Part shown: one piece after another, positions 1-64,000 of the stretch | How positions within the stretch are numbered: the stretch's first letter is position 1 | How the letters are laid out: each line of letters begins with the position of its first letter | NCBI GenBank assembly: GCA_946403295.1 | Contig: CAMIZL010000004.1 | Coordinates: 7,113-71,112 of the forward strand | DNA length: 64,000 nt | Reading direction: 5' to 3' | Source: an uncultured Clostridia bacterium | GTDB lineage: Bacteria > Bacillota > Clostridia > Lachnospirales > Lachnospiraceae | Made by a program: the position numbers and the translations under genes | Notes under the pieces: generated by a model | What the model was told of the DNA's origin: nothing | The model's database searches: none | What the model saw: the letters and a program-made list of their open reading frames with translations, nothing else

Positions 1-16
1 CGGAGAGGAAAACGGA

Positions 17-910
17 TTGAGAATCATAAACGTTATCGAGGATACGGAAGGAGCGGCGGGCTGTATCTTCGCGCACGGATTGTCGTTTTACATCGAAACG
101 GACAAACATAAACTGCTTATGGACCTCGGTCCTTCGCAGGACACACTGAAAAATGCCGCTGTTTTGGGGATCGACCTTAAGGCGGTCGACACGGTCATCC
201 TCAGCCACGGACACTATGACCATTCGGGCGGGATACTGCCGTTTGCGGACATAAACGCCGGAGCGACGATCTACATGCAGGAGTCCGCTGCCGGAGAGTT
301 TTATGCGGATGACGCAGAGGCCGCGCGATGTGACCACGGTGAGGAAGGCGCTGAAAACGCGCCGGGTAACCGGGGATCGGACGACGGAGAAAGATACCGT
401 TTTATCGGGATCGACGGGCGGATAACATCGCTTCCCGGAGTGCGCTTTATTGACGGCGACAAGGTGATCGACGACGAGCTTTCGTTGTTCGTCGTGAAGC
501 AAAGGACGCACGAGCTTCCGTCGACTAACAGGCGGATACTCATGAAGAAGGACGGAAGGTATGTCCGTGACGATTTTAGACATGAACATTTTTTGGTAGT
601 CCGAAGCGGGGGAAAAAGCGTACTTGTTTCGGGATGCGCCCATACCGGAATACTCAGTATTCTTGACGCATATGCACAAAAGTTCGGCTCCTACCCCGAC
701 GCCGCCGTGAGCGGCTTCCATCTCATGAAGAAGAGCCCTTATACAAAGGACGAGGTGAAGGAGATCGAGGATATCGCGAGGGAACTTTCGGGTTACCCGA
801 CAAAGTTCTGCACGTGCCATTGCACGGGAGTGCCGGCATTTGAGCTTATGAAGAAGATCATGGGTGACAGGCTTATATATGTTCATTCGGGCGAAGAAGT
901 ATTTTTGTAA
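17..910 (+). CDS. MBL-fold metallo-hydrolase
   Basis: 297-aa ORF with a TTG start downstream of GGAGAGG. SHGHYDHSGG is the HxHxDH zinc motif of the metallo-beta-lactamase fold. Confidence 0.8.
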   Translation: MRIINVIEDTEGAAGCIFAHGLSFYIETDKHKLLMDLGPSQDTLKNAAVLGIDLKAVDTVILSHGHYDHSGGILPFADINAGATIYMQESAAGEFYADDAEAARCDHGEEGAENAPGNRGSDDGERYRFIGIDGRITSLPGVRFIDGDKVIDDELSLFVVKQRTHELPSTNRRILMKKDGRYVRDDFRHEHFLVVRSGGKSVLVSGCAHTGILSILDAYAQKFGSYPDAAVSGFHLMKKSPYTKDEVKEIEDIARELSGYPTKFCTCHCTGVPAFELMKKIMGDRLIYVHSGEEVFL

Positions 911-969
911 AACGTTACGACGCCCCAAAGCCGGGCGGATCACATAAATGTAGTAGGAGGAGAGACTGA

Positions 970-1299
970 ATGGATTGCATGAAATGTCAGTCATTGATCG
1001 AGAGTTTTTTGAAACAGTCGCTTACTCCGGCTGAAAATGATGAATTCATCAGGCACGTTAAGGGTTGCCCGGAGTGCTACGGTGAGCTTGAGGTCTACCA
1101 CATGGTAAATACCGTTGTATCGCAGCTCGACAGCGGTGAAGAAGAGGAAGACATCGATTACAAGGATTCGCTCGCACGAATGCTGAACCGCGCGGGGACG
1201 CACAAGAGAAGGATCCGTGTCGCAAAGTACATTTTTATGACTGCGATCGTAACGATCCTGATCATCATTTACTTCCTTATCAGGGGGATCGTTTTTTAA
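970..1299 (+). CDS. zf-HC2-type anti-sigma-factor-like membrane protein
   Basis: 109 aa with RBS GGAGGAG upstream. N-terminal C-x2-C...H-x3-C-x2-C pattern (MDCMKCQ...HVKGCPEC) and a single C-terminal TM helix (YIFMTAIVTILIIIYFLI). No sigma-factor gene is adjacent. Confidence 0.6.
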   Translation: MDCMKCQSLIESFLKQSLTPAENDEFIRHVKGCPECYGELEVYHMVNTVVSQLDSGEEEEDIDYKDSLARMLNRAGTHKRRIRVAKYIFMTAIVTILIIIYFLIRGIVF

Positions 1300-1389
1300 A
1301 ACAGCGACGGGCTTATAGCTGGAGATAAACTCTTACTTCGCGGCGAGGATCCGGGAGGGAGATCATTTTACGATAACGGCTTTTAAAGG

Positions 1390-4263
1390 ATGGATATGGG
1401 ACAGAATAACGACAAAGACACATTACTTATCATAGACGGGTCAAGCCTCTTGACCACGATGTTCTTCGGCAATCTGCCGAGGGAGATCCTGTTTGCAAAG
1501 ACCGACGAAGAGAAGGAAAAATATTTTTACAAGATCATGCAGAACTCGAAGGGTGCGTATACAAATGCGATATTCGGGTTCTTCAGGACGCTTTTTAAGA
1601 TCCTTTCCGGAAACGCCTGCCCGAAATATCTGGCGATCGCGTGGGATATGGGCCGCGACACGTTCCGCAGGAAGATCGACAGTTCCTATAAAGCGAACCG
1701 TAAAACGACCTTAAAGCCTCTGTCCCAGCAGTTCGAGAGGATCGAAGCCATGCTTGACGCCGCCGGTTTCAGGCAGTTCATGAGTGAGGATTACGAAGCT
1801 GACGATTATGCCGGAACACTTGCGTCCCGCTTCGAAGACGAAGTGAACGTCAGGATCATGACGAAGGATAACGACTATCTGCAGCTTGTCAGCGAGAAAA
1901 CGCATCTGTTTTTGATGCATTCGACACAGGAAAAGACCGACGAGCTATACAAGAAATACGGGATCGAGAAGAAGAGCACGATACCCGATCGTTGTTTCGA
2001 ATACGATCCGGAGCTCGTCGAGAAAGAGTTTCTCATCAAACCCGAATCTGTGCCGGATCTTAAGGGCCTCAAGGGCGACGCGTCCGACAATATCAAAGGT
2101 ATAAAAGGTGTCGGCGAAGAGACTGCGGCAAAGATGATCGCGCATTACAAGACTATCGAGGCAATGTACGAAGATATCGGCCCTCTGCCCGTTACACCCG
2201 CGCGCCAGAAGGAACTTACGGAACTCTTTAAGAGCTTCGGTATCAACAGGCCGCCCATCAAGCTCCTTACAAGGGTTGATGAGGAAGGATCGGCGCAGGA
2301 AGATGCCATGAAGAGCAAAAAGCTTGCGACCATCAAGAGGGACATCGATCTCGGTGATCTTAAGCTTGAGGATCTTGAGATCGCGGCAAATTATTCAAAG
2401 ATGGCGCTTATCCGCGAGTTTGAAGACCTTGAGATCAAGGCGCTTAAGGTGCCCTCGGTCATCGGAAGCGAGGGAGCTTATAACAAGGCGGTTGCCGAAG
2501 AAGAGATCAAATTTGAGACAGTCGAAGACGGTAAGGCACTTGCAGAAGTGCTTGAGACCATAGAAAAGACAGCGTATGACACGTCCGCCAAAAACACGGC
2601 GGGAACGGGAGAAAAAAGCGGTTCGCCAAATCCCCGGGAAGCGGTTGTCGGGGTCGAAGTCGTGCCCGGAACGGACGGAACATATAAGGCGCTCGCACTC
2701 TGGGCAGGCGATAACGGATATATCATAACGCGTGAAGCTCTCGAAACTTTCGGAACGGAAAAGTTTGTGGACGGGATAGCCGGGAAGGTGCTCATAAGCG
2801 TTAAAGGATTAAAGGATTTTTACAGAATGACCGGCGTGAGCGAGATCGGGAACGTTCATGACCCGCTGCTCGCGGACTACCTCTTAAATCCCGATGGAGG
2901 AGACTCGGGTGACGACGAAGAAGCCGGTGACGAGAAGCCTTCAAAGAGCAAGGCGAAGGAACTCACTGATAAAGATCATGTCATTGAGGCAAAAATGAGT
3001 GCGCTGAACGCGTGGGATCAAAAGAAGGCAATTGAAGAGACAGGCATGACGTATGTTCTCGATGAGATCGAAAAGCCGCTTTCGTATGTGCTCGCGTGCA
3101 TGGAAAAAGAGGGCGTGCTGCTTGATACAAAGGCGCTCGAAGAATTTGCGAAGAGCCTTGAGAAGGACATCGGGGAAACGCAGGCGAAGATATACGAGAG
3201 GGCAGGGGAAGAGTTTAACATCAACTCTCCGAAGGCACTCGGGACCGTCCTTTTCGAGAAGATGAGGCTTCCGAGCGGCAAAAAGACAAAGACCGGTTAT
3301 TCGACTTCCGCGCAGGTGCTTGAAAAGATCAGACTCGAGGATCCGATCATAGAGATGATCCTCACATACAGACAGCTTTTTAAACTGAATTCCACATATG
3401 CGACGGCGCTTCCCACATATATGGGTGCGGACGGCAGGATAAGGACCACGTTCAACCAAACCGCAACGGCCACGGGACGACTCAGCAGCAGCGACCCGAA
3501 CCTTCAGAACATACCGATACGTTCCGACAAGGGAAGGCTCATCAGAAGGGCGTTTGTGGCAGGTAAGGGCAAGGTGCTCGTGGATGCGGACTATTCGCAG
3601 ATAGAGCTGAGGATACTTTCGTCCATGTCGGGCGACGAAAAGCTCATCGCTTCATACAAAAACCATGTGGACATCCATGCGGCGACCGCGGCTGAAGTAT
3701 TCCATGTGCCGCTTTCGCAGGTTACGGATAAAGAAAGAAGCCGCGCGAAGGCCGTTAATTTCGGTATCGTATACGGTATAAGCTCATTCGGACTCGGAAC
3801 GGGTCTTGATATTTCGAGGGCGGAAGCGCAGGGATATATCGACGCATATTTCCTCACGTATCCGACTGTCAGGAGCTATCTTGACGGTTTGATCGCTTCG
3901 GCCAGGGATAAAGGTTATTCGGTGACTCTCTTCGGAAGGCGCAGACCGATCGCGGACATATCGTCGGCGAATTTCATAAAGCGCAGCTTCAGCGAGAGGA
4001 TCGCCATGAACGCCCCGATACAGGGAACGGCGGCCGACATCATGAAGATCGCGATGATCAGGGTGTTCAGAAGGCTTAAAGCGGAGCTTCCCGAAGCAAA
4101 GCTTATTTTGCAGGTTCACGACGAACTTCTTGTCGAGGCGGATGAGAAGGATGCCGCAAAAGCGGCTAAGATCCTCGAGGAAGAGATGAAGGCTTCGGCA
4201 GATCTTGCCGTTGAGCTTGAAGTCGGGATCGGAACCGGAGTAAACTGGGGAGACGCTCATTGA
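1390..4263 (+). CDS. polA: DNA polymerase I
   Basis: 957 aa. Has a 5'-nuclease domain (LLIIDGSSL, GIKGVGEETA) and family A polymerase motifs (DYSQIELRIL, RSRAKAVNFGIVYG, QVHDELLVE). The central exonuclease-like domain lacks an obvious DxE motif. Confidence 0.95.
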   Translation: MDMGQNNDKDTLLIIDGSSLLTTMFFGNLPREILFAKTDEEKEKYFYKIMQNSKGAYTNAIFGFFRTLFKILSGNACPKYLAIAWDMGRDTFRRKIDSSYKANRKTTLKPLSQQFERIEAMLDAAGFRQFMSEDYEADDYAGTLASRFEDEVNVRIMTKDNDYLQLVSEKTHLFLMHSTQEKTDELYKKYGIEKKSTIPDRCFEYDPELVEKEFLIKPESVPDLKGLKGDASDNIKGIKGVGEETAAKMIAHYKTIEAMYEDIGPLPVTPARQKELTELFKSFGINRPPIKLLTRVDEEGSAQEDAMKSKKLATIKRDIDLGDLKLEDLEIAANYSKMALIREFEDLEIKALKVPSVIGSEGAYNKAVAEEEIKFETVEDGKALAEVLETIEKTAYDTSAKNTAGTGEKSGSPNPREAVVGVEVVPGTDGTYKALALWAGDNGYIITREALETFGTEKFVDGIAGKVLISVKGLKDFYRMTGVSEIGNVHDPLLADYLLNPDGGDSGDDEEAGDEKPSKSKAKELTDKDHVIEAKMSALNAWDQKKAIEETGMTYVLDEIEKPLSYVLACMEKEGVLLDTKALEEFAKSLEKDIGETQAKIYERAGEEFNINSPKALGTVLFEKMRLPSGKKTKTGYSTSAQVLEKIRLEDPIIEMILTYRQLFKLNSTYATALPTYMGADGRIRTTFNQTATATGRLSSSDPNLQNIPIRSDKGRLIRRAFVAGKGKVLVDADYSQIELRILSSMSGDEKLIASYKNHVDIHAATAAEVFHVPLSQVTDKERSRAKAVNFGIVYGISSFGLGTGLDISRAEAQGYIDAYFLTYPTVRSYLDGLIASARDKGYSVTLFGRRRPIADISSANFIKRSFSERIAMNAPIQGTAADIMKIAMIRVFRRLKAELPEAKLILQVHDELLVEADEKDAAKAAKILEEEMKASADLAVELEVGIGTGVNWGDAH

Positions 4264-4276
4264 GGAAGGACACGAT

Positions 4277-4873
4277 ATGGCAGTTATCGGAATAACGGGC
4301 GGAGCGGGTACAGGTAAATCTTTTGTCGCGGGGATCGCGGCGGAGAGATTCGATATGCTCCACATAGATACGGACAAACTTGCGCGGGCCCAGATGATGC
4401 CGGGCGGGGTTGCATATACGGGAGTGGCGGAAGCTTTTCCGGACTGCGTCATGGACGGGCAGATCGACCGCGCGGCGCTTGCAAAGAAGGTTTTTGGCAA
4501 CAAAGAACTTCTCGGGAAACTGAACGGACTCACACATCCCTTTGTCAGGGAGGCGGTTGAGACACTCATAAAGAACGCAGAAGGGCTTTTCGAACATGTA
4601 CTCATCGAGACCGCGATACTTGCCGATGCCGGTTATTGTCCGATCTGCGATGCGGTCTGGTATGTTACGGCGCCTCTTGAAGACAGAAAGAAGCGGCTCG
4701 CCGGGCGCGGATACGACGCAGAAAGGATAGAGAGTGTGCTCGGATCGCAGCCGTCCGACGAAGAATACAGGAAGACTTCCACATATGTGATATATAACGG
4801 CGAAGATGCCGACGGGGAAAAGATCCTCGAACAGATAGAGGAAGCAGCTTCGCTGCTTCCAAAGAGGAGGTAA
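4277..4873 (+). CDS. coaE: dephospho-CoA kinase
   Basis: 198 aa. P-loop at the N-terminus (IGITGGAGTGKS). Size and the position directly after polA are typical. Confidence 0.9.
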   Translation: MAVIGITGGAGTGKSFVAGIAAERFDMLHIDTDKLARAQMMPGGVAYTGVAEAFPDCVMDGQIDRAALAKKVFGNKELLGKLNGLTHPFVREAVETLIKNAEGLFEHVLIETAILADAGYCPICDAVWYVTAPLEDRKKRLAGRGYDAERIESVLGSQPSDEEYRKTSTYVIYNGEDADGEKILEQIEEAASLLPKRR

Positions 4874-4876
4874 AGA

Positions 4877-7039
4877 ATGGATACGGGTAAAGAAAACTTG
4901 ATCTTTGGCTTGGACATCGGAACACGCAGTGTTGTCGGAACAGTCGGATACAGGACTTCCACGCGCGAATTTGTCGCGGTAGCCCAGTCCGTGAGATTCC
5001 ACAAAACCCGTGCCATGCTCGACGGACAGATCCATGATATCGGCGCTGTAGCGGCAACCATCGGTGAAGTAAAGCGTGAACTTGAGAACAAGACCGGCAA
5101 GAGACTCACCGGTGTTTGTATTGCGGCCGCAGGTCGTGTCCTCAAGACCAGACAGGTCAGGATCGATTATGATCTCGAAGGCGAGGCTGTGATCGATAAC
5201 GGCATGATCCACACCATGGAATTGATGGGTGTGGAGAAGGCAAGCGACGTCCTTCGCCGTGAAGAAAAGGGTGGCGGCAATTACTTCTGTGTCGGTTATT
5301 CCGTAACAAAATATTATCTCGGCGATATCGCGATCACAAACCTTGAGGGACATAAAGGAACCGCGATCGGTGCGGATCTTCTCGCAACATTCCTTCCGCG
5401 CGATGTAACGGACGGACTTTATGCCGCTACGGACAGGGCGGGTCTTGAGGTCATCAACCTGACACTCGAGCCCATCGCAGCCATAAACATTGCGATCCCT
5501 CAAAAATTCAGACTCCTCAATCTCGCACTTGTCGACGTCGGAGCGGGAACAAGCGATATATGTATCACAAGCGAGGGTTCGGTCACCGCTTACGGCATGA
5601 TCCCGAGGGCGGGCGATTTCCTTACCGAATCGATCATGCAGAAATATCTCGTGGAATTCGCTACAGCCGAAGATATGAAGATCGCGCTCGCAGGCAAGAA
5701 AAAGAAGATCACATATAAAGATATCATCGGGGCGAAGACTTCGGTTGCGGCGGAAGATCTTAAGGCATCGCTTGGCGATCCCCTAAAAGAACTCGCCCGT
5801 CTCATCGCCGAAAAGATCAGGGAGCTTAACGGCGGCAAATCCCCGAGTGCCGTATTTCTTGTAGGAGGCGGCGGCAAAACGCCCGGATTCACCGACATGA
5901 TAGCCGCGGCTCTCAAGATCGCGCCCGAGCGTGTCGCTCTTCGTGGTGCTGAAGTCCTCGGCGAAGTACGTTTCGTTGAAGAAAACATCAAAAAGGATCC
6001 GATGCTCGTTACGCCTATCGGTATCTGCCTTAATTATTATGAGCAAAACAACAACTTCATCTTCGCACGCGTTAACGGCGAACTCTTAAGACTCTATGAC
6101 AACGGTCATTTAACGGTTATGGATGCTGCCATGGGAATCGGCATTGACACAAGCTCGCTTTTCCCCGCAAGAGGCGACGGTGTTTCGTTCACCTTCAACG
6201 GCAAGAGCAGGCTTGTGCGCGGTGAGGCGGGAGAAGGAGCAATAATAAAGATCAACGGACAACAGGGATCGATCGCATCGCCCATCGTCAGGGGTGACGA
6301 AGTCATCATCACTCCTTCGACAAAGGGTGCCCCCGCACAGGTCAGTGTCGAAAGTCTTGCCGAGGGTGCAAGAAGCATCTGCTTCAATGTAAACGGTCAT
6401 AAAGTTGCGGCTCCGAGACTTTTGCTCGTCAACGGCAAAGAAGCCGAACCCGATATGTTCGTGCAAAACGGTGACAGTATCGAGGAAGCCGACTATTATA
6501 CGGCCGGACGACTCCTTGAATATATGGATGTCGAGGCGATAGGGACCATAAGCATTAATAACGTTCCCGCGCTCAAAGAGGACAAAGTTTACGAGAATTT
6601 CAGCATAGACTTCGAGCTTGCGGGCGAAGACAGTTCGCTTGACAATCATGATGAAATGTTGCAAGATATTTCAGGTGTTGAGGAGCCGAAGGCTTCCGAT
6701 AAGCCCTCGGAGACAGAAAAAACTCAAGTTTTGCCCGATAAGTCCGAAGCTTCGGACAAGGCGGGATCAAAGGACGACGGGAAAACTTCCGGTGTCGGTC
6801 AGGCCCCGAAAAAGCAGGAAAGCGCCGGCGGCGAGAGTATTGTCGTTACGGTAAACGGTACGCCCGTGGCACTCAAGGGGAAGGATCTTTACAGACTCGT
6901 TGATGTGCTTGATGTTTATCCTTCGTTTGATACGAAAAACCCTCAGGGCGACAGGGCCGTCATCCGCATAAACGGAGAGGACACCGATTTTATTCACGAA
7001 ATCTACCGGGGAGATCAGATCGAACTTCGCTGGGAATGA
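4877..7039 (+). CDS. FtsA/PilM-like actin-fold ATPase with long C-terminal extension
   Basis: 720 aa. Phosphate-1 motif (FGLDIGTRSVVG), a DVGAGTSDI motif and a later GGGGKTPG motif indicate an ASKHA/actin fold. The C-terminal ~330 aa contains repeated VNG...GD-x-I modules. Confidence 0.65.
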   Translation: MDTGKENLIFGLDIGTRSVVGTVGYRTSTREFVAVAQSVRFHKTRAMLDGQIHDIGAVAATIGEVKRELENKTGKRLTGVCIAAAGRVLKTRQVRIDYDLEGEAVIDNGMIHTMELMGVEKASDVLRREEKGGGNYFCVGYSVTKYYLGDIAITNLEGHKGTAIGADLLATFLPRDVTDGLYAATDRAGLEVINLTLEPIAAINIAIPQKFRLLNLALVDVGAGTSDICITSEGSVTAYGMIPRAGDFLTESIMQKYLVEFATAEDMKIALAGKKKKITYKDIIGAKTSVAAEDLKASLGDPLKELARLIAEKIRELNGGKSPSAVFLVGGGGKTPGFTDMIAAALKIAPERVALRGAEVLGEVRFVEENIKKDPMLVTPIGICLNYYEQNNNFIFARVNGELLRLYDNGHLTVMDAAMGIGIDTSSLFPARGDGVSFTFNGKSRLVRGEAGEGAIIKINGQQGSIASPIVRGDEVIITPSTKGAPAQVSVESLAEGARSICFNVNGHKVAAPRLLLVNGKEAEPDMFVQNGDSIEEADYYTAGRLLEYMDVEAIGTISINNVPALKEDKVYENFSIDFELAGEDSSLDNHDEMLQDISGVEEPKASDKPSETEKTQVLPDKSEASDKAGSKDDGKTSGVGQAPKKQESAGGESIVVTVNGTPVALKGKDLYRLVDVLDVYPSFDTKNPQGDRAVIRINGEDTDFIHEIYRGDQIELRWE

Positions 7040-7051
7040 TAGGAGTTTGTT

Positions 7052-7846
7052 TTGAAATTTTGTTCACTTGCCAGCGGCAGCAGCGGCAACTGCCTTTATC
7101 TGAAGGCGGGCGATACGGCCGTTCTCATAGACGCGGGTATTACATGTAAGAAGATATGCGAGGGGCTCGAAAATATCGGAGAGAGCCTCTGCAACATAAA
7201 AGCATGCTTCGTCACGCACGATCACAGCGATCATATCAAAGGCGTGCCGGTGCTCATGAGGAAGTTCCGGATTCCCGTATATGCGACGGCGGGAACCCTC
7301 ACGGCCATTGCCCTCAGTGACAAGCTTGGAGTACCGAGGGAACTCATGTATGAACTCGTTCCCGACAGAGAGGTGACGCTCGGAGACGCAAACATCACTC
7401 CTTACAGGATATCGCACGATGCCGCGGATCCCGTGTGCTACACGATCAGGCACGGAGACAAAAAACTCGGCATGGCTACGGACCTGGGAGAATACACGGA
7501 TTATACGCTTCTTCATCTTGCGGATTCAAACGCGCTCTATGTCGAAGCAAATCATAACAAAAACATGCTCATGATGGGGGCTTATCCCTATCAGCTTAAG
7601 CTCAGGATCGACTCGCCGCTCGGCCATCTTTCAAACGAGGCCTGCGGTGACATGGTTGCAAGTCTTTTGACGCCGAGGCTCAAAACGGTTATGCTGGCGC
7701 ACATCAGTGCCGACAACAATTTTACCGAGCTCGCTTTTCAGACCGTCAGCCAGATAGTGGGCGAAGCGGCATCACGGAAGGGATATGAGATCCCGAAGAT
7801 AGTTGTTGCGGATCGTTTTTGCAACACGGATATTTTTGAGATTTGA
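7052..7846 (+). CDS. MBL-fold metallo-hydrolase (YycJ/WalJ-like)
   Basis: 264 aa with a TTG start 6 nt after AGGAG. N-terminal SGSSGNC and THDHSDH (HxHxDH) motifs. Confidence 0.8.
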   Translation: MKFCSLASGSSGNCLYLKAGDTAVLIDAGITCKKICEGLENIGESLCNIKACFVTHDHSDHIKGVPVLMRKFRIPVYATAGTLTAIALSDKLGVPRELMYELVPDREVTLGDANITPYRISHDAADPVCYTIRHGDKKLGMATDLGEYTDYTLLHLADSNALYVEANHNKNMLMMGAYPYQLKLRIDSPLGHLSNEACGDMVASLLTPRLKTVMLAHISADNNFTELAFQTVSQIVGEAASRKGYEIPKIVVADRFCNTDIFEI

Positions 7847-7978
7847 GAAGGAAGGCGTTTCCCTGAAATTTGCGGAACCGAAACGGGGAAAAGAACGTCT
7901 GATATATTGGGGAACATGATCATAAACAATAAAAAGGGACCGGTTTAAAAGAACCCGGGCCTCGAAGAGGAGATCAGT

Positions 7979-8251
7979 ATGCAGAAAGTAATTATTACCG
8001 TAGTCGGAAAAGACTGTGTAGGAATCATGGCAAAGGTATGTACATATCTTGCCGAAAAACAGATCAACATCCTTGATATTTCCCAGACGATCGTTTCGGG
8101 TTATTTCAACATGATGATGGTTGCCGACAGACAGCTCGACAAGAGTCATTTTGAAGAGACGGCGAAGGAACTTGAAGAACTCGGCAACTCCATCGGAGTA
8201 GTCATTCGCATGCAGCGCGAAGAGATCTTTAATATGATGCACAGAATCTGA
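7979..8251 (+). CDS. ACT domain protein (UPF0237 family)
   Basis: 90 aa. [16 protein letters not shown] is the ACT-domain start. Sits immediately upstream of a UPF0210-type gene, the usual pairing. Confidence 0.8.
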
Positions 8252-8262
8252 AAGGAAGAACC

Positions 8263-9627
8263 ATGATAAATTTATCGGAAGTATCTGAGACCAATGAGAT
8301 GATCAACAAGGAAAACCTTGACGTGAGAACGATCACCATGGGTATCAGCCTGTATGACTGTGCGGGTGAAGATCTTGCACGTGTCTGCGACAGGATTTTG
8401 GAAAAGATCACAAGAAAGGCCGGCCGTCTTGTTGAGGTTGGCGAGCACATTTCAAAAAGCTACGGTATCCCCGTGGTAAATAAACGTATAGCGGTAACAC
8501 CCATCTCGAGCATAGGATCATCCTGCTGCAAGAGCGAGGAGGATTATGTCAAGCTTGCCCTCACACTCGAAAAGGCAGCGCAGGAGACGGGCGTAAATCT
8601 GATCGGAGGTTACGGCGCCGTCATCTCTAAAGGAATGACAGACCATGAGAAGATATTCCTTCGCTCCATTCCCGAGGCACTTAAGGTTACAAGGAGTGTT
8701 TGCAGTTCCGTGAACGTGGGTTCGACCAGAACCGGCATAAACATGGATGCCGTAAGGATGATGGGCGAGATCATCGTTGACACGGCCAAGGCATCATACG
8801 GGACCGATTCTCTCGGCTGCGCAAAGCTTGTCGTATTCTGCAACGCACCCGATGACAATCCCTTTATGGCGGGTGCTTTCCATGGCGTGAGCGAGGGCGA
8901 AGCAGTCATAAACGTTGGTATCAGCGGCCCGGGAGTAGTAAAGAAGGCACTCGAGGGACTTCACGGGGCAAGTTTCGAAGTCCTTTGCGAGGCTATTAAG
9001 AAAACGGCTTTCAAGATCACAAGAGTAGGTCAGCTCGTTGCCACCGAAGCAGCCAAGAGACTTGATGTGCCGTTCGGTATCGTGGATCTTTCGCTGGCAC
9101 CCACACCCGCTGTGGGCGACAGTGTGGCAGACATACTTAAGGAAATCGGACTTGAACATCCCGGAGCACCCGGAACTACGGCGGCTCTTGCACTTTTGAA
9201 CGACCAGGTCAAGAAGGGCGGAGTTATGGCAAGTTCCTATGTCGGCGGGCTTTCGGGCGCATTTATCCCTGTCAGCGAGGACAAGGGAATGATCGAAGCG
9301 GTGGAGGCCGGTGCGCTTTCACTCGAGAAACTTGAGGCTATGACATGTGTATGCTCTGTGGGACTCGATATGATCGCGATCCCCGGCGACACACCCGCAA
9401 CCACCATTTCCGGCATTATAGCCGACGAAATGGCTATCGGTATGATCAATCAAAAAACAACAGCAGTGAGACTTATCCCCGCGATAGGAAAGAAGGTAGG
9501 GGAAAGCCTTGATTTCGGCGGACTTTTCGGTTATTCACCCGTAATGCCCGTGAACACGTTCTCTTGCAGCGACTTTATCGGAAGAGAGGGCAGGATTCCC
9601 GCTCCGATCCACAGCTTCAAGAACTGA
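8263..9627 (+). CDS. UPF0210 (DUF711/PFL-like) family protein
   Basis: 454 aa. N-terminal [12 protein letters not shown] and the overall length match the conserved UPF0210 family that pairs with the small ACT protein. Confidence 0.8.
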
Positions 9628-9648
9628 CCCAGGAGGATCCTACAAAAA

Positions 9649-11742
9649 ATGGCAGGAAAAGATTTTAACGGAGGTTCGGACGATTTCAGCGAGATCGACG
9701 AATTCGACGATCCGGGTTACAACGAACCGGAATATGATGACGCGGTCTTCGACGAACCCGGCAGCTACGAAGAGGACTATGAAGAGTCCGAATTCGGTGA
9801 GGCCGATTACGATGAGTCCGATGCGGAATTAGCGGACCCTGACGCCGAGGCCGATGCCCCGCTCTTTGAAGAAGACGGTTTCATATATGATGAGGAGGGT
9901 CACAGCGAACCCACACCCACCGTATATTATTACAAAGACGAAGAAAATTACGAAGAGGACATGCTCTACGAGGAGCCGGAGGAAGATGAGAATTTGACAA
10001 ACGGAAAGAAAAAGATGTCTTTGAAAAAGAAGATCCTCCTCGGCGTCGGTATTACTTTCGGAACACTCCTCTTATTCGTGATGTTTTGTATATTTACGGC
10101 ACCCGGACGAGAGATTTTGTACGCAATTACCGGAAAAATCTGGGACACTTCTACGGATAAGGTAGACGAGACCATAGAAGAACAGGCCAGGGATCTTATC
10201 AGCGTCTTTACGGGTGACGGTAAGAACCTTGTCGATGGTCAGAGCAGTTTTGAATCGATCCAGATAAGACCCGAGGGTCCGAGAAGCGAGGAATATGTCA
10301 CAACATATCTTATCTTCGGTATCGAGGAGATCGACGGTGCAGCCAACACGGATGCGATCATGCTCATATCCATTAACAAAAAGGATAATACCATTAAGCT
10401 CACCTCGATAATGCGAGACACATATGTCAACATCCCCGGTGAGTATCCCAACAAGATCAATTCCGTTTATGCGCGCGGAGCCAAGAGGGCGGATGATCCG
10501 ACACTTAAAAAGGCCACGGGCGCGGCGCTTCTCGTAAACGTTATCGAGAACACGTTCGATATTGATATCTCCGGATATGCATGCGTTAATTTCAAGAGCT
10601 TTGAGAAGATCGTCGACAGGCTCGGCGGCATCGATATCGAACTCGGTGAGAAGGAAGCCGCTTATCTGAGAAAAACAAATTATATCAGCAATCCCGCAAA
10701 CCGTACCGTTAAAGCGGGCTGGAACCACATGAACGGCAATCAGGTCCTCGGATATTGCCGTGTAAGAAAGGTAGTTACTCTCGGCGGCGCAAACAATGAC
10801 TACGGACGTACGGTAAGACACAGACGTGTCATAAACGCCATCATAAATAAATTTAAGTCGGCAAGTTACCTTGATATGCTGCCCATAATTCAGGACTGCC
10901 TTGCGGAAATATTTACCAATATCAAGAGCGATCAGATTTCGGATACGGTAAGGGATGTTATAGAGAACAATATCTTCTCGACGGCATCCATGAGACTTCC
11001 TGCCGAAGAATTCTTTACGGACAGCGGAAGGAAAGGAATTTTTAACGGAAGCAGCAACATCACGTATACTCTTGTTCTCGGCGACCAGCTCGGGAAGAAT
11101 ATAGAGAGATTACATCAGTTCGTTTTCCTTGACAATGAAGGAGAGACCGATACGACGGGTCTCGTGGGAGCCGGAGCCGGCGTTGCGATCGGTTCGGCAG
11201 GCTCTTCGTCCTCGTCGTCCGCAAAAGCCACTCCTACACCGACACCCGTTCCCACAAAGTCTCTCGTCGATGAGTCGATACCCGCGTCAGTTACGGAGCA
11301 GGGCGCGGAAGGTGATCCTTCCGTAACCGACCTGTCCGGCGAGACCGCAGTACAGATCGATCCGGTCACGGGTGAGATAATACCTGTGACTCCCGGAAGT
11401 GAGGACGCAACCGTTTCGGGCGACACGAAGGGAACACTTGAAGGAACGGAGGGCGCGGGAAGCGAAGGCGCCACCGAAGGCTCCGAGGGATCCGGTGAAA
11501 CTCAGCAGGGTACAGCAGGAAGCACGGAAAATCCCGAAGGAACGGAAGATACGGGAAGCGAGGGAAGCCCTGCGGACACGCAGGGATCCGGTGAAACCCT
11601 GCAGGGCGAGGCACAAGGCATCGCCGGAAACGAAGAAACAACCGAAGGTGCAGGTACGGATCAGGGTCAACAGGGCAAAATCCCGTCTGGACCTTCGGAA
11701 CAGGAACCGGCAGGGCAGGAGGAAACCGGCCCCGTCGGTTGA
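9649..11742 (+). CDS. LCP (LytR-CpsA-Psr) family protein with acidic N-tail and low-complexity C-tail
   Basis: 697 aa. Architecture is an acidic cytoplasmic N-terminus, a TM helix (ILLGVGITFGTLLLFVMFCIF), an LCP core (NTDAIMLISINKKDNTIKLTSIMRDTYVNIPG...INSVYA) and a Gly/Glu/Thr/Ser-rich C-terminus. Confidence 0.85.
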   Translation: MAGKDFNGGSDDFSEIDEFDDPGYNEPEYDDAVFDEPGSYEEDYEESEFGEADYDESDAELADPDAEADAPLFEEDGFIYDEEGHSEPTPTVYYYKDEENYEEDMLYEEPEEDENLTNGKKKMSLKKKILLGVGITFGTLLLFVMFCIFTAPGREILYAITGKIWDTSTDKVDETIEEQARDLISVFTGDGKNLVDGQSSFESIQIRPEGPRSEEYVTTYLIFGIEEIDGAANTDAIMLISINKKDNTIKLTSIMRDTYVNIPGEYPNKINSVYARGAKRADDPTLKKATGAALLVNVIENTFDIDISGYACVNFKSFEKIVDRLGGIDIELGEKEAAYLRKTNYISNPANRTVKAGWNHMNGNQVLGYCRVRKVVTLGGANNDYGRTVRHRRVINAIINKFKSASYLDMLPIIQDCLAEIFTNIKSDQISDTVRDVIENNIFSTASMRLPAEEFFTDSGRKGIFNGSSNITYTLVLGDQLGKNIERLHQFVFLDNEGETDTTGLVGAGAGVAIGSAGSSSSSSAKATPTPTPVPTKSLVDESIPASVTEQGAEGDPSVTDLSGETAVQIDPVTGEIIPVTPGSEDATVSGDTKGTLEGTEGAGSEGATEGSEGSGETQQGTAGSTENPEGTEDTGSEGSPADTQGSGETLQGEAQGIAGNEETTEGAGTDQGQQGKIPSGPSEQEPAGQEETGPVG

Positions 11743-11812
11743 ACGGATACAGATAAGGCTTTGTACGGCAGACGATCACGAGTCGTATGATTTAATACAG
11801 ATGAGGTTCTAA

Positions 11813-13441
11813 ATGGCAGACGATCCCGTATTGGATGAGATGATCGAAATATTACCGGATGAGACTTCCTTAGACCCTGACGGGTCGGCAGGAGACGAGC
11901 ATGTCGAAGACAGTGACATGATCATTGCTCCCGATAAGGAAGTCGGTTTGGCGTTCGCGGAAGACGAGGATGCGGACATGACGATCGTCCCCGAACGTGT
12001 TCCGATAGAAGAATTAAATACCACCGGGCCGGACGATACTGCTGTCGACGAAGACGCAGACATGAAGATCGTCCCGGACGACGGCTATTACGATACGAAA
12101 ATGAAGTCCGCGCCTCCCGAAGATATCGACGAAGATGCGGATATGAAGATCGTTCCCGACGGTGGTACATATGAGGACGACTACAGCCGCGAAATGTATG
12201 AACTCGAACACGAGGATGATGACCGTGATCTCATAGAAGAGATCAACGCGTCGCTTCAGGAGCAGACGAGGAATTCGATCGTTGATGAAGTCCCGCTTAC
12301 GGCTATCGAGATCGAATCGGAATTCTCATCGGGATTTGCGAGGTTTGTTTCCAAACTAAAGAAAATACCGTGGTGGGCATATACGTTATGCGTGGGAGGC
12401 CTTGTGCTGACAGTCGGAGCGATCGTTTTGATCGTGTCCGGGATCGGACGTAATATAGCGATCAGCGAAGGCAGCGAATATGCGGCTGGCATGATGAATT
12501 ACAGCCCCGTTGTTGCCGAACCGATCGTAGAGATCCCCGATGATCTTGATTATGATATGGAACCCGGAGTCGAGGTGGTCGATGAGACGCAAAAACTCGA
12601 GATGCCGGAGGTGACCAAAAAGCCCGAAGTCGTCGAGGCGGTTCCCGAGGAGAAGAAGATCCATAACATATTGCTTCTCGGTGAAGAGAACATCGAAGGC
12701 GGAGAAGGACGCGGCAGATCCGATCTTATCATGATCGCGACCATAAACGAAGAAGACAAGAGTATCAAGCTCACATCGATCATGCGTGACATACTCGTTG
12801 CCATTCCGGGTTACAGCGACAACAGGCTTAATGCCGCTTATGCGATGGGAGGCGTCTCTCTTGTTTACCAGACGCTCGCCAACAACCTCGGACTTGATAT
12901 TGACAATTACGCGAGAGTGAATTTCGAGTCGTTTGAGTCGATCATCGATGCGATCGGCGGAGTTGATATCAAGCTTACAAAAGAAGAAGCGGACTATTTA
13001 AACAATACCAATTACATAAGCAAAGAAGAATTCCGTAACGTCAAGGCGGGCAAGAACCACCTGAACGGCAATCAGGCTCTCGGATACTGTCGTATAAGAA
13101 AGGTCGGGACTTCGGAACGCGAATACAGCGATTTCGGTCGTACATCGCGTCATCGTAAGCTGCTTGAGTCGATCATCACTTCGATCAAAGACATGAATCT
13201 CAAACAGCTCAAGAAGTTCTGCGACAAATGTCTGCCCTATGTGACAACGGACATCGATGAAGAAACGCTTGAGAAATACATAAAGGCTGTATTCGATATA
13301 GGTCTCGACAAGAAAGTTAAGGACTACAGGATACCTATCGACGGAACATACAGCGACGCAAACCTCAGAGGCATGCTCGTAACGAAAGTAGACCTCAGAA
13401 AGAACGCGCTTGAATTGCAGGCCTTCATTCGGGGGGATTGA
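11813..13441 (+). CDS. LCP (LytR-CpsA-Psr) family protein
   Basis: 542 aa. The acidic N-tail carries DEDADM(K/T)IVPD three times. It is followed by a TM helix and an LCP core (RSDLIMIATINEEDKSIKLTSIMRDILVAIPG...LNAAYA). Paralogue of the upstream gene. Confidence 0.85.
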   Translation: MADDPVLDEMIEILPDETSLDPDGSAGDEHVEDSDMIIAPDKEVGLAFAEDEDADMTIVPERVPIEELNTTGPDDTAVDEDADMKIVPDDGYYDTKMKSAPPEDIDEDADMKIVPDGGTYEDDYSREMYELEHEDDDRDLIEEINASLQEQTRNSIVDEVPLTAIEIESEFSSGFARFVSKLKKIPWWAYTLCVGGLVLTVGAIVLIVSGIGRNIAISEGSEYAAGMMNYSPVVAEPIVEIPDDLDYDMEPGVEVVDETQKLEMPEVTKKPEVVEAVPEEKKIHNILLLGEENIEGGEGRGRSDLIMIATINEEDKSIKLTSIMRDILVAIPGYSDNRLNAAYAMGGVSLVYQTLANNLGLDIDNYARVNFESFESIIDAIGGVDIKLTKEEADYLNNTNYISKEEFRNVKAGKNHLNGNQALGYCRIRKVGTSEREYSDFGRTSRHRKLLESIITSIKDMNLKQLKKFCDKCLPYVTTDIDEETLEKYIKAVFDIGLDKKVKDYRIPIDGTYSDANLRGMLVTKVDLRKNALELQAFIRGD

Positions 13442-13462
13442 TACTTCGTTGAAGTGTCCGGC

Positions 13463-13552
13463 AGAGAAGCGGATGCGAACAATCAAGTCAATTTGACAGG
13501 ATCCGAAAGAGAAGCAGATGCGAACAATCAAGTCAATTTGACAGGATCCGAA
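13463..13552. repeat. 45-bp tandem duplication (2 units, 1 mismatch) in LCP-relQ intergenic region
   Basis: agagaagc(g/a)gatgcgaacaatcaagtcaatttgacaggatccgaa occurs twice back to back, at 13463-13507 and 13508-13552. Confidence 0.95.
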
Positions 13553-13574
13553 ACGGTATGAAAGGAGCGGATGT

Positions 13575-14378
13575 ATGGAAATACAGATGTGGAGAGAAAT
13601 CCTTGAACCCTACTCACTTGCGGTGGATGAACTCAAGGAAAAATTTGAACACATGAGATCGGCCTACAGGGCTGCAGGTCTTTATTCGCCTATCGAGCAG
13701 GTTGATGTCCGTGTAAAATCGATTTCCAGCTTGCTTGAAAAGGTTCAGCGCAAGCATATCTCTCTTGATGACATCGAGACACACATCGACGATATCGCCG
13801 GTGTTCGTATCATCTGCCAGTTTATCGAGGATATATATAAGGTTGCGCAGATAATCAAGAAACGTACCGACATGCAGGTGGTGGAAGAACAGGATTATGT
13901 AAAGGACCAGAAGCCGTCCGGTTACAGAAGCTACCACATGGTCATCAAATACAGGGTTGAGTCGTTAAAGGGTCCCAAGGATATCTTCTGCGAGATCCAG
14001 ATCAGAACGCTCGCCATGAACTTCTGGGCAACGATCGAGCATTCCCTTCAATACAAGTACAAGCAGAACATGCCCGAGAATCTGCGCGTCAGACTTTTAA
14101 AGGCCGCTGAAGCGATCGTCGTTCTCGACAGGGAGATGTCCCTTGTGCGAGGCGAGATCATGGATGCCCAGAACACATTTACATTGAAATCGAATCTTGT
14201 TGCCGACATCCTTACCAACATTCAAAACCTCTATAAGGTTGCGAATAAGCGTGAGATCGTAAAGATTCAGGACGAATTTTTCAAGATCTACAACTCGGAG
14301 GATCTGGCGCATCTCGAGCTTTTTGCGAAGGAGCTTGATATAATCTCTGAAGGCTATAGGGCGCAAAGCCTTAAATAA
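13575..14378 (+). CDS. small alarmone ((p)ppGpp) synthetase, RelQ/RelP-like
   Basis: 267 aa with RBS AAAGGAG 7 nt upstream. RelA/SpoT synthetase motifs are present (DIAGVRIICQF, SGYRSYHMVIKY, EIQIRTLAMNFWATIEH). No hydrolase domain. Confidence 0.85.
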   Translation: MEIQMWREILEPYSLAVDELKEKFEHMRSAYRAAGLYSPIEQVDVRVKSISSLLEKVQRKHISLDDIETHIDDIAGVRIICQFIEDIYKVAQIIKKRTDMQVVEEQDYVKDQKPSGYRSYHMVIKYRVESLKGPKDIFCEIQIRTLAMNFWATIEHSLQYKYKQNMPENLRVRLLKAAEAIVVLDREMSLVRGEIMDAQNTFTLKSNLVADILTNIQNLYKVANKREIVKIQDEFFKIYNSEDLAHLELFAKELDIISEGYRAQSLK

Positions 14379-14475
14379 TGATGCAGGGATGTTTGCCGCG
14401 CAGGCTGTTTGCGTTTAGGAAAGTTTTATGAATCGGTTTAAGAAGATCAAGAATTGAAAACAGGGGATTACGTCT

Positions 14476-15957
14476 ATGTACAGAGATTATCTTCCTGAAA
14501 AGTTCATACAGCACATGCAGGAACTCCTCGGAGATGAATTTGAGGAGTTCTTGGCGTCGTATGACGAGGAACCGGCTTCCGGACTCAGAGTCAATCCCAT
14601 GAAGGTTTCTTTCGAACGGTTCGGGGAGCTTTACAAAAAACTCGAGAGAGTCCCGTGGGCAGAAGGAGGCTTCTATGTACAGACCGAAGAGGGTGAATCC
14701 GCACCTTCGAAGCATCCCTACTATCATGCGGGACTTTATTATCTTCAGGAACCGAGCGCGATGGCACCGGGCGCGCTTTTGCCCGTAACACAGGGCTGTC
14801 GGGTGCTTGATCTGTGCGCGGCTCCCGGAGGAAAGAGCACGCAGATCGGAGCAAGGCTCGCCGGCAGCGGTATACTTGTATCGAACGACATAAGCGCTTC
14901 CCGCGCAAGGGCGCTTCTTAAGAATATCGAGCTTTTTGGTATCGGAAATGTTCTAATACTTTCCGAATCGCCCGACAAGCTTGCTACCGTTTTTTCGGGG
15001 TACTTCGACAGGATCATCATCGATGCACCATGCTCGGGGGAGGGTATGTTCCGAAAGGTTCACGCGGTTGCAAAGAATTGGGAGCAATACGGCAGTGCTT
15101 ATTATGCCGATCTTCAGAAGCAGATAATCCCGCACGCGATCGAAATGCTGGCACCGGGCGGGATCATGATATATTCGACTTGTACATTCTCACCGCTTGA
15201 AGATGAGGATTCGCTTGATCTTATACTCAAAGAACATCCCGAGATGCATGTGATCGCATTCCCGGAGGCCGACAGGCTCTTTGGGGAGGTCGGGTTCGTA
15301 AGAGCCGGGAACATCAAAGGCAGATCGTATCCCGAAGAGATATCAAACGCCGCAAGGCTTTTCCCTCACAAGATAAAAGGCGAAGGTCATTTTGTGGCGC
15401 TTTTGCAAAAAGACGGGTCCCCCGCTGACGGAGCAGACGGCTCACTATCTGTCGGAGCTCAGGAGCCTGCCTCACGTACGACCGCATTTAAAAATGTTTA
15501 TGACGCATCCGTGCGCAAGCGCCACCGTGATATCCCCGACAGCGCGTTTGATTTTCTTGAGAAAGTCGGGTTCAGGATCGCGGCCGACAAGCTTTACGTG
15601 AAATCGGGATTTTTGTCGCTTGATCCGGATCCCGATATACCCTTCGGAGCCGAGAAACTGCGCACACTCAGACGCGGACTTCTGCTCGGAGAGATCAGGA
15701 AGGACAGGTTCGAGCCTTCCCAGGCACTTGCGTGTGCGATGCCTGCGGGCGCATATCCGAACACAGTCGATTTCCCGGCCGATTCCGACGACGTGATCAG
15801 ATATTTGAAGTGCGAAACTATATGCGTTAACGGAGAAAACGCGAAAGCAGAAGACGGCTATGTCCTTGTGTGCACGGACGGTTTCCCGCTCGGATGGGCG
15901 CGGAAAAAGGACGATACCCTGAAAAACCGGTATCTTCCGGGTTGGAGAATGATGTGA
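14476..15957 (+). CDS. 16S rRNA m5C methyltransferase, RsmF/RsmB (NOL1/NOP2/Sun) family
   Basis: 493 aa. SAM-binding motif (VLDLCAAPGGKSTQI), catalytic DAPCSGEGMFRK and a second Cys motif (IYSTCTFSPLEDE). Confidence 0.85.
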   Translation: MYRDYLPEKFIQHMQELLGDEFEEFLASYDEEPASGLRVNPMKVSFERFGELYKKLERVPWAEGGFYVQTEEGESAPSKHPYYHAGLYYLQEPSAMAPGALLPVTQGCRVLDLCAAPGGKSTQIGARLAGSGILVSNDISASRARALLKNIELFGIGNVLILSESPDKLATVFSGYFDRIIIDAPCSGEGMFRKVHAVAKNWEQYGSAYYADLQKQIIPHAIEMLAPGGIMIYSTCTFSPLEDEDSLDLILKEHPEMHVIAFPEADRLFGEVGFVRAGNIKGRSYPEEISNAARLFPHKIKGEGHFVALLQKDGSPADGADGSLSVGAQEPASRTTAFKNVYDASVRKRHRDIPDSAFDFLEKVGFRIAADKLYVKSGFLSLDPDPDIPFGAEKLRTLRRGLLLGEIRKDRFEPSQALACAMPAGAYPNTVDFPADSDDVIRYLKCETICVNGENAKAEDGYVLVCTDGFPLGWARKKDDTLKNRYLPGWRMM

Positions 15958-15973
15958 GAGGAACCGGAACTTA

Positions 15974-16687
15974 ATGGATGAATTGACAGAACAGCTTATG
16001 AACGAACGGGTTGAGAGGATTCCTGCCGGACATCTTCTCGACGGCGTGAAGGCGATAATCTTTGATCTCGACGGAACGCTGATAGATTCGATGTGGATGT
16101 GGAAGCAGATCGACATCGATTACCTGGCATCGAAGGGAAAGCCTTTTCCCCCGAATCTTCAGGACACAATATCGGGGATGAGTTTTTCCGAAACAGCGGT
16201 ATATTTTAAAAAGACTTTTGAGCTTGACGATGACCTTGAGGTGATCAAGAAATGCTGGAATGACATGGCATATGACATGTACAACACCCGTGTGACACTC
16301 AAAGAGGGAGTGCGCGAATTCCTCGAAATGGTCAAAGCGCGCAGGATAAAGACAGGGATCGCGACGAGCAATTCAAATGAGCTTGCTTTTTCAGTCGCAA
16401 AGAGGCTCGGGATCGACGCATATATAGACGAGATACACACGGCATGCGAGGTGGAAAAAGGAAAGCCGAATCCCGATATCTTTCTGTTCGTTGCCGAAAC
16501 GCTGGGCGTTAAGCCCTCGGAATGCCTTGTGTTTGAGGACGTCCTTCGCGGCGTTATTGCAGGAAGGCGCGCGGGCATGAGGGTCTGTGCCTGTTACGAT
16601 CCCGTGGCCGAATATGAAGACGCGGAAAAAAAGCAGATCGCGAATTGTTATATAAAAAGCTTCAAAGAGCTTGTGATCGAAAGGTGA
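15974..16687 (+). CDS. HAD-family hydrolase (phosphatase)
   Basis: 237 aa with HAD motif I (IIFDLDGTLIDS). Motifs II and III are compatible (GIATSN, KGKPNPDIF, VFEDVLRGVIAG). Confidence 0.85.
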   Translation: MDELTEQLMNERVERIPAGHLLDGVKAIIFDLDGTLIDSMWMWKQIDIDYLASKGKPFPPNLQDTISGMSFSETAVYFKKTFELDDDLEVIKKCWNDMAYDMYNTRVTLKEGVREFLEMVKARRIKTGIATSNSNELAFSVAKRLGIDAYIDEIHTACEVEKGKPNPDIFLFVAETLGVKPSECLVFEDVLRGVIAGRRAGMRVCACYDPVAEYEDAEKKQIANCYIKSFKELVIER

Positions 16688-16693
16688 AGCAAT

Positions 16694-17287
16694 ATGGAAA
16701 AAAAAGAAAGAACGGTCCCGGGAAAGGGATCAAGAGGTTATATCAACAGAATAAAGAAACTTGCGATACTCATAGCGATAGGATCGTTTGCGCTTGCGGC
16801 ACTTCTGTTTGTGCTGGGGCTTATCATTTTTGAAAGTAAACTCAATATCCTTTCGATATTTGCGGCATTGATCATCATTCCTTTCGCGGGAGCGGTGACA
16901 CGATTTGTGCTGTTCAGAAAATACAGCTCGGTGAGCGAGGAGGACGAAAATAAGGTATTTGAGGCGACTCCCGCGGGCAGCACGACTCTTGCGGATCTGG
17001 TGATGACGTCACCGGAGCACGCTCTCGGATTTGCGTTTATGGTTGTCACGGACAATGAGATCGCAGGCCTGCGTGCGAAGGGAGAAAAGCTTTCGACCGT
17101 TAAGCTCTATGAATATCTGAGAGATCTCGTAAAGAAAAAAGGATTTGAATTTGAAGTCGAAGTTCTCGACGACATGGACAAATTCATCGATCATATTTCG
17201 GGACTGTCCGAGTCACCGGCAAGAGCCGAAGACGAGACCGATCCGCAGGAAGAAGTAATAGATATGCTCAAGATCTACATGGCATGA
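16694..17287 (+). CDS. hypothetical 2-TM membrane protein
   Basis: 197 aa. Two adjacent hydrophobic helices near the N-terminus and an acidic soluble C-terminal domain. I recognise no motif. Confidence 0.5.
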   Translation: MEKKERTVPGKGSRGYINRIKKLAILIAIGSFALAALLFVLGLIIFESKLNILSIFAALIIIPFAGAVTRFVLFRKYSSVSEEDENKVFEATPAGSTTLADLVMTSPEHALGFAFMVVTDNEIAGLRAKGEKLSTVKLYEYLRDLVKKKGFEFEVEVLDDMDKFIDHISGLSESPARAEDETDPQEEVIDMLKIYMA

Positions 17288-17372
17288 TTACCAAAAAGTC
17301 CCCGGCGGTGTAAGGGAGGGTTAACTATATCACCCTTGCGGGGCGTTTTAAGGCGGCACTGCGGAGGTTTAT

Positions 17373-18602
17373 ATGAAACTGGTCGTTATAGGCATTAATG
17401 AAGACGGACAGCGTGTCGACAGACTTGTCGGCAAGCTTATTCCGCGCGCCGAAAAGGGACTCATATACAAAGCGATCAGGAAGAAGATCGTCACGTTGAA
17501 CGGCAAAAAGACCGAGCCGGATGTCAGGGTTAAAGAAGGGGACGAACTGAGGCTGTTCTTCAGCGACAGCACGTTGCGGGATCTCGGAGGAACACCGGAT
17601 ACCGAGATCATAAAAACGACCGCTCCGCATGAATCGGGACAGGAACCGGGGAACCTGAAGTTACAGGGGCTGAAACCGGGGAACCTGAAGTTACAGGGGC
17701 AGGAACCGGGGAACCTGAAGTTACAGGGGCTGAAACCGGGAAAACCGAGAAAACAGGGGCATGAACCCGGAGAAGCTTCCTCGTCCCGCGAAAGCGAGAG
17801 CGCACATGCGCACATCGCCGGATATGTTTTCTCCGACAATATCATATATGAGGATAAAGATGTGATCCTCGTCTATAAACCCGAGGGGGTACTCACGCAG
17901 GGCGCGGGGGAGAGAAAAGCGCATCAGCGCGCAAATCCTGAGAACGCAGGCAAAAAAACCGCACCGCCCGAAGTCTCCTTAAACGATCTTTTGATCGACT
18001 ATTTGAACAAAACCGGAAAGATATCGGGGACGGGTGAAACTTTTAAACCATCCGTATGCAACAGACTTGACCGTAACACGTCGGGGATCGTCGTGTGCGG
18101 TTGCTCGCTAAAAGGTCTCAGAGAGATGTCGGGGCTTATCCACGACAGAAAGCTCCAAAAATACTATCTGTGCGCGGTAAAAGGCATCATCGATGAGCCC
18201 GGCGACCTTAGAGGCTGGCTCGTGAAGGACGAGAAAACCAATAAGGTCAGGATTTATAAGGAAAAGCCGGATGATCCCGATGCGCTCAATATCGAAACAA
18301 GATTCGTACCGCTCAGAAAGACTCAAAACATGACGCTTCTCGAGGTGGAACTTGTTACGGGCAGACCGCATCAGATCAGAGCGCACATGGCAAGCACAGG
18401 TCACCCCGTTGCAGGAGACCCCAAATACGGAGATCCCGCGTTCAACCGCCTTGTAGCAAGGCAGTACGGCATAAAATACCAGGCCCTGACCGCGTGGCGA
18501 CTCGTTTTCGGAAGCGATTGCCCCTCGGAGTCTCTTGCAGGCAAAGAGTTTAAAGGAAAGCAACCCGATTGGATCATAAGCGCTTTTGGCGCAAAGTTGT
18601 AA
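17373..18602 (+). CDS. RluA-family pseudouridine synthase (S4 domain plus catalytic domain) with repeat insertion
   Basis: 409 aa. S4-like N-terminus, then the catalytic motif CNRLDRNTSGIVVCG (HRLDxxTSG type), and RPHQIRAH near the C-terminus. An in-frame 10-aa repeat lies between the S4 and catalytic domains. Confidence 0.85.
   Translation: MKLVVIGINEDGQRVDRLVGKLIPRAEKGLIYKAIRKKIVTLNGKKTEPDVRVKEGDELRLFFSDSTLRDLGGTPDTEIIKTTAPHESGQEPGNLKLQGLKPGNLKLQGQEPGNLKLQGLKPGKPRKQGHEPGEASSSRESESAHAHIAGYVFSDNIIYEDKDVILVYKPEGVLTQGAGERKAHQRANPENAGKKTAPPEVSLNDLLIDYLNKTGKISGTGETFKPSVCNRLDRNTSGIVVCGCSLKGLREMSGLIHDRKLQKYYLCAVKGIIDEPGDLRGWLVKDEKTNKVRIYKEKPDDPDALNIETRFVPLRKTQNMTLLEVELVTGRPHQIRAHMASTGHPVAGDPKYGDPAFNRLVARQYGIKYQALTAWRLVFGSDCPSESLAGKEFKGKQPDWIISAFGAKL
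17641..17760 (+). repeat. in-frame 30-bp tandem repeat (4 units) inside the pseudouridine synthase gene
   Basis: aggaaccggggaacctgaagttacaggggc alternates with tgaaaccggggaacctgaagttacaggggc. This encodes GQEPGNLKLQ/GLKPGNLKLQ. The fourth unit is diverged. Confidence 0.95.
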
Positions 18603-18740
18603 TGTTTCAATGAAAATGATACCATGGAAAGGACGATTGTTTGATCTTTTGATGCGCTGCTTTTCGTGTGTATCCCACGGAATGATATCGTCATACAGTT
18701 ATGATTCCGATAATAAAACTTTGAGAAGGAGATAACAGGC

Positions 18741-21700
18741 ATGAAGTCTTTAGAAATAAATAACCGGAAGGAAGCGATCACGGCACTTCGGATAGTTGCT
18801 GTCCTTTTTATTATGATCATGTCCCTCTGCCTGATCTCGTCAAAGGATGTATCTGCAGCGGAAAGCACCGGGTATATCTTCAGAGACGAGACGCCCGATG
18901 AAACAGGCATTCCTGTTTATTATCATAAGGGTGTGAAATATAAAGAGCTCAATGATTATGAGAAAAAAGTATTCAATCAGGTTATTCTTCTTCATCGTTA
19001 TCTGATCGGGGAAATTGAAGAATATCCCGGAACGGTTAGATCGACAAAGGTTTCGGGCCAAAGTGTGTATGAACTGGAAATACCGTCTCTTGAAGTACAA
19101 GTACAGGTAGTAAAAAGTGCATCGGGTTCGGCAATTGAGTACTATACAGAACAGGAAGTAAACAATCTGCCCGAGGCAAAGGAAGCTTTCAACAGAGAAT
19201 TGGCACGGGTGATCGATTTTAACAAGGTAATATGTGCTCTCTGTGTGGATATTCCCGATCTTTTCTGGTGGAATAAGACTTATTGTGAATGGAATAAGAG
19301 AATTATTCAAGGCAACGATAATAAATTAAGGGTTGCCGAAAATAAGTTCCTCCTCTTCCTTCAGACAGATTTTTCAAGGAACTACTATACCAAGGTTCAA
19401 ATTCAGACCGTGATGAACAGGATTAATAACTTTGCGGCTTATGTAATAGACGCGGTTGAAAGTGAGGAATTTTGGGAGTATATAAAGGGGGGAACTGTGA
19501 CATCGGTACCTGAGGTATTATCTGATTATGATAAACTCAAGGGTGTTGCCGTGATGCTTGAAAAATTGTTAAAGTATGATGATAGTTCAGGCGGTCCGCG
19601 CCCGACATCATACGGTATAGATTGCATTACTTCGGCAGATTTTGAAATGAGCGGAGAAGCGTATGAAGATCATTCCTACGAAATATTCGCTGTTTGTGAA
19701 GGTTATTCGGAATTATACAAATTCATATGTGACAAGATAAGATTTGACAATGATATCAAAGTAGGGCTTGAAGTCGGATATTTGAAGGAAAAATCCGGTC
19801 TTGGTAAACATGAATGGAATGTTGTGACGATCGAAGGACTCGGTAATTATGTCACGGAGACCACTAATGATGTTAAGATTGTTAAGGGATTTTTTGATGA
19901 ATATGATACTCAACATGATTATACGGGCATTGAGTTTAAATATTTTGCTGCGCTTTTCATGAAAGGAAAGGATCATCTGTTTTCAGCGCTCAATTTACCG
20001 GGTAAATACAGTGTGCTGGGGGTGATAAGTACACCTATAAAAAGTGTTGGTTCTCTTGTAGAATTTGATTTTATAGGAAACGCGATCAACAGCATTGATA
20101 ATATATCCGAAAGGACCATGTATGAGATCAGTGATACGGATTTTGCTGACTTTGATATAACAAATCTTCAGGTACAGATCAATAAGAAAAACGGTGCCGG
20201 AGAATTTGAAAATGATGAGGCATTTGTTAATGCCGGCACTAATCCTGTTCAATTAAAATATTATTCCGATGACTCCTTAAGACAGGTGGTTGTTGACGGT
20301 ATACAGGGCATCTCTGTTGTGGAATTGATCAAAGATGACGGAAATGACTCGTTGAATCCGTCGATAAACAGAGAAATAGTATATAAAAGTGTGATGACAG
20401 ACGGTAAGCTACTGTTGAACCCGGGTGATTATGAACCCGGAAATTATCTGCTTTACGTTTATGTCGGCACGGATTGTTATATGCGTCCGGTAAAGAAGTA
20501 TCCGTTAGAAATAATCAAAAAGACTGTAACGGCTTCTGTTGTTGGCAAGGCCGGAGAAACAATTGCGATAGATGGAAAAGAAATAACATCCGGTTCGATG
20601 AATATTCTTAATACCGAGCTTGCCGGCAAAATTGATATTGCTTTAAATGGTGTTGCGGACAGAGATAAAGACGGTCTTACGGTAAGAATAACTTCCCTTA
20701 CGTTGGAAAAACTTACTCCCGCAACCCTTGATGCCGAAGGCACGGCACGTGTTACGGCCACCGTTGAGCTGGTCGGTACAAAAACCGATCGCTACGAATT
20801 GGATAGTAATTCCGTAGTCATAATCAATGATTCGCTGGTAACTGTTTCTAAGATCGAACAGCCCGCAGATCCCGGGCAGAGCGGCGAAACGACCGGCGGC
20901 GGATCAACCTCGGGCGGAGGAGCACCTTCGGGCGGAGGATCGTCTTCAGGCGGAGGAGCACCTTCGGGCGGAGGATCGTCTTCAGGCGGAGGATCACCCT
21001 CGGGCGGCGGATCGTCTTCAGGCGGCGGATCGTCTTCGGGCGGAGGATCACCCTCGGGCGGCGGATCAACTTCAGGCGGCGGAGCACCCTCAGGCGGCGG
21101 ATCGTCTTCAGGCGGCGGAGCACCCTCAGGCGGCGGATCGTCTTCGGGCGGCGGAGCACCCTCGGGCGGCGGAGCCGACACATCGAAGAAGGATGACAAA
21201 GCTGCGGATGAAAAGAAGGATGATAAGGCAGCTGAAGATATAAAAGACGACGAAAAGGATGACGAGAAGAAGGATGACGACGGAATCACGGTGGTTGAAA
21301 ATGAAGACGGTTCAACAACAACCATAACCGTAGTCATTGATGAAAAGGGCTCAATTACCGCTAAATCGGTTACCGAGACTGGAGACGGCCGGGCAATTGA
21401 GAGTACATACAGTGTTTCAAGCAAGGGAACGGTAAAGATGACCTCGCTTGAAACAAAAGAGAAAAACGTTGAGATCCCCGAATTCATACAGATTTCAGGA
21501 GAGAAGCGTCCTGTAACGCAGATTGCCAAGTATGCCCTTAAGGACAATAAGAAAATGACAGGCACCCGCATCGGAGCGAACATTACCTCGATCGGGGCAG
21601 GGGCATATAAAAACAACAGGAAGCTGAAGGATATCGAACTTACCGATTCCGTAACAAAGATCTACAAGAATGCTTTTAAGGGAATCTCTAAAGAAGCTGT

Positions 21701-21803
21701 CTTCAGGATCAAGGCATCTTCAAAGAAGAAATACAACAAGGTCGTAGCTTTGATCAAAGCTTCCGGTGTAAGTGATACCGTGAAATTTGAGAGAGTGAAA
21801 TGA
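18741..21803 (+). CDS. large secreted/cell-surface protein: transglutaminase-like core, Gly/Ser repeat spacer, BspA-type leucine-rich repeat C-terminus
   Basis: 1020 aa with RBS GAGAAGGAG. N-terminal signal/TM segment (ALRIVAVLFIMIMSLCLI). Cys...His core (AVCEGYSELYKFICD ... GKHEWNVVTIEG) resembles transglutaminase-like cysteine proteases. Then (GGGxxS)x16 and a Lys/Asp-rich stretch. The C-terminus (VTQIAKYALKDN...ITSIGAGAYKNN...VTKIYKNAFKG) resembles BspA-like LRRs. Confidence 0.7.
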   Translation: MKSLEINNRKEAITALRIVAVLFIMIMSLCLISSKDVSAAESTGYIFRDETPDETGIPVYYHKGVKYKELNDYEKKVFNQVILLHRYLIGEIEEYPGTVRSTKVSGQSVYELEIPSLEVQVQVVKSASGSAIEYYTEQEVNNLPEAKEAFNRELARVIDFNKVICALCVDIPDLFWWNKTYCEWNKRIIQGNDNKLRVAENKFLLFLQTDFSRNYYTKVQIQTVMNRINNFAAYVIDAVESEEFWEYIKGGTVTSVPEVLSDYDKLKGVAVMLEKLLKYDDSSGGPRPTSYGIDCITSADFEMSGEAYEDHSYEIFAVCEGYSELYKFICDKIRFDNDIKVGLEVGYLKEKSGLGKHEWNVVTIEGLGNYVTETTNDVKIVKGFFDEYDTQHDYTGIEFKYFAALFMKGKDHLFSALNLPGKYSVLGVISTPIKSVGSLVEFDFIGNAINSIDNISERTMYEISDTDFADFDITNLQVQINKKNGAGEFENDEAFVNAGTNPVQLKYYSDDSLRQVVVDGIQGISVVELIKDDGNDSLNPSINREIVYKSVMTDGKLLLNPGDYEPGNYLLYVYVGTDCYMRPVKKYPLEIIKKTVTASVVGKAGETIAIDGKEITSGSMNILNTELAGKIDIALNGVADRDKDGLTVRITSLTLEKLTPATLDAEGTARVTATVELVGTKTDRYELDSNSVVIINDSLVTVSKIEQPADPGQSGETTGGGSTSGGGAPSGGGSSSGGGAPSGGGSSSGGGSPSGGGSSSGGGSSSGGGSPSGGGSTSGGGAPSGGGSSSGGGAPSGGGSSSGGGAPSGGGADTSKKDDKAADEKKDDKAAEDIKDDEKDDEKKDDDGITVVENEDGSTTTITVVIDEKGSITAKSVTETGDGRAIESTYSVSSKGTVKMTSLETKEKNVEIPEFIQISGEKRPVTQIAKYALKDNKKMTGTRIGANITSIGAGAYKNNRKLKDIELTDSVTKIYKNAFKGISKEAVFRIKASSKKKYNKVVALIKASGVSDTVKFERVK
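20895..21173 (+). repeat. in-frame 18-bp repeat array (~16 units) encoding GGG(S/A)(T/P/S)S
   Basis: ggcgg(a/c)gga(t/g)c(a/g)xc(t/c)tc(g/a) units are read directly from the sequence. Protein stretch is GGGSTSGGGAPSGGGSSS... Confidence 0.9.
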
Positions 21804-21820
21804 TGAGCGACCCGAGGATG

Positions 21821-21898
21821 CGTGGAGCAGGTGATCCGCGACACGTCGTCATAGGACCTCGTGGAGCAGGTGATCCGCGACACGTCACCATAGGACCG
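21821..21898. repeat. 39-bp tandem duplication (2 units plus partial third) between surface-protein gene and recU
   Basis: cgtggagcaggtgatccgcgacacgtc(gt/ac)cataggacc(t/g) occurs at 21821-21859 and 21860-21898, followed by cggggagca. Confidence 0.95.
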
Positions 21899-21923
21899 CG
21901 GGGAGCAATGAGAGGAAACTGAC

Positions 21924-22457
21924 ATGCCGGCATGGAATTCACGAGGCCTCAGGGGCTCGGCGTTTGAGGAAAGGATCAATCTGACAAACGAGAAGCTGCG
22001 TGATCGTGGGCTCGCGCTTGTGCAGAAGATCCCCACCCCCATTACGCCTATCGAAATGGATAAGGAACACGGCCACATAACGCTTGCGTATTTTGACAAA
22101 AAGAGTACCGTTGATTATGTCGGTGTCGTTCAGGGCGTGCCGGTGTGCTTTGATGCGAAGGAATCGTCGACCGATACTTTTGCCATGAATAACGTACATG
22201 AACATCAGGTAAGATTCATGGAGGACTTTGAAAAGCAGGACGGTGTAGCATTTCTGCTCATAAACTTCACGGGCAGCGGACGGCTCTATTACATGCGTAC
22301 AAAAGAGTTGAAGACCTTTTGGGACAGAGCACAAAACGGAGGCCGGAAGAGCGTGAGAGCGGACGAGCTCGACGAGGAGTACTTCTTCGGGCAGGGCGAC
22401 GGGCTCGTGATCCCGTATCTTGAGATGCTCCGGAAGGATCTTGAGGAGAGGGAATAA
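21924..22457 (+). CDS. recU: Holliday junction resolvase RecU
   Basis: 177 aa. N-terminal G-x-AFEE-x-IN-x-TN and QKIPTPI motifs, then DYVGVVQG...FDAKES and HQVRFMEDF, as in Firmicutes RecU. Confidence 0.9.
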   Translation: MPAWNSRGLRGSAFEERINLTNEKLRDRGLALVQKIPTPITPIEMDKEHGHITLAYFDKKSTVDYVGVVQGVPVCFDAKESSTDTFAMNNVHEHQVRFMEDFEKQDGVAFLLINFTGSGRLYYMRTKELKTFWDRAQNGGRKSVRADELDEEYFFGQGDGLVIPYLEMLRKDLEERE

Positions 22458-22508
22458 AGGCTTTGCCAAACACAGAAAAAAATACTCGATCATAAGAGGA
22501 GGAAAAAC

Positions 22509-22949
22509 ATGAGAGTCGAAAGATTAAAGGAATACACACCGGAGGCTGCTACTCGCATCCGCGAGCTTTTGATCCAGCTTTCGCGCAGCAAGAAAGACCG
22601 TGGAGAGATCCCGCGTGAGTGGTTTGAGGAGGTTATCAATTCTCCGCACAACGACATGCTCCTTGCTATCAATGATGAGGAGAAGATCGTCGGCATCGCG
22701 ACCCTTTCGATCATTATGGGACCCATCGTAAGAAAGAATGCTTACCTTGAAGACTTCGTTACCGATGAGTCTGTCCGCGGTCAGGGCGTTGGTGGTAAAT
22801 TGTGGGAGGCAATGCTTGCCTGGGCTGCCGAAAAAGGCTGCAAGGAGCTTAACTTTACCTCGGGCAAAGGCCGTGAGGACGCTTGGAGATTCTACCAGAA
22901 CAAGGGCTCCGAGATTTATGACACCAATTTCTTTAAAAAGAACATTTGA
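22509..22949 (+). CDS. GNAT-family N-acetyltransferase
   Basis: 146 aa. Acetyl-CoA binding motif A (VRGQGVGGKLWEAMLAWAAEKG). Confidence 0.85.
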   Translation: MRVERLKEYTPEAATRIRELLIQLSRSKKDRGEIPREWFEEVINSPHNDMLLAINDEEKIVGIATLSIIMGPIVRKNAYLEDFVTDESVRGQGVGGKLWEAMLAWAAEKGCKELNFTSGKGREDAWRFYQNKGSEIYDTNFFKKNI

Positions 22950-22960
22950 CAGAATTGAAG

Positions 22961-22998
22961 ACATCCCCCACTTTTCGCTCCTGCGAAGTGGGGGATGT
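22961..22998. terminator. stem-loop between convergent GNAT and mazF genes (probable bidirectional terminator)
   Basis: acatcccccactt (22961-22973) pairs with aagtgggggatgt (22986-22998). It lies between two convergent stop codons. The T-tract is weak. Confidence 0.55.
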
Positions 22999-23033
22999 GA
23001 AGTTCAAACTTTCCAAAATATATAGCGGAGAGA

Positions 23034-23342
23034 CTAATCATATTCAAACATGCCCTGAATGGCATCCGAAATGTTCATGATGTCTTGGTATTTTAAAGAG
23101 TCTGTTTTATTAACAGTCCTGACATCCGGATCTATCATTTTAATCTGCTCACAGATAACGGTGCCTTTAGTACCCTTTTTGCCGATCACGGTGATATGGA
23201 GAGGTCCGTCAGCGAATTCCGAAAAAAGAGGGCATACATGAAACACGCCCAAGGCTTTTATAAAAGAATTCTTACTGGTTATTACAAAGTGAATTTTTTC
23301 TAATCCACCGATTTTTACAATATCGCCCTGGCTATAGCTCAT
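23034..23342 (-). CDS. mazF: type II toxin, MazF/PemK family endoribonuclease
   Basis: 102 aa. QGDIVKI start, VCPLFSE core and ICEQIKMIDPDVR match the MazF/PemK pattern. It overlaps the upstream antitoxin gene by 4 nt (ATGA). Confidence 0.85.
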   Translation of the reverse strand: MSYSQGDIVKIGGLEKIHFVITSKNSFIKALGVFHVCPLFSEFADGPLHITVIGKKGTKGTVICEQIKMIDPDVRTVNKTDSLKYQDIMNISDAIQGMFEYD

Positions 23343-23581
23343 AACAGTTCCCTCCCGACGGGTTCGCCCCAGTCAAAATCGCAGGCAGAAATTTTGTTAT
23401 TATATTCTGTCATACGCTCCTCAAATGATCTGTGACGAAAAGCTTTTCGAAGGATTATTGCATCGGCCGAGATTTCAACATCAAGTGTGTCGGATACTTT
23501 TAGCTTCATTTTGTCCATTATTTCTTTGCTGAGACGAATTCCCTGGCTGTTGCCCCAGGATTTGACAGTTACTTGAGACAT
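23339..23581 (-). CDS. mazE: type II antitoxin, MazE/AbrB (SpoVT) family
   Basis: 80 aa starting at MSQVTVKSWGNSQGIRLSKEIM (the MazE-type swapped-hairpin motif). GGAGG lies 7 nt upstream of this ATG. The longer track ORF (to 23668) would run through the promoter. Confidence 0.85.
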   Translation of the reverse strand: MSQVTVKSWGNSQGIRLSKEIMDKMKLKVSDTLDVEISADAIILRKAFRHRSFEERMTEYNNKISACDFDWGEPVGRELL

Positions 23582-23605
23582 ACTATAACCTCCGCAAATC
23601 AGACA

Positions 23606-23652
23606 ATGTATATACGTATAAACATTATAACATTCATATCCGGAAACGTCAA
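23606..23652 (-). promoter_or_regulatory. mazEF promoter with overlapping palindromic operator
   Basis: On the - strand: TTGACG (23652-23647), 17 nt, TATAAT (23629-23624). The near-perfect palindrome ATGTATATAC/GTATAAACAT (23606-23625) overlaps the -10/+1 region, as expected for TA autoregulation. Confidence 0.6.
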
Positions 23653-23703
23653 ATATGCAATGAAGCATGGGCTCTTCATTGAAGGAATCTTTTCAAAAAA
23701 CAC

Positions 23704-23733
23704 TTGACGGAAAGATTGCGTTGCCTTTATAAT
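23704..23733 (+). promoter_or_regulatory. sigma-A-type promoter of the his operon
   Basis: TTGACG (23704-23709), 18 nt, TATAAT (23728-23733), ~140 nt upstream of hisZ. Confidence 0.55.
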
Positions 23734-23875
23734 ACGTTTTAATTTACTACCTTGCTACTATAGTAGCAAGGTGACGCGTTAAAGCGATAAAGCAAACATG
23801 AAAACCGGTACGTTGTTGTAGTTACCGAAAGGAAATCAGAAGCGGCTAAACCCGCTTCCAAAGAGGAGAGTATAT

Positions 23876-24988
23876 ATGAAGGACAGACTTTTACATACAC
23901 CCGAGGGTGTCAGGGATATATACGGCAGCGAGTGCGTACTCAAGAGGGGCCTTGAAAGCAGGCTTTCCGAGAAGATGCGCCTTAACGGATACGACATGAT
24001 CGAAACTCCTGTTTTTGAGTATTTCGAAGTGTTCGGAGAGAAGAGAGGCACCGCCCGCCCGAAGGACATGTACAGATTCTTCGACAGAGAGGGCAATACG
24101 CTCGTTCTTCGCCCCGATATGACTCCCTCCGTTGCACGCTGCGCGGCCCGCTATTATAAGGACTCAAAGGATCCCGTGAGGATCGCTTATTGCGGAAGCA
24201 CATTTATCAACAGCAGCGAATATCAGGGTAAGCCCCGCCAGAGCACACAGCTCGGTGCCGAGCTCATAGGTGACGGAAGTGCGTTCGGTGATGCCGAGAT
24301 GATCGCGCTCACGGTTGATTGTCTTCTCGAGGCAGGTCTCACTCAGTTCCAGGTAGAGATCGGTGACACGGCGTTCTTTACGGCGATCGCCGATGAGGCC
24401 GGTATTCGCGGTGATGAATATGACGAACTCGTAAGGCTTATCATAGACAAGAATATTTTCGGTATCGAGGATCTTATCAAGAGGCAGGGCCTTGATGAAA
24501 AATACAAAAAGCTTTTCCTTGCGCTTCCCTCGCTTTTCGGTTCGGTAGAAAGGCTTGAGGATTTCAAGAAGCTCACTGACAACAAGACCGCAACGGAAGC
24601 TATCGAGCGTCTCGAAAAGATCTACGGGATCATGAAGATCTACGGTTATGACGACTATATCGGATTTGACCTCGGTATGCTCAGCAGTTACAGATATTAC
24701 ACGGGCATCATTTTTAACGCCTATACATACGGCCTCGGCGAAGCACTTGTTGCCGGCGGTCGATACGACAAACTCGCAGGGCAGTTCGGTAACGACAGAC
24801 CCGCGGTAGGCATGGCTGTTTATGTGGAGCGCATGATGGAAGCCCTTGTGAGAAACGGCTGTGTGAGAGGTGAGCACGAGCCGCAGAAAACTGCGGTCGA
24901 AGCTGATGAAAATTCATATGCAAAGGCGCTTAAGGAAGCAAGAGAACTCAGAAAAGCAGGAAAGCCTGCATATATCAAAGTGAAATGA
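23876..24988 (+). CDS. hisZ: ATP phosphoribosyltransferase regulatory subunit HisZ
   Basis: 370 aa, a class-II aaRS (HisRS)-like paralogue (LLHTPEGVRDIY..., LRPDMTPSVAR, GGRYDKL). It sits directly upstream of a short-form hisG. Confidence 0.9.
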   Translation: MKDRLLHTPEGVRDIYGSECVLKRGLESRLSEKMRLNGYDMIETPVFEYFEVFGEKRGTARPKDMYRFFDREGNTLVLRPDMTPSVARCAARYYKDSKDPVRIAYCGSTFINSSEYQGKPRQSTQLGAELIGDGSAFGDAEMIALTVDCLLEAGLTQFQVEIGDTAFFTAIADEAGIRGDEYDELVRLIIDKNIFGIEDLIKRQGLDEKYKKLFLALPSLFGSVERLEDFKKLTDNKTATEAIERLEKIYGIMKIYGYDDYIGFDLGMLSSYRYYTGIIFNAYTYGLGEALVAGGRYDKLAGQFGNDRPAVGMAVYVERMMEALVRNGCVRGEHEPQKTAVEADENSYAKALKEARELRKAGKPAYIKVK

Positions 24989-24996
24989 GGTAACAT

Positions 24997-25647
24997 ATGA
25001 GATACATTACTATAGCACTTGCAAAAGGACGTCTTGCAAAGCAGACGATGGAGATCCTCAAAAAACTCGGGATCATCTGCCCCGAGATGGAGGACAAAGA
25101 TTCGCGTAAGCTCATCTTTACAAACGAGGAGCTTGGCTTCAGGTTCTTCCTTGCGAAGGCAAACGATGTGCCCACATATGTTGAGTACGGCGCAGCCGAC
25201 ATCGGAATAGTCGGCAAAGACACGATAGTTGAAGAGGCAAGGTCGCTTTACGAAGTACTCGACCTCAACCTCGGAAAATGCAGGATGTGTGTAGCCGGTC
25301 CCGAATCGGCGCGCGCGCTTCTTGATTCGTCGCTTCCTTTAAGAGTAGCCACAAAATATCCGAAGATCGCCAAAGATTACTTCTATAATGTGCGACATCA
25401 ATCCGTGGAGATCATCAAACTCAACGGATCGATCGAGCTCGCACCGATCGTCGGACTTGCCGAAGTTATAGTTGATATCGTTGAGACGGGTTCAACCCTC
25501 AGAGAAAACGGCCTTAAGGTTCTCGAAGAATTCATGCCGCTTTCCGCAAGGATGGTAGTAAACCGTGTCAGTCTCAAGATGGAACAGGAGCGTATCAGAA
25601 AGCTCATCGCCGACATGAGAGAAGTGATAGAGCAAAAGGACGCATAA
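24997..25647 (+). CDS. hisG: ATP phosphoribosyltransferase (short form)
   Basis: 216 aa with the typical HisG start (ITIALAKGRL), DVPTYVEYGAADIGIVGKD and IVETGSTLRENGL. Confidence 0.95.
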   Translation: MRYITIALAKGRLAKQTMEILKKLGIICPEMEDKDSRKLIFTNEELGFRFFLAKANDVPTYVEYGAADIGIVGKDTIVEEARSLYEVLDLNLGKCRMCVAGPESARALLDSSLPLRVATKYPKIAKDYFYNVRHQSVEIIKLNGSIELAPIVGLAEVIVDIVETGSTLRENGLKVLEEFMPLSARMVVNRVSLKMEQERIRKLIADMREVIEQKDA

Positions 25648-25675
25648 ACATTATTACGATAAGAGGAGCTACAAT

Positions 25676-26965
25676 ATGAAGATCATAAAACTCGACGAAT
25701 CGTCGAAAAAAGAAATACTCAGAAATCTTATAAAGAGAAGTCCCGGACAGTACAGGGAATACGAGGACAAAGTTGCCGCGATCGTCGGTGATGTAAGAGA
25801 ACGCGGCGATGAAGCGATATTTGAATACACAAAGAAGTTTGACGGGTTTGACCTTTCGCCCGCGAACATACTCGTTACGCAGGCGGAGATCGATGACGCA
25901 TATGAGAAAGCAGGCGAGAAGCTCGTCTCAGTTATCAGAAAAGCTGCTGCGAACATTCGGGATTTTCACGAGCGTCAAAAGGAGCGCAGCTGGTTCGAGA
26001 CTCCCGCGGACGGGATCTTCCTCGGACAGAAAGTCACTCCCTTAAAACGCGCCGGCGTTTATGTGCCCGGAGGCAAAGCAGCATATCCTTCGTCGGTACT
26101 TATGAATGTGATCCCCGCGAGAGTTGCGGGCGTAGATGAAGTCATCATGTGCACACCGCCCGGAAAAGACGGCGTGATCTACGAGGGAACACTCGTTGCG
26201 GCAAAGGAAGCCGGAGTTGACAAGATCTACAAGGTCGGCGGCGCACAGGCTGTCGCAGCCATGGCATTCGGAACGGAAAGCGTGCCGAGGGTAGACAAGA
26301 TAACAGGACCCGGAAACATATACGTTGCTCTCGCCAAGAAAGCCGTTTACGGTAATGTCAGCATCGATTCGATCGCGGGCCCGAGCGAGATACTCGTACT
26401 TGCCGACGAAACCGCAAATGCTTCTTTCGTAGCGGCAGACCTTCTTTCGCAGGCAGAGCACGACGAGCTTGCGTGCGCCATCCTTATCACGACGAGCAGT
26501 AAGCTTGCCGGGGAAGTGAGCAAAGAGACCGAGCGCATGACGAAAGAGATGCCGAGAGAGAAGATCATCAGGGCATCGCTCGATGATTTCGGTTATATAC
26601 TTGTTGCCGACAATATGGCTGACGCGATCGAGGCGGTTGACGATATCGCTCCCGAGCACCTTGAGATCCAAACGAAGGATCCGTACGGAGACATGGCAAA
26701 GATACGGAATGCGGGCGCGATCTTCCTCGGACCTTACTCGAGCGAGCCTCTCGGCGATTATTGGGCAGGTCCGAATCACATCCTTCCCACAAACGGAACG
26801 GCAAGATTTTTCTCTGCAGTGAGTGTTGATGATTTCATTAAGAAGTCAAGTGTGATATCATATTCGAAAGAAGCACTCGAGGCGGCACACGAAGATATCG
26901 AATTCTTCGCACGCGCGGAGGGACTTTTTGCACATGCCGCATCCATCGCCGAAAGATTCAAGTGA
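25676..26965 (+). CDS. hisD: histidinol dehydrogenase
   Basis: 429 aa with GGKAAYPSSVLM, GPGNIYVA, SQAEHD and DYWAGPNHILPT motifs. Confidence 0.95.
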   Translation: MKIIKLDESSKKEILRNLIKRSPGQYREYEDKVAAIVGDVRERGDEAIFEYTKKFDGFDLSPANILVTQAEIDDAYEKAGEKLVSVIRKAAANIRDFHERQKERSWFETPADGIFLGQKVTPLKRAGVYVPGGKAAYPSSVLMNVIPARVAGVDEVIMCTPPGKDGVIYEGTLVAAKEAGVDKIYKVGGAQAVAAMAFGTESVPRVDKITGPGNIYVALAKKAVYGNVSIDSIAGPSEILVLADETANASFVAADLLSQAEHDELACAILITTSSKLAGEVSKETERMTKEMPREKIIRASLDDFGYILVADNMADAIEAVDDIAPEHLEIQTKDPYGDMAKIRNAGAIFLGPYSSEPLGDYWAGPNHILPTNGTARFFSAVSVDDFIKKSSVISYSKEALEAAHEDIEFFARAEGLFAHAASIAERFK

Positions 26966-27048
26966 TGCATAAAGGGATTCGGGTGAATCTGTAACCGCGT
27001 TATGGTTTTGACAGGAAAACTTAAACCGCTTCTAAAGAGGAGGACAAG

Positions 27049-27636
27049 ATGGGAAGAACTGCTACAGTTGAAAGAATTACAAAAGAGACCAAGATCAACG
27101 TGACGGTCAACCTTGACGGATCGGGCAATTCGCAGATCTATACGGGGATCGGTTTCTTCGATCACATGCTCACGCTTTTTGCCAAGCATGCATGTTTTGA
27201 CCTTGACATAAAGACAGAGGGAGACCTCTTTGTTGACGGACATCACAGTGTGGAAGATACCGGTATCGTGCTCGGCGAAGCGATCAGAAAGGCGCTCGGC
27301 GACAAGGCAGGAATAACCAGGTACGGAAATTTCCTTCTTCCCATGGACGAGACCTTGGTGCTCTGCGCGACAGATCTTTGCGGAAGACCTTATCTCGGAT
27401 TTGATCTTACGTTTACATCGCCTGTTATCGGCGGACTTGACACTCAGCTTATCCGTGAATTCTTCTATGCACTGTCCTACAGCATAGGAGCAAGCATTCA
27501 CCTTAAGCAGATGTCGGGCGTAAACGATCACCACATAAGTGAGGCCGCATTTAAGAGCTTCGCAAGAGCGCTTAGGCAGGCAGTCTCCTACGATCCCAAA
27601 GAAAAAGGGATTCCCTCTACCAAGGGAGTAATTTGA
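27049..27636 (+). CDS. hisB: imidazoleglycerol-phosphate dehydratase
   Basis: 195 aa with RETKETKI-like start (RITKETKINV), IGFFDHML, DGHHSVEDTGI and NDHHISEAAFK motifs. Monofunctional, with no phosphatase domain. Confidence 0.95.
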   Translation: MGRTATVERITKETKINVTVNLDGSGNSQIYTGIGFFDHMLTLFAKHACFDLDIKTEGDLFVDGHHSVEDTGIVLGEAIRKALGDKAGITRYGNFLLPMDETLVLCATDLCGRPYLGFDLTFTSPVIGGLDTQLIREFFYALSYSIGASIHLKQMSGVNDHHISEAAFKSFARALRQAVSYDPKEKGIPSTKGVI

Positions 27637-27719
27637 TATGATCATACGGATATCCGGTATTGTTAAGGTTTTAACAGTACCGGGATCCGGAGAAATGAGA
27701 AAGTAAAAGGAATAAAGTT

Positions 27720-28436
27720 ATGAGGATATACCCCGCGATAGATATAAGAAACGGCAAGGCTGTCAGGCTCAAGATGGGTAACTACGACGACATGACCGTG
27801 TACGGTGACGATCCCGTGAAGATCGCACTTGATTTCAAGGCACTCGGTGCCCGGTACATACATGTGGTCGATCTTGATGCGGCCCGTGTCGGAGAATCCG
27901 AAAATTCCAAGGTGATCGGAAGGATTGCAACCGAAAGCGGTCTGCCCGTTCAGACCGGAGGCGGAATCAGGACGCTTGAGAATATCGAGACAAAGCTTGC
28001 GGCGGGCGTGAGCAGAGTCATCATCGGAACACGTGCCGTTCAGGAGCCTGAGTTCGTCGGCAAAGCGATCGAACGGTTCGGTGCGGAGAAGATCGTTGTC
28101 GGACTTGACGCCAAGAACGGAATGGCGGCGGTTCACGGCTGGGAAGTCGAGAGTGACAAGACTGTCATAGATCTTGCGGAGCAGTTCCGCGATATGGGTG
28201 TTCAAACCATCGTTTACACCGATATTTCGCGCGACGGCATGCTCAGCGGACCCGACGTGGTCACTACCGAGAAACTTGTTGATATCACGGGACTGGACAT
28301 CATCGCTTCGGGCGGAGTCGGATCGTCTTTCGACCTTGAGAGGCTTGAAGAGATAGGAGTCGAGGGCGTTATTATAGGCAAGGCCTATTACGAGGGTAAA
28401 GTAGATCTCAAGAAGGAAATACCTAAATATTTATAA
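27720..28436 (+). CDS. hisA: ProFAR isomerase HisA
   Basis: 238 aa with IYPAIDIRNGKAVRL, VQTGGGIR, YTDISRDGML and ASGGVGS motifs. Confidence 0.95.
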   Translation: MRIYPAIDIRNGKAVRLKMGNYDDMTVYGDDPVKIALDFKALGARYIHVVDLDAARVGESENSKVIGRIATESGLPVQTGGGIRTLENIETKLAAGVSRVIIGTRAVQEPEFVGKAIERFGAEKIVVGLDAKNGMAAVHGWEVESDKTVIDLAEQFRDMGVQTIVYTDISRDGMLSGPDVVTTEKLVDITGLDIIASGGVGSSFDLERLEEIGVEGVIIGKAYYEGKVDLKKEIPKYL

Positions 28437-28445
28437 GTAACTATA

Positions 28446-28522
28446 AGACGGCCTTCGCTGCCACGTACATTTTTCCAAAAACGCTGACGCCGAAATTGTT
28501 TTTGGAAAAACATACGGGCGCG
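28446..28522. repeat. dispersed ~65-bp hairpin element (copy A), preceded by inverted 14-nt motif agacggccttcgct
   Basis: 28458-28522 ctgccacgtacatttttccaaaaacgctgacgccgaaattgtttttggaaaaacatacgggcgcg is ~90% identical to 46708-46771. TTTTTCCAAAAAC pairs with GTTTTTGGAAAAA. 28446-28459 is the reverse complement of agcgaaggccgtct, found at the start of the 208-bp element. Confidence 0.9.
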
Positions 28523-28620
28523 CTCAGGCCAAATTCAAGAAATAAAAGGAATACGTATAAAAGGCATATGGGCGCGCTCAGACCTAATTTTAGAAATATA
28601 AGGAATACAGATAATAAAGG
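28511..28620. repeat. ~55-bp imperfect tandem duplication upstream of the HisF-like::HisIE gene
   Basis: catacgggcgcgctcaggccaaattcaagaaataaaaggaatacgtataaaagg is followed by catatgggcgcgctcagacctaattttagaaatataaggaatacagataataaagg. Confidence 0.85.
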
Positions 28621-28630
28621 AGTACTATAA

Positions 28631-29926
28631 ATGCAGAAAAGATTGCTTGCGTACATCAACGCGGAGAACGGGATCAGGGACAATCTTTTGGAGACGGCTA
28701 CGCTCTACGAGAATCTCGGAATGGACGGATTGTTCGTCTTTGATCACAGCGAGAACGAGACGGAACGCGAGGAATTTTTACTCCTCGTTAAGGATATGGC
28801 GAGAGTTGTCGACATTCCGATCATCATCGGTTGCCGTGTCGGCAGGTTCGAGGATGTGAAGAAGGCTTTCTATACCGGAGCTGCTGCCGTTTCGATCGAG
28901 CTCATCGATCTTAAGGACATGGCACTCCTCAAGGAGAGCATCGACCGCTTCGGCGCCGCAAATATATACGTTGAGGCCGACATGACGGAGGGAAGCAATT
29001 CTCCCGTACTTGAGGCGCTCAGATCGGGAAGGCTTTCGCCCTCCTGCAACATAATCGCCAAACACACAAGCCGCGATGACGGCATGAAGGATCTGATAGC
29101 GCTTTGCGCGGGCGATCTTATCATCCGCGACAGCCTTGTTCGCAACGATATCGGAGCGCTTATGGCCATCGATAAGGTGAGCGCGGTTTCAACCAACTTC
29201 TACGAGAATACGCTTCGTATCGATGAAGACGGTGCCGTGAAGCACGGCAATATCATGAAGGTCAAGAGATCGCTCGAAAAAGACGGAATCGAGATCAACA
29301 CATTTAAGAGTGCGATCGGGTTTGACGACCTCAAGACGGTTGACGGACTTATCCCTTGCGTAACGCAGGATTACAGGACCGGTCAGGTGCTCATGGTTGC
29401 ATATATGGACAAAGAGGCCTTTGAAAAGACCGTTGAAACCGGTATCATGACATATCACTCAAGAAGCCGTAACGAGCTTTGGGTAAAGGGCCTTACATCG
29501 GGACATTTCCAGTACGTTAAAGAGATCAGCGCGGATTGCGACAAGGACACGCTCCTCGCAAAGGTACGCCAGATCGGTGCCGCCTGCCATACGGGCGAGT
29601 ATTCGTGCTTCTTTAATACAATGGTCCGTCACGATTTTGATGAAAAGAATCCCTATGCCGTTCTCAAGAAGCTTTATGATGTCGTGATCGACAGAAAGAA
29701 GAACCCCAAAGAGGGATCATATACGAATTATCTCTTCGATAAAGGGATCGACAAGATCCTCAAGAAATGCGGAGAGGAAGCTACGGAGATGGTCATTGCG
29801 GCCAAGAATCCGGGAGCCGAGGAACTTAAATACGAGATCGCGGATCTTATGTATCACATGACCGTGCTTATGGCCGAATGCGGGATCGACTGGGACGACG
29901 TTATGGGAGAACTTGCTAACAGATAA
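28631..29926 (+). CDS. hisIE: fusion protein: divergent HisF/HisA-like barrel + phosphoribosyl-AMP cyclohydrolase (HisI) + phosphoribosyl-ATP pyrophosphatase (HisE)
   Basis: 431 aa. Residues ~1-235 align by eye with HisF ([26 protein letters not shown]) but read YINA where HisF has CLDV. Residues ~236-335 are HisI ([50 protein letters not shown]). The C-terminus is HisE (SYTNYLF..., [25 protein letters not shown]). Confidence 0.85.
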
Positions 29927-30028
29927 AGATTGGGCATGGTAAACGACCGGAAGCCGGAACGGGTGAAAACGACGCAGAGACAAAACGGGTGAAACCGTCA
30001 CAATGACTTAACGACCGGGAGGGACAGG

Positions 30029-30583
30029 ATGAAGATCACAAACGCAAAGAACGATATCGAGTATGTACTTTTCTCTGAGGAGACGATAAGAGCGAGAGTT
30101 GCCGAGCTTGGAAAGCAGCTCACCGAGATGTATAAGGACAGCGAACCGATCATGGTCTGCATCCTTAAGGGCGCATCTATTTTCTATACGGACCTTTGCA
30201 GACAGATGAAGACACAGCTGCATATGGACTTCATGGTGGTATCGAGCTACGGTAACGAGACCCAGTCCTCGGGTGCGGTAAGACTTATCAAGGATCTTGA
30301 CAATACGATCCTCGACAGGGATGTTGTAATTGTTGAGGACATCATCGATTCGGGACTTACGCTCAAATATCTGAAAGAGATCCTTCTTTCACGCAAGCCC
30401 CGTTCCGTCAGGACCGTTTGCCTGCTTGACAAATTCGAGTGTCATCCGGCCGAGATCGGTTGCGATATAAGCGGTTTCTCGATCAACGACAAGTTCGTTG
30501 TGGGATATGGTCTGGACTATGCGGACTATTACAGAAATCTCCCCTACATCGGAGTTTTGAAGAAAGAAGTATATTCCGACTGA
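30029..30583 (+). CDS. hpt: hypoxanthine phosphoribosyltransferase
   Basis: 184 aa with a PRPP-binding motif (VVIVEDIIDSGLTL) and a typical Hpt C-terminus (FVVGYGLDYADYYRNLPYIGVL). Confidence 0.9.
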   Translation: MKITNAKNDIEYVLFSEETIRARVAELGKQLTEMYKDSEPIMVCILKGASIFYTDLCRQMKTQLHMDFMVVSSYGNETQSSGAVRLIKDLDNTILDRDVVIVEDIIDSGLTLKYLKEILLSRKPRSVRTVCLLDKFECHPAEIGCDISGFSINDKFVVGYGLDYADYYRNLPYIGVLKKEVYSD

Positions 30584-30600
30584 AACTTCAGAAAAACTGC

Positions 30601-30629
30601 TTGCATTTTGCAGTTCGTGGTGTTAAGAT
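30601..30629 (+). promoter_or_regulatory. candidate promoter of the rimP-nusA-infB operon
   Basis: TTGCAT (30601-30606), 17 nt, TAAGAT (30624-30629). Confidence 0.4.
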
Positions 30630-30650
30630 TATATATGGTAATGTTGTATG

Positions 30651-30683
30651 AAGAGTGGACTGCGAGGGTCCACTCTTTCATTT
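30651..30683 (+). terminator. stem-loop plus T-rich tail in rimP leader (hpt terminator and/or leader attenuator)
   Basis: aagagtggac / tgcgag / ggtccactctt followed by tcattt. Lies 70 nt after the hpt stop and 20 nt after the candidate -10. Confidence 0.45.
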
Positions 30684-30772
30684 ATGTGATGAGCAGATGC
30701 AGTCTCGCATACACGGCTGATGACTGACCGGGCCAATCATATGGGGCTCTTAAAACCCCGAAGGAAAAGCAT

Positions 30773-31240
30773 ATGGCAAAAAAAGAATCGTATGAGCAGG
30801 CGGCGACGGAACTTGCTTTAAAAGTCACCGGGCCTCTCGGACTCGAACTCGTGGATGTTGAGTTCGTAAAGGAAGGCGGAGAATTTTACCTGCGTATCTA
30901 CATTGACAAAGAAGGCGGCGTCAGGATCGATGATTGCGAGGCGGCAAGCAGAAAGATCAGCGATCTGCTCGATGAAACGGATCCCATAAGCGAGGCGTAC
31001 ATCTTAGAGGTGAGCTCGCCGGGACTCTTCAGAGTCCTAAAGAAGGACAAGGATTTCGAGCGCAACATCGGAAAAACGGTGCTTATCAAATTCTTTAAGG
31101 CGACAGACGGAGAGAAACAGATCCGCGGTGAACTTGAAAGCTTTGATGCATCAACGTTTGTGCTGAAAACCGAAGCAGGCAGCATAAGCGTTCAAAGAGA
31201 AAATGTTGCAAAGATCTCGCTCGACCCCGATCTTTCGTGA
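30773..31240 (+). CDS. rimP: ribosome maturation factor RimP
   Basis: 155 aa with LELVDVEFVKEGGEFYLRIYID and LEVSSPG motifs. Position upstream of nusA. Confidence 0.9.
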   Translation: MAKKESYEQAATELALKVTGPLGLELVDVEFVKEGGEFYLRIYIDKEGGVRIDDCEAASRKISDLLDETDPISEAYILEVSSPGLFRVLKKDKDFERNIGKTVLIKFFKATDGEKQIRGELESFDASTFVLKTEAGSISVQRENVAKISLDPDLS

Positions 31241-31281
31241 CCATGAAAACAAAAAATATCAGATAAAAGGATAATAATGAC

Positions 31282-32382
31282 ATGAAGAATAAGGAATCAC
31301 AAGACAGGAGGACAAAAGAAAACATGGACGGGAACAAGGAACTGATCGAAGCACTCGACATGCTCGAGAAGGAGAAGGAGATCAGCAAGGAAGTAATGCT
31401 TGAGGCGATCGAAACATCGCTTCTTGCCGCATGCAAGAACCAGTTCGGCAAGGCGGACAACATCAAGGTGAACATCAGCCGTACGACAGGTGCGGTCAAG
31501 GTCATCGCTCAAAAGACGGTCGTTGCGGAAGTAACAGACCCTTCGCTTGAGATATCGGTTGATGATGCAGGCGCTCTTTATCCCACAGAGGAGATCAAAG
31601 AGGGTGATGTTGTGAACGTTGAGGTTACTCCAAAGAACTTCTACAGGATCTCGGCGCAGAAGGCTAAGCAGACTGTTGTTCAGAAGATCCGTGAGGAAGA
31701 GAGAAGGATCCTCTACATGCAGTACATCGGCATCGAGCATGAAGTGGTTACAGGTACCGTTCAGAGATTTGTCGGCAATAACATAAGCATTAATCTCGGC
31801 AAGGTTGACGCTCTTCTTACAGAGAACGAGCAGATCTACGGCGAGACATATAATCTCGGTGACCGTATCAAGGTTTATGTTACAAAGGTTGAGGACAATT
31901 CACGCGGACCCAGGATCACCGTTTCGAGAGCTCACAGAGACCTTGTTAAGCGTCTTTTTGAGGAAGAAGTTACAGAGGTTCGTGAGGGTATCGTCGAGAT
32001 CAAGAGCATTTCCCGTGAAGCGGGAGCCAGAACAAAGATGGCCGTATGGTCAAATGACCCTAACATCGATCCCGTCGGTGCTTGTGTAGGTCTTAACGGT
32101 CAAAGAGTGAATTCGATCGTTGAGGAGCTCAAGGGCGAGAAGATCGATATCATCGTCTGGGATGACGATCCCGCAAGACTCATTGAGAACGCTTTGAGTC
32201 CCGCGAAGGTTGTTTCCGTGGACGTTGATGTCTATGAGAAGAGCGCAAAGGTCGTTGTTCCCGATTATCAGCTGTCACTTGCGATCGGTAAGGAAGGACA
32301 GAATGCACGTCTTGCAGCAAGGCTTACCGGCTACAAGATCGATATCAAGAGCGAGACCCAGAACGCGGAGGGATATTATTAA
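31282..32382 (+). CDS. nusA: transcription termination/antitermination factor NusA
   Basis: Contains an S1 domain and two KH domains (GACVGLNGQRVNSI, AIGKEGQNARLAARLTG). The start is ambiguous. ATG 31324 (MDGNKELIEALDMLEKEK, GGAGG 12 nt upstream) fits the usual NusA N-terminus better than the first ATG at 31282. Confidence 0.9.
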   Translation: MKNKESQDRRTKENMDGNKELIEALDMLEKEKEISKEVMLEAIETSLLAACKNQFGKADNIKVNISRTTGAVKVIAQKTVVAEVTDPSLEISVDDAGALYPTEEIKEGDVVNVEVTPKNFYRISAQKAKQTVVQKIREEERRILYMQYIGIEHEVVTGTVQRFVGNNISINLGKVDALLTENEQIYGETYNLGDRIKVYVTKVEDNSRGPRITVSRAHRDLVKRLFEEEVTEVREGIVEIKSISREAGARTKMAVWSNDPNIDPVGACVGLNGQRVNSIVEELKGEKIDIIVWDDDPARLIENALSPAKVVSVDVDVYEKSAKVVVPDYQLSLAIGKEGQNARLAARLTGYKIDIKSETQNAEGYY

Positions 32383-32660
32383 TGGCAAAGGGCAAGATAC
32401 CCGTTCGTAAATGTACGGGTTGCGGTGAGATGAAACCCAAGAGGGAGATGGTCAGGGTGATCCTGACACCCGAGGAGAACATCGAGCTTGATCTGACGGG
32501 AAAGAAAAACGGTCGCGGCGCATATATATGTCGTGATCGTCAATGCCTTGAAACGGCGCTCAAAACACATGGGCTCGAAAGATCGCTTAAGACCGCCATT
32601 CCCGCAGAGATCGCACAGGAACTCGTAAAGGAACTTGAAACCGGACCGGCAGAGGAATGA
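32382..32660 (+). CDS. ylxR: YlxR-family (DUF448) RNA-binding protein
   Basis: 92 aa with RKCTGCGEMKPKREMVRV and GRGAYIC motifs. The start overlaps the nusA stop by 1 nt. Confidence 0.85.
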   Translation: MAKGKIPVRKCTGCGEMKPKREMVRVILTPEENIELDLTGKKNGRGAYICRDRQCLETALKTHGLERSLKTAIPAEIAQELVKELETGPAEE

Positions 32661-32696
32661 CCGGGGATCGAAAACATTTCCCGGGAGGAGATATTT

Positions 32697-33005
32697 ATGA
32701 AGCAGGATAAAGCGTACAGCCTCCTCGGACTTGCCAAAAGGGCAGGAAGGATCGCGGCAGGAGAATTCCTTACGGAGAAATCCGTTAAAGGCGGAAAGTC
32801 GGCGCTGTGTATCGTGGCGTGTGATGCCTCGGACAACACCAAGAAGAATTTCCGGGATATGTGCAATTACTACGGAGTTGATTATGTCGAGTACGGAGAT
32901 AAAGACGGACTCGGACATGCGACAGGAACAGAGATGCGCGCAAGTTTGTCGGTAAACGACGAAGGATTTGCCGCAAAACTCAAGACACTCATTACAGAGA
33001 ATTAA
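32697..33005 (+). CDS. L7Ae/YlxQ-family ribosomal-protein-like RNA-binding protein
   Basis: 102 aa. LLGLAKRAGRIAAGE is the typical YlxQ motif. Conserved position between ylxR and infB. Confidence 0.85.
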   Translation: MKQDKAYSLLGLAKRAGRIAAGEFLTEKSVKGGKSALCIVACDASDNTKKNFRDMCNYYGVDYVEYGDKDGLGHATGTEMRASLSVNDEGFAAKLKTLITEN

Positions 33006-33049
33006 CCCTTATAAATGGGGATTAGGATAACAGAGGAGAACTAAAAGGA

Positions 33050-35914
33050 ATGCCAAGCAATCAAACGATCACAATTCGCAGAAAGGACGGAACAGCCACC
33101 AAATACTTTGTTGATGAGAACAACTGGCTTGTCAATGCTCAGACCAACGAGAAGTCTGACATGAGAATGACGGCCGAGGGTATCGTCAATAAGGAGGGTA
33201 AGCTGCTCCAGAAAAAGAGCGCACCTGCCGGTGAGGGCTCGCGCAGACCGGCTTCCGGTGAAAAATCGCAGGGAAGTCGCGCACAGAAGCCCGTGTCACA
33301 GGTTTTTGACGGACGCTCCGAGAGAGATAAGAGAGCCATTGCTTCTGCAGCGACTCCCTCAGTCAGCAGAGGAAGCAGAAAGGCGCTTACCGAAACCCTT
33401 GGCGATAAGATAAAGGGCTTTGAGATCGATACTTCGGCTGAAAGTATAGATTATTCGCAGCTTCCGAAGAAAAAGAAGAAGGAGATCGAGCTTCCTCCCA
33501 ATCCCCTTAAAGCAGCTAAGGCTGCGGAAACACCTGTCGTCAATGATGAGCAGGAAGAGGTTAAGCCCGTTCATCAGGCAGCACCTGCCCGCAGAGAGGC
33601 TCGTCCCGAAAGAGAGACACGTTCGGGTGAACAAAGAGAGCCGAGAGCTCAGAGAGACGGCGCAAGAGACGGCGAGCGTCCCGCAAGACGTCCCGAAGGA
33701 GGACAAAGAGGGGATCGTCCCGCACCCGGCAGAGACAGGGGCGGTGCACCTGCAGGCGGTCGTCCCGGATTTAGTCGCGAGGGCGGCAGAGACGGCGGCA
33801 GACCTCAGGGCGGTCGTTCGTTCGGCGGCGAAGGCAGAGGCCAGGGCGGCGGTCGTTCATTCGGCGCAGACCGTGGCGGATTCGCAGGTAAGGATGAAGA
33901 GCCGGTACGTCGTAATTTCAGCAAGAAGAGCGATTCGCGCTCGGGCGGCATGAGAGATCTTCCGAGCGATATGGGCGGAAGAAGCAGTGCGCGTGCAGAC
34001 AATCTTAAAGACAGAAGCCGTGATAAGAATCGTAAAGACAGAAATACAGCCTTTGATGAAGACGGCATGAGAAACGGAAAGCAGAAGAAAGATCCCAACC
34101 GTAAGGGAGCTTTCCAGAAGCCCGTTGCAAAGCCCAAGGAAGAGGTTGTTGACGATATCAAGACGATCACACTTCCCGAAGTGATCACCATAAAGGATCT
34201 TGCCGATAAGATGAAGCAGTCTCCGGCTACTATCATCAAGAAGCTTTTCATGGGCGGCAAGATGGTAAACCTCAATTCGGAGATCTCGTATGAGGAAGCC
34301 GAAGAGATCGCAATGGAATATGAGATCCTTTGCGAGAAAGAAGTCAAGGTCAATATCGTTGAGGAACTCCTCAAGGATACGGAAGAAGAGGATCCTTCGA
34401 CACTTGTTAAGCGTCCTCCCGTTGTCTGCGTAATGGGTCACGTTGACCATGGTAAGACATCACTCCTTGACGCTATCAGAAAGACAAACGTAACCGCACG
34501 CGAGGCGGGCGGGATCACACAGCACATCGGTGCATACATGGTTGAGATCGGCGGAAGAAAGATCACATTCCTTGATACACCCGGTCATGAAGCATTTACA
34601 TCGATGCGTATGCGTGGAGCAAAATCAACGGATATCGCGATCCTCGTTGTAGCGGCAGACGACGGCGTTATGCCCCAGACCATAGAGGCTATCAACCATG
34701 CAAAGGCTGCCGGCGTACAGATCATCGTAGCAGTTAACAAGATAGATAAACCCGGTGCAAATGTAGACCGTGTTAAGCAGGAGCTTATCGAGCACGGCCT
34801 TGTTTCCGAAGAATGGGGCGGCGACGTTGTATTCGCACCCGTTTCGGCAAAGACCGGCGAAGGTATCGAGAACCTTCTCGAGATGGTCCTTCTTACAGCC
34901 GATGTGCTTGAACTTCAGGCAAATCCGAATCGCAAGGCACGTGGTATCGTTATCGAGGCACAGCTTGACAAGGGACGCGGTCCCGTTGCAACAGTACTCA
35001 TCCAGAAGGGTACCTTAAATGTCGGCGAAAACGTTGCCATCGGCGCAGCACACGGTAAAGTACGTGCGATGATCGATGATAACGGTCAGAAAGTTAAGAC
35101 GGCAACACCTTCGACCCCCGTTGAGATCCTCGGTCTCAATGCGGTTCCCGAAGCAGGCGAGGTAATGCTTGCCGTATCGGATGAGAAGGAAGCCAGAAAT
35201 ATCGCTGCCGCATTCATTTCGCAGAATAAAGAGAAACTCATTGCCGAGACTAAGGCCCGCATGAGTCTCGACGGACTCTTCTCACAGATCCAGGCCGGTG
35301 AAGTTAAGGAACTTAACCTCATCGTCAAGGCCGACGTTATGGGTTCGGTTGAGGCTGTTAAGCAGAGTCTCGAGAAACTCAGCAATGACGAAGTCGTTGT
35401 TCGTGTCATCCACGGCGGCGTAGGTAATATCAATGAATCCGACGTTACACTTGCAAGCGCAAGTAACGCGATCATCATCGGCTTCAACGTTAAGCCCGAC
35501 AACACGGCAAAGGATATCGCAGAGCGTGAGAATGTCGATGTTAAGCTTTACAGAGTCATCTACGATGCGATCAACGATATCGAATCCGCTATGAAGGGCA
35601 TGCTTAAGCCTATATACGAAGAGCGAGTTATCGCTCATGCGGAGATCAGACAGCTCTTCAAGGCATCCGGTCTCGGCGTTATCGCAGGTTCATATGTGCT
35701 TGACGGTAAGGTTGAAAGAGGATGCTCGGCACGTATCTCAAGAGGCGGCGAGCAGATCTACGACGGACCTCTTGCATCCCTTAAGAGATTTAAGGATGAT
35801 GTCAAGGAAGTTGCGGCCGGTTACGAGTGCGGTTTCGTATTTGAGAAATTTAACGATATCGCCGAGCTCGATCAGGTAGAATTCTACAAGATGGTCGAGA
35901 TCCCGAGAACCTGA
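33050..35914 (+). CDS. infB: translation initiation factor IF-2
   Basis: 954 aa. Arg/Gly-rich N-terminal region, then GTPase motifs ([26 protein letters not shown]) and a conserved C-terminal domain. Confidence 0.95.
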
Positions 35915-35931
35915 CGGATCCTTACATCGGG

Positions 35932-36024
35932 ACGGGGCGAAGCTGCCGCGTGATACGGGGCGAAGCTGCCGCATGATACGGGGGCAAAGCTGCCACGTGA
36001 TACGGGGAGAAGCTGCCGCGTGAT
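35932..36024. repeat. 23/24-bp tandem repeat (4 units) between infB and rbfA
   Basis: acgggg(c/a)gaagctgccgc(g/a)tgat occurs four times head to tail (35932-54, 35955-77, 35978-36001, 36002-24). Confidence 0.95.
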
Positions 36025-36076
36025 ATCGGGCGGGTAAAAGGACTCAATATAAACGTTACACAGGAGGGTGGTCTCC

Positions 36077-36463
36077 ATGAGAAAAAACAGTATCAAAAAC
36101 AACAGGATCAACCGTGAATTCCAGCGTGAGCTTTCGGAACTCATCAATAACGAGATCAAAGATCCGCGCATTGCGCCGATGGTATCGGTTGTTTCGGTTG
36201 AGGTTGCTCCCGACTTAAAGACATCGAAGATATACATATCTGTACTCGGTGATCTTGAGGCGCAGGAAAACACATTGAAGGGATTAAAGAGTGCGGCTCC
36301 GTTCTTACGCAGCCAGCTCGCCCATAACTTAAACATGCGTAACACACCGGAACTTACGTTCATAGTCGATCAGTCGATCGAATACGGTGTGAACATGTCT
36401 CATCTTATCGATGAGGTGATAGAGGCCGATGAGGCTTCAAAGGCAGACAGCTCTGACGAATGA
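36077..36463 (+). CDS. rbfA: ribosome-binding factor A
   Basis: 128 aa from ATG 36077 (GGAGG 9 nt upstream; the track's GTG at 36068 abuts the RBS). Motifs RINREFQRELSELI and DPRI...VSVVSVEVAPDLKTSKIYIS. Confidence 0.9.
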   Translation: MRKNSIKNNRINREFQRELSELINNEIKDPRIAPMVSVVSVEVAPDLKTSKIYISVLGDLEAQENTLKGLKSAAPFLRSQLAHNLNMRNTPELTFIVDQSIEYGVNMSHLIDEVIEADEASKADSSDE

Positions 36464-36530
36464 TCTGCCGGAGGGTTTATGTTCGGTAATTGGGATGCCG
36501 TAAGATTCGAGGCATCATGAGAGGGACTTA

Positions 36531-37487
36531 ATGGCATTTGATAAACAAACATTTTGGGAGGATATAAGCGCTGCCGGAACGATCGGTATCGCAGGACACA
36601 TCAGACCCGACGGCGATTGTGTCGGAAGTGCGCTCGGACTGGCATGCTATATCCGTGATAATTTCGGAAAAGATCCGATCGTCTTCCTGGAAGATTTGCC
36701 TGCGGCGTTTGCTTTCCTCGAAGGAGCGGACAAGGTTCTTACGGGATTTCCGTCAAGTGAGCCTTTCGATCTTTTTATCGCGGTTGACTGCGGCGACGAG
36801 GGTCGTCTCGGAAAAGCCATGAACTATGTAAAAGAAGCGAGAAAGACTTATTGCATAGATCATCACGCTACGAGCACGGGATTCCTTGAGAACAATCTTG
36901 TAAAGCCGGAAGCGGCTGCAACGGCACAGATCATCTATACTCTCTGTGACGATAAAGGGATAAGCAAAGGATGCGCCGAAGCCCTTTATCTCGGAATCGT
37001 GCATGATACGGGGGTTTTCAAGCATTCCTGCACAACGCGCGAAACGATGGAGGTTGCCGGAGCGCTTCTCGACCACGGCGTATCTTCTTCAAGGATCATT
37101 GACGGAACATTTTTTGAAAAGACATATCTTCAAAACCAGATACTCGGACGCTGTTTGATGGAGAGTATCCTTTGTCTCGACGGCAGGGTGATCTTTTCGG
37201 CGATAGACAGAAAGACCATTAATTTTTATGGTCTCGGACCCGCCGACACGGAAGGGATCATCGATCAGCTTCGCGTCACAAAGGGAGTTGAGGTAGCGAT
37301 CCTCATCAGGGAATTGACACCCCGCTCATGGCGTGTGAGCATGAGATCGTGCGAGATCGTTGATGTCGCAAAGATCTGCACGCTGTTCGGAGGCGGAGGA
37401 CACGTGAGAGCTGCCGGCGCAACAATGAGCGGCTCGAGACGCGACGTGATCAATAACCTCACGGCCGAGATCGAGAAACAACTTTAA
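36531..37487 (+). CDS. nrnA: DHH-family phosphoesterase (NrnA-like oligoribonuclease/pAp phosphatase)
   Basis: 318 aa with DHH motifs (GHIRPDGDCVGS, VDCGD, IDHH) and DHHA1 GGGH near the C-terminus. Confidence 0.85.
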   Translation: MAFDKQTFWEDISAAGTIGIAGHIRPDGDCVGSALGLACYIRDNFGKDPIVFLEDLPAAFAFLEGADKVLTGFPSSEPFDLFIAVDCGDEGRLGKAMNYVKEARKTYCIDHHATSTGFLENNLVKPEAAATAQIIYTLCDDKGISKGCAEALYLGIVHDTGVFKHSCTTRETMEVAGALLDHGVSSSRIIDGTFFEKTYLQNQILGRCLMESILCLDGRVIFSAIDRKTINFYGLGPADTEGIIDQLRVTKGVEVAILIRELTPRSWRVSMRSCEIVDVAKICTLFGGGGHVRAAGATMSGSRRDVINNLTAEIEKQL

Positions 37488-37540
37488 GGCGAGACCGAAA
37501 ACAGATTTAAGGCAAGACCGAAAACAGATTTAAGGCGAGG
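37484..37540. repeat. 23-bp tandem duplication (2.5 units) spanning nrnA stop codon and truB RBS
   Basis: ttaaggc(g/a)agaccgaaaacagat occurs at 37484-37506 and 37507-37529, with a partial ttaaggcgagg at 37530-37540. The nrnA TAA lies in unit 1. Confidence 0.95.
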
Positions 37541-37541
37541 C

Positions 37542-38681
37542 ATGGACGGAATAATAAACATTTATAAAGAGCAGGGTTACACATCGCATGATGTGATAGC
37601 CCGAATGCGTGGGATATCCGGTCAGCGAAGAGCAGGGCACACGGGAACACTCGATCCCGATGCCGAAGGTGTGCTTCCTGTATGTCTCGGAACGGCGACG
37701 CGGGTTGTCGAGATGCTCACGGACACTGATAAAACATACGAAGCGGTCGTTCTTCTCGGACTTTCCACCGACACGGAAGATATCTCAGGAGAGATCGTAT
37801 CATACGGACAGGACAGCCTTTCGAAACTCACCGACGGCGATATTATAGAAGCGGTCATGGGTTTCAAAGGAGAATATATGCAGATACCGCCTGTATATTC
37901 GGCTATAAAGCAGGGCGGAAAGAAACTTTGCGAGCTCGCGAGGGAAGGAAAGGAATCGACTCCCGAGGCAAGAAGTGTTAACATAAAAGATATAGAAGTC
38001 ATGTCCGATATCGTGGACGGAAAATTAAAAAGCGAGACTCGTTTCGTTCGCGCAAAAGACGCGCAGGACGAAAAAGAGGAAGACGAAGCTTCGGGAAGCC
38101 GTGCGGGTGCGGACGCCGATATATGCGTTATGCACTTGAAAGAAGGTTCATGCATGGACAGATTCGGTGCGAGCGGCGGATCCGAGGATGACAGGTTCAA
38201 ACGAAACAGCGATCCCGAATGGGCCAAGAACGAGGAGGTGCTCAATCTTCCGGTCAAAAGGTTCGTGGTCAGGATCGAATGCTCGAAAGGGACATATATC
38301 AGGTCTTTGTGCAGGGATATCGGTGAAAAGCTCGGTTGCTGCGCGACAATGGAGAAACTTATCAGAACGAGAGTCGGAAATCTCGGGATCGGGAGCAGCC
38401 TGACGCTCGGCGAAGCGCAGGAACTCGCGGGAAAAGGCGAACTTGAAGGTGCTTTGATCGCAACGGATCAGTGTTTTACGGATCTGCCCGCGCTTCATAC
38501 GAAAGAAAAATATGATCAGGTGCTTGAGAACGGCAATATCATGTTCTTCAGACATTTTAAAGAGTACATCAAAGAGCCGGCTTCACCTGTAAGGGTTTAT
38601 ACGTCAAAAGGAACGTTCCTCGCCGTATATGAATTCGAGGAACGCCGCAAATTGTATAAGCCGCTTAAAATGTTTACATAA
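37542..38681 (+). CDS. truB: tRNA pseudouridine(55) synthase TruB with ~80-aa internal insertion
   Basis: 379 aa with GHTGTLDPDAEGVLPV (catalytic Asp motif), QIPPVYSAIK and CSKGTYIRSL. An acidic insertion lies between the RxVxI strand and CSKGTYIR. Confidence 0.9.
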   Translation: MDGIINIYKEQGYTSHDVIARMRGISGQRRAGHTGTLDPDAEGVLPVCLGTATRVVEMLTDTDKTYEAVVLLGLSTDTEDISGEIVSYGQDSLSKLTDGDIIEAVMGFKGEYMQIPPVYSAIKQGGKKLCELAREGKESTPEARSVNIKDIEVMSDIVDGKLKSETRFVRAKDAQDEKEEDEASGSRAGADADICVMHLKEGSCMDRFGASGGSEDDRFKRNSDPEWAKNEEVLNLPVKRFVVRIECSKGTYIRSLCRDIGEKLGCCATMEKLIRTRVGNLGIGSSLTLGEAQELAGKGELEGALIATDQCFTDLPALHTKEKYDQVLENGNIMFFRHFKEYIKEPASPVRVYTSKGTFLAVYEFEERRKLYKPLKMFT

Positions 38682-38697
38682 CGGGGGGAATGGGTAT

Positions 38698-39261
38698 ATG
38701 GAGATTTACACATATCCTGACATCAATCTGAAAGATACAGCCGTTACGATCGGCAAGTTTGACGGGGTGCACAGCGGACACCGCTTCCTTATCAACGTTC
38801 TTAAGGAAAAGGCCAAGGAGAAAAACCTGAAGACCGTTGTATTTGTGGTGGATATGGACGATGACACGTCGGGAAGATTTGACATCGGAATGCGCAAGAA
38901 GAAAGAAACGCGCATGCTCACGACCTGGGACGAGAAGGTCAGGAAGTTTGAAGAGATGGGCGTTGACATTGTTGTGCGCTGTCCCTTCACCAGAAAGGTT
39001 TCCATGCTCAGGCCGATGATGTTTGCAAAGGATGTCCTTGCAAGAAAGCTCGGCTGCAAGATAATGGTCTGCGGTGACGATTTCCATTACGGAAGACTCG
39101 CATCGGGCGATATAAACAAGCTTGAAGTATACGGTGAGAGATACGGCTACGAGACGATAACCGTTGAACGCCTCAAGGCGGACGGCGAGGTCGTAAGCTC
39201 CACAAGGATCAGAGAATTGATCGAAAGCGGAAAGCAGGATGAAGCTGACAAGCTTTTGTGA
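38698..39261 (+). CDS. ribF: FMN adenylyltransferase (FAD synthetase) domain only; riboflavin kinase domain absent
   Basis: 187 aa from ATG 38698 with TIGKFDGVHSGH and SSTRIRELI motifs of the RibF N-terminal domain. The ORF stops where the kinase domain normally begins. Confidence 0.8.
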   Translation: MEIYTYPDINLKDTAVTIGKFDGVHSGHRFLINVLKEKAKEKNLKTVVFVVDMDDDTSGRFDIGMRKKKETRMLTTWDEKVRKFEEMGVDIVVRCPFTRKVSMLRPMMFAKDVLARKLGCKIMVCGDDFHYGRLASGDINKLEVYGERYGYETITVERLKADGEVVSSTRIRELIESGKQDEADKLL

Positions 39262-39289
39262 TGTTCAAAAATATTTTATTATTTATTGA

Positions 39290-39354
39290 TTGACATATTC
39301 GGTCTATAGTTGTAAACTGATCGTAGGTCTAGAGTTATAGACCTACGATCTTTT
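39290..39354 (+). promoter_or_regulatory. promoter-like hexamers followed by a perfect 12-bp-arm palindrome plus T-tract
   Basis: TTGACA (39290-95), 17 nt, TAAACT (39313-18). Then GATCGTAGGTCT-N8-AGACCTACGATC (39319-39350) followed by TTTT. This could be the ribF terminator and/or an operator for the downstream M56 gene. Confidence 0.45.
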
Positions 39355-39543
39355 GCTGTGGAAACAGGCCTGTGCGCAGGGTCAGTGGCTACGGCGATCC
39401 CGGCCGGAAAGATCAACTTATTACGAAAACAATGAAAGTGAAAATCCGGACCCCACGAACCTTTGGGCACGTGAGGTCCGGATAAGAAGCATGAAAGACT
39501 TTACACCCTAAGACCGGCATACGGACTTGAAAGGATCCCTCGC

Positions 39544-41619
39544 ATGAAGACTTTTTTGGAATTATTGCTGAGAATGAGCGCATACGGAAGCATCGCGGTG
39601 CTTCTGGTGCTTGTGCTGCGTTTACTGTTCAAAAAGTTCCCGAAGAAGACGGTCATCCTTTTCTGGATCGTGGCTGCGATAAGGCTCGTGTGTCCCTTCA
39701 ATTTCGAGACACCCGTGAGCCTCATAAAACTCGCACCGCAAAGCGTCCGAAGCAGTCTTGAGCCTGTCGGAACAAATGATCCGCAAACAATCCTCGAAGA
39801 TATAACCCTCGGGGGAGATGCGAGTGATCCGCAAACATCCTTCGGAGGTGTGGTTTCCGAGGATAGTGCTGATCTGCGAACATCCTTCGGAGGTGTGGTT
39901 CCCGAGGATAGTGCTGATCTGCGAACATCCTTCGGAGGTGTGGTTTCCGAGGATAGTGCTGATCTGCGAACATCCTTCGGAGGTGTGGTTCCCGAGGATA
40001 GTGCTGATATGCAAACATCCCGGGGAGGTGTGGTTCTCGGGGAGGATGTGAGTAATCCACAAACATCCCTCGGAGGTGTGGTTCTCGAGGATAGTGCTGA
40101 TACACAAACATCCCGGGGAGGCGTGGTACCCGAGGATAGTGCTGATACGCAAACATCCCGGGGAGGCGTGGTTCTCGAGGATAAAGGTACGCGCGAATAC
40201 GAAACGGATGAAACGATCGGATTCGCTGTCACGGCGGTTTCCGAGGCCAACGCATCTCTTACGGGTATCATGTTCATTATATGGATCATCGGTGCTGCCG
40301 CGGTCGTTATCTATGTAACAGTCGGCTTCGTAAGAACGAACAGGCTTGTTGCGCGTCTCTTCAGACGTTCCGGCAATTATCTCGAGTCCGAACGGATCAA
40401 TACGCCGTTTGTTTGCGGCATCTTCAGTCCAAAGATCTGTGTTCCCACGTCGCTTGATATGAGTGAAAAGGATTACATGCTTCTCCATGAGCAGATACAT
40501 ATCAAAAATCATGACGCAATCGTCAAAGCGTTCGCGATTGTTGTGCTTTGCCTGCACTGGTTTAACCCGCTTGTATGGGTTGCCGTAAGGTTGTGCATGA
40601 GCGACCTCGAAATGCGCTGCGATGAGGAAGTTGTCGACATCCTCGGTGAAAGGATCAGAAAGGATTATTGCCTCTCGATCGTTAACCACGCGACTGACGA
40701 CACAAATATCCGCGTCTTTACTACGGCTTTTGCTAAGAAATCTATAAGCAGAATGGAGATCAAGATGAGGATCAAAAACCTGATAAACTATAAAAAAGTA
40801 TCAAAACTTACAACGCTCACTGTTCTTACAATAGCGCTCGCCGCAACGTTTATTCTCACGTCATGTGCAGACACTCCCGCAACCGAGGCTGCGGTTGCGG
40901 CAAACAAAAGTAACGGGGAGATCAAGATCGCGATAGGAGATACATCCGCAGCGGAAACGGGCGATACGATCGTGTATGATACAGGATCAACACAGTCCGG
41001 TTCGATTTCTGTTACGGAGGAAGTTGCGGGCGATGGCGAAACCGAGAAGACCTATATCGTAGTCAGCGATGAAAACGAGAACATTGTAAAATATGTCCGC
41101 ATCGAGAATGAAGACGGTTCGGTGGAGTACAGAAATGTTGAAACGAATGATATCGTCGGTGAAGGTGAGCTCGCTTACAGTATATCAATCAATACGACAG
41201 AAGGTGGGTTCGACGTCGTGGAAGGTGAGGATGCGGATGTAATCCTGAAATATTGCAAAGTGTATAATGACGGCATTCATGAAATTGAAAGATCAAACGG
41301 CGATAAGTTCCTTACCAGAACCTGCGAAGGTGCATATTTTGACTCGCTTGAGGAATTTAAAACCTTCTATTCCTACGATAATATCAAAAACGTCCTTGAC
41401 GGCGTGTACGAAACGGGAGATCCTCGTGTTAAGGTTGCTGCGTGGAGCCGGTTTTTAAACGAAGAGGACTGCAAGTCGGATATTGTTGAGGAGAAGAATG
41501 GCTGCTACGTCCTCACCAGAAATCTTGATAACGGAAAGATGTATTTCAGCCTGGTTTACGATTGTAAGACACACGATGTCACCAGACTTGAAAATGGAAT
41601 CCCCGATGTTGTGGGTTAA
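39544..41619 (+). CDS. M56-family (BlaR1/MecR1-like) membrane metalloprotease-fold protein with repeat insertion and non-PBP C-terminal domain
   Basis: 691 aa. Typical BlaR1 N-terminus (SAYGSIAVLLVLVLRLLFKKFPKK...FWIVAAIRLVCPF) and an HExxH motif (LLHEQIHIKNHD). A late TM helix is followed by a ~240-aa extracytoplasmic domain with no SxxK/penicillin-binding motifs. Confidence 0.8.
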   Translation: MKTFLELLLRMSAYGSIAVLLVLVLRLLFKKFPKKTVILFWIVAAIRLVCPFNFETPVSLIKLAPQSVRSSLEPVGTNDPQTILEDITLGGDASDPQTSFGGVVSEDSADLRTSFGGVVPEDSADLRTSFGGVVSEDSADLRTSFGGVVPEDSADMQTSRGGVVLGEDVSNPQTSLGGVVLEDSADTQTSRGGVVPEDSADTQTSRGGVVLEDKGTREYETDETIGFAVTAVSEANASLTGIMFIIWIIGAAAVVIYVTVGFVRTNRLVARLFRRSGNYLESERINTPFVCGIFSPKICVPTSLDMSEKDYMLLHEQIHIKNHDAIVKAFAIVVLCLHWFNPLVWVAVRLCMSDLEMRCDEEVVDILGERIRKDYCLSIVNHATDDTNIRVFTTAFAKKSISRMEIKMRIKNLINYKKVSKLTTLTVLTIALAATFILTSCADTPATEAAVAANKSNGEIKIAIGDTSAAETGDTIVYDTGSTQSGSISVTEEVAGDGETEKTYIVVSDENENIVKYVRIENEDGSVEYRNVETNDIVGEGELAYSISINTTEGGFDVVEGEDADVILKYCKVYNDGIHEIERSNGDKFLTRTCEGAYFDSLEEFKTFYSYDNIKNVLDGVYETGDPRVKVAAWSRFLNEEDCKSDIVEEKNGCYVLTRNLDNGKMYFSLVYDCKTHDVTRLENGIPDVVG
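39826..40188 (+). repeat. in-frame 45-bp tandem repeat (~8 units) inside the M56-family gene
   Basis: gatc(c/t)gc(a/g)aacatccttcggaggtgtggtt(t/c)ccgaggatagtgct units encode D(L/P/T)(R/Q)TSFGGVV(S/P)EDSA. One unit is 48 bp. Confidence 0.95.
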
Positions 41620-41705
41620 AGGAATTGTTGCATATCATAAGGCTGTGACCGGAGGGTTGCGGCCTTGTTTTTTTGCAAGATGCAAGGGCGGGGGATGGGC
41701 AGAAG

Positions 41706-41934
41706 ATGATGTTTGAGGATGAATGAGGTTGGAAAATGGGGATGTTGAATGATGAGGGTGTTGAATGGTGAGGATGTTGAATGGTGAGGGTGTTTTGAAT
41801 GGTGGGTTCTGAATGGTGGGTGTGTTGAATGGTGGGTGTGTTGAATGGTGGATGTGCTGAATGGCGGATGTGATGAATGGCGGATGTGTTGAATGGTGGG
41901 TGTGTTGAATGGTGGATGTGTTGAATGGTGGGTG
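41706..41934. repeat. 16-bp G/T-rich minisatellite (~13 units), non-coding
   Basis: (g/a)tgtgttgaatggtgg and variants lie head to tail. Exact 16-nt spacing is verified at 41821/41837. The period is not a multiple of 3. Confidence 0.95.
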
Positions 41935-41958
41935 ATAAACAAGAGTTTGACAAACCTC

Positions 41959-42113
41959 GGTCCTATAGAAAATAAGTACTTCCTGTGGACCACGAAATTT
42001 ACGAGATTTGGTCCTTGAGGGGCGAGGATTTTCTATAGGACCATATTTACCGGGAATTGGAAAAAATTGGAAGAAAAACCGGTCCACAGGGAGCATGAAT
42101 TTTCTATAGGACC
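41959..42113. repeat. nested inverted repeats (15-bp outer, 10-bp inner arms) with an extra copy of one arm
   Basis: GGTCCTATAGAAAAT (41959-73) is the reverse complement of ATTTTCTATAGGACC at 42028-42 and 42099-113. CCTGTGGACC (41982-91) is the reverse complement of GGTCCACAGG (42081-90). Confidence 0.9.
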
Positions 42114-42173
42114 AATGATATCATGACACACAACAAATACCTTATTGACATATCCTTTAATCCGAACTTGAGC

Positions 42174-42202
42174 TTGACACGGACGGAATGACGTTGTATT
42201 AT
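42174..42202 (+). promoter_or_regulatory. rpsO promoter
   Basis: TTGACA (42174-79), 17 nt, TATTAT (42197-202), followed by a ~90-nt GC-rich leader before the AAAGGAGG RBS. Confidence 0.55.
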
Positions 42203-42294
42203 ATCAGAGCATGCGGACCATGCTCAGGTGTGCGGCTTCTCCCGCCGCCATTCCGGGTTTTGGTTTTCGGTAGAATAAAAAGGAGGTCATTATT

Positions 42295-42561
42295 ATGACA
42301 AGCAAGGAAAGAAAAGCAGAAATCGTAGCTAAGTACGGTAAGAACGCACAGGACACAGGTTCAACAGAGGTTCAGGTTGCACTTCTCACAGAGAGGATCA
42401 ACGACCTTACAGCTCACCTTAAGGAGAACCAGAACGATCATCATTCAAGACGTGGTCTTTTAAAGATGGTAGGTCAGAGACGTGGGCTTCTTGAGTACCT
42501 TAAGAAGACAAATATCCAGGGTTATCGTGAACTTATCGAGAAGCTCGGTCTTCGTAAATAA
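42295..42561 (+). CDS. rpsO: 30S ribosomal protein S15
   Basis: 88 aa. [48 protein letters not shown] is unmistakable S15. Confidence 0.97.
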
Positions 42562-42586
42562 TTTAAGCATCAAATCAAAAAACAGG

Positions 42587-42613
42587 CTCCGCAAAATATG
42601 CGGAGTCTTTTTT
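42587..42613 (+). terminator. rpsO intrinsic terminator
   Basis: ctccgca / aaata / tgcggag followed by tctttttt. Confidence 0.8.
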
Positions 42614-42615
42614 GT

Positions 42616-42822
42616 GCGATAAGCGAAGGCCGTCTGTTGCAAGCTTGCTTGCAATTGGATATGATACCATGGTTTGTGGTGAGAGCTTGCTCTCATGAGC
42701 AAACAGGGTATCATATCCAAAGCGGAGCGAAGCCTCGCGTACAGACGGCTGAGTGAACGGACATCGAGCGGACTTGTACGCTCGATGTCCCGTCGCATCG
42801 AGTAGGAGTCAGCCTACTCGAT
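42616..42822 (+). repeat. ~207-bp multi-hairpin dispersed element, copy 1 (candidate ncRNA or REP-like element)
   Basis: ~98% identical to 63589-63795. Starts 2 nt after the terminator T-tract. Contains stems ggatatgatacc/ggtatcatatcc, gacatcgagcg/cgctcgatgtc, atcgagtagg/cctactcgat and ggccgtctgt/acagacggc, plus two CTTG-loop hairpins. Confidence 0.9.
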
Positions 42823-42838
42823 TTCGATAAACAAATGG

Positions 42839-42931
42839 AAGCCTGTCAGGTGATAAACGAATAATAAGGAAGCCTGTCAGGTGATAAACGAATAATAAGG
42901 AAGCCTGCTAGGTGATAAATGAATAATAAGG
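42839..42931. repeat. 31-bp tandem repeat (3 units)
   Basis: aagcctgtcaggtgataaacgaataataagg occurs at 42839-69 and 42870-900, with a diverged third unit at 42901-31. Confidence 0.95.
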
Positions 42932-42988
42932 AGCTTTGTTTCGTGGAATAAACGGATTTAGAAGGCTGTCGTTACTTATATTCACGGC

Positions 42989-43017
42989 TTGATTAATACT
43001 TGTAAATCAAATAAAAT
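42989..43017 (+). promoter_or_regulatory. candidate promoter with embedded inverted repeat upstream of the DtxR/MntR-like gene
   Basis: TTGATT (42989-94), 17 nt, TAAAAT (43012-17). TTGATT...AATCAA arms bracket the spacer. Confidence 0.45.
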
Positions 43018-43057
43018 GGATGGGAAGGGGTTAAGTAAAAACAGTGGAGGTTGCGGT

Positions 43058-43423
43058 ATGCGTGAATCCGGAGAAATGTATTTGGAGACTATACATGTGC
43101 TTTCTAAGGAAAGGGCTGTTGTCAGGTCGATAGATGTGGCAGATCATATGAATTTTTCAAAACCATCGGTGAGCAGAGCGGTAAACAGGCTTAAGGATGA
43201 CGGCTATCTTGATATGTCTCCGGAAGGTTTTCTTACGCTCACATCGAAAGGTCTCGAGGTCGCTCAGACTATCTACGAGCGTCATGTAGTTCTTACAAAG
43301 ATTCTGGTGAAATTGGGCGTCAGTGAAGGAACGGCGGCTGAGGATGCATGCAAGATCGAGCATGACATAAGCGCCGAAACATTCGAAGCTCTCAAAAAAT
43401 ATGTAGCAGGACAAATAGATTAA
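43058..43423 (+). CDS. DtxR/MntR-family metal-dependent transcriptional regulator
   Basis: 121 aa from ATG 43058 (GGAGG 8 nt upstream). Motifs SGEMYLETIHVL, a winged-HTH region (IDVADHMNFSKPSVSRAVNRLKDDGYL) and the dimerisation helix ERHVVLTKILV...CKIEHDIS. Confidence 0.8.
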   Translation: MRESGEMYLETIHVLSKERAVVRSIDVADHMNFSKPSVSRAVNRLKDDGYLDMSPEGFLTLTSKGLEVAQTIYERHVVLTKILVKLGVSEGTAAEDACKIEHDISAETFEALKKYVAGQID

Positions 43424-43437
43424 AGGAAGTAGGTTTC

Positions 43438-44394
43438 GTGAACATTTTCTGTACTTGCTCCTCGGACGTAAAGACGCGGGGATCATATGAGGATCATATC
43501 GGAAACGCGGGACATAAGGTTGTTTCGGGGGACGCGCGCGCACTGCTCGGTGCGGACGCTTTGTTTATCTGCATAAGCGGAAAAGAAAACAGGGATGTTA
43601 AAGAAGATCTGAACCTCGCGCTTGACAGAGGTCTCCCGGTCGCTTATGTGATCGAGGACGGCGGCGTGCCCGATTCGGGACTTAGCATTCAGCTCGCTAT
43701 CGCAACGCGTATACCGGCTGAGGGCGGAAACGAAGCAGCGCCGGGATTGCCGGCCGAAAAGAACGAACGCTTCACAGAGGGCGGAAAAAACGAACGTTTT
43801 ACAACGGGCGGGGAAAACGAACGCTTCACAACGGGTGGAAAAAACGAACGCTTCACAACGGGCAAGGATAACGAGTCCGCCCAAATGACAAAGAAAGCAG
43901 TTCAAAAATGGCTCGAAACGGTGAGCGCGGGGATCGTTGCCGATAAAAAGAGGAAAAAGATAAGGACGGTTCTGGGCGCGGTTGCGATAATAGTATTGCT
44001 GGCAAGTGCGGGTGTACTTGCCACGACGCTTATGAACCGAAACGATACGGGCACATCACAGCAACCGTTAACAATACAGGAGCAGCTCGGGATCGATATT
44101 GAAACGCTTAAGAAAAGCGAGAAGATCGACCTTTCGGGAAAAGGGCTCGAAGACATTTCGTTTTTATCGGGATGCAAGGAGTGTAAGGAGCTCGACATAA
44201 GCGGTAACGCGATAAGCGATATAAGCGTTTTGAGCGAACTTGAGAACATCAGGGTCCTCAATATTTCGGGAAACAGGATCAATGACATAAACGTTCTTTT
44301 GACACTGAAAAATCTTGAGGAAGTCGATATCAGGGATAATCCGATCAGCGATTATACGGCGACATCGTTCCTCGGATGCGTTGTTATTCAATAA
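43438..44394 (+). CDS. single-pass membrane protein: N-terminal TIR-like module, 9-aa repeats, TM helix, C-terminal leucine-rich repeats
   Basis: 318 aa with a GTG start 8 nt after AAGGAAG. NIFCTCSS...ADALFICISGKENRDVKEDLNLALDRGLPVAYVIEDG parallels the TIR block of the next gene. TM helix IRTVLGAVAIIVLLASAGVLATTL. LRRs L-x2-L-x-(I/L)-S-G-N-x-I-x-D-I-x-x-L occur about four times. Confidence 0.7.
   Translation: MNIFCTCSSDVKTRGSYEDHIGNAGHKVVSGDARALLGADALFICISGKENRDVKEDLNLALDRGLPVAYVIEDGGVPDSGLSIQLAIATRIPAEGGNEAAPGLPAEKNERFTEGGKNERFTTGGENERFTTGGKNERFTTGKDNESAQMTKKAVQKWLETVSAGIVADKKRKKIRTVLGAVAIIVLLASAGVLATTLMNRNDTGTSQQPLTIQEQLGIDIETLKKSEKIDLSGKGLEDISFLSGCKECKELDISGNAISDISVLSELENIRVLNISGNRINDINVLLTLKNLEEVDIRDNPISDYTATSFLGCVVIQ
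43762..43869 (+). repeat. in-frame 27-bp tandem repeat (4 units) encoding NERFT(E/T)GG(K/E)
   Basis: aacgaacg(c/t)tt(c/t)aca(g/a)(a/c)gggxgg(a/g)aaa units start at 43762, 43789, 43816 and 43843. Confidence 0.9.
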
Positions 44395-44427
44395 ACGGGC
44401 ACAAGCACAGGCGGGAGGAAGTTGGGT

Positions 44428-46617
44428 ATGAGCAGACCTACGGCTTACAAAGGAAACGAAAAGTACATTTTTGTCAGTTATGCGCATAAGGACAGCGATG
44501 ACGTGCTACCGATCATTGAGGCGCTTCAGAGCGCATCGTATCGCGTGTGGTATGACGAGGGCATCGATCCCGGAAAAGATTGGGCGGGTGTCATCGGAAC
44601 GAACATCGAGAAGGCGGGCATCGTCCTTTTTTGCGCTTCGAAGAAGTCGGTCAAGAGGGATAACGTAAAGCGCGAGATAGCATTTGCGCATGAGAAGGGG
44701 ATACCCGTTCTCACGGTGACGATCGGGAACGTGAGCTTCCCTGCGGATCTTGAGAAGATCCTTTTCGTAAATCAGACCGTTTCGCTCAGAAGCTTTAAGA
44801 CCTACGGAGAATTCGTCGATGCGATCGCGGGTGTTTTAAGGGATGCGGGAACATATGCGACCGTGGCCGGAGCGGGCGGGGCGCCTCTCGGAAGGAAGAT
44901 CATGCTCGGCGCCAAATTAAAGCGCAGGAAGATCATCGTAAGGATCCTGGTTGCGCTCGCCGTTATTGCGGTTTTAGCTGTTGCGACATTCTTTATCGCA
45001 TTTAAGGATGTCCCCGACGTTATTGACATGGATACGCAAACAGCACGCGAAATGATAGAAGAAGCGGGCTTTGATTGTGATATAAGTAACGATTATTCCG
45101 ATACATATCCGTTCGGAAAGATATTCGCACAGAGCAGGAACGGTATCAACTTCCGTTTCATGCCCGTCATCATCAGGCAGAGTCTCGGACCCAAGGAAAA
45201 TCTGACCGATGTGCCCGACACCGTAACACATCATATCAGTGATGCGGCAACCATGCTTATCACCGCGGGCATGAAGAAATTTGAGATCTCACCCACACTC
45301 GGCACGGGCAGGGAGAATGCACATGTCGATGCGCAGAGCATACCTGCGGGACTTAGAGTGTCAAGAGACAATGTGATCGATCTTGAGGTCGCAACGGACG
45401 GTGGCGAGATCGTATTCGAGATCGCGGGCAAGTACTACGTGATCCGCGGAACCGCACCTGTAACCGTTGATGCGGATGATACGAGCAACCTAGAGCTTTA
45501 TGACGATCCTTCCGCTGTGCGCGCCGGCTCGGGTGATGATGACAAGAGCGGAACTGACGATCGCTCCACAATTGCCGATACGACATCCGGGGACGATGAG
45601 ACGGGTTCGGATGAAGCCGATGCAAACGACACGGAAGCCGAAAATGCGAATGAGACTGATAATGCAAATGACGCCGATAATGCGGATGAGGCCGATAATG
45701 CGGATGAGGCCGATGAATTGGCAGAGGGTGCATATGATAACGAAGTTGCGGAAGAAGTAGTTCCGGCTCCGACACCGACACCTACCCCTGTGCCTACGGC
45801 AACACCGACACCCACTCCCGTACCTACGGCAACACCGACACCTACTCCCGTGCCTACTGCAACGCCTACTCCCACACCTACTCCGAAGCCCACCGCAACA
45901 CCTACACCGACTCCCGTATCGGCGAAGTACAACAGCCTCGGCGGGAACAAGTGGGAGGTTTATAATCAGGCGGCCATGCAGGAGATCCATGATATGCCCA
46001 TGACTGCAGCGGAAGCCCGGTCGTACGGTGACGAATGGTTCGAAGGAGAGCACGCCAACGAAACATACAGCACTAACATGAAGATCATGGATGACTTTAC
46101 GATCAACACGGATCTGGGAGGGCTTTGGACTGTCGAAGTTCCTTCGGGAAGGACGCTTACGATCGCAAAGGGCGGTTTGCTTCAGGCGTGCGTTACTATA
46201 CAAAAGGGCGCAAAGATCGTTGTTGAATCGGGCGGCAAGCTCTGGTGTACACAGGGTGGTGAAGAGTGCATCATGAATTACGGCACCGTTGATGTCAAGT
46301 CGGGCGGACAGATCCAGAGTATGTTCGGAGGAACCTTTAACAACCTTTCGGGCGCGACACTCAATCTGAACGGAACCTTTAACTGCGGATCCGTTATGCA
46401 TAACGTGACTCCCGACGGCTCGATGGACCGTGCTGTATGGTTCGTGAACAAGGGAACCGTTAAGGGCAGCGGAAAAGCAACCATCTTCGGAGCTTTCCTC
46501 GGAAAATATACCGATGAGGAGATAGATGAATTCTTTAACTGGGGTGAGGAACAGCTCGCTGAAAGGCTCGGAAACAGCAGTATCACGACGAGTCAGAACA
46601 GGGATTATGATCCGTAA
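44428..46617 (+). CDS. single-pass membrane TIR-domain protein with extracytoplasmic PASTA-like modules, PT-rich linker and Gly-rich C-terminal domain
   Basis: 729 aa from ATG 44428 (GGAGG 9 nt upstream). TIR_2-like block ([41 protein letters not shown]...[33 protein letters not shown]). TM helix [29 protein letters not shown]-like [21 protein letters not shown] and [21 protein letters not shown]. Then a (PTPTPxPTAT)n linker. Confidence 0.85.
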
Positions 46618-46636
46618 CAGACTGTACGCACAAAGA

Positions 46637-46702
46637 CGGATAAGCACAACACTACAGTATACACAACGCCGGATAAGCACAACACTACAGTATGCACAAC
46701 GC
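46637..46702. repeat. 33-bp tandem duplication (2 units) just after the TIR-PASTA stop codon
   Basis: cggataagcacaacactacagtat(a/g)cacaacgc occurs at 46637-69 and 46670-702. Confidence 0.95.
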
Positions 46703-46707
46703 TTTTC

Positions 46708-46771
46708 CTGCCACGTGTATTTTTCCAAAAACGCTGACGCCGAATTGTTTTTGGGAAAACACACGGTCGCG
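46708..46771. repeat. dispersed ~65-bp hairpin element (copy B)
   Basis: ctgccacgtgtatttttccaaaaacgctgacgccgaattgtttttgggaaaacacacggtcgcg is ~90% identical to 28458-28522. Confidence 0.9.
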
Positions 46772-46797
46772 GAAAAGCTCGTCAACAATTTGGAAGA

Positions 46798-48441
46798 GTG
46801 AAGGAAAAAGAAACGTTGAAGAAACATTGTATTCCCCTTGTCCTGGGAGTTACGGGACACAGGGACATCACTCCTGATGACGCCAGACTCGCCCGGGATG
46901 TCGTGAAAAAAGAGATCAAGAGGCTCGCGGCACTTGCTCCCGACACTCCTTTGGAGCTGCTCTCGAGCCTTGCGGCGGGGGCGGACAGGATCGTTGCAGA
47001 GGTGGCTCTTGAAGAAGGGATACCTCTCACTGTCATCCTCCCCATGAAGTCGGAGCTTTACGAGGAGGACTTTAACCCCGAAGAGATCACGGAGTACAGG
47101 GAGCTTCTCTCACGCGCATCAAACGTCTTCGTTGCGCCCGAGATCGAGGATCACAAAGAAGGTCGCGACTTCCTCTACCGTCAGGCCGGGATCTACGTAG
47201 CATCGCATTCACATGTGCTCATAGCGCTCTGGGACGGTTCGGAGCCGAAACGCGGGGGATGCGGAACCGCTGAGACAGTGGACATCAAGCTCAAGGGAAG
47301 CCTCGAACTCAGCAAGGCACCGGGCTTTTCTCCCGAGAAAGGCTACGTGATACATATCCCTGTAAGAAGAGGTGGAGTGGAACCTTTCCCCGAAAGGACC
47401 ATCACACCGAACTATCTCGGAGATGAGAAGACCTTTAACAGAGTTATCGAAAGAACTGAAGAGTTTAACAGGAGCGCCATGAAGCTCGCCACGAAGGGAG
47501 AAATCGCATCGCAGGCTTCACTCGCCGGGTCGGAGCATGATACCGGGAACGAGCGCGCTTTCGAGCGTATGTCGAGGGTCGGATGCGCAGCGGATCTCAG
47601 CAGTGTGAAGGGAGCCGGGAGACACAGGATCACGGTCGGGTTGATCGCCGTGATGGCGACGCTCCTTACGATGTCGTTCCTTCTTTATGATGAAGCAAAC
47701 ATTCATTACCTGATCGTTGGCTGCGGCGTGATGATCGTGGGTATATACGTTCTGAACCTGCTTGCCCGGAAGCGTGACTTCCATCGCAAGTATCTTGAGT
47801 ACAGACTGCTCGCGGAGGCGCTTCGTGTTCAGAGCGCACTTATCGAGGCAGGTGTTTATGCCGAGACCTTCGAGATGCTCTCGTGGGCACAGAAGCTCGA
47901 GACACCGTGGATCAGCCGTGCGCTGGCTGCTATCTGCATCTACGATCCCGATTCGCTCACGCTGACCGGTACGACTGTCAACTGGATCAACGGACAGCTC
48001 TCGTATCATAAGCGAGCTGTGGAACGCGCCAAGGCTCAGTCGAAAGCGAACGACAGGATAGTGCACGTCGCTGTCGCGATCACCGTGGCAGTGTACATGG
48101 CGGCACTCGTGTTCGAGATCTTCTGGGCAGGAACCTTCGGAGGAAGCGCGAAGCTAAAAGAAGTCGACGCCGAGTTCGTAAGGACCATCTTCAAGCTTGC
48201 CACCGGGTCGCTCTCGGCGATCTCGCTCTTTGCCGGAAGTTATTACGGCAAGCTCTCGCTTGACCAGTGGGCGCGCGATTCCGAAAGAATGGTGCTGCTC
48301 TATGAGGAAGCAAACGCAGCCAAGGAGAACTGCCGCGACCTCGGAGAGCTTTGTGTGAGCCTCGCAAGGGAGGAGTTGTCGGAGAACATGCGGTGGTACG
48401 CGTACCAGAGCGTAAACAGTCCCGACACGCCTATCAGTTGA
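46798..48441 (+). CDS. SLOG/LOG-like Rossmann domain fused to four TM helices (two SLATT-like 2TM units)
   Basis: 547 aa. The start is uncertain: GTG 46798, or TTG 46816, which has better spacing from GAAGGAAA. N-terminal motifs LGVTGHRD, AAGADRIVAEVALEEGIPL, LIALWDG and RGGCGTAETV. TM pairs are ITVGLIAVMATLLTMSFLLY with YLIVGCGVMIVGIYVLNLL, and VHVAVAITVAVYMAALVFEIF with FKLATGSLSAISLFAGSYY. Each pair is followed by an amphipathic helix. Confidence 0.7.
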   Translation: MKEKETLKKHCIPLVLGVTGHRDITPDDARLARDVVKKEIKRLAALAPDTPLELLSSLAAGADRIVAEVALEEGIPLTVILPMKSELYEEDFNPEEITEYRELLSRASNVFVAPEIEDHKEGRDFLYRQAGIYVASHSHVLIALWDGSEPKRGGCGTAETVDIKLKGSLELSKAPGFSPEKGYVIHIPVRRGGVEPFPERTITPNYLGDEKTFNRVIERTEEFNRSAMKLATKGEIASQASLAGSEHDTGNERAFERMSRVGCAADLSSVKGAGRHRITVGLIAVMATLLTMSFLLYDEANIHYLIVGCGVMIVGIYVLNLLARKRDFHRKYLEYRLLAEALRVQSALIEAGVYAETFEMLSWAQKLETPWISRALAAICIYDPDSLTLTGTTVNWINGQLSYHKRAVERAKAQSKANDRIVHVAVAITVAVYMAALVFEIFWAGTFGGSAKLKEVDAEFVRTIFKLATGSLSAISLFAGSYYGKLSLDQWARDSERMVLLYEEANAAKENCRDLGELCVSLAREELSENMRWYAYQSVNSPDTPIS

Positions 48442-48720
48442 ACGGCGCGGTGTATCCTTTTGTACTAATGAACAAATTGTTGGATTTGTTGATATTTTAC
48501 GCAAAATTGTGTAACCGGTAGGATTTTGATAACAATATGGTTAATTCAAATGGTTTTAAACGCAAAGATAGAGACAGTAGATGTGGGTATCGTTTTACAA
48601 CAAAACGTTGAGGCACGTACAATTATTCTACAGTAATTTTACTTGTAGAAAGCAAATTCAACAGCTAGAATCATGATAGATACGCAGCCCGGGAACAGTC
48701 CCGGGGAAAGGGGAATTGTC

Positions 48721-49611
48721 ATGAAGAGAACAGTTTATTTAACGCTTATGCTGATCGGGCTTATGGCAGCCTGCATTCTTACGGGATGCAAATCCGGGAC
48801 AAAGCTCGAAAACCTTGTCGTTGACAAAGAGAATAATATTATTTCATGTGAGTATGAGGGCGTTAAACGCGAAATCATCGTAAGTCTGCCCGAAACGGCG
48901 AAGAATGCTCCGCTTATCGTCATGCTTCATGGGGCCGGGGATTCGGCAGACAACTTCCTAAAATCCTCGGGGTTTGACAAAGAAGCGAACGAAAAGGGCT
49001 ATGCTGTCTGCTTTATCTCCGGTTCGATCAATTCGAAGGCAGGAAGAAATTCGCGCAGCTGGAACTATGGAAGGATCGATACCGACTATGATGATGTTTC
49101 GTTCATAAAGGAAGTGGTAAAGTACGTCTGCGATGAGTATTCGCTTGACGATGATGATGTCTACTGCGCGGGATTCTCGAACGGAGGTTTCATGAACTTC
49201 AGGCTCGCGCTTGAGGCTCAGGACGTGTTTAAGGCCTGTGTCAGTGTCGGGGGCGATCTCTGTAAGACTCTCTGGAACAAGAAACCCGAAAAGAATGATG
49301 TGAGTTTTATGGCCGTGGCCGGCGAAAAGGACGAGTCGGTTCCAAAAAACGCTGATGGGACGGCCAAGACTTCACTTGATCCCGCGATCGAGGACGTTAT
49401 AGAGTATCTTGCCGATTCGAACGGGCTCGCAAAGCAGTCCGAGAGCGAAATCGGAAAGGGGTCGACCATAGTTAAATACGGTGCGGACGGTGACAATGAT
49501 GCCGTATGGTATGTGGTTGTTAAGGATGGGAAGCACGGATGGCCGACAGTGAAACTTAATGATTTCAGTATGAATCAGTTGGTACTGGAGTTCTTCGCAA
49601 GTATTAAATGA
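48721..49611 (+). CDS. lipoprotein alpha/beta-hydrolase (esterase/PHB-depolymerase-like)
   Basis: 296 aa from ATG 48721. Lipobox (AACILTGC), oxyanion region (IVMLHGAG) and nucleophile elbow (GFSNGG). Confidence 0.8.
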   Translation: MKRTVYLTLMLIGLMAACILTGCKSGTKLENLVVDKENNIISCEYEGVKREIIVSLPETAKNAPLIVMLHGAGDSADNFLKSSGFDKEANEKGYAVCFISGSINSKAGRNSRSWNYGRIDTDYDDVSFIKEVVKYVCDEYSLDDDDVYCAGFSNGGFMNFRLALEAQDVFKACVSVGGDLCKTLWNKKPEKNDVSFMAVAGEKDESVPKNADGTAKTSLDPAIEDVIEYLADSNGLAKQSESEIGKGSTIVKYGADGDNDAVWYVVVKDGKHGWPTVKLNDFSMNQLVLEFFASIK

Positions 49612-49976
49612 TCATTTCAGGTATATAAACCGAAGGTAAGTAACCGAGGGGTACCGGGTATTGTTACATAAAGTAATAAATGAATGATCATTGACAAAGA
49701 GTCTGATAACAGAAAAAGCTATCGGACGGTGGCTCAGTTCTAAGATTATAAGTATATAAGAAGATCCGGGAAGGAGGATTGATCCTGCCCCGGATCTTTG
49801 CATTACGTGAACAAGTGAATCTAATTAAATACACGGAACATGAACACGGAATAAAAAGTACCGCAAAAGTTATGTTTTTATATCGGTTTTTGTTGATTTT
49901 AGAGCCGAATCGGAGTATCATGAGATGTATATAACGTCGGCATAAGGCAGACGTATTTACCCCAAAGGAGGTACTC

Positions 49977-52900
49977 ATGAAACAGTTTATTAAACGACTT
50001 GTTGTTTTTGCTGTTGCTTTTACACTTGTCATCGGCTTATTGCCCGGTAACAGTGCGGAAGCAGCTTCGAAGAAGAGCAAGAAGAAGACGATCGTCGTAA
50101 CAACACAGGAAGAACTTGTTGCTGCACTTAAGAAGTACGGTTCTTCAAATTCAAAGGTAAAGATCAAGATTGAAACTACCGAAGCAAGTACTTTTACACT
50201 CAGCGCAAAGTACAGCTCGGACAGTATTCAGATCGTAGTTGATGCTCCCAATGCCACCATTAAGAGTAAGGCAAAGGTTTCGAGCATTACCATCAATGAA
50301 GCAAAGTCCGTTAAGGAATATGCTTCGGGTAACAAGATCACCGTCAACGATGAGAAGCTTACCTTTACCGCCATGGAGAATGCTTCGGTTGAGAAGCTGA
50401 CGATCGCCTCCGAGACAGGTACCGTTAAGGTTGTCAACAACGGTGGGATCGAGAAAGTTGCCGTTAAGAGCGAAGTTAAGGTCGACTTAACACAGAACGG
50501 TGAAATGGGACGTGTTTATGTCGGTGCAGCCGCTGACATAAGCGTTAGCGGAACGTCCGAGGAGAGCCTTAAGGTTACGGTTCAGAAGGATGCAGTCGGT
50601 GCGTCGGTTAAGTCCGAAGTTCCGGTCAGTGTTAACGCCTATGCTGACGTTGATCTTACACTCGAGAAGGGTGCCGAGAGCTCAAAGGTCACAATGAAGG
50701 AAGAGACCGCGGGCGTTAAGCTTGAGAACAAAACTGAAGAGACGATATCCGTAAAGGATACCGAAGGAAATACCCAAAAGGTTGAAACGGGCGAGGAGAT
50801 CACCTCGGACAATTATGTCGGAAAGCAGGATGAGACAACCGAAAAGCCCCCTGTTGTCGAAGATGAAAAGAAGGAAGAAGAGAAGAAGGAAGAGGAAAAG
50901 AAGCCTGAGCCTACAAATGCTCCTTTGCCCACACCCGATCCCGAACCCTACGTTCCTTATGTAAGTCCCGAAGAACAGTTGCAAGACAAGCTTACAGCAG
51001 CAGGAAAATCGCAGAACGACGGAGAAGCATGGCTTACCCAAAACATCACGCTCAAAAAGGATCTTTATGTTCCTTCCGGCGTGGGTCTTGTCCTTGACGG
51101 ATATACGCTCAATGCAGATTCAAACAAGATAGTACTTGGGCCTGATGCGAGGATCGTATTGTTCCCCGGAAGTAAGCTTATTGTCGGAAATGACCCGTTT
51201 ATTTATGAAGATGACGGCAAAGGATTCAATCATGTTGAATTCCAGCTTGAGTTTGATGCGTCTATACAGATCGGAGATTACACCATCGTCGGTATTGGCA
51301 GTGATTTTGATCCCGTTGCGACAAGGATAATCATTGAAACAAGTCTCAGGCATGAAATGGTTCGACAGTATCCGGAGGAAGAGGTCAGTGATTCAAATCC
51401 TGAAAGTGAATTAATTTTTACGGAAAGAAATGTAAGATTCGATTTCATGGGTGAATCGTTCGATATTTTCACCGAATCCGGAACCTATGAAGGATTTGCC
51501 GGGGTTTTCGGTGGAGACAGAGCATATTGGGTCGATATGGACGGAGACTACAGGCCGCAGAACGGAGAAACGCTCACAAGCCTTGAGATCAATCCTCTTT
51601 CAAATGTTCTTTATGACGAGAGAAAAGTGACGTTTAAGGGTAAAACGATTTATAGTGCAACTGTCGGAGTAGAGGACTGGCTTAATGTTTATCTTGATCC
51701 CGATATGGTTTGGTCCGCATTTAAAGCGGTCGAGCAGAAAAGGGCAGTTCCCGACGTTATCGAAGTACCTGAAAAAGAAGGGGATCCTCTGGTAGTTACC
51801 ATACCTGGGCCGATAACACTGACGAAGAATGTTTATGTTCGCAAAGGTGCTACGCTTATCGCGGATGAGATAAATTATGCCCTGTCAGACCCTGTTCAAG
51901 GACCCGTGGGCGGAGATCTTTTGAATGCTCCCGGAATCAGTGTGAGAGGAACTCTCAAAATAAACAGGATCACTTCCACCGGAAGCATTGATGAGAATCA
52001 GGAACTCATTAAGATGCAGGGTGCGGACAGTATTCTTGAGATGGGTGGCAAAATCTATAAGATCGATACAAATGATCAGAGATTTACAGATGATCCGAAT
52101 GCTACCGCTTATTCGTATTTCTGCTGGAATATCCCCAAGCAGTATTATGGGTATCAGTTATACACATGGGAGTTTGAGGAAGGATTTAAAATCCTTTGTT
52201 CCAATGATGACGGAGAGAATTTCGTTGAAGTTGTAAAACATCCTTTCGAGGCAGAGCTTGTGACACCCGATACCCTACTTGTAACCAAGGATTCGGATCA
52301 GGTTTACAGCCTTATACAGAGCACATCAAGATGGATGGACTGGTCGGATACGGATGAATTTAAAGATGAGATCTATGCCGGCAAAACACTTGATGAGAAA
52401 TATGCTATAGCAGCCGGTGACAGACTTGACTTCACCTCGGCAACTCTCTCGGCGCAGGATAAAAATGGGAATAAAGTGCCTCTGGTAATAGAGGAATTTG
52501 TGAGAGATGAGGAAGGCGAATTAACAGATGAACGCACATGGCTGGAGGTCTGCGGAATGACTCTGACGGCAGATCCCGAAATCACGGTTACATTGGCATC
52601 CGGTGCCGAGATGAGAATCAGACGCGGATCGAACCTGATCATGGAATCAATAAGTGCCGATAACGCAGGAAAATTTATTCTCGGAAGCACTCTTAGGAAA
52701 AATGATAAGGGCGAAAATGAGATAGACAGATCCGGAAGGATCACTGTTGATTGGGGCGGAAAGGTCACAATCGGAAATTATGTTTTTGCAACACAGAATT
52801 ATCAAAATGATTTTGATAGCGGTAATTTCGGACTTTCGCTTGATGTAGTTACGGATGGAAAGGGCAGTCCTGTGGTCAGGATGCAGATTCCCGAGAATAT

Positions 52901-53819
52901 CATCATAACCACACTTGACGGCAGCTCTGTAACAGCAGAAGGTCTTAATGCATTAGGAATGAAGATTGAGATCTCTAACAAAGAACAAATGGACGAGAAG
53001 GACGAGATCAAACGAAACGGTATATTCCCGTCGATCAGTCTCGGAAATGATCGCTTACTGTTCGTTACAAGAGACGGAGGACAGTTCGCAGAAGGAAAAG
53101 TCACCTTCGCGAACTCAAGCACAGATAACGGAGAATTTGTTGCGGGATCGATCGAAGACCTGAAAGCAATCAGCCTCTACATTAAGGGCATTAACGGTGA
53201 AGCAGGAAGAGGTTATCCTGACGATAAAGGCATAACCATCTCTTATGTATCGGATAGTGACAAAGTTAGTTTTGATGCCATTACACTTGATCTGATGGGT
53301 AAGATTGTATTTAGCGACAATATTACAGAGATCGGCCTTGCTAATCGATCCAAAGTGACAGTTTCGATGGAAGTAAAGAGCGGATGCAGGCTGCAGGTCG
53401 GGAGTGATTGTTATCTGGGAACCTCAAAGGTCGACGATACAGTGATCTACGGAAATCTCTCGATTTATGATAGAGGCGTGTTCAGATCTCAGATGGATCA
53501 TGGGCTCGTGATCGCCAGCGGTGCTTCGTTCCATATCGGGAATGGTCGTTTTGAGTGCGAATGCGTAAGATACCCTGTCGAAGGTCAATCGGAGACTTAC
53601 AGTTATGTGTTCGGGTTCGCTAATAACAGTGATAATTTAACCTTAAATGGTCAGGGCGGAATCTTTGTATTTGTTGAATATAAAGACGGTGCTCCGGAAT
53701 TTACCGATGATGAGTTTAATACTCTTTTAAATCATGTCCGAGGAGAAGCTCGCGAAAAACTATCGGTTTATAAGTACACTGAACCGGAACAGCCCGCAGC
53801 GGAGGCACCCAGAACGTGA
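49977..53819 (+). CDS. very large secreted protein of unknown function
   Basis: 1280 aa with RBS AAAGGAGG and a signal peptide (RLVVFAVAFTLVIGLLPGNSAEA). Then a Lys/Glu and Pro-rich spacer (EKKEEEKKEEEKKPEPTNAPLPTPDPEP). I recognise no catalytic motif, and the region is visibly A+T-richer than neighbouring housekeeping genes. Confidence 0.75.
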   Translation: MKQFIKRLVVFAVAFTLVIGLLPGNSAEAASKKSKKKTIVVTTQEELVAALKKYGSSNSKVKIKIETTEASTFTLSAKYSSDSIQIVVDAPNATIKSKAKVSSITINEAKSVKEYASGNKITVNDEKLTFTAMENASVEKLTIASETGTVKVVNNGGIEKVAVKSEVKVDLTQNGEMGRVYVGAAADISVSGTSEESLKVTVQKDAVGASVKSEVPVSVNAYADVDLTLEKGAESSKVTMKEETAGVKLENKTEETISVKDTEGNTQKVETGEEITSDNYVGKQDETTEKPPVVEDEKKEEEKKEEEKKPEPTNAPLPTPDPEPYVPYVSPEEQLQDKLTAAGKSQNDGEAWLTQNITLKKDLYVPSGVGLVLDGYTLNADSNKIVLGPDARIVLFPGSKLIVGNDPFIYEDDGKGFNHVEFQLEFDASIQIGDYTIVGIGSDFDPVATRIIIETSLRHEMVRQYPEEEVSDSNPESELIFTERNVRFDFMGESFDIFTESGTYEGFAGVFGGDRAYWVDMDGDYRPQNGETLTSLEINPLSNVLYDERKVTFKGKTIYSATVGVEDWLNVYLDPDMVWSAFKAVEQKRAVPDVIEVPEKEGDPLVVTIPGPITLTKNVYVRKGATLIADEINYALSDPVQGPVGGDLLNAPGISVRGTLKINRITSTGSIDENQELIKMQGADSILEMGGKIYKIDTNDQRFTDDPNATAYSYFCWNIPKQYYGYQLYTWEFEEGFKILCSNDDGENFVEVVKHPFEAELVTPDTLLVTKDSDQVYSLIQSTSRWMDWSDTDEFKDEIYAGKTLDEKYAIAAGDRLDFTSATLSAQDKNGNKVPLVIEEFVRDEEGELTDERTWLEVCGMTLTADPEITVTLASGAEMRIRRGSNLIMESISADNAGKFILGSTLRKNDKGENEIDRSGRITVDWGGKVTIGNYVFATQNYQNDFDSGNFGLSLDVVTDGKGSPVVRMQIPENIIITTLDGSSVTAEGLNALGMKIEISNKEQMDEKDEIKRNGIFPSISLGNDRLLFVTRDGGQFAEGKVTFANSSTDNGEFVAGSIEDLKAISLYIKGINGEAGRGYPDDKGITISYVSDSDKVSFDAITLDLMGKIVFSDNITEIGLANRSKVTVSMEVKSGCRLQVGSDCYLGTSKVDDTVIYGNLSIYDRGVFRSQMDHGLVIASGASFHIGNGRFECECVRYPVEGQSETYSYVFGFANNSDNLTLNGQGGIFVFVEYKDGAPEFTDDEFNTLLNHVRGEAREKLSVYKYTEPEQPAAEAPRT

Positions 53820-53892
53820 GCTTTGGTGTGAATACTGCCCGGTAAGAGCGGTACAGCCACCGAAGGAAAGACGATAGTACATAATTACAGAA

Positions 53893-53930
53893 AGAGAAGG
53901 GCCTTCAAATGAAGACCCTTCTCTTTTTAT
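53893..53930 (+). terminator. intrinsic terminator of the large secreted-protein gene
   Basis: agagaaggg / loop / cccttctct followed by ttttat. Confidence 0.7.
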
Positions 53931-54063
53931 GCGCAATCCTGAGTTTTGATACATAATAAACAAATCGACGGAATATTTTTCTTTAATTAACGACAGAGAT
54001 ATGCTATAATAGCAATAAGGGACATTGTTTGTTGCGATTTAAAAAACGGGAGATGAACAAATC

Positions 54064-55821
54064 ATGGACAAGACCGAAGATATTGCAAAAATCAAAAGAT
54101 ATGCCGGACTGGTTCTGGTTTATATTGCATTTATTCTCATAAACATTCTGTTCAATCGGGTGTGCGGGTTATTGGAGATCCCGCTTTATCTTGATTGCAT
54201 AGGAACGCTTCTTGCGGCCGCGCTTGGGGGATTCTTCCCGGGTATTATCGTCGGCTATGCGACAAATCTCATAAACGCGTCGGGAAGTCCCGAAACGGCT
54301 TTTTATTCGTTTATCAGTGTGTTGATAGCGGTAGCGGGAGCCTTTTTCGCCTACAAAGGATATTTTAAAAAGTTCGGAAAAACGATCCTTACCATCCCTG
54401 TTTTTGCATGGCTCGGAGGAGGGCTCGGATCGCTCCTTACGTACCTGTTATACGGATTCGGAATGGGAGAGGGTATTTCGGCTCCTTTTGCGGCAGCACT
54501 TCTTGAAAAAGGAACGCTAAATGTTTTCTGGGCTCAATTGATCTCTGATTTTTCGATAGATCTTATCGACAAAGCCGTTACGGTTTTGATCGTATTCGCA
54601 TTGCTTCACGTTATCCCGAAGAAGATCTCGGAATCGCTCGAATTAACGTCATGGCAGCAAAAACCGCTTGACAGCAACGAAATCAAAGCGACACGGGTCA
54701 CATCGGTTCCTCGCATGGCCTTAAGGACCAAGATCATTCTTATAATCGGAACCGTAATGGTGTTTGTAGCTTTTACGACATGCGTCATAAGCTATGTTCT
54801 TTATGATCAGTTCGCTGTGGAGCAGCTGGAAGCTTCGAGAAACGGAGTCGAGATGGGGATGAACGAGATAACTCTCTATGGCGTGAGATTCATCACAAAG
54901 ATTGCGGCATTGTTCATCGGATTCTTTATCGTTGTGCTTGCTTTTTGCTTATGGTATATGAGATATCATCTCACTTATCCCATAAACGCCATGACATATG
55001 CTACCCGGCAATTTGCTTACAACAGCGACAAAGCTATAGAAGAGGATGTAAAAAGGTTTGAAGCCCTGAAGATCTCGACGGGTGATGAGATAGAAACGCT
55101 CTATGATGCAGTCAAAAAGACAATGGCCGATACCGTCAAATACTTTGAGGATATGCACGAGAAGGACGTACAGATCGAAAAGATGCAGAACGGGCTCATA
55201 TACATACTCGCGGATCTAGTCGAGAGCCGTGATAAATGTACGGGCGATCATGTCAAGAAAACGGCTGCTTACGTGAGGCTGATACTCGAACTGTTGCGCG
55301 AGAGCCCCAAATACAAAGATATCGTTACGGATGAATATATCGAAGATGTATGCAACTGTGCACCTCTTCACGATATAGGCAAGATAAAAGTCTCCGACCT
55401 TATCCTCAATAAGCCCGCAAGGCTATCGGATGACGAATTTACACAGATGCAGAAACATACGGTGGCGGGAAAGAAGATCATCGAGGGTGCGATGGATCTT
55501 ACCGGAGGATCTTCGGGATATCTAAGAGAAGCGCTTAACCTTGCGACATATCATCACGAAAAGTGGGACGGCACGGGTTACCCCGAGGGACTCAAAGGAG
55601 AAGAAATACCGCTGTCCGCAAGGATCATGGCTGTTTCGGACGTGTTCGACGCACTTCTTTCGGAGAGAAGCTACAAGAAGCCGTTTACACATGAGGAGGC
55701 CATGAACATCCTAAAAGAAGGTTCGGGTAAGAATTTCGATCCCGAAATAATCAGGCTCTTCTTCGAAAACGAAGCAAAGGTCAGGGAAGTGGAAGAAGCC
55801 AACAGAAAACTTGTCTCTTAA
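54064..55821 (+). CDS. membrane-bound HD-GYP domain phosphodiesterase (c-di-GMP signalling)
   Basis: 585 aa. Multi-pass membrane N-terminal half, then HD-GYP motifs (HVKKTAAYV, PLHDIGKIKV, HHEKWDGTGYPEGL, VSDVFDAL). Confidence 0.85.
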   Translation: MDKTEDIAKIKRYAGLVLVYIAFILINILFNRVCGLLEIPLYLDCIGTLLAAALGGFFPGIIVGYATNLINASGSPETAFYSFISVLIAVAGAFFAYKGYFKKFGKTILTIPVFAWLGGGLGSLLTYLLYGFGMGEGISAPFAAALLEKGTLNVFWAQLISDFSIDLIDKAVTVLIVFALLHVIPKKISESLELTSWQQKPLDSNEIKATRVTSVPRMALRTKIILIIGTVMVFVAFTTCVISYVLYDQFAVEQLEASRNGVEMGMNEITLYGVRFITKIAALFIGFFIVVLAFCLWYMRYHLTYPINAMTYATRQFAYNSDKAIEEDVKRFEALKISTGDEIETLYDAVKKTMADTVKYFEDMHEKDVQIEKMQNGLIYILADLVESRDKCTGDHVKKTAAYVRLILELLRESPKYKDIVTDEYIEDVCNCAPLHDIGKIKVSDLILNKPARLSDDEFTQMQKHTVAGKKIIEGAMDLTGGSSGYLREALNLATYHHEKWDGTGYPEGLKGEEIPLSARIMAVSDVFDALLSERSYKKPFTHEEAMNILKEGSGKNFDPEIIRLFFENEAKVREVEEANRKLVS

Positions 55822-55854
55822 CAGAGAAGAACCGTCTCGGAGCATAAAAACGAT

Positions 55855-55895
55855 GGAAAGACGTTGCCGTATATACAGCGTCTTTTCTCTTTTTA
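55855..55895 (+). terminator. intrinsic terminator after the HD-GYP gene
   Basis: gaaagacg / 15-nt loop / cgtctttt followed by ctctttttat. Confidence 0.6.
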
Positions 55896-55920
55896 TGCCG
55901 TGTGCTATAATCATGACGAC

Positions 55921-56039
55921 CCGGGAAACTCCTCAAGGTTACGACGCGACGGGGGAAACTCCTCAAGGTTACGACGCGACCCGGGAAACTCCTCAAGGTT
56001 ATGACGCAACGGGGAAACTCCTCAAGGTTATGACGCGAC
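55921..56039. repeat. 30-bp tandem repeat (4 units) immediately upstream of hydE
   Basis: (c/g)(c/g)gggaaactcctcaaggtta(c/t)gacgc(g/a)ac units start at 55921, 55951, 55981 and 56010. The last unit is 1 nt shorter. Confidence 0.95.
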
Positions 56040-56071
56040 GGAGAAAAATTTTGGCGGAAAGACAGGACGAT

Positions 56072-57145
56072 ATGAACAAAAGCGAACATTTTAAAGAACT
56101 TGCGGATAAATTATCTAAGACCGGTGACCTTACGGATGAAGAATTCCTTGAGATCATCGAATGCCCCGATACGGAACCGGACGGATTCCTTGCGGAAAGA
56201 GCCAGGAGCGTCAGGGAAAAATATTACGGCAAAGATGTATATTTGAGGGGACTTATCGAATATTCCAACATATGCAAAAACAATTGTTATTATTGCGGTA
56301 TCCGCCGCGGTAACAAAAATGTGGAGCGTTACAGACTGACTGCCGAACAGATCGTTTCGTGCGCCGATCTCGGAACAGAGCTCGGATTCATGACGATCGT
56401 GCTTCAGGGCGGAGAAGATCCGTATTTTACGACCGACCGTATGGTTGAGATAATAAAAGCGATCAAAGAGAGACACAGCGACATCGCTGTTACACTTTCG
56501 ATCGGGGAGTCGGAGAGAGAAGATTATGAGCGCATGTTTGAAGCCGGCGCCGACAGATTCCTGCTCCGCCACGAAACGGCCGACAAGGAGCATTACAGAA
56601 TGCTTCATCCCGAGGAGATGTCTTTCGAACGCAGAATGAACTGCCTGCGTACCCTAAAAGAGATCGGATACCAGGTCGGTGCGGGCATGATGATCGGTTC
56701 ACCCTATCAGAAACCCGAACATTTATTAAAGGATCTCAGATTCCTTCAGACACTTAAGCCCGAGATGGTAGGGATCGGACCGTTTATTCCTCACCATGAT
56801 ACGGATTTTAAGGACTGCCCTGCAGGAAGTGTCGAACTTACGTTGAGGCTTTTGTCAGTCATAAGACTCATACTTCCGGATTGTTTGCTCCCCGCCACCA
56901 CGGCACTCGGAACGCTCGATCCCAAGGGCCGCGAGAAGGGGCTTCTTGCAGGAGCCAATGTCATCATGCCTAACCTTTCACCCACCGATGTGCGTGGAAA
57001 ATACCTCTTGTACGATAACAAGATATGCACGGGCGAAGAAGCGGCGGAATGCATAAAGTGCATGGAAAGACGCGTCGAAAGCGTCGGATACAGGGTGGCT
57101 ACCGTACGCGGCGATCATGCTTCTTTCTCAGCGACAACTGTTTGA
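56072..57145 (+). CDS. hydE: [FeFe]-hydrogenase H-cluster radical SAM maturase HydE
   Basis: 357 aa from ATG 56072. LRGLIEYSNICKNNCYYCGIRRGNKNVERYRL (CxxxCxxC), IVLQGGEDPYF, GADRFLLRHETAD and MVGIGPFIPHHDT closely follow the HydE pattern. The track ORF start (55811) runs through the terminator and repeat array. Confidence 0.9.
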   Translation: MNKSEHFKELADKLSKTGDLTDEEFLEIIECPDTEPDGFLAERARSVREKYYGKDVYLRGLIEYSNICKNNCYYCGIRRGNKNVERYRLTAEQIVSCADLGTELGFMTIVLQGGEDPYFTTDRMVEIIKAIKERHSDIAVTLSIGESEREDYERMFEAGADRFLLRHETADKEHYRMLHPEEMSFERRMNCLRTLKEIGYQVGAGMMIGSPYQKPEHLLKDLRFLQTLKPEMVGIGPFIPHHDTDFKDCPAGSVELTLRLLSVIRLILPDCLLPATTALGTLDPKGREKGLLAGANVIMPNLSPTDVRGKYLLYDNKICTGEEAAECIKCMERRVESVGYRVATVRGDHASFSATTV

Positions 57146-58481
57146 GTTTCAGACCGGTATTATAAAAGTCCTTTGTGGAGCATCCCGCCCTGCCGCCGCC
57201 GGCACAGGCGCATGCACATGCACATGCGCAGGAATGAGCGCAGGCGCAGGAACTGTGAACACAGGAACTGTGAACACACGAGGACCTTGTGGGAGTCGGT
57301 ATCGGTATGTGTGTTACGTGCACGCGCACATATGTATTGGGACTCGAACCGTAGCGGAATGTTCCTTCGGATGAATAGAGCTCGGGATTGACGATCTCCT
57401 TTTCCTCAACGACTTCTTCACTCTCGATAAAGCTTCGCCCGCAATATGCACATTTTTCGGCATTCTCGGGTCTCGGAGCCGCGCAGCCCGGACACTCGGG
57501 ATAATATTTGATGAGCGTACGTGTTATCTTTTTCTTGGTAGCCGGCTTAGAAGAGAGGCCGGAACCGTCTTTGTAACTTCCCCTAACTTTGCGGAGAACT
57601 ACTCGTATCAGAATATAGAATACAACCGGAAGCCAAAGCTTTGCTATTATACCTATGAATATCACGAGAAAGCCGGGTTTGTAGTCGTCTTGTTGATTGA
57701 CGCTCCAACCACCGGTGTATGGACCGAAATTGTCTGAGTTGAGCGATGAATAGCCCGAATAGCCCGAATTACTGTCGTAGGGGGAAAAATGATTCAATAT
57801 ATCCCGGTAATCCGACAGTGTGTTCATATAATCATTCGGCGCGGAAGATGTTGTTTTCGAGTCATTAAAGTTATAGGCGGTTGTCGGATATGTTACGCTG
57901 ATCTCATCGAATTTCTGACCTGCCGAAAGCGAACCATGCCAGATCAGCCGACCTTCTTCCGTAGACGCACCGTGACTCCAGGACGATGCATTTTCGGCGT
58001 TCCAACTGATCGTAAGATCATCAACCGCGATCTCATTAAACCAGCCGGGCGTGAAATAATAGACGGTCTCGCCTTCGGTGAGAACATTCATCTCATACAT
58101 ATAGTCCTGAACGATCTCGAAATCGATCGGAATGATCTCGTCTTCATAATATTGCCTGGTGAAATATATTCGGAGAATATAATCGCCGGGGCCGTTTGAA
58201 GTGGTATATAAATCCTTGATGTTGTCGCCGAGTGATCTGCAGGAAATGTTGTGGTCGTTCGGAATGCCGATATCGACCCAATCGACTGCTCCTATCGAAT
58301 CGTCGAGGACTTTCCACTCGAGATGATATTGCATTGTGAGAGTGGCATCTTCATTGACATCAACAACGATATCGTATTTTATTATCTCATCGGTAGGTGC
58401 CGCCTTGGTTCTGACGCATGAGAATAAAAACGTCAATATGAAAACAGTCGCAAGACCGGCAAAATATATTCTCTTCTTCAC
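57099..58481 (-). CDS. single-pass membrane protein: DUF2207-like ectodomain, cytoplasmic zinc ribbon and Cys-Ala repeat tail
   Basis: 460 aa with a GTG start. Signal peptide (IYFAGLATVFILTFLFSC), TM helix (GFLVIFIGIIAKLWLPVVFYILIRVVL) and zinc ribbon (CPGC...CAYC). Tail is SSCVHSSCVHSSCACAHSCACACACACAGGGRAGCS. The 3' end overlaps hydE convergently by 47 nt. Confidence 0.7.
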   Translation of the reverse strand: MKKRIYFAGLATVFILTFLFSCVRTKAAPTDEIIKYDIVVDVNEDATLTMQYHLEWKVLDDSIGAVDWVDIGIPNDHNISCRSLGDNIKDLYTTSNGPGDYILRIYFTRQYYEDEIIPIDFEIVQDYMYEMNVLTEGETVYYFTPGWFNEIAVDDLTISWNAENASSWSHGASTEEGRLIWHGSLSAGQKFDEISVTYPTTAYNFNDSKTTSSAPNDYMNTLSDYRDILNHFSPYDSNSGYSGYSSLNSDNFGPYTGGWSVNQQDDYKPGFLVIFIGIIAKLWLPVVFYILIRVVLRKVRGSYKDGSGLSSKPATKKKITRTLIKYYPECPGCAAPRPENAEKCAYCGRSFIESEEVVEEKEIVNPELYSSEGTFRYGSSPNTYVRVHVTHIPIPTPTRSSCVHSSCVHSSCACAHSCACACACACAGGGRAGCSTKDFYNTGLKLKQLSLRKKHDRRVR

Positions 58482-58490
58482 GTCTTAATG

Positions 58491-59840
58491 TCACCTCCTG
58501 AGCGGGCAGGCTCCGAGCATCAGAGCCGAGTAATCCCTGCGTTTTTTACAAGCCGTACTGTTCCAGATCGTATCCCAGTCATCCCTGAGAAAATTACCGA
58601 GGGGATCGCCCGAGAGCCAGCTTTGGCAAGGTACGACATTGCCGCCGGGAGTTATTGCCATGTTGCTGAGGCATGCTCCGCAATTGGGAGTGGAGAGAGC
58701 ATGCTCTGCGAAAAATTCGTTATCGATCCAGCCGGGGGAGGTGAAGGAGATCTCCATCCCGTTGGCATATGCGTAATCGGCCGCGTCAGCGAGAATATCA
58801 CTGATCTCTTTGACCGAAAGCTGCAACGATTCGGAGGCGTCCTTGAGCGCGTTACCGGTCGTGATAAGGCCCGAGCATGTCACGTAATTCACACCCTTTT
58901 CCTTGAGAAAACGAAGTGTCTCGACGTAGTCCTTGTTGAGCGTGCAAAGCGGTGTGTTGATGCTGAGGCTTAAGCCGGCCTTTAGTGCGTTCTCTATGCC
59001 CGCTACCGTATCGTCATAGTGGTTACCACCCACAAGTTTGTTGTGGATCTCTTTGTCGTGCGAATAGAACGTGATCTGTACGCTGTCGATCTCACTCTCG
59101 TAAAGCTTCCTGCAGTAGTCTTCGGTGAGCCTGATGCCGTTTGTGTTGAGGCGGGAAACGAACCATCTCGCGTAGCTGACGAGCTCGAAAAGGTCATCAC
59201 GCATGGTGGGCTCGCCGCCCGTGAATGTCACCTGTGAAACGCCTATGGTACGAAGTTTATCAAGAACTTCCTTCCATTGTTGCGTCGTGAGCTCTTCCTC
59301 GGAGGATCCCGTCTGGCCTGCGGCATAGCAATGAACGCAGCACTGGTTGCAATTCCAATGACCCCGTTTTTCCATGGCGCTGACCATGACGTCCATGCGG
59401 TGGGGAGCGGTCATGAGGTCCGCATAATCGCCGATGTTCATGTAGCCGATATTGGCAGAGACTTCTTCGCCGTAAGCAACCTGCTTAAAGGTTTCCATCA
59501 TGGTGTTGATGTCGCGCCGAAGCTTCTTTTTAGATGTAAAGAAAAAGACTTTTTTAACGGCTTTGCATGTGTTTGAGAGGATGTTTTCAACATCCTCGTC
59601 GCTTACCTCTTTGCCGTGATATTTGTTGACTTCCTTTATGAATTCGTTAAGCAATATGCTCCACGAATAATTTACCGGAATTATGTCCTGACCGTTTATT
59701 ATCGCGATGCTTGCACCGGGTTTCCCGTTCCTCATTTTGGGCGGGATCAGATGAATACGTACCACACCCGGACCTTCGGGGTTCAGGGTCATATGATTGA
59801 TCTGTGTGAAATTCTCCCTCATGTATTTGTTGGGGGTCAT
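58491..59840 (-). CDS. radical SAM enzyme with C-terminal SPASM/twitch-like domain
   Basis: 449 aa from ATG 59840 (GAGGAGGAAG upstream). CNQCCVHC is the CxxxCxxC cluster, and FTGGEPT is the SAM-binding motif. The C-terminal NCGACLSNMAITPGGNVVPCQSW plus two more Cys resembles an auxiliary-cluster domain. Confidence 0.85.
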   Translation of the reverse strand: MTPNKYMRENFTQINHMTLNPEGPGVVRIHLIPPKMRNGKPGASIAIINGQDIIPVNYSWSILLNEFIKEVNKYHGKEVSDEDVENILSNTCKAVKKVFFFTSKKKLRRDINTMMETFKQVAYGEEVSANIGYMNIGDYADLMTAPHRMDVMVSAMEKRGHWNCNQCCVHCYAAGQTGSSEEELTTQQWKEVLDKLRTIGVSQVTFTGGEPTMRDDLFELVSYARWFVSRLNTNGIRLTEDYCRKLYESEIDSVQITFYSHDKEIHNKLVGGNHYDDTVAGIENALKAGLSLSINTPLCTLNKDYVETLRFLKEKGVNYVTCSGLITTGNALKDASESLQLSVKEISDILADAADYAYANGMEISFTSPGWIDNEFFAEHALSTPNCGACLSNMAITPGGNVVPCQSWLSGDPLGNFLRDDWDTIWNSTACKKRRDYSALMLGACPLRR

Positions 59841-60038
59841 GCTCTTCCTCCTCTTCAGATGCGTTTTTTGCGCATTTTGGGACTGTTTTACGGTTTGTCT
59901 TTTGGTGCGGTTTTTGCGCGTCTTTTGGGTTATATATCTAACCAAGCTATATTCTAACAAAGAGGGGGGTATTGTGCAAATTATAATGAACGTATAATAT
60001 AAGGAGTCAGGGGGAGAAAACAGGGATCGGAGGAAAAA

Positions 60039-60545
60039 ATGAACAAATTACTTGTGATCGTGGATATGCAAAACGACTTTATCGGTGACGGAAGCCTCGG
60101 AACACGTGAGGCGGCTGCGATCGTTGACGGTATTGTCCGTTATGCAAAGAGTTTTGACGGCAAGGTTATAGCCACAATGGACACACATGCGGATGATTAT
60201 ATGGAAACTCAGGAGGGCAAGAAGCTTCCTGTGCCCCATTGTATCAGGATGACGGATGGATGGAAGCTTAACGGCCGGATAGAAGAAGTTGTTTCCGAAA
60301 AGATCGAAAAGGGTACTTTCGGAAGTACCGTGCTCGGTGGGCTTATCGCCGAAAACAAATATGACGTGGTTGAATTCTGCGGTGTTTGCACCGATATTTG
60401 TGTGATCAGCAACGCGCTTCTTGCCAAAGCCTTTTCACCTGAGACGACCGTCAGGGTCCTTAAGGACCTTTGCGCCGGGGTGACGCCCGAAAGTCACGAA
60501 ACCGCCCTTAAGGCGATGGCAGTTTGTCAGATTGAGATTGTTTGA
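60039..60545 (+). CDS. isochorismatase-family cysteine hydrolase (nicotinamidase-like)
   Basis: 168 aa with LLVIVDMQNDF, and EFCGVCTDICV containing the catalytic Cys. Confidence 0.85.
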   Translation: MNKLLVIVDMQNDFIGDGSLGTREAAAIVDGIVRYAKSFDGKVIATMDTHADDYMETQEGKKLPVPHCIRMTDGWKLNGRIEEVVSEKIEKGTFGSTVLGGLIAENKYDVVEFCGVCTDICVISNALLAKAFSPETTVRVLKDLCAGVTPESHETALKAMAVCQIEIV

Positions 60546-60555
60546 AGAGGCAGAA

Positions 60556-61896
60556 ATGATAAAGAAATCGAGTCAGATAAAAAAAGTGATCGCAGTGCTC
60601 ATGCTGTGTGCGTTTGTTCTTCCACTGGCCGCATTTATGGATAAACCCATCGCATCACAGGCAGCTTCGAAAAAGCCGAAACTTCCGAGATACGAAAAGT
60701 GTGATGACGGAATCTGGAGACTTAGGTCCTTAAAGACCGGCAAGAAGGATAAGAGCGGAAAAACTGACGTAAAGGCAGATGAGACTACGAGTGAAACTGT
60801 CGGGACGGAAGAGACGGTCAGGACTAATAAGATAACCGGAGAGCCGGTCGGGAAAACAACCGTGGTCTGCATGTTCGTCGGTGATCTCATGTGTCTTGCC
60901 GGACAGCAATATGACGCCGGAAAGAAGGGCAAGTATGATTTCTCGACTTCTTTTGCATATGTCGAACCGCTTTTTAAATCTGCTTCGCTCGTGAGCGGAA
61001 ATCTGGAAACTCTTGTTTCCGATTCAAATCCCTTGACGAGAAATCAAAAATATGAGAACGACCAGCCTCAATGCAACGGGCCTGAGGCTTACCTTACGGC
61101 ACTCAAAAATGCGGGGTTTGACATGCTGGTCACCGCGAACAATCATACATGTGACTGGGGACCGGTCGGTATAACAGAAACAAAAACACAGATCGATAAA
61201 ACGGGTTTCGCAAATGTCGGCACGCATTATAATGTTTCAAATAAGCAGGATGCGGGCGAGAGATATTCGATCTTTGAGATCGACGGGATCAAAATAGCCG
61301 TTTTGTCATATACACATTTGATAAATCAGCGAGAAAAGATGACCGCGTCCGAAATGAATAAGATGGTACATCTTTACGACGAAGATACAGTGACGAAGGA
61401 CATCGTTAACGCCAGGGAAAACGGAGCCGACTTTGTTGCGGTGTACCTTCATAACGGAAGGGAGAATGTTGAAGAGCTTACAAGCACGCAAATCCGTGAC
61501 AGCAAATTTGTTGCGGAGGCCGGGGCGGATCTGATACTCGGATCGCATCCGCATTGTTTGCAGCCCTGCACCTACATAAAAACTTCCGATGGTCGAAAAG
61601 TACTTTGCATGTATTCGCTCGGCAATTTTGTTTCGAGCATGGAAAGGGACATCAACAACGACACGATCATACTGAGGGCCGAGATAACCAAAAATGTCGG
61701 CAGGAAGAATATCACCGTCAAGATGAGCAAAGCGTCTTATATACCTTGTAAGGTCATGCCGTGGGACGGTTATCAATTCGTCGTTATGCCTGCAAACAAG
61801 AACCTGAACGGCGGTATCTCGAAAAACGCGCTCAAGGAGTCGCGCGAAAGGATCGGAAAGGTCATAAACGGCGTAATAAAGGAGTATGTCGGATAA
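60556..61896 (+). CDS. CapA-family (PGA_cap metallophosphatase-like) secreted protein
   Basis: 446 aa from ATG 60556. Signal peptide (VIAVLMLCAFVLPLAAF) with FVGDLM, NLETLVS, TANNHTCDWG and GSHPHCLQP motifs. Confidence 0.8.
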   Translation: MIKKSSQIKKVIAVLMLCAFVLPLAAFMDKPIASQAASKKPKLPRYEKCDDGIWRLRSLKTGKKDKSGKTDVKADETTSETVGTEETVRTNKITGEPVGKTTVVCMFVGDLMCLAGQQYDAGKKGKYDFSTSFAYVEPLFKSASLVSGNLETLVSDSNPLTRNQKYENDQPQCNGPEAYLTALKNAGFDMLVTANNHTCDWGPVGITETKTQIDKTGFANVGTHYNVSNKQDAGERYSIFEIDGIKIAVLSYTHLINQREKMTASEMNKMVHLYDEDTVTKDIVNARENGADFVAVYLHNGRENVEELTSTQIRDSKFVAEAGADLILGSHPHCLQPCTYIKTSDGRKVLCMYSLGNFVSSMERDINNDTIILRAEITKNVGRKNITVKMSKASYIPCKVMPWDGYQFVVMPANKNLNGGISKNALKESRERIGKVINGVIKEYVG

Positions 61897-61994
61897 AAAA
61901 GACAGAAAGCACGAAGGATCGAACGAAAGACGTTTGCCGCATTGATCCCTTAAATGGCAGATAATGAAAAAAGAAATAAGAAGAGGAAAGAAAA

Positions 61995-62786
61995 ATGCTA
62001 TCACCTGAGACGGGAAATAAACTTACCAAATACATATCCGACTACGTGATCTTTGACCTTGAGACAACCGGAATCTCGTACGTCAGCGATCAGGTGGTCG
62101 AGATCTCAGCCATAAAAGTAAAGAACGGAGTAGTGACGGATGAGTTCTCAACTCTTGTAAATCCCATGAGACACATCCCGAGACAGGCCTCCGCGGTAAA
62201 CGGGATCACAGATGATATGGTGGCGGACGCACCCGTGTTTGAGGCAGCACTTCGCGACTTCCTTGATTTTGTCGGCGATATGGTCCTTGTCGGACATAAT
62301 ATAGCCGCATTTGATATGAAATTCATATACAGGGATTCGATGAAGTATTTCGGTCAGACGGTAGGAAACGATTATATCGACACACTTCAGATCTCAAGGA
62401 TGTGCCTGCCTTCGCTGAGGCATCATACACTTTCGGATCTCGCTGATTATTACCACATAGACACTGCGGGAGCGCACCGCGCGCTTAATGACTGTCGCAT
62501 GAACCAGCAGGTGTTCGAACGCCTCGGAGAAGTACTTAAAAGCGGGCAGGGACTTGCAAGGAGACGCGCCGGAGCTGTCGCGTTCGGACAAAGTTCGGGT
62601 ATTGCCGGAGGCGGGGAGTGTGGAAATGCAGGTACCGGTTCTGCCGGAACGGCAAACGATCCCCCGGTCGGAGAGATCAGGGTTTGCCCGAGATGCGGCA
62701 ATCTCTTAAAGATGAGAAACGGAAAGTTCGGGGATTTCTGGGGGTGTACCGGCTATCCGAATTGCAGATATACCGAGAATGCCTAA
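61995..62786 (+). CDS. DnaQ/DEDD-type 3'-5' exonuclease fused to a topoisomerase-type C4 zinc finger
   Basis: 263 aa with Exo I (VIFDLETTG), Exo II (VGHNIAAFDMKF) and Exo III (HRALNDC). C-terminal CPRCG...FWGCTGYPNC. Confidence 0.85.
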   Translation: MLSPETGNKLTKYISDYVIFDLETTGISYVSDQVVEISAIKVKNGVVTDEFSTLVNPMRHIPRQASAVNGITDDMVADAPVFEAALRDFLDFVGDMVLVGHNIAAFDMKFIYRDSMKYFGQTVGNDYIDTLQISRMCLPSLRHHTLSDLADYYHIDTAGAHRALNDCRMNQQVFERLGEVLKSGQGLARRRAGAVAFGQSSGIAGGGECGNAGTGSAGTANDPPVGEIRVCPRCGNLLKMRNGKFGDFWGCTGYPNCRYTENA

Positions 62787-62888
62787 ATATATCAGACTAT
62801 CAGACAGAAAAAAGAAGCCGCAGCTCTTTTATTACGGGAGAGTTTGTGCAGTACAATTTAAAATAATTCACAAAGTTTTCACACAAAA

Positions 62889-62915
62889 TTAGCACTCGCC
62901 TCTTGACAGTGCTAA
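62889..62915 (+). promoter_or_regulatory. CIRCE (HrcA operator) inverted repeat
   Basis: TTAGCACTC-N9-CAGTGCTAA has one mismatch to the consensus TTAGCACTC-N9-GAGTGCTAA. Confidence 0.75.
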
Positions 62916-62931
62916 CAATAGATGGTATAAC
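62903..62931 (+). promoter_or_regulatory. hsp20 promoter overlapping CIRCE
   Basis: TTGACA (62903-08, inside the CIRCE spacer), 17 nt, TATAAC (62926-31). Confidence 0.55.
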
Positions 62932-63042
62932 ATAGTCAGAACAAAGGAAAAGAGCAGATTCCAAAATAAGAATCCAGACACGATTCCCTTGATCATGAAA
63001 CTTATAGTCAAATGTATTTTTTATGAGAAGGAGGAATGACCT

Positions 63043-63489
63043 ATGTTATTACCTAGCATTTTTGGAGAAACTTTATTTGATGACTTTATGGATTTCCCGA
63101 AGTTCGAATTCCCGAATATCGATCGTAAGCTCTACGGAAAGCACGCGGCTCATATGATGAAGACCGATGTACAGGAGACAGAGAACGGCTATGAAGTCGA
63201 TATCGATCTGCCCGGATTTAAGAAGGACGAGATCAATCTTTCACTTGAAAACGGATATCTTTCCGTCAGTGCCGCAAAGGCTCTCGATAATGACAAGAAA
63301 GACAAGAAGGGAAAGATAATCCGCCAGGAGCGTTATTCAGGCTCGATGGAAAGAAGCTTCTACGTAGGTGAAAATATCACCGAGGAGAACATCAAGGCAA
63401 AATTCGAGGACGGAGTGCTCAAACTCCAAATACCTAAGGAGGAGCCCGCGAAGGTGCCTGAAAAGAAGCTTATAGCTATCGAAGGCTGA
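63043..63489 (+). CDS. Hsp20/alpha-crystallin family small heat-shock protein
   Basis: 148 aa with RBS AGAAGGAGGA. MKTDVQETENGYEVDIDLPGFKKDEINLSLENGYLSV and FEDGVLKLQIPK are typical. Confidence 0.9.
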   Translation: MLLPSIFGETLFDDFMDFPKFEFPNIDRKLYGKHAAHMMKTDVQETENGYEVDIDLPGFKKDEINLSLENGYLSVSAAKALDNDKKDKKGKIIRQERYSGSMERSFYVGENITEENIKAKFEDGVLKLQIPKEEPAKVPEKKLIAIEG

Positions 63490-63544
63490 TGAGTGCCAAG
63501 CAAAGCGTCCGACAAAAAGTGCCGGATGCAATAGCCTGATAAGT

Positions 63545-63586
63545 AACCTCCTTACCGGGGGAACAGACCGGTAAGGAGGTTTTTTT
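63545..63586 (+). terminator. hsp20 intrinsic terminator
   Basis: aacctccttaccgg / loop / ccggtaaggaggtt followed by ttttt. Confidence 0.85.
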
Positions 63587-63588
63587 GC

Positions 63589-63822
63589 GCGATAAGCGAA
63601 GGCCGTCTGTTGCAAGCTTGCTTGCAATTGGATATGATACCATGGTTTGTGGTGAGAGCTTGCTCTCATGAGCAAACAGGGTATCATATCCAAAGCGGAG
63701 CGAAGCCTCGCGTACAGACGGCTGAGTGAACGGACATCGAGCGGACTTGTACGCGAGATGTCCCGTCGCATCGAGTAGGAGTCAGCCTACTCGATCGCGA
63801 TAAGCGAAGGCCGTCTGTTGCA
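63589..63822 (+). repeat. ~207-bp multi-hairpin dispersed element, copy 2, plus a restarted 26-nt partial unit
   Basis: 63589-63795 matches 42616-42822 apart from a few substitutions. gcgataagcgaaggccgtctgttgca recurs at 63797-63822, giving a period of 208 bp. Confidence 0.9.
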
Positions 63823-63922
63823 GGATATAAAAATTTAATGTGCCAAATAAGAGGAATTGTGATACAATCACTTCTTGTAAGGAGTTTATGGGAGTAATAA
63901 GCCGTATTTCGGGAGGGATAAA

Positions 63923-64000
63923 ATGGTTAAGCACGTGATTTTATGGACGTTGAAGGAAGAATATTCCGGAGCTGAGATGGACGTGATCAGAGACGGTATC
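63923..64000 (+). CDS. Dabb (stress-responsive alpha/beta barrel) family protein, 5' partial at window end
   Basis: ATG 63923 after GGGAGGGA. MVKHVILWTLKEEYSGAEMD resembles Dabb-family N-termini. Only 26 codons are visible. Confidence 0.5.
   Translation, partial: MVKHVILWTLKEEYSGAEMDVIRDGI

Follow-up and report, generated by a model that had tools for sequence, protein, structure and literature searches.

A putative membrane-embedded TIR signalling cassette with LRR and PASTA ectodomains and a SLOG-4TM protein in a rumen Lachnospiraceae bacterium

Organisation of the locus

The analysed window, a 64,000-nucleotide stretch from a rumen Lachnospiraceae bacterium, carries a cassette of three consecutive genes on the forward strand at 43438-48441 (Table 1), with the open reading frames checked at these coordinates. 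A promoter-like site, located downstream of a strong rpsO terminator (42584-42608), likely marks the start of the transcription unit, within which no terminator was predicted. The metalloregulator preceding the cassette comprises 121 aa counted from ATG, and gene 1 begins 14 nt beyond its end. The coordinates, the MntR match and the promoter scan agree with the initial annotation, made from the sequence alone, of three same-strand reading frames behind a DtxR/MntR-like regulator and a promoter-like site. An MntR-type regulator occupies the same position only within the synteny group of the window (loci L001, L003 and L017-L019), and is peculiar to the cassette as found in this lineage. In the lineage of the window the cassette is placed after infB-rbfA-truB-ribF-rpsO, an arrangement that is syntenic across relatives, and in this it appears more vertically inherited than defence islands typically are. 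Comparison of the relatives also revealed mosaic recombination and changed gene order at the cassette locus. The 33-bp repeat in the spacer between genes 2 and 3 may be a rearrangement scar, and in L017 an esterase gene is inserted between the orthologues of these two genes. The esterase gene found in the window adjoins the cassette constantly, in this lineage only, and its membership in the system is uncertain.

Table 1. Positions of the cassette genes, their domains and neighbouring features within the window, with the basis of each assignment.
Feature	Position	Strand	Basis or description
Promoter-like site, sigma-70-like	42989..43017	+	9/12 consensus match, consensus scan only
DtxR/MntR-family metalloregulator	43058..43423	+	Fe_dep_repress 5e-15, Fe_dep_repr_C 8e-13, NCBIfam MntR 1.4e-25
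Gene 1	43438..44394	+	318 aa, GTG start
Gene 1 shortened TIR-like domain, aa 1-100	43438..43737	+	hhalign, homologue bridge, Glu-column census
Gene 1 tandem repeat, 27-bp x 4.1, in-frame	43752..43863	+	encodes NERFTxGG four times
Gene 1 TM helix, aa 177-199	43966..44034	+	hydropathy; Lys/Arg 6 on N-terminal side, 1 on C-terminal side
Gene 1 extracellular leucine-rich repeats, aa ~206-318	44053..44391	+	LRR_4 1.4e-11, LRR_8 1.3e-7, internalin-type NCBIfam matches
Gene 2	44422/44428..46617	+	731 aa from TTG at 44422
Gene 2 TIR domain, aa 16-117	44467..44772	+	Pfam TIR_2 2.3e-17
Gene 2 TM helix, aa ~170-193	44929..45000	+	hydropathy and model
Gene 2 extracellular PASTA region, aa 196-350	45007..45471	+	PASTA 2.7e-12 (aa 196-238), PknB_PASTA_kin aa 168-326
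Gene 2 C-terminal extracellular beta-rich (solenoid-like) domain, aa 506-731	45937..46614	+	pLDDT about 90, many short strands
Tandem repeat, 33-bp x 2.2	46629..46702	.	in the 180-nt spacer, gene 2 to gene 3
Gene 3	46798..48441	+	547 aa; SLOG fused to 4TM SLATT-like membrane module
Gene 3 SLOG (YpsA-like) domain, aa 1-208	46798..47421	+	model, Foldseek, family alignment
Gene 3 membrane region, aa 275-485	47620..48252	+	4 TM helices: hydropathy (3), model (1)
Gene 3 first hairpin, aa 275-345	47620..47832	+	DUF4231/SLATT match
Alpha/beta-hydrolase (esterase), lipoprotein-type	48673..49611	+	profile matches and neighbourhood comparison

Architecture of the encoded proteins

Gene 1 is predicted to encode a type II membrane protein: a degenerate TIR-like domain lies in the cytosol, followed by a linker with repeats and a single TM helix, and a short LRR domain is extracellular. 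Its TIR-like N-terminus was not detected in the Pfam search and matched the gene 2 TIR in BLASTP with an E of 0.009 only; hhalign against the TIR profile of the cassette gave a probability of 96.9% (E 1.8e-10), and the L088 homologue bridges the two, as it matches both the gene 1 N-terminus and TIR profiles. The position of the catalytic Glu is occupied by Asp (VKED vs VKRE). The NERFTxGG motif, already noted four times in the initial annotation, is present as a tandem repeat within the cytosolic linker, which is poorly conserved among orthologues.

For gene 2, the ATG at 44428 is a likelier start than the TTG. The product is likewise a predicted type II membrane protein, in which a cytosolic catalytic-type TIR and one TM helix are followed by extracellular PASTA modules, a PT/acidic linker and, at the C-terminus, a beta-rich domain. 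The catalytic-position Glu85 is encoded at 44674-44676, and both R84 and E85 are invariant across 25 TIR-PASTA homologues. Foldseek related the TIR domain to TIRs with NADase or cyclase activity, namely SPARTA TIR-APAZ (3.9e-5) and AbTir (TM 0.81), and the PrkC ectodomain 3py9 was also among the matches of gene 2. The TM helix is preceded by six Lys/Arg and followed by one Lys/Arg and four Asp/Glu, the PASTA region shares 88-90% identity between orthologues, and the model places a disordered PT-rich linker between this region and the C-terminal domain. The latter gave no match to Pfam or PDB sequences, and is weakly similar to the C-terminus of the ORF 49977-53819 (E 0.002). The TIR_2, LRR and PASTA domains proposed for genes 1 and 2 were recovered by the profile searches, with the gene 1 TIR-like domain recognised by hhalign, and the layout proposed for gene 2 stood, its C-terminal domain being modelled as beta-rich.

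In 79 of 91 TIR-TM proteins, the side of the helix that bears the TIR is the richer in Lys/Arg (mean 3.95 vs 1.19), and the ratio across the TM helix is 6 vs 1 in both proteins of the window. This charge bias places the TIR in the cytoplasm, in line with the inside/outside topology suggested at the outset, with the ectodomain outside. The catalytic Glu is retained in 34/42 mid-size TIRs and in all five gene 2-like TIRs, and in just 3/30 short and 1/14 long TIRs, the gene 1 group having Asp or Asn. Of the two TIR enzymes assumed earlier, only gene 2 retains the catalytic Glu, gene 1 being a degenerate TIR.

Gene 3 encodes a predicted signal receptor and effector, modelled with a pLDDT of 90.7 and a pTM of 0.90. 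The presumed SLOG-like module was borne out by the model and by Foldseek, with YpsA 2nx2 as the best match (E 8.3e-5, TM 0.63) and ShosA, DprA and the ThsA SLOG with 3'cADPR 7uxs (probability 0.99) as further matches. The Gly-rich loops GVTGHRD, AAGAD, (AL)WDG and (G)GCGTAE, on which that assignment had been based, are invariant columns in the alignment of the 52-member gene 3 family, 19 members of which match the YAcAr profile. By hydropathy, three segments stand out clearly as hydrophobic (aa 277-298, 300-324 and 419-448), and a fourth TM helix at about aa 455-485 was derived from the model and inspection. From the two 2TM units proposed initially, the four TM helices and the DUF4231/SLATT character of the first hairpin can be retained, but the second hairpin is not detectably a duplicate of the first (hhalign probability 0.2%) and DUF4231 fits the first only. 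The DUF4231 match of gene 3 itself (5.4e-4, 20.8 bits) lies under the Pfam cut-off of 24.7 bits; within the family, DUF4231 matches 29/52 members (best 1.3e-6) and SLATT_3 two. Neither PADLOC nor NCBIfam defence models matched gene 3.

Gene linkage among relatives

The linkage of the genes was followed within the gene 3 family, in 41 species-representative loci flanked on either side by 8 kb or more of sequence. TIR genes were located at most 10 kb away in 28 loci, 21 of which carry at least two, and in 75 of the 87 TIR proteins near gene 3 homologues an N-terminal TIR is followed by a TM helix. A gene for a RyR-domain protein, a partner absent from this window, adjoins the gene 3 homologue in 29/41 loci, and 7/41 lack TIR and RyR neighbours alike. 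Amid unrelated genes, L106 again carries the whole trio, with a TIR-PASTA protein, an LRR protein of the gene 1 type and a homologue of gene 3, and TIR-PASTA occurs together with a gene 1-type LRR protein in L103 and L105. The TIR/gene 3 linkage, which the initial annotation had suspected, is not due to chance, and the co-conservation of the three genes marks them as parts of one system, not as neighbours by chance. On a Caballeronia plasmid, a homologous SLOG-DUF4231 protein, 36% identical to gene 3 in the SLOG domain (E 1e-18), is accompanied by a soluble TIR and an nSTAND1 (STAND) NTPase. Among 128 genes flanking 44 TIR-bearing cassettes, PADLOC gave scattered generic matches only and no defence-island signal.

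Proposed mechanism and alternative explanations

We lean, with slightly better than even confidence, towards a membrane-embedded, Thoeris-like TIR signalling cassette with outward-facing sensors. A path from TIR through SLOG to a membrane effector, the generator-sensor-effector logic put forward in the initial annotation, is the best reading of the cassette and is partly supported; its biological role would most likely lie in conflict or defence. NAD-derived signalling is a putative part of it, and the muropeptides or phage named in the initial annotation are candidate ligands. Gene 2 would be the enzyme-competent sensor, with the PASTA and beta-rich domains outside and the catalytic-Glu TIR inside, gene 1 a paralogue serving as co-receptor, whose LRRs lie outside and whose shortened, Glu-less TIR lies inside, and gene 3 the receiver and effector, with a cytosolic YpsA-type SLOG joined to the SLATT-like 4TM module. 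A surface or wall ligand might cluster the ectodomains and let the cytosolic TIRs meet, the live and the dead TIR jointly forming the composite active site on which TIR enzymes depend. NAD+ would then be converted to an ADPR-derived second messenger and bound by the SLOG domain of gene 3, whereupon the 4TM module would open or oligomerise, depolarising or permeabilising the membrane and causing growth arrest or death. RyR-domain proteins of phages were recently shown to bind or to cleave the isomers 2'/3'cADPR (PMC13232231), and together with this the frequent RyR neighbours support an ADPR-type signal, while the Caballeronia pairing strengthens the generator-sensor-effector logic across phyla.

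Several observations point the other way, namely the sub-threshold DUF4231 score of gene 3 and the lack of defence by 'SLOG and 4TM' candidates in E. coli, the seven gene 3 loci devoid of TIR and RyR genes, with some loci in housekeeping surroundings (e.g. ptsI), and the solitary TIR-PASTA genes, a PASTA conservation unlike that of a rapidly diversifying pathogen receptor, and the zero defence-model matches of gene 3, the missing defence-island signal around the cassettes and the vertical-looking synteny.

Part of these also favour a rather unlikely alternative, in which the same wiring has a physiological instead of an antiviral role, monitoring the envelope or cell division, and SLOG-4TM is a ligand-gated channel or regulator, not a suicide pore; the ligands would then be peptidoglycan precursors or muropeptides for PASTA and surface or neighbour-cell proteins for the LRRs. 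Besides the strongly conserved PASTA region, the absent defence-island signal and the synteny among relatives, it is consistent with the housekeeping surroundings of the locus itself and of two out of five more distant TIR-PASTA genes, which are solitary, and with a single relative found among 2.9 million viral contigs. PASTA modules otherwise occur in penicillin-binding proteins and PknB/PrkC-type kinases watching the cell wall, YpsA, the closest solved SLOG relative, is a Bacillus cell-division regulator (PMC6459960), and in Clostridia the TIR clade of the cassette also occurs in fusions with FtsZ/tubulin, FtsK, kinase and FHA domains. However, SLATT modules and TIR-SLOG pairs have so far been documented in conflict systems only, and the LRR receptors, of which a cassette may hold as many as four paralogues differing greatly in size, suggest recognition diversity. 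The plasmid pairing with a STAND NTPase, one cassette that adjoins AbiEii and smpB, and the mosaic recombination and gene-order change at the locus argue in the same direction.

It is less probable still that the membrane TIRs are themselves the effectors, depleting NAD+ on ectodomain engagement with no diffusible signal, and that gene 3, as a SLOG enzyme or a membrane protein, is functionally separate and accompanies them on other grounds, e.g. NAD/ADPR salvage or immunity. NADase activity is indeed widespread among bacterial TIRs (SPARTA, CBASS and Pycsar effectors), the gene 2 TIR finds its best structural matches in SPARTA TIRs, TIR-PASTA genes sometimes occur without a SLOG gene, and some SLOG domains, such as LOG, are enzymes; but the TIR/SLOG-4TM linkage is strong in both directions and often extends to RyR, both the SLOG and the RyR fold are known to bind cADPR isomers (PMC13232231), and a SLOG-SLATT-like fusion is a typical sensor-effector layout. 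A fortuitous adjacency of three unrelated functions, for which the sometimes lone members of each family and the 180-nt spacer between genes 2 and 3 might speak, is very improbable, being contradicted by the co-occurrence over dozens of species in unrelated neighbourhoods and by a unit with no predicted internal terminator.

Relation to known systems

The favoured Thoeris-like reading has experimentally established counterparts, i.e. TIR with SLATT in type VII Thoeris and TIR with a SLOG effector in types I, III and IX (bioRxiv 10.64898/2025.12.03.692087). Moreover, the 2025 preprint of Yirmiya et al. lists 'SLOG and 4TM' effectors among unverified candidates, two of which gave no phage defence when tested in E. 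coli. The term 'undescribed' in the initial annotation was therefore too strong. In the literature we found no description, for such systems, of extracytoplasmic LRR/PASTA sensing, of paired live and dead TIRs or of a frequent RyR-domain partner. The SLOG domain of gene 3 shares the fold with which ThsA of Thoeris binds 3'cADPR, and the combination of TIR, SLOG and membrane effector is Thoeris-like, whereas the sensors differ in facing outwards. The cassette looks like Thoeris-type immune signalling wired to the cell exterior.

Organisation of the locus

The ORF list agrees with the initial annotation in placing four genes in a row on the + strand, namely a DtxR/MntR-type regulator followed by gene 1 (degenerate TIR-TM-LRR), gene 2 (TIR-TM-PASTA) and gene 3 (SLOG-4TM). 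The transcription unit starts beyond the rpsO terminator, with a promoter-like site 5' of the regulator gene, and our search for terminator-like sites from the regulator to gene 3 found none. The intergenic gaps measure 14 nt (regulator/gene 1), about 30 nt (gene 1/gene 2) and 180 nt (gene 2/gene 3); the probable start of gene 2 is the ATG at 44428. The segment from the rpsO terminator to the promoter-like site holds a series of palindromes and a 31-bp tandem repeat, and an Rfam search of the whole window, this segment included, yielded no family at gathering score. A second, 33-bp repeat in the gene 2/gene 3 spacer may be a rearrangement scar or a regulatory site. Further repeats were observed within a BlaR1-type gene and in the spacer ahead of rpsO.

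Features of the window and of compared loci (L-numbers) that carry relatives of its genes; positions without prefix refer to the window
Feature	Position	Strand	Description
BlaR1/peptidase M56-type membrane sensor	39544-41619		1.9e-43
Tandem repeat in BlaR1-type gene	39825-40183		45 bp x 7.9, in frame
Repeat array in spacer ahead of rpsO	41735-41936		16/64-bp repeat, fills the spacer
rpsO terminator	42584-42608		strong
Short palindromes	42620-42830		four in series, ahead of the 31-bp repeat
Tandem repeat	42837-42932		31 bp x 3.1, GGAAGCCTGTCAGGTGATAAACGAATAATAA, 95% matches
Promoter-like site	42989-43017		5' of the regulator gene
Regulator, DtxR/MntR-type	43058-43423	+	Fe_dep_repress 5e-15, Fe_dep_repr_C 8e-13, NCBIfam MntR 1.4e-25
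Gene 1	43438-44394	+	ORF, 318 aa
Gene 2	44422-46617	+	ORF, 731 aa
C-terminal ectodomain of gene 2	45937-46614		beta-rich in the model
Tandem repeat in gene 2/gene 3 spacer	46629-46702		33 bp x 2.2
Gene 3	46798-48441	+	ORF, 547 aa
Secreted protein	49977-53819		1280 aa
HD_5 protein	54064-55821		ordinary HD-family protein
RyR-partner genes	L005:6335-8062, L009:5998-7980, L013:6201-7967, L015:6092-7834		outside the window; 25 further loci
Esterase gene of L017	L017:8974-9995		between gene 2 and gene 3 orthologues
Metallo-beta-lactamase-fold gene, two copies	L105:306-953, L105:10404-11051		215 aa
Standalone 4TM homologue P0115	L097:7001-7939
Caballeronia sp. SBC2 plasmid pSBC2-4 locus (L100)	NZ_CP049320.1 21462-34010

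Domain architecture of the three proteins

Gene 2 carries TIR_2 at aa 16-117 (2.3e-17) and PASTA at aa 196-238 (2.7e-12) according to Pfam, and its aa 168-326 match the NCBIfam model PknB_PASTA_kin (1.8e-11). The AlphaFold model comprises the TIR domain (pLDDT ~88), a TM helix (aa 163-193), a disordered stretch (aa 367-500) and a confident beta-rich domain (aa 500-731). Using Foldseek, we matched the TIR domain to the enzymatic TIRs of SPARTA TIR-APAZ (3.9e-5) and of AbTir with a substrate analogue (TM-score 0.81); further matches of gene 2 were plant and animal TIRs, TLR TIR domains among them, and the PrkC PASTA ectodomain 3py9. R84 and E85 are invariant across 25 TIR-PASTA homologues, E85 being the Glu at the TIR NADase catalytic position. 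For the beta-rich C-terminal domain, Pfam and PDB sequence searches gave nothing and the Foldseek list was taken up by TIR matches. Across 133 aa the domain is 25% identical (E 0.002) to the C-terminus of the adjacent secreted protein of 1280 aa, a weak likeness, and Pfam has a family for neither.

The C-terminus of gene 1 belongs to LRR_4 (1.4e-11, Pfam), and a single TM helix spans aa 177-199. Pfam detected no TIR at its N-terminus, and BLASTP against gene 2 gave just E 0.009 across 31 residues. Comparison of the gene 1 N-terminal profile with the profile of cassette TIRs gave 96.9% probability (E 1.8e-10), and a homologue in L088 matches both profiles (gene 1 N-terminus 1e-41, TIR 3e-6). 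From the profile-profile alignment and this bridging homologue we conclude that the gene 1 N-terminus is a TIR, shortened and divergent, with Asp replacing the catalytic Glu.

The gene 3 model (pLDDT 90.7, pTM 0.90) opens with an alpha/beta domain (aa 1-208), after which come long helices. Its structural matches were YpsA (E 8.3e-5, TM 0.63), ShosA, DprA and LOG proteins, and the ThsA SLOG with 3'cADPR (7uxs) was recovered with probability 0.99 and E 0.049. With a Rossmann-like fold, Gly-rich loops and these matches, the N-terminal domain is by its predicted structure a member of the SLOG superfamily, with the YpsA clade nearest. The original account of SLOG and SLATT domains is that of Burroughs et al. 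2015 (NAR). In the membrane part, a hydropathy scan shows three clear hydrophobic segments, the fourth membrane helix coming from the model. DUF4231, which we take to be a member of the SLATT clan, matches gene 3 with 20.8 bits, under the 24.7 cut-off, and 29 of the 52 family members (best 1.3e-6), while SLATT_3 matches two and YAcAr 19 of the 52 (gene 3 by itself, E 0.058). Proteins of about 314 aa, made up of the equivalent of just the 4TM half of gene 3, were also observed (P0104-P0118); around one of them, P0115, the one locus examined showed no TIR or SLOG neighbours.

The initial annotation is thus confirmed overall, with two corrections. Pfam, NCBIfam and the model between them bear out the TIR_2-type module, TM helix and PASTA modules it had described in gene 2, and the motifs it quoted from gene 3 are invariant columns of the 52-sequence family alignment. 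The short TIR-like module, TM helix and LRRs of gene 1 were borne out, the TIR being degenerate. Gene 3 keeps its SLOG and four TM helices and loses the two SLATT-like 2TM units: comparison of the two hairpins gave an hhalign probability of 0.2% and the second hairpin matches nothing, so they are not detectable duplicates and a reading as duplicated SLATT units is unsupported.

Membrane topology and live and dead TIRs

To assign the sides of the membrane, we counted Lys and Arg in the 15 residues on each side of the TM helix in 91 non-identical cassette proteins that carry the TIR N-terminally, ahead of this helix. An excess before the helix was found in 79 of them (mean 3.95 before and 1.19 after), and genes 1 and 2 each have six before and one after. 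Given this bias and the positive-inside rule, the TIR domains are predicted to be cytosolic and the LRR and PASTA parts to lie outside, in line with the outward ectodomains and inward TIRs proposed at the outset. The topology also agrees with the extracytoplasmic location of PASTA domains in all characterised proteins that we know of. Gene 2 thus has the PASTA repeat(s) of a surface sensor outside its TM helix, the side being assigned by charge bias.

Which residue aligns with Glu85 of gene 2 depends on the class of TIR protein. Glu is kept in 34/42 mid-size proteins, in all five gene 2-like proteins and in 11/12 soluble proteins with an internal TIR, and in only 3/30 proteins of the ~280 aa class and 1/14 of those above 850 aa; the gene 1 group has Asp or Asn. 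On the basis of this census each cassette is predicted to combine a single enzyme-competent TIR with at least one paralogue that is enzyme-dead. In Clostridia the gene 2 TIR clade also occurs fused to RyR, FtsK, FtsZ/tubulin, Ser/Thr kinase and FHA domains (P0153, which is RyR+TIR, P0156, P0162, P0179, P0181, P0183 and P0196), which points to a wider use of this clade in membrane- or division-associated signalling.

Conservation and gene linkage

A word-indexed search for the gene 3 family returned 212 proteins, and an exhaustive profile search returned 2,483 clusters (50% identity) at E <= 1e-30 and 7,363 at E <= 1e-10. Counting one genome per species, there are at least 529 gene 3 relatives, the best 80 of which are nearly all from rumen and gut Clostridia MAGs; among the relatives listed, the closest to the window is the Lachnospiraceae MAG RGIG2755 from goat omasum (gene 3 identity 95%). 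As for a taxonomic reach to Streptomyces and Nitrospira, cluster look-ups returned Bacillota names only. Pfam, NCBIfam and PADLOC all lack an annotation for the SLOG-4TM effector family, and searches of the latter two with gene 3 found no model. PADLOC, one of the checks proposed with the initial annotation, had no match for gene 3; for genes 1 and 2 its matches were generic, of TIR or kinase type.

Linkage was counted with local TIR, RyR-partner and gene 3 profiles within 10 kb of gene 3 relatives in 41 loci, each representing a species and flanked by 8 kb or more on either side. A TIR gene was present in 28 loci, the majority of them with at least two; an RyR-domain gene accompanied the TIR genes in 23 and was missing in five. 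Six further loci had the RyR-domain gene and no TIR gene, and seven had neither. Of the 87 cassette TIR proteins, 75 place the TIR N-terminally, ahead of a TM helix. Five genes make up the typical cassette, encoding a TIR-TM protein (~280 aa), a TIR-TM-LRR protein (~390 aa), a degenerate TIR-TM-LRR protein (1000-1280 aa), a soluble protein with HD-like motifs and an RyR domain (575-720 aa) and the SLOG-4TM protein (~530 aa). A reduced cassette without the RyR gene is found in the window and its close relatives L001, L003 and L017-L019.

The reverse test started from five more distant TIR-PASTA homologues (40-50% identity). One locus (L106) has the full trio again, flanked by mscL and citrate lyase genes in unrelated surroundings. 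A second (L105) has the TIR-PASTA gene and a gene 1-type LRR protein together with an LRR-TIR, two further TIRs, the RyR partner and a SLOG-only gene, and in a third (L103), which lies at a contig end, the TIR-PASTA gene is again accompanied by a gene 1-type LRR protein. The remaining two TIR-PASTA genes are solitary, amid housekeeping genes. From the gene 3 and the TIR-PASTA side together, the counts show the cassette to be a real, modular system in which linkage is not obligatory; the co-conservation of TIR genes with the SLOG-4TM gene, on which the original proposal depended, does hold. The large cassette of L105 is bracketed by two copies of a metallo-beta-lactamase-fold gene, consistent with insertion of the cassette or with duplication around it.

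The RyR-domain partner and a cross-phylum pair

The soluble RyR partner adjoins the gene 3 family in 29 of the 41 full-flank loci, sometimes without a nearby TIR gene. Its C-terminus is of the RyR Repeat12 type: Pfam matches reach 1.3e-15, and a PDB profile match at E 2e-23 also aligns the HExW motif. Its N-terminal ~500 aa show, by eye only, the HD-like motifs RDHYxHS, LFHDIGYP and LCDELQxW. A 2026 report describes binding or cleavage of 2'/3'cADPR by RyR-domain proteins of phages (PMC13232231); by analogy, the partner may be a second receiver or a signal-clearing enzyme, and it offers a cellular context for the newly reported cADPR binding of RyR domains. A tblastn search of the window with four partner proteins found nothing, and gene 2 shows no similarity to these proteins. 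The HD_5 protein of the window, considered as a candidate partner, is unrelated to them.

In a locus on a Caballeronia plasmid (L100), a 577-aa SLOG-DUF4231 protein adjoins a soluble 539-aa TIR_2 protein and an nSTAND1 NTPase whose annotation reads WD40 repeat protein. Its SLOG is homologous to that of gene 3 (36% identity, E 1e-18), and its DUF4231 match of 30.9 bits lies over the cut-off. Judging from this pair, the TIR/SLOG-SLATT pairing crosses phyla, with the sensor, cytosolic in the plasmid locus, as the changing part.

Proposed mechanism and biological role

We determined the domain identity, topology, catalytic-residue pattern and gene linkage of the cassette, and we infer its activity, ligand and phenotype. 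In the best-supported mechanism, binding of an extracytoplasmic ligand would lead to assembly of the cytosolic TIRs, the assembled TIRs would produce an NAD-derived messenger, and the gene 3 SLOG would read this messenger, upon which the membrane module would respond. A messenger of the ADPR type would fit the established Thoeris layouts of a TIR with a SLOG or SLATT effector, the Caballeronia pair, the frequent RyR partner and the RyR+TIR fusion P0153.

The locus of the window (43438-48441) is a mosaic with respect to L001, L003, L017, L018 and L019. Genes 1 and 2 are nearest to those of L003 and L019 (TIR 92%, PASTA 90%, gene 1 72-76%). In L017 and L001 lie the nearest relatives of the C-terminal domain of gene 2 (96%), of gene 3 (85-95%) and of the esterase. 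This pattern implies that recombination broke the locus within the low-complexity linker of gene 2 or close to it. In L017, the closest relative, an esterase gene sits between the gene 2 and gene 3 orthologues; gene order has therefore been rearranged. Faster evolution of gene 3 was also considered, but its identity to L003 and L019 (51-57%) does not differ clearly from that of the flanking esterase (59-62%), and therefore mosaic recombination alone was retained.

This mosaic structure would suit a role in conflict or defence, as would the multiple receptor paralogues of variable size, one cassette that adjoins AbiEii and smpB, and component families documented so far in conflict systems only. 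The genomic setting argues the other way: the locus lies 3' of infB-rbfA-truB-ribF-rpsO and is syntenic among relatives, and PADLOC matches among 128 genes around 44 cassettes were scattered and generic, a weak negative obtained with no background control. Moreover, the Streptomyces and Nitrospira representatives of the 'SLOG and 4TM' class, two systems tested by others, gave E. coli no defence (Yirmiya et al., bioRxiv 10.64898/2025.12.03.692087).

Alternatively, the cassette could have a physiological role rather than one in defence. Its neighbours in the window are housekeeping genes, and orphan genes of both kinds likewise sit amid housekeeping genes. The PASTA region is highly conserved, the gene 3 SLOG is nearest to YpsA, a division regulator (PMC6459960), and fusions with FtsZ, FtsK and kinase domains occur in the TIR clade of gene 2. 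The family is also essentially missing from viral contigs: IMG/VR gave one relative, and matches in phage genomes were SLOG-domain fragments only. On plasmids, matches were to the SLOG part only. If the role is not defence, this would be the first nucleotide second-messenger pathway leading from PASTA/LRR surface sensing via a TIR enzyme.

A more specific form of the defence reading, which we offer tentatively and consider rather unlikely, is that Clostridia of the rumen and gut have a prokaryotic equivalent of receptor-type innate immunity. Outer LRR and PASTA domains would respond to an outside cue, for instance the adsorption of a phage, damage to the wall, or another cell that attacks or makes contact, and would activate live/dead TIR hetero-oligomers whose NAD-derived messenger would gate a SLOG-coupled channel and, in most versions, would also be read or cleared by the HD-like RyR-domain protein. 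If true, this would be outside-in Thoeris-type signalling and a bacterial precedent for the animal cADPR-RyR and ADPR-TRPM2 logic.

To our knowledge, and in the papers searched, the Thoeris systems characterised so far detect phage intracellularly by means of soluble TIR proteins; TIRs tethered to outward domains of a Gram-positive cell could raise the alarm at the surface, before or without genome entry.

Comparison with known systems

The cassette is a relative of the TIR-SLOG/SLATT (Thoeris-like) systems, whose layout is already known. Of the features that define Thoeris, a TIR protein with the catalytic Glu is present in gene 2 and lost in gene 1, an adjacent effector with a domain that would bind a TIR product is provided by the predicted SLOG fold of gene 3, and the conserved operonic TIR-effector association exists without being obligatory, as orphans of both kinds occur. 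A further feature, enrichment beside known defence genes, was not seen in the PADLOC scan of the 128 flanking genes. What appears to be new is the outward LRR/PASTA sensors on TIR proteins, the pairing of live and dead TIRs and the cellular RyR partner, none of which we found described in the literature searched.

The nearest described layout is 'SLOG and 4TM', an unverified candidate Thoeris class in which a TIR gene lies beside an effector with SLOG and four TM helices, as in gene 3 (Yirmiya et al., bioRxiv 10.64898/2025.12.03.692087, Tables S1/S2). The likeness of the two effectors is one of described architecture. TIR excerpts of the class (Streptomyces sp. GKU 895 and Ca. Nitrospira nitrosa) match the cassette TIR profile with 2e-9 and 2.5e-8, about as well as type III TIRs do, so that these matches do not tell the classes apart. 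The Caballeronia locus probably belongs to this candidate class. Unlike the TIRs in its description, those of the window are membrane-anchored, carry ectodomains and form a live and dead pair; LRR, PASTA, RyR and Lachnospiraceae are unmentioned in that paper and its supplements.

Type VII Thoeris pairs a ThsB TIR with the SLATT effector ThsH, the signal being canonical cADPR (bioRxiv 10.64898/2025.12.03.692087). Its TIR generator acts with a SLATT-family membrane effector, proposed to breach the membrane upon binding the TIR product, and in this it resembles the cassette with its putative SLATT-like module. ThsH is described as a SLATT-domain protein only, with a ligand pocket modelled between SLATT protomers, whereas gene 3 has a separate N-terminal SLOG and only its first TM hairpin resembles DUF4231, under the cut-off; the text consulted mentions no TM helix or ectodomain for type VII TIRs, unlike those of the window. 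In type I Thoeris, ThsB acts with the SIR2-SLOG effector ThsA through 3'cADPR, and types III and IX also have SLOG effectors (bioRxiv 10.64898/2025.12.03.692087). The shared element is a SLOG that receives a TIR-made ADPR isomer, and type III also has several TIR paralogues. However, the window TIRs are anchored in the membrane, the output of gene 3 is a membrane module and not SIR2, and YpsA is structurally nearer to its SLOG than ThsA is.

With the phage RyDEP/RyR Repeat12-domain proteins (PMC13232231), the partner shares its Repeat12-type RyR domain, but it is cellular, has a large N-terminal HD-like region and is missing from the window. Gene 2 resembles the PknB/PrkC/StkP kinases in its one TM helix and in outer PASTA repeats, which report the cell wall inward, the cytosolic module being a TIR instead of a kinase. 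With animal Toll-like receptors, the cassette shares single-pass proteins with LRRs outside, a TIR inside and non-identical TIR partners. Gene 1 has this combination with a degenerate TIR, and numerous proteins of the cassettes have it with an intact one (e.g. a 402-aa protein in L005). This is an analogy of architecture only, with no evidence for common descent of the whole arrangement. The order is reversed, with an N-terminal TIR and type II topology, and since gene 2 keeps the catalytic Glu, its TIR would be expected to signal enzymatically, in the plant and bacterial manner, rather than by adaptor recruitment. With LRRs outside, one TM helix, a TIR inside and a dead TIR partner, the cassette is like animal Toll-like receptors by architecture and would be like plant TIR receptors by chemistry.

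Follow-up and report, generated by a model that had tools for sequence, protein, structure and literature searches.

A SLOG-domain protein with a four-helix membrane module as a candidate sensor-effector of TIR-based signalling in gut and rumen Clostridia

What does a protein do in which a SLOG-type domain is joined to a membrane module, and does it act together with the TIR genes that lie just upstream of it? The question is raised by one gene (hereafter the target) in a stretch of 64,000 nt of DNA from an uncultured Clostridia bacterium (hereafter the window), for which a first-pass annotation, made from the sequence alone, had proposed a SLOG-like domain fused to two SLATT-like membrane units.

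The target gene and its SLOG domain

The target gene and its N-terminal domain were delimited as follows.

46798..48441, plus strand: target gene, SLOG domain and four-TM module (547 aa, GTG start), based on the ORF list, the homologues and the model
46831..47421, plus strand: SLOG (YpsA/DprA/LOG-like) Rossmannoid domain, residues 12-208, based on Foldseek searches of PDB and BFVD, Pfam across the family and invariant columns; motifs GVTGHR (17-22), AxGAD (59-63), LP (81-82), YRQ (127-129), LALWDG (141-147) and GGCGTAE (153-159)

The ORF was present as first annotated. By start-codon alignment, the ATG of close relatives lines up with a TTG at 46816; translation may truly begin at this codon and give 541 aa. 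The ORF is conserved, with more than 200 matching protein clusters and more than 200 full-length homologues, and relatives are encoded in 539 of 185,579 species genomes, nearly all of them from gut or rumen Clostridia. The family is also abundant in rumen microbiomes. For the analysis of conservation, 37 sequences of 30-85% identity were aligned, and G17, G20, G61, D63, P82, R128, Q129, Y133, W145 and G156 were invariant in 37/37; the ORF in the window is intact and keeps every invariant residue of the family. The AlphaFold model of the target was obtained with a pLDDT of 88.9 and a pTM of 0.88.

The N-terminal motifs quoted in the first-pass annotation were all found (LGVTGHRD at 16-23, AAGADRIVAEVA at 59-70 and RGGCGTAETV at 152-161), and they go beyond chance, because they hold residues that are invariant at 30-85% identity in the 37-sequence alignment. 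The motif positions agree with the strands E14-20 and E140-145 of the model. Within GGCGTAE, G156 was invariant, and C155, T157 and E159 were kept in 34, 33 and 29 of the 37 relatives, respectively. Since E159, the position of the LOG-type catalytic Glu, was kept in just 29/37, in contrast to an invariant Gly-rich loop, D63, R128 and Q129, the domain is read as a sensor and not as an enzyme.

With Foldseek, the top PDB match of the target was YpsA (2nx2, E=1.2e-4, TMt 0.63), followed by ShosA (8zva), DprA (3uqz) and LOG proteins (1wek, 1rcu and 5zi9), and DprA-like, YspA/cpYpsA SLOG and DUF2493 proteins were matched in the viral library (BFVD) with E down to 3e-7 and TMt of 0.64-0.78. With Pfam, YAcAr was matched by 12/37 relatives (best E=3.8e-4) and DprA by 5/37, and the window protein itself scored 13.7 bits against YAcAr (E=0.058; cut-off 28.2). 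A SLOG-fold domain at the N-terminus, as proposed at first, is supported by the predicted structure together with these family matches, and no match to a metabolic Rossmann family was obtained in Pfam, NCBIfam or PDB.

A single-protein sequence search of the target against PDB gave no match, and a match of the family profile to KtrA in PDB was rejected as spurious (32 residues, E=0.027). The target was unrecognised by the PADLOC and NCBIfam defence models, as was a relative from a canonical operon; marginal model matches were obtained on one relative, to '4TM effector' (E=0.009) and to SepX/GlpR (E=7e-4). A phage or prophage origin of the family was rejected, with a relative in just 1 of 2.9 million viral contigs. 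The family carries no annotation at all, and no earlier description of this gut-Clostridia gene set was found in the literature searched.

The four-TM membrane module

The C-terminal part of the target was divided into two membrane units.

47584..47847, plus strand: membrane unit 1, residues 263-350, DUF4231/SLATT-like (Pfam, TM analysis and conservation); a pre-TM helix, TM1, an invariant LYDE in the short outer loop (295-299), TM2 and the conserved polar helix HRKYLEYRxLAExLRVQ (329-345)
47974..48327, plus strand: membrane unit 2, residues 393-510, family-specific (hhalign, Pfam and profile search); a long helix with WIxxQxxYH, TM3, an outer loop of ~20 residues, TM4 (KxxxGxxSA...YYGKLS) and a trailing helix

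Four hydrophobic segments were found, TM1 at 278-296, TM2 at 305-323, TM3 at 421-439 and TM4 at ~463-481, of which TM4 was weaker in the TM analysis than the other three. They form the two hairpins that had been proposed, with which the long helices of the AlphaFold model agree, and unbroken model helices of ~50 residues extend from the cytoplasmic side into both TM1 and TM3. The K/R distribution places the inter-hairpin segment and the C-terminus on the cytoplasmic side together with the SLOG domain, which is therefore predicted to be cytoplasmic.

The proposal of two SLATT units held for the first hairpin but not for the second. Pfam DUF4231 (SLATT clan) was matched by 21/37 relatives (best E=1.3e-6), and a standalone four-TM relative, P0116, exceeded its cut-off with 25.2 bits; the window protein matched DUF4231 at residues 275-345 (E=5e-4, 20.8 bits, cut-off 24.7), and the NCBIfam families SLATT_1 and SLATT_3 matched the target weakly (E~0.17). 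The first hairpin with its HRKYLEYR helix is thus supported as DUF4231/SLATT-like at the family level, as judged from profile matches. For unit 2, hhalign gave a probability of 0.2% against unit 1, which is no detectable homology, and an internal duplication of the two hairpins was rejected on this basis. Pfam searches of unit 2 in 10 relatives at E<=10 gave noise only and no SLATT family, a profile search of 5.8 billion proteins returned the same family and nothing else, and a single weak SLATT_4 match was obtained, with P0109 (E=0.0095).

A conserved amphipathic helix had also been described after each hairpin. Both helices are present in the model (H328-350 and H485-508), but the description fits each of them in part. 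The helix at 329-345 is very conserved (mean column conservation 0.79), but it shows no amphipathicity, as 78% of shuffles reach its hydrophobic moment of 0.17; the helix at 485-504 is less conserved (0.54) and moderately amphipathic, with a moment of 0.38 that was reached by 9.5% of shuffles. Invariant polar motifs of the membrane module are LYDE, R336/E340/R343/Q345 and Q400/Y403/H404.

No transporter family was matched by the TM region in Pfam, NCBIfam or PDB. Foldseek of the TM module against PDB and the viral library gave nothing meaningful; ABC and SUR rows for the target were rejected (TM-scores <=0.16, rmsd above 30 A), and TRPM rows were also of very low TM-score. The whole four-TM module also occurs without SLOG as a standalone protein of 312-314 aa and, on the evidence of these sequences, is a module that moves as one block.

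Neighbouring genes in the window and in related loci

Upstream of the target, the window holds two partner genes and a spacer.

43438..44394, plus strand: partner 2, 318 aa (hhalign against the TIR family 94.5%, E=8e-8; Pfam LRR_4 E=1.4e-11; TM analysis); a shortened TIR-like N-domain (~1-100), four GGKNERFTT repeats, a TM segment (177-195) and an extracytoplasmic LRR
44422..46617, plus strand: partner 1, 731 aa (Pfam TIR_2 E=2.3e-17 and PASTA E=2.7e-12; TM analysis; Glu column); a cytoplasmic TIR (16-117), a TM segment (175-193), two PASTA domains (~196-330), acidic and Pro/Thr-rich linkers and a C-terminal ectodomain of ~220 aa
46618..46797, plus strand: spacer of 180 nt with repeats and a hairpin

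Both upstream genes had been called TIR genes. For partner 1 this is obvious by Pfam, and Glu is kept at the catalytic position, in REIAFA; partner 2 is divergent and TIR-like by profile-profile comparison only, with Asp at the position of the catalytic Glu and the BB-loop segment absent. The gene of partner 2 also carries a 27-nt tandem repeat. Against Thoeris models, the TIR of partner 1 gave weak ThsB matches (E>=4e-4) and a ThcB4 match of 23.6 bits (cut-off 220) that was confined to the TIR domain. For the PASTA segment, the matches were to PknB-type PASTA kinases.

Relatives at 82-84% and ~50% identity share the gene order of the window, with TIR-like-LRR first, then TIR-PASTA and then the target. 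No HD-RyR homologue was found by HMM in the 64-kb window, and an HD_5 protein at 54064-55821 was rejected as a candidate, being unrelated by HMM; the window carries a reduced variant of the gene set. Its surroundings are core genes (DHH, infB, truB, rpsO and a DtxR-like repressor), and no defence genes flank it.

For the census of neighbourhoods, the best 80 loci, which are those closest to the query, were scanned with home-made HMMs on crude gene calls, and the counts are to be read as coming from phylogenetically non-independent loci. TIR was found in 31, HD-RyR in 33 and both in 25 of 46 well-flanked loci. With broadened TIR-like profiles, TIR or TIR-like genes were found in 25/38 well-flanked loci, and TIR-like and/or HD-RyR genes in 32/38; as the background, such genes were 17/499 among genes outside predicted operons. 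An HD-RyR gene was present in 58-72% of the 38-46 well-flanked loci, and neither partner was present at 6-7 of them. The canonical operon has the order T~285, T~390, a large LRR protein, H~676 and the target. A functional link to TIR genes is supported by these conserved neighbourhoods, since about two thirds of the 38-46 loci have TIR or TIR-like genes, usually in a tight operon with the target; the target family is genomically coupled to TIR or TIR-like membrane proteins and/or HD-RyR. Minimal loci consist of HD-RyR and the target with no TIR nearby, and the ligand need therefore not be made by a TIR protein. One related locus is adjoined by an AbiEii gene.

The TIR partners cross the membrane once, with the TIR in the cytoplasm and an LRR or PASTA region on the extracytoplasmic side, and one TM segment lies just past the TIR domain in 72/84. 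The catalytic Glu was kept in 41/43 long TIR proteins and was replaced by Ala in 10/14 short ones, and usually no more than one TIR protein per locus keeps it, so that at most loci a catalytically competent TIR is found together with degenerate TIR-like proteins. From this domain layout, the TIR partners appear to be surface receptors.

Co-transcription of the target with the TIR genes had been doubted on account of a 180-nt spacer filled with repeats. The length and the repeats of the spacer were found as described, with a direct repeat of 33 nt in 2.2 copies (46629-46702) and an imperfect inverted repeat of 32 nt (arms 46701-46732 and 46747-46778), and the doubt stands for this strain but not for the family, in which a median of ~2.5 nt separates the target from the gene before it. 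The hairpin is stable (MFE z = -2.3), is followed by no U-run and has its left arm in strain-specific sequence. The spacer showed neither a consensus promoter nor a terminator, and Rfam gave nothing in the whole 64-kb window. In a relative that is 95% identical (L016), an esterase paralogue occupies the position of the spacer, and homology resumes at position 46724 of the window.

Proposed signalling role and alternatives

Several known systems combine parts of this gene set. In type I Thoeris, SLOG is the sensor of 3'cADPR; multiple TIRs and a SLOG effector are described for type III Thoeris, type VII Thoeris has a TIR and a SLATT effector with cADPR as the signal, and RyR repeat domains were recently found to bind adenine nucleotides. 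According to papers that cite Burroughs et al. 2015, SLATT was predicted to form pores as an effector that responds to nucleotides.

On comparison, the target resembles ThsA of type I Thoeris (SIR2-SLOG) in that a SLOG domain, which in ThsA receives the TIR-made 3'cADPR, is encoded next to TIR genes; however, the output of ThsA is a soluble SIR2 NADase, while the target has a membrane module and TIR partners built as membrane receptors, and the ThsA models of PADLOC gave no match to the target. The loci share with type III Thoeris several TIR genes (thcB in that system) and one SLOG effector, which in that system is described with a NucS nuclease and no abortive phenotype, in contrast to the four-TM output of the target. 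With type VII Thoeris they share a TIR enzyme and a SLATT-type effector (ThsH in that system), which is proposed to breach the membrane once its ligand has bound; ThsH, compared here by its description, is SLATT only with pockets predicted between SLATT protomers, whereas the target adds SLOG and a two-TM unit. The SLATT/DUF4231 effectors of CBASS and related nucleotide-centric systems, according to papers that cite Burroughs et al. 2015, likewise have a two-TM hairpin with flanking helices and are associated with nucleotide-generating enzymes and SLOG sensors, but the target scores below the DUF4231 cut-off and has a second, unrelated two-TM unit. TRPM2, which is gated by ADPR, and TRPM4 also have a cytoplasmic SLOG-type domain (MHR1/2) fused to a membrane channel module; their membrane domain is unrelated, being a six-TM TRP fold as against four TM, and the full-length Foldseek matches were not significant (E=0.05-0.13); the likeness is one of analogy and not of membership. 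Toll-like receptors also combine an LRR outside the cytoplasm with one TM segment and a TIR inside it, but the orientation of the TIR partners is reversed (N-terminal TIR), the bacterial TIR is probably an enzyme and not an adaptor, and the likeness lies in shared domains.

With moderate confidence, we regard the target as a sensor-effector that is embedded in the membrane and belongs to a Thoeris-like system of TIR-based nucleotide signalling. An envelope-level cue would be picked up by the LRR or PASTA ectodomains, upon which the cytoplasmic TIR domains would associate, the 731-aa protein of the window acting as the catalytic TIR and the 318-aa protein as a non-catalytic co-receptor. The active TIR would convert NAD+ to an ADP-ribose-derived messenger, which would dock in the SLOG pocket (GxxGH, GAD, YRQ and GCGTAE motifs); the long helices from SLOG to the membrane would relay the change, the four-TM module would oligomerise or open, and ion leakage, depolarisation, growth arrest or death would follow. 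In most relatives, though not in the window, HD-RyR would bind and/or hydrolyse the messenger and thereby set the threshold. For the target itself, we infer ligand binding and membrane permeabilisation.

A fuller version is put forward tentatively, as an outside-in TIR pathway of gut and rumen Clostridia, in which a catalytic TIR protein in the style of a Toll-like receptor, with one or two degenerate co-receptors, may produce an NAD+-derived messenger for a SLOG-gated four-TM channel, with HD-RyR as a messenger-binding regulator. Phage adsorption, cell-wall damage and a competitor are candidate cues in such a pathway.

Among the alternatives, the one that survives best, although we consider it rather unlikely, keeps the same device and assigns it to physiology instead of phage defence, as a nucleotide-gated ion channel for housekeeping envelope sensing. 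The PASTA or LRR ectodomains would then serve as reporters of the state of the cell wall or of neighbouring cells, and a TIR-made messenger would tune ion flux through the SLOG-4TM protein without killing the cell. PASTA domains of Ser/Thr kinases sense peptidoglycan fragments, and it is PknB-type kinases of this kind that the PASTA segment matches. The core context (DHH, truB, rpsO and the DtxR-like repressor) is kept in relatives to ~50% identity, the window flanks hold no defence genes, the family is near-absent from viral contigs (1 of 2.9 million), and the sensing domains are extracytoplasmic, unlike the known Thoeris sensors. However, modules of the TIR, SLOG and SLATT type are so far known or predicted in conflict systems only, and the variation in gene content and ectodomains (LRR of 290 to 1,900 aa, or PASTA) is wide and resembles that of an arms race; the AbiEii gene beside one locus and the patchy spread (539/185,579 species genomes) also speak against housekeeping.

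It is improbable that SLOG is instead an enzyme, a membrane-anchored, LOG- or YpsA-like activity that makes or destroys the signal by N-glycosidic cleavage, with the four-TM module as an anchor or docking site only. SLOG domains of the LOG clade are N-glycosidases, some SLOGs of conflict systems are predicted signal generators or degraders, the window protein has kept the whole GGxGTxE-like motif and R128 is invariant, and the minimal loci of HD-RyR and target have no separate signal generator nearby. Against this, the motif Glu is Ala, Ser, Thr or Asp in 8/37 relatives, the nearest matches of the predicted structure are YpsA, ShosA and DprA and not the LOG enzymes, and the membrane module matches the SLOG core in conservation (0.55 and 0.49 versus 0.62), with invariant polar motifs that exceed the needs of an anchor.

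That the adjacency to TIR genes in the window is meaningless, the target being an independently transcribed relic that was inactivated or repurposed after a local rearrangement, is highly improbable, since the ORF is intact with all the invariant family residues, relatives at 82-84% and ~50% identity have the same three-gene order and the spacer has no terminator-like site, despite the strain-specific repeats and stable hairpin of that 180-nt spacer, the lack of HD-RyR in the window and the esterase paralogue inserted at the spacer position in the nearest relative.

To our knowledge, all the characterised Thoeris-type systems have soluble TIR proteins and detect phage components intracellularly. 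In the gene set described here, a SLOG-membrane effector is accompanied by TIR proteins with the build of receptors, whose LRR or PASTA domains lie outside the cell, hinting at outside-in signalling of the immune type in bacteria. If the proposed sensor-effector role is true, this would be the first bacterial transmembrane, receptor-driven TIR signalling and would provide a simple model for how nucleotides gate a SLATT-type effector that has a sensor domain of its own. The HD-RyR partner joins a ryanodine-receptor repeat domain to the TIR and SLOG parts and bears on the origin of the animal calcium channels gated by cADPR or ADPR; one bacterial operon with TIR, an RyR repeat and a SLOG-gated channel would then hold parts of both the cADPR-RyR and the ADPR-TRPM2 axes of animals.

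Domain make-up of the 547-aa protein

The open reading frame called by the first-pass annotation at 46798-48441 (+) was confirmed, with 547 aa and a GTG start codon; the ATG start of close relatives aligns with a TTG at 46816. When 5.8 billion protein clusters were searched, 212 homologues were recovered, most of them full length (about 500-640 aa) and none with a name, and the cluster relatives originated from Lachnospiraceae, Oscillospiraceae and other Clostridia. A relative is encoded by 539 of 185,579 species, the top match among species genomes being in a 95%-identical goat-omasum Lachnospiraceae MAG. In a family alignment of 37 sequences (30-85% identity), G17, G20, G61, D63, P82, R128, Q129, Y133, W145 and G156 of the N-terminal domain and LYDE (295-299), R336/E340/R343/Q345, Q400/Y403/H404, K466, G470 and Y482 of the membrane part were invariant.

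The three motifs on which a SLOG-type N-terminal domain had been proposed were located at residues 16-23, 59-70 and 152-161, and the proposal was borne out. Pfam YAcAr/SLOG matched residues 18-80 of the protein alone below threshold (E=0.058); among the 37 relatives YAcAr matched 12 and DprA 5. The N-terminal domain was beta-alpha and Rossmann-like in an AlphaFold2 model made from the family alignment (pLDDT 88.9, pTM 0.88). In Foldseek against the PDB the best match was YpsA (2nx2, E=1.2e-4, TMt 0.63), ahead of ShosA, DprA and LOG proteins; from the viral library came DprA-like proteins, YspA/cpYpsA-SLOG proteins and DUF2493 proteins, with E-values as low as 3e-7. These two sets of matches make the SLOG assignment solid. 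Against the alternative that the domain is enzymatic stands the LOG-type motif Glu (E159), kept in just 29 of the 37 relatives, and this sequence pattern favours a ligand sensor rather than an N-glycosidase.

Four hydrophobic segments in two hairpins were found as predicted, at residues 278-296, 305-323, 421-439 and, more weakly, near 463-481. Judged by the K/R distribution, the N-terminal domain, the stretch between the hairpins and the C-terminus are cytoplasmic, and in the model each of the two units consisted of a helix of ~50 residues that enters the membrane, a second TM helix leading back and then a further helix. Of the amphipathic helices described after the hairpins, that at 485-504 was only moderately so, and that at 329-345 was not amphipathic though highly conserved. 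In Pfam, the protein alone matched DUF4231 below threshold (residues 275-345, E=5e-4); of the 37 relatives, 21 matched it. The claim of two SLATT-like units failed for the second (residues 393-510): no homology to the first (residues 263-350) was detectable (hhalign probability 0.2%), no SLATT or transporter family was matched in ten relatives, a profile search brought back the protein's own family alone, and the sole SLATT hint was a SLATT_4 match (E=0.0095) in a single relative, P0109. The protein is a fusion of a SLOG fold, a DUF4231-like unit and a novel 2-TM unit. Proteins of 312-314 aa align to residues 264-546 (about 41% identity), so the four-TM block is a mobile module also found without SLOG; these proteins (P0115 at L014:8001-8939 and similar ones) lie in unrelated surroundings that have neither TIR nor HD-RyR genes close by.

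Neighbouring genes and repeats in the window

Two genes precede that of the SLOG-four-TM protein (domains by Pfam):

43438-44394: 318-aa protein, C-terminal LRR
44422-46617: 731-aa protein, TIR_2 (E=2e-17) and PASTA domains

Both proteins have one TM helix, after the N-terminal domain, which makes the LRR and PASTA domains extracytoplasmic. At its N-terminus the 318-aa protein has a TIR-like domain (hhalign 94.5%, E=8e-8) that is shortened, lacking the BB-loop segment, and has Asp at the catalytic Glu position. Within its gene, a 27-nt tandem repeat (43752-43863, 4.1 copies) gives rise to four GGKNERFTT units, which lie on the cytoplasmic side between TIR-like domain and TM helix. The 731-aa protein carries acidic (ADNANE-like) and Pro/Thr-rich linkers (45637-46617, with 18-, 30- and 12-nt DNA repeats), followed by a C-terminal ectodomain of ~220 aa with no family match.

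The 180-nt spacer upstream of the SLOG-four-TM gene was indeed filled with repeats, namely a 33-nt repeat (46629-46702) and an imperfect inverted repeat of 32 nt; searches of it for promoters, terminators and Rfam elements were negative. The spacer is strain-specific: at the 95%-identical locus L016 an esterase paralogue is present there and homology resumes at 46724. The lipoprotein-like esterase gene, 3' of the SLOG-four-TM gene in the window (48673-49611), has two flanking copies in L016 (9007-9900, 11856-12746), the upstream one standing where the window has its spacer. Intergenic tandem arrays also occur at 41735-41936 (16-nt unit, 11.8 copies), 3' of a BlaR1-type M56 peptidase gene, and at 42837-42932 (31-nt unit, 3.1 copies, 95% matches), just 5' of a DtxR-like repressor gene (42989-43423); this genome seems prone to short repeats between its genes. 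The M56 gene itself (39544-41619, Pfam E=2e-43) bears a 45-nt tandem repeat (39825-40183, 7.9 copies, 87% matches) encoding 15-aa SFGGVVxEDSADxxT-like repeats.

Downstream, a 1,280-aa protein (49977-53819) has an N-terminal signal-like helix, no Pfam match and no TIR-like N-domain, with counterparts of 1,078-1,373 aa at the same position in L001, L016 and L018, loci of the window's clade. A 585-aa HD_5/HD-domain protein (54064-55821) lies two genes 3' of the esterase, a position kept in L001; it showed no HMM kinship to the HD-RyR partner, and its placement is probably coincidental.

Conserved gene set and partner proteins

The contexts of relatives together with 80 loci from reference genomes, those closest to the SLOG-four-TM protein, reveal a conserved system.

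Gene arrangements of the system
Canonical operon: ~285-aa TIR-like, ~390-aa TIR-LRR, ~900-1,300-aa LRR, ~680-aa HD-RyR, SLOG-four-TM protein
Minimal form: HD-RyR, SLOG-four-TM protein
Window's clade: TIR-like-LRR, TIR-PASTA, SLOG-four-TM protein

In a census by home-made HMMs and simple gene calls, 46 well-flanked loci had TIR genes in 31 cases, HD-RyR in 33, both in 25 and neither in 7. With broadened TIR-like profiles, at least one partner was present in 32 of 38 loci versus 17 of 499 genes outside operons, and the gap to the upstream gene had a median of about 2.5 nt across the family. The family shows operon-level coupling to HD-RyR and to membrane proteins with TIR or TIR-like domains. 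No HD-RyR gene was found within the window, for which a decayed locus is an unlikely rival reading; the TIR-like-LRR and TIR-PASTA genes there are those of its clade.

A single TM helix directly follows the TIR domain in 72 of 84 TIR partners. Of the 43 long TIR proteins, 41 retain the catalytic Glu; 10 of the 14 short ones have Ala instead. The large LRR proteins have a divergent TIR-like N-domain (hhalign 97.5%; SLOG-domain controls below 1%) and then a TM helix, so that canonical loci encode three TIR(-like)-TM-ectodomain proteins. LRR proteins of ~890-1,356 aa with internalin-like repeats and one TM at about residue 125-138 are encoded at L038:4117-7941 and by about 20 like genes elsewhere; L063 and L064 each have a TIR fusion with an ORF about 1,860-1,895 aa long.

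HD-RyR (~580-700 aa) is the commonest partner, with examples outside the window at L005:5335-7062, L008:5998-7980, L010:6201-7967 and L012:6092-7834. Its N-terminal part, not recognised by Pfam, has HD-phosphohydrolase-like H..HD..H..D motifs (RDHxxHS, LFHDVGYP, LLHN, LCDELQxW), and the domain at its C-terminus is similar to the repeats of animal ryanodine receptors (E~1e-30); repeats of this type bind ADP and ATP analogues.

Relation to Thoeris and proposed mechanism

The combination of TIR, SLOG and SLATT is not new as an idea, being preceded by types III and VII Thoeris. In type III several TIRs occur with a SLOG-NucS effector, here with SLOG-4TM; in type VII a TIR acts with a SLATT effector responding to cADPR, to which the present protein adds SLOG and a 2-TM unit. 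Neither the family nor its partners, HD-RyR and the TIR-like proteins, are recognised by any curated defence or NCBI model, and literature searches returned no SLOG-4TM effector, no receptor-built TIR proteins with LRR or PASTA ectodomains and no bacterial HD-RyR tied to TIR.

A role in physiology instead of defence is a less likely rival reading of the system as a whole; viral contigs carry next to no members of the family, and core genes (infB, DHH protein, truB, rpsO, DtxR-like repressor) surround the window locus. In type I Thoeris, 3'cADPR is sensed by SLOG, and SLATT had earlier been predicted to be a nucleotide-responsive pore former. By analogy with Thoeris logic and this prediction, a cue would be sensed by the LRR/PASTA ectodomains, an NAD+-derived messenger would be made by TIR and bound by the SLOG domain, and the four-TM module may then open or oligomerise, leading to membrane depolarisation, with the signal possibly tuned by HD-RyR where present.
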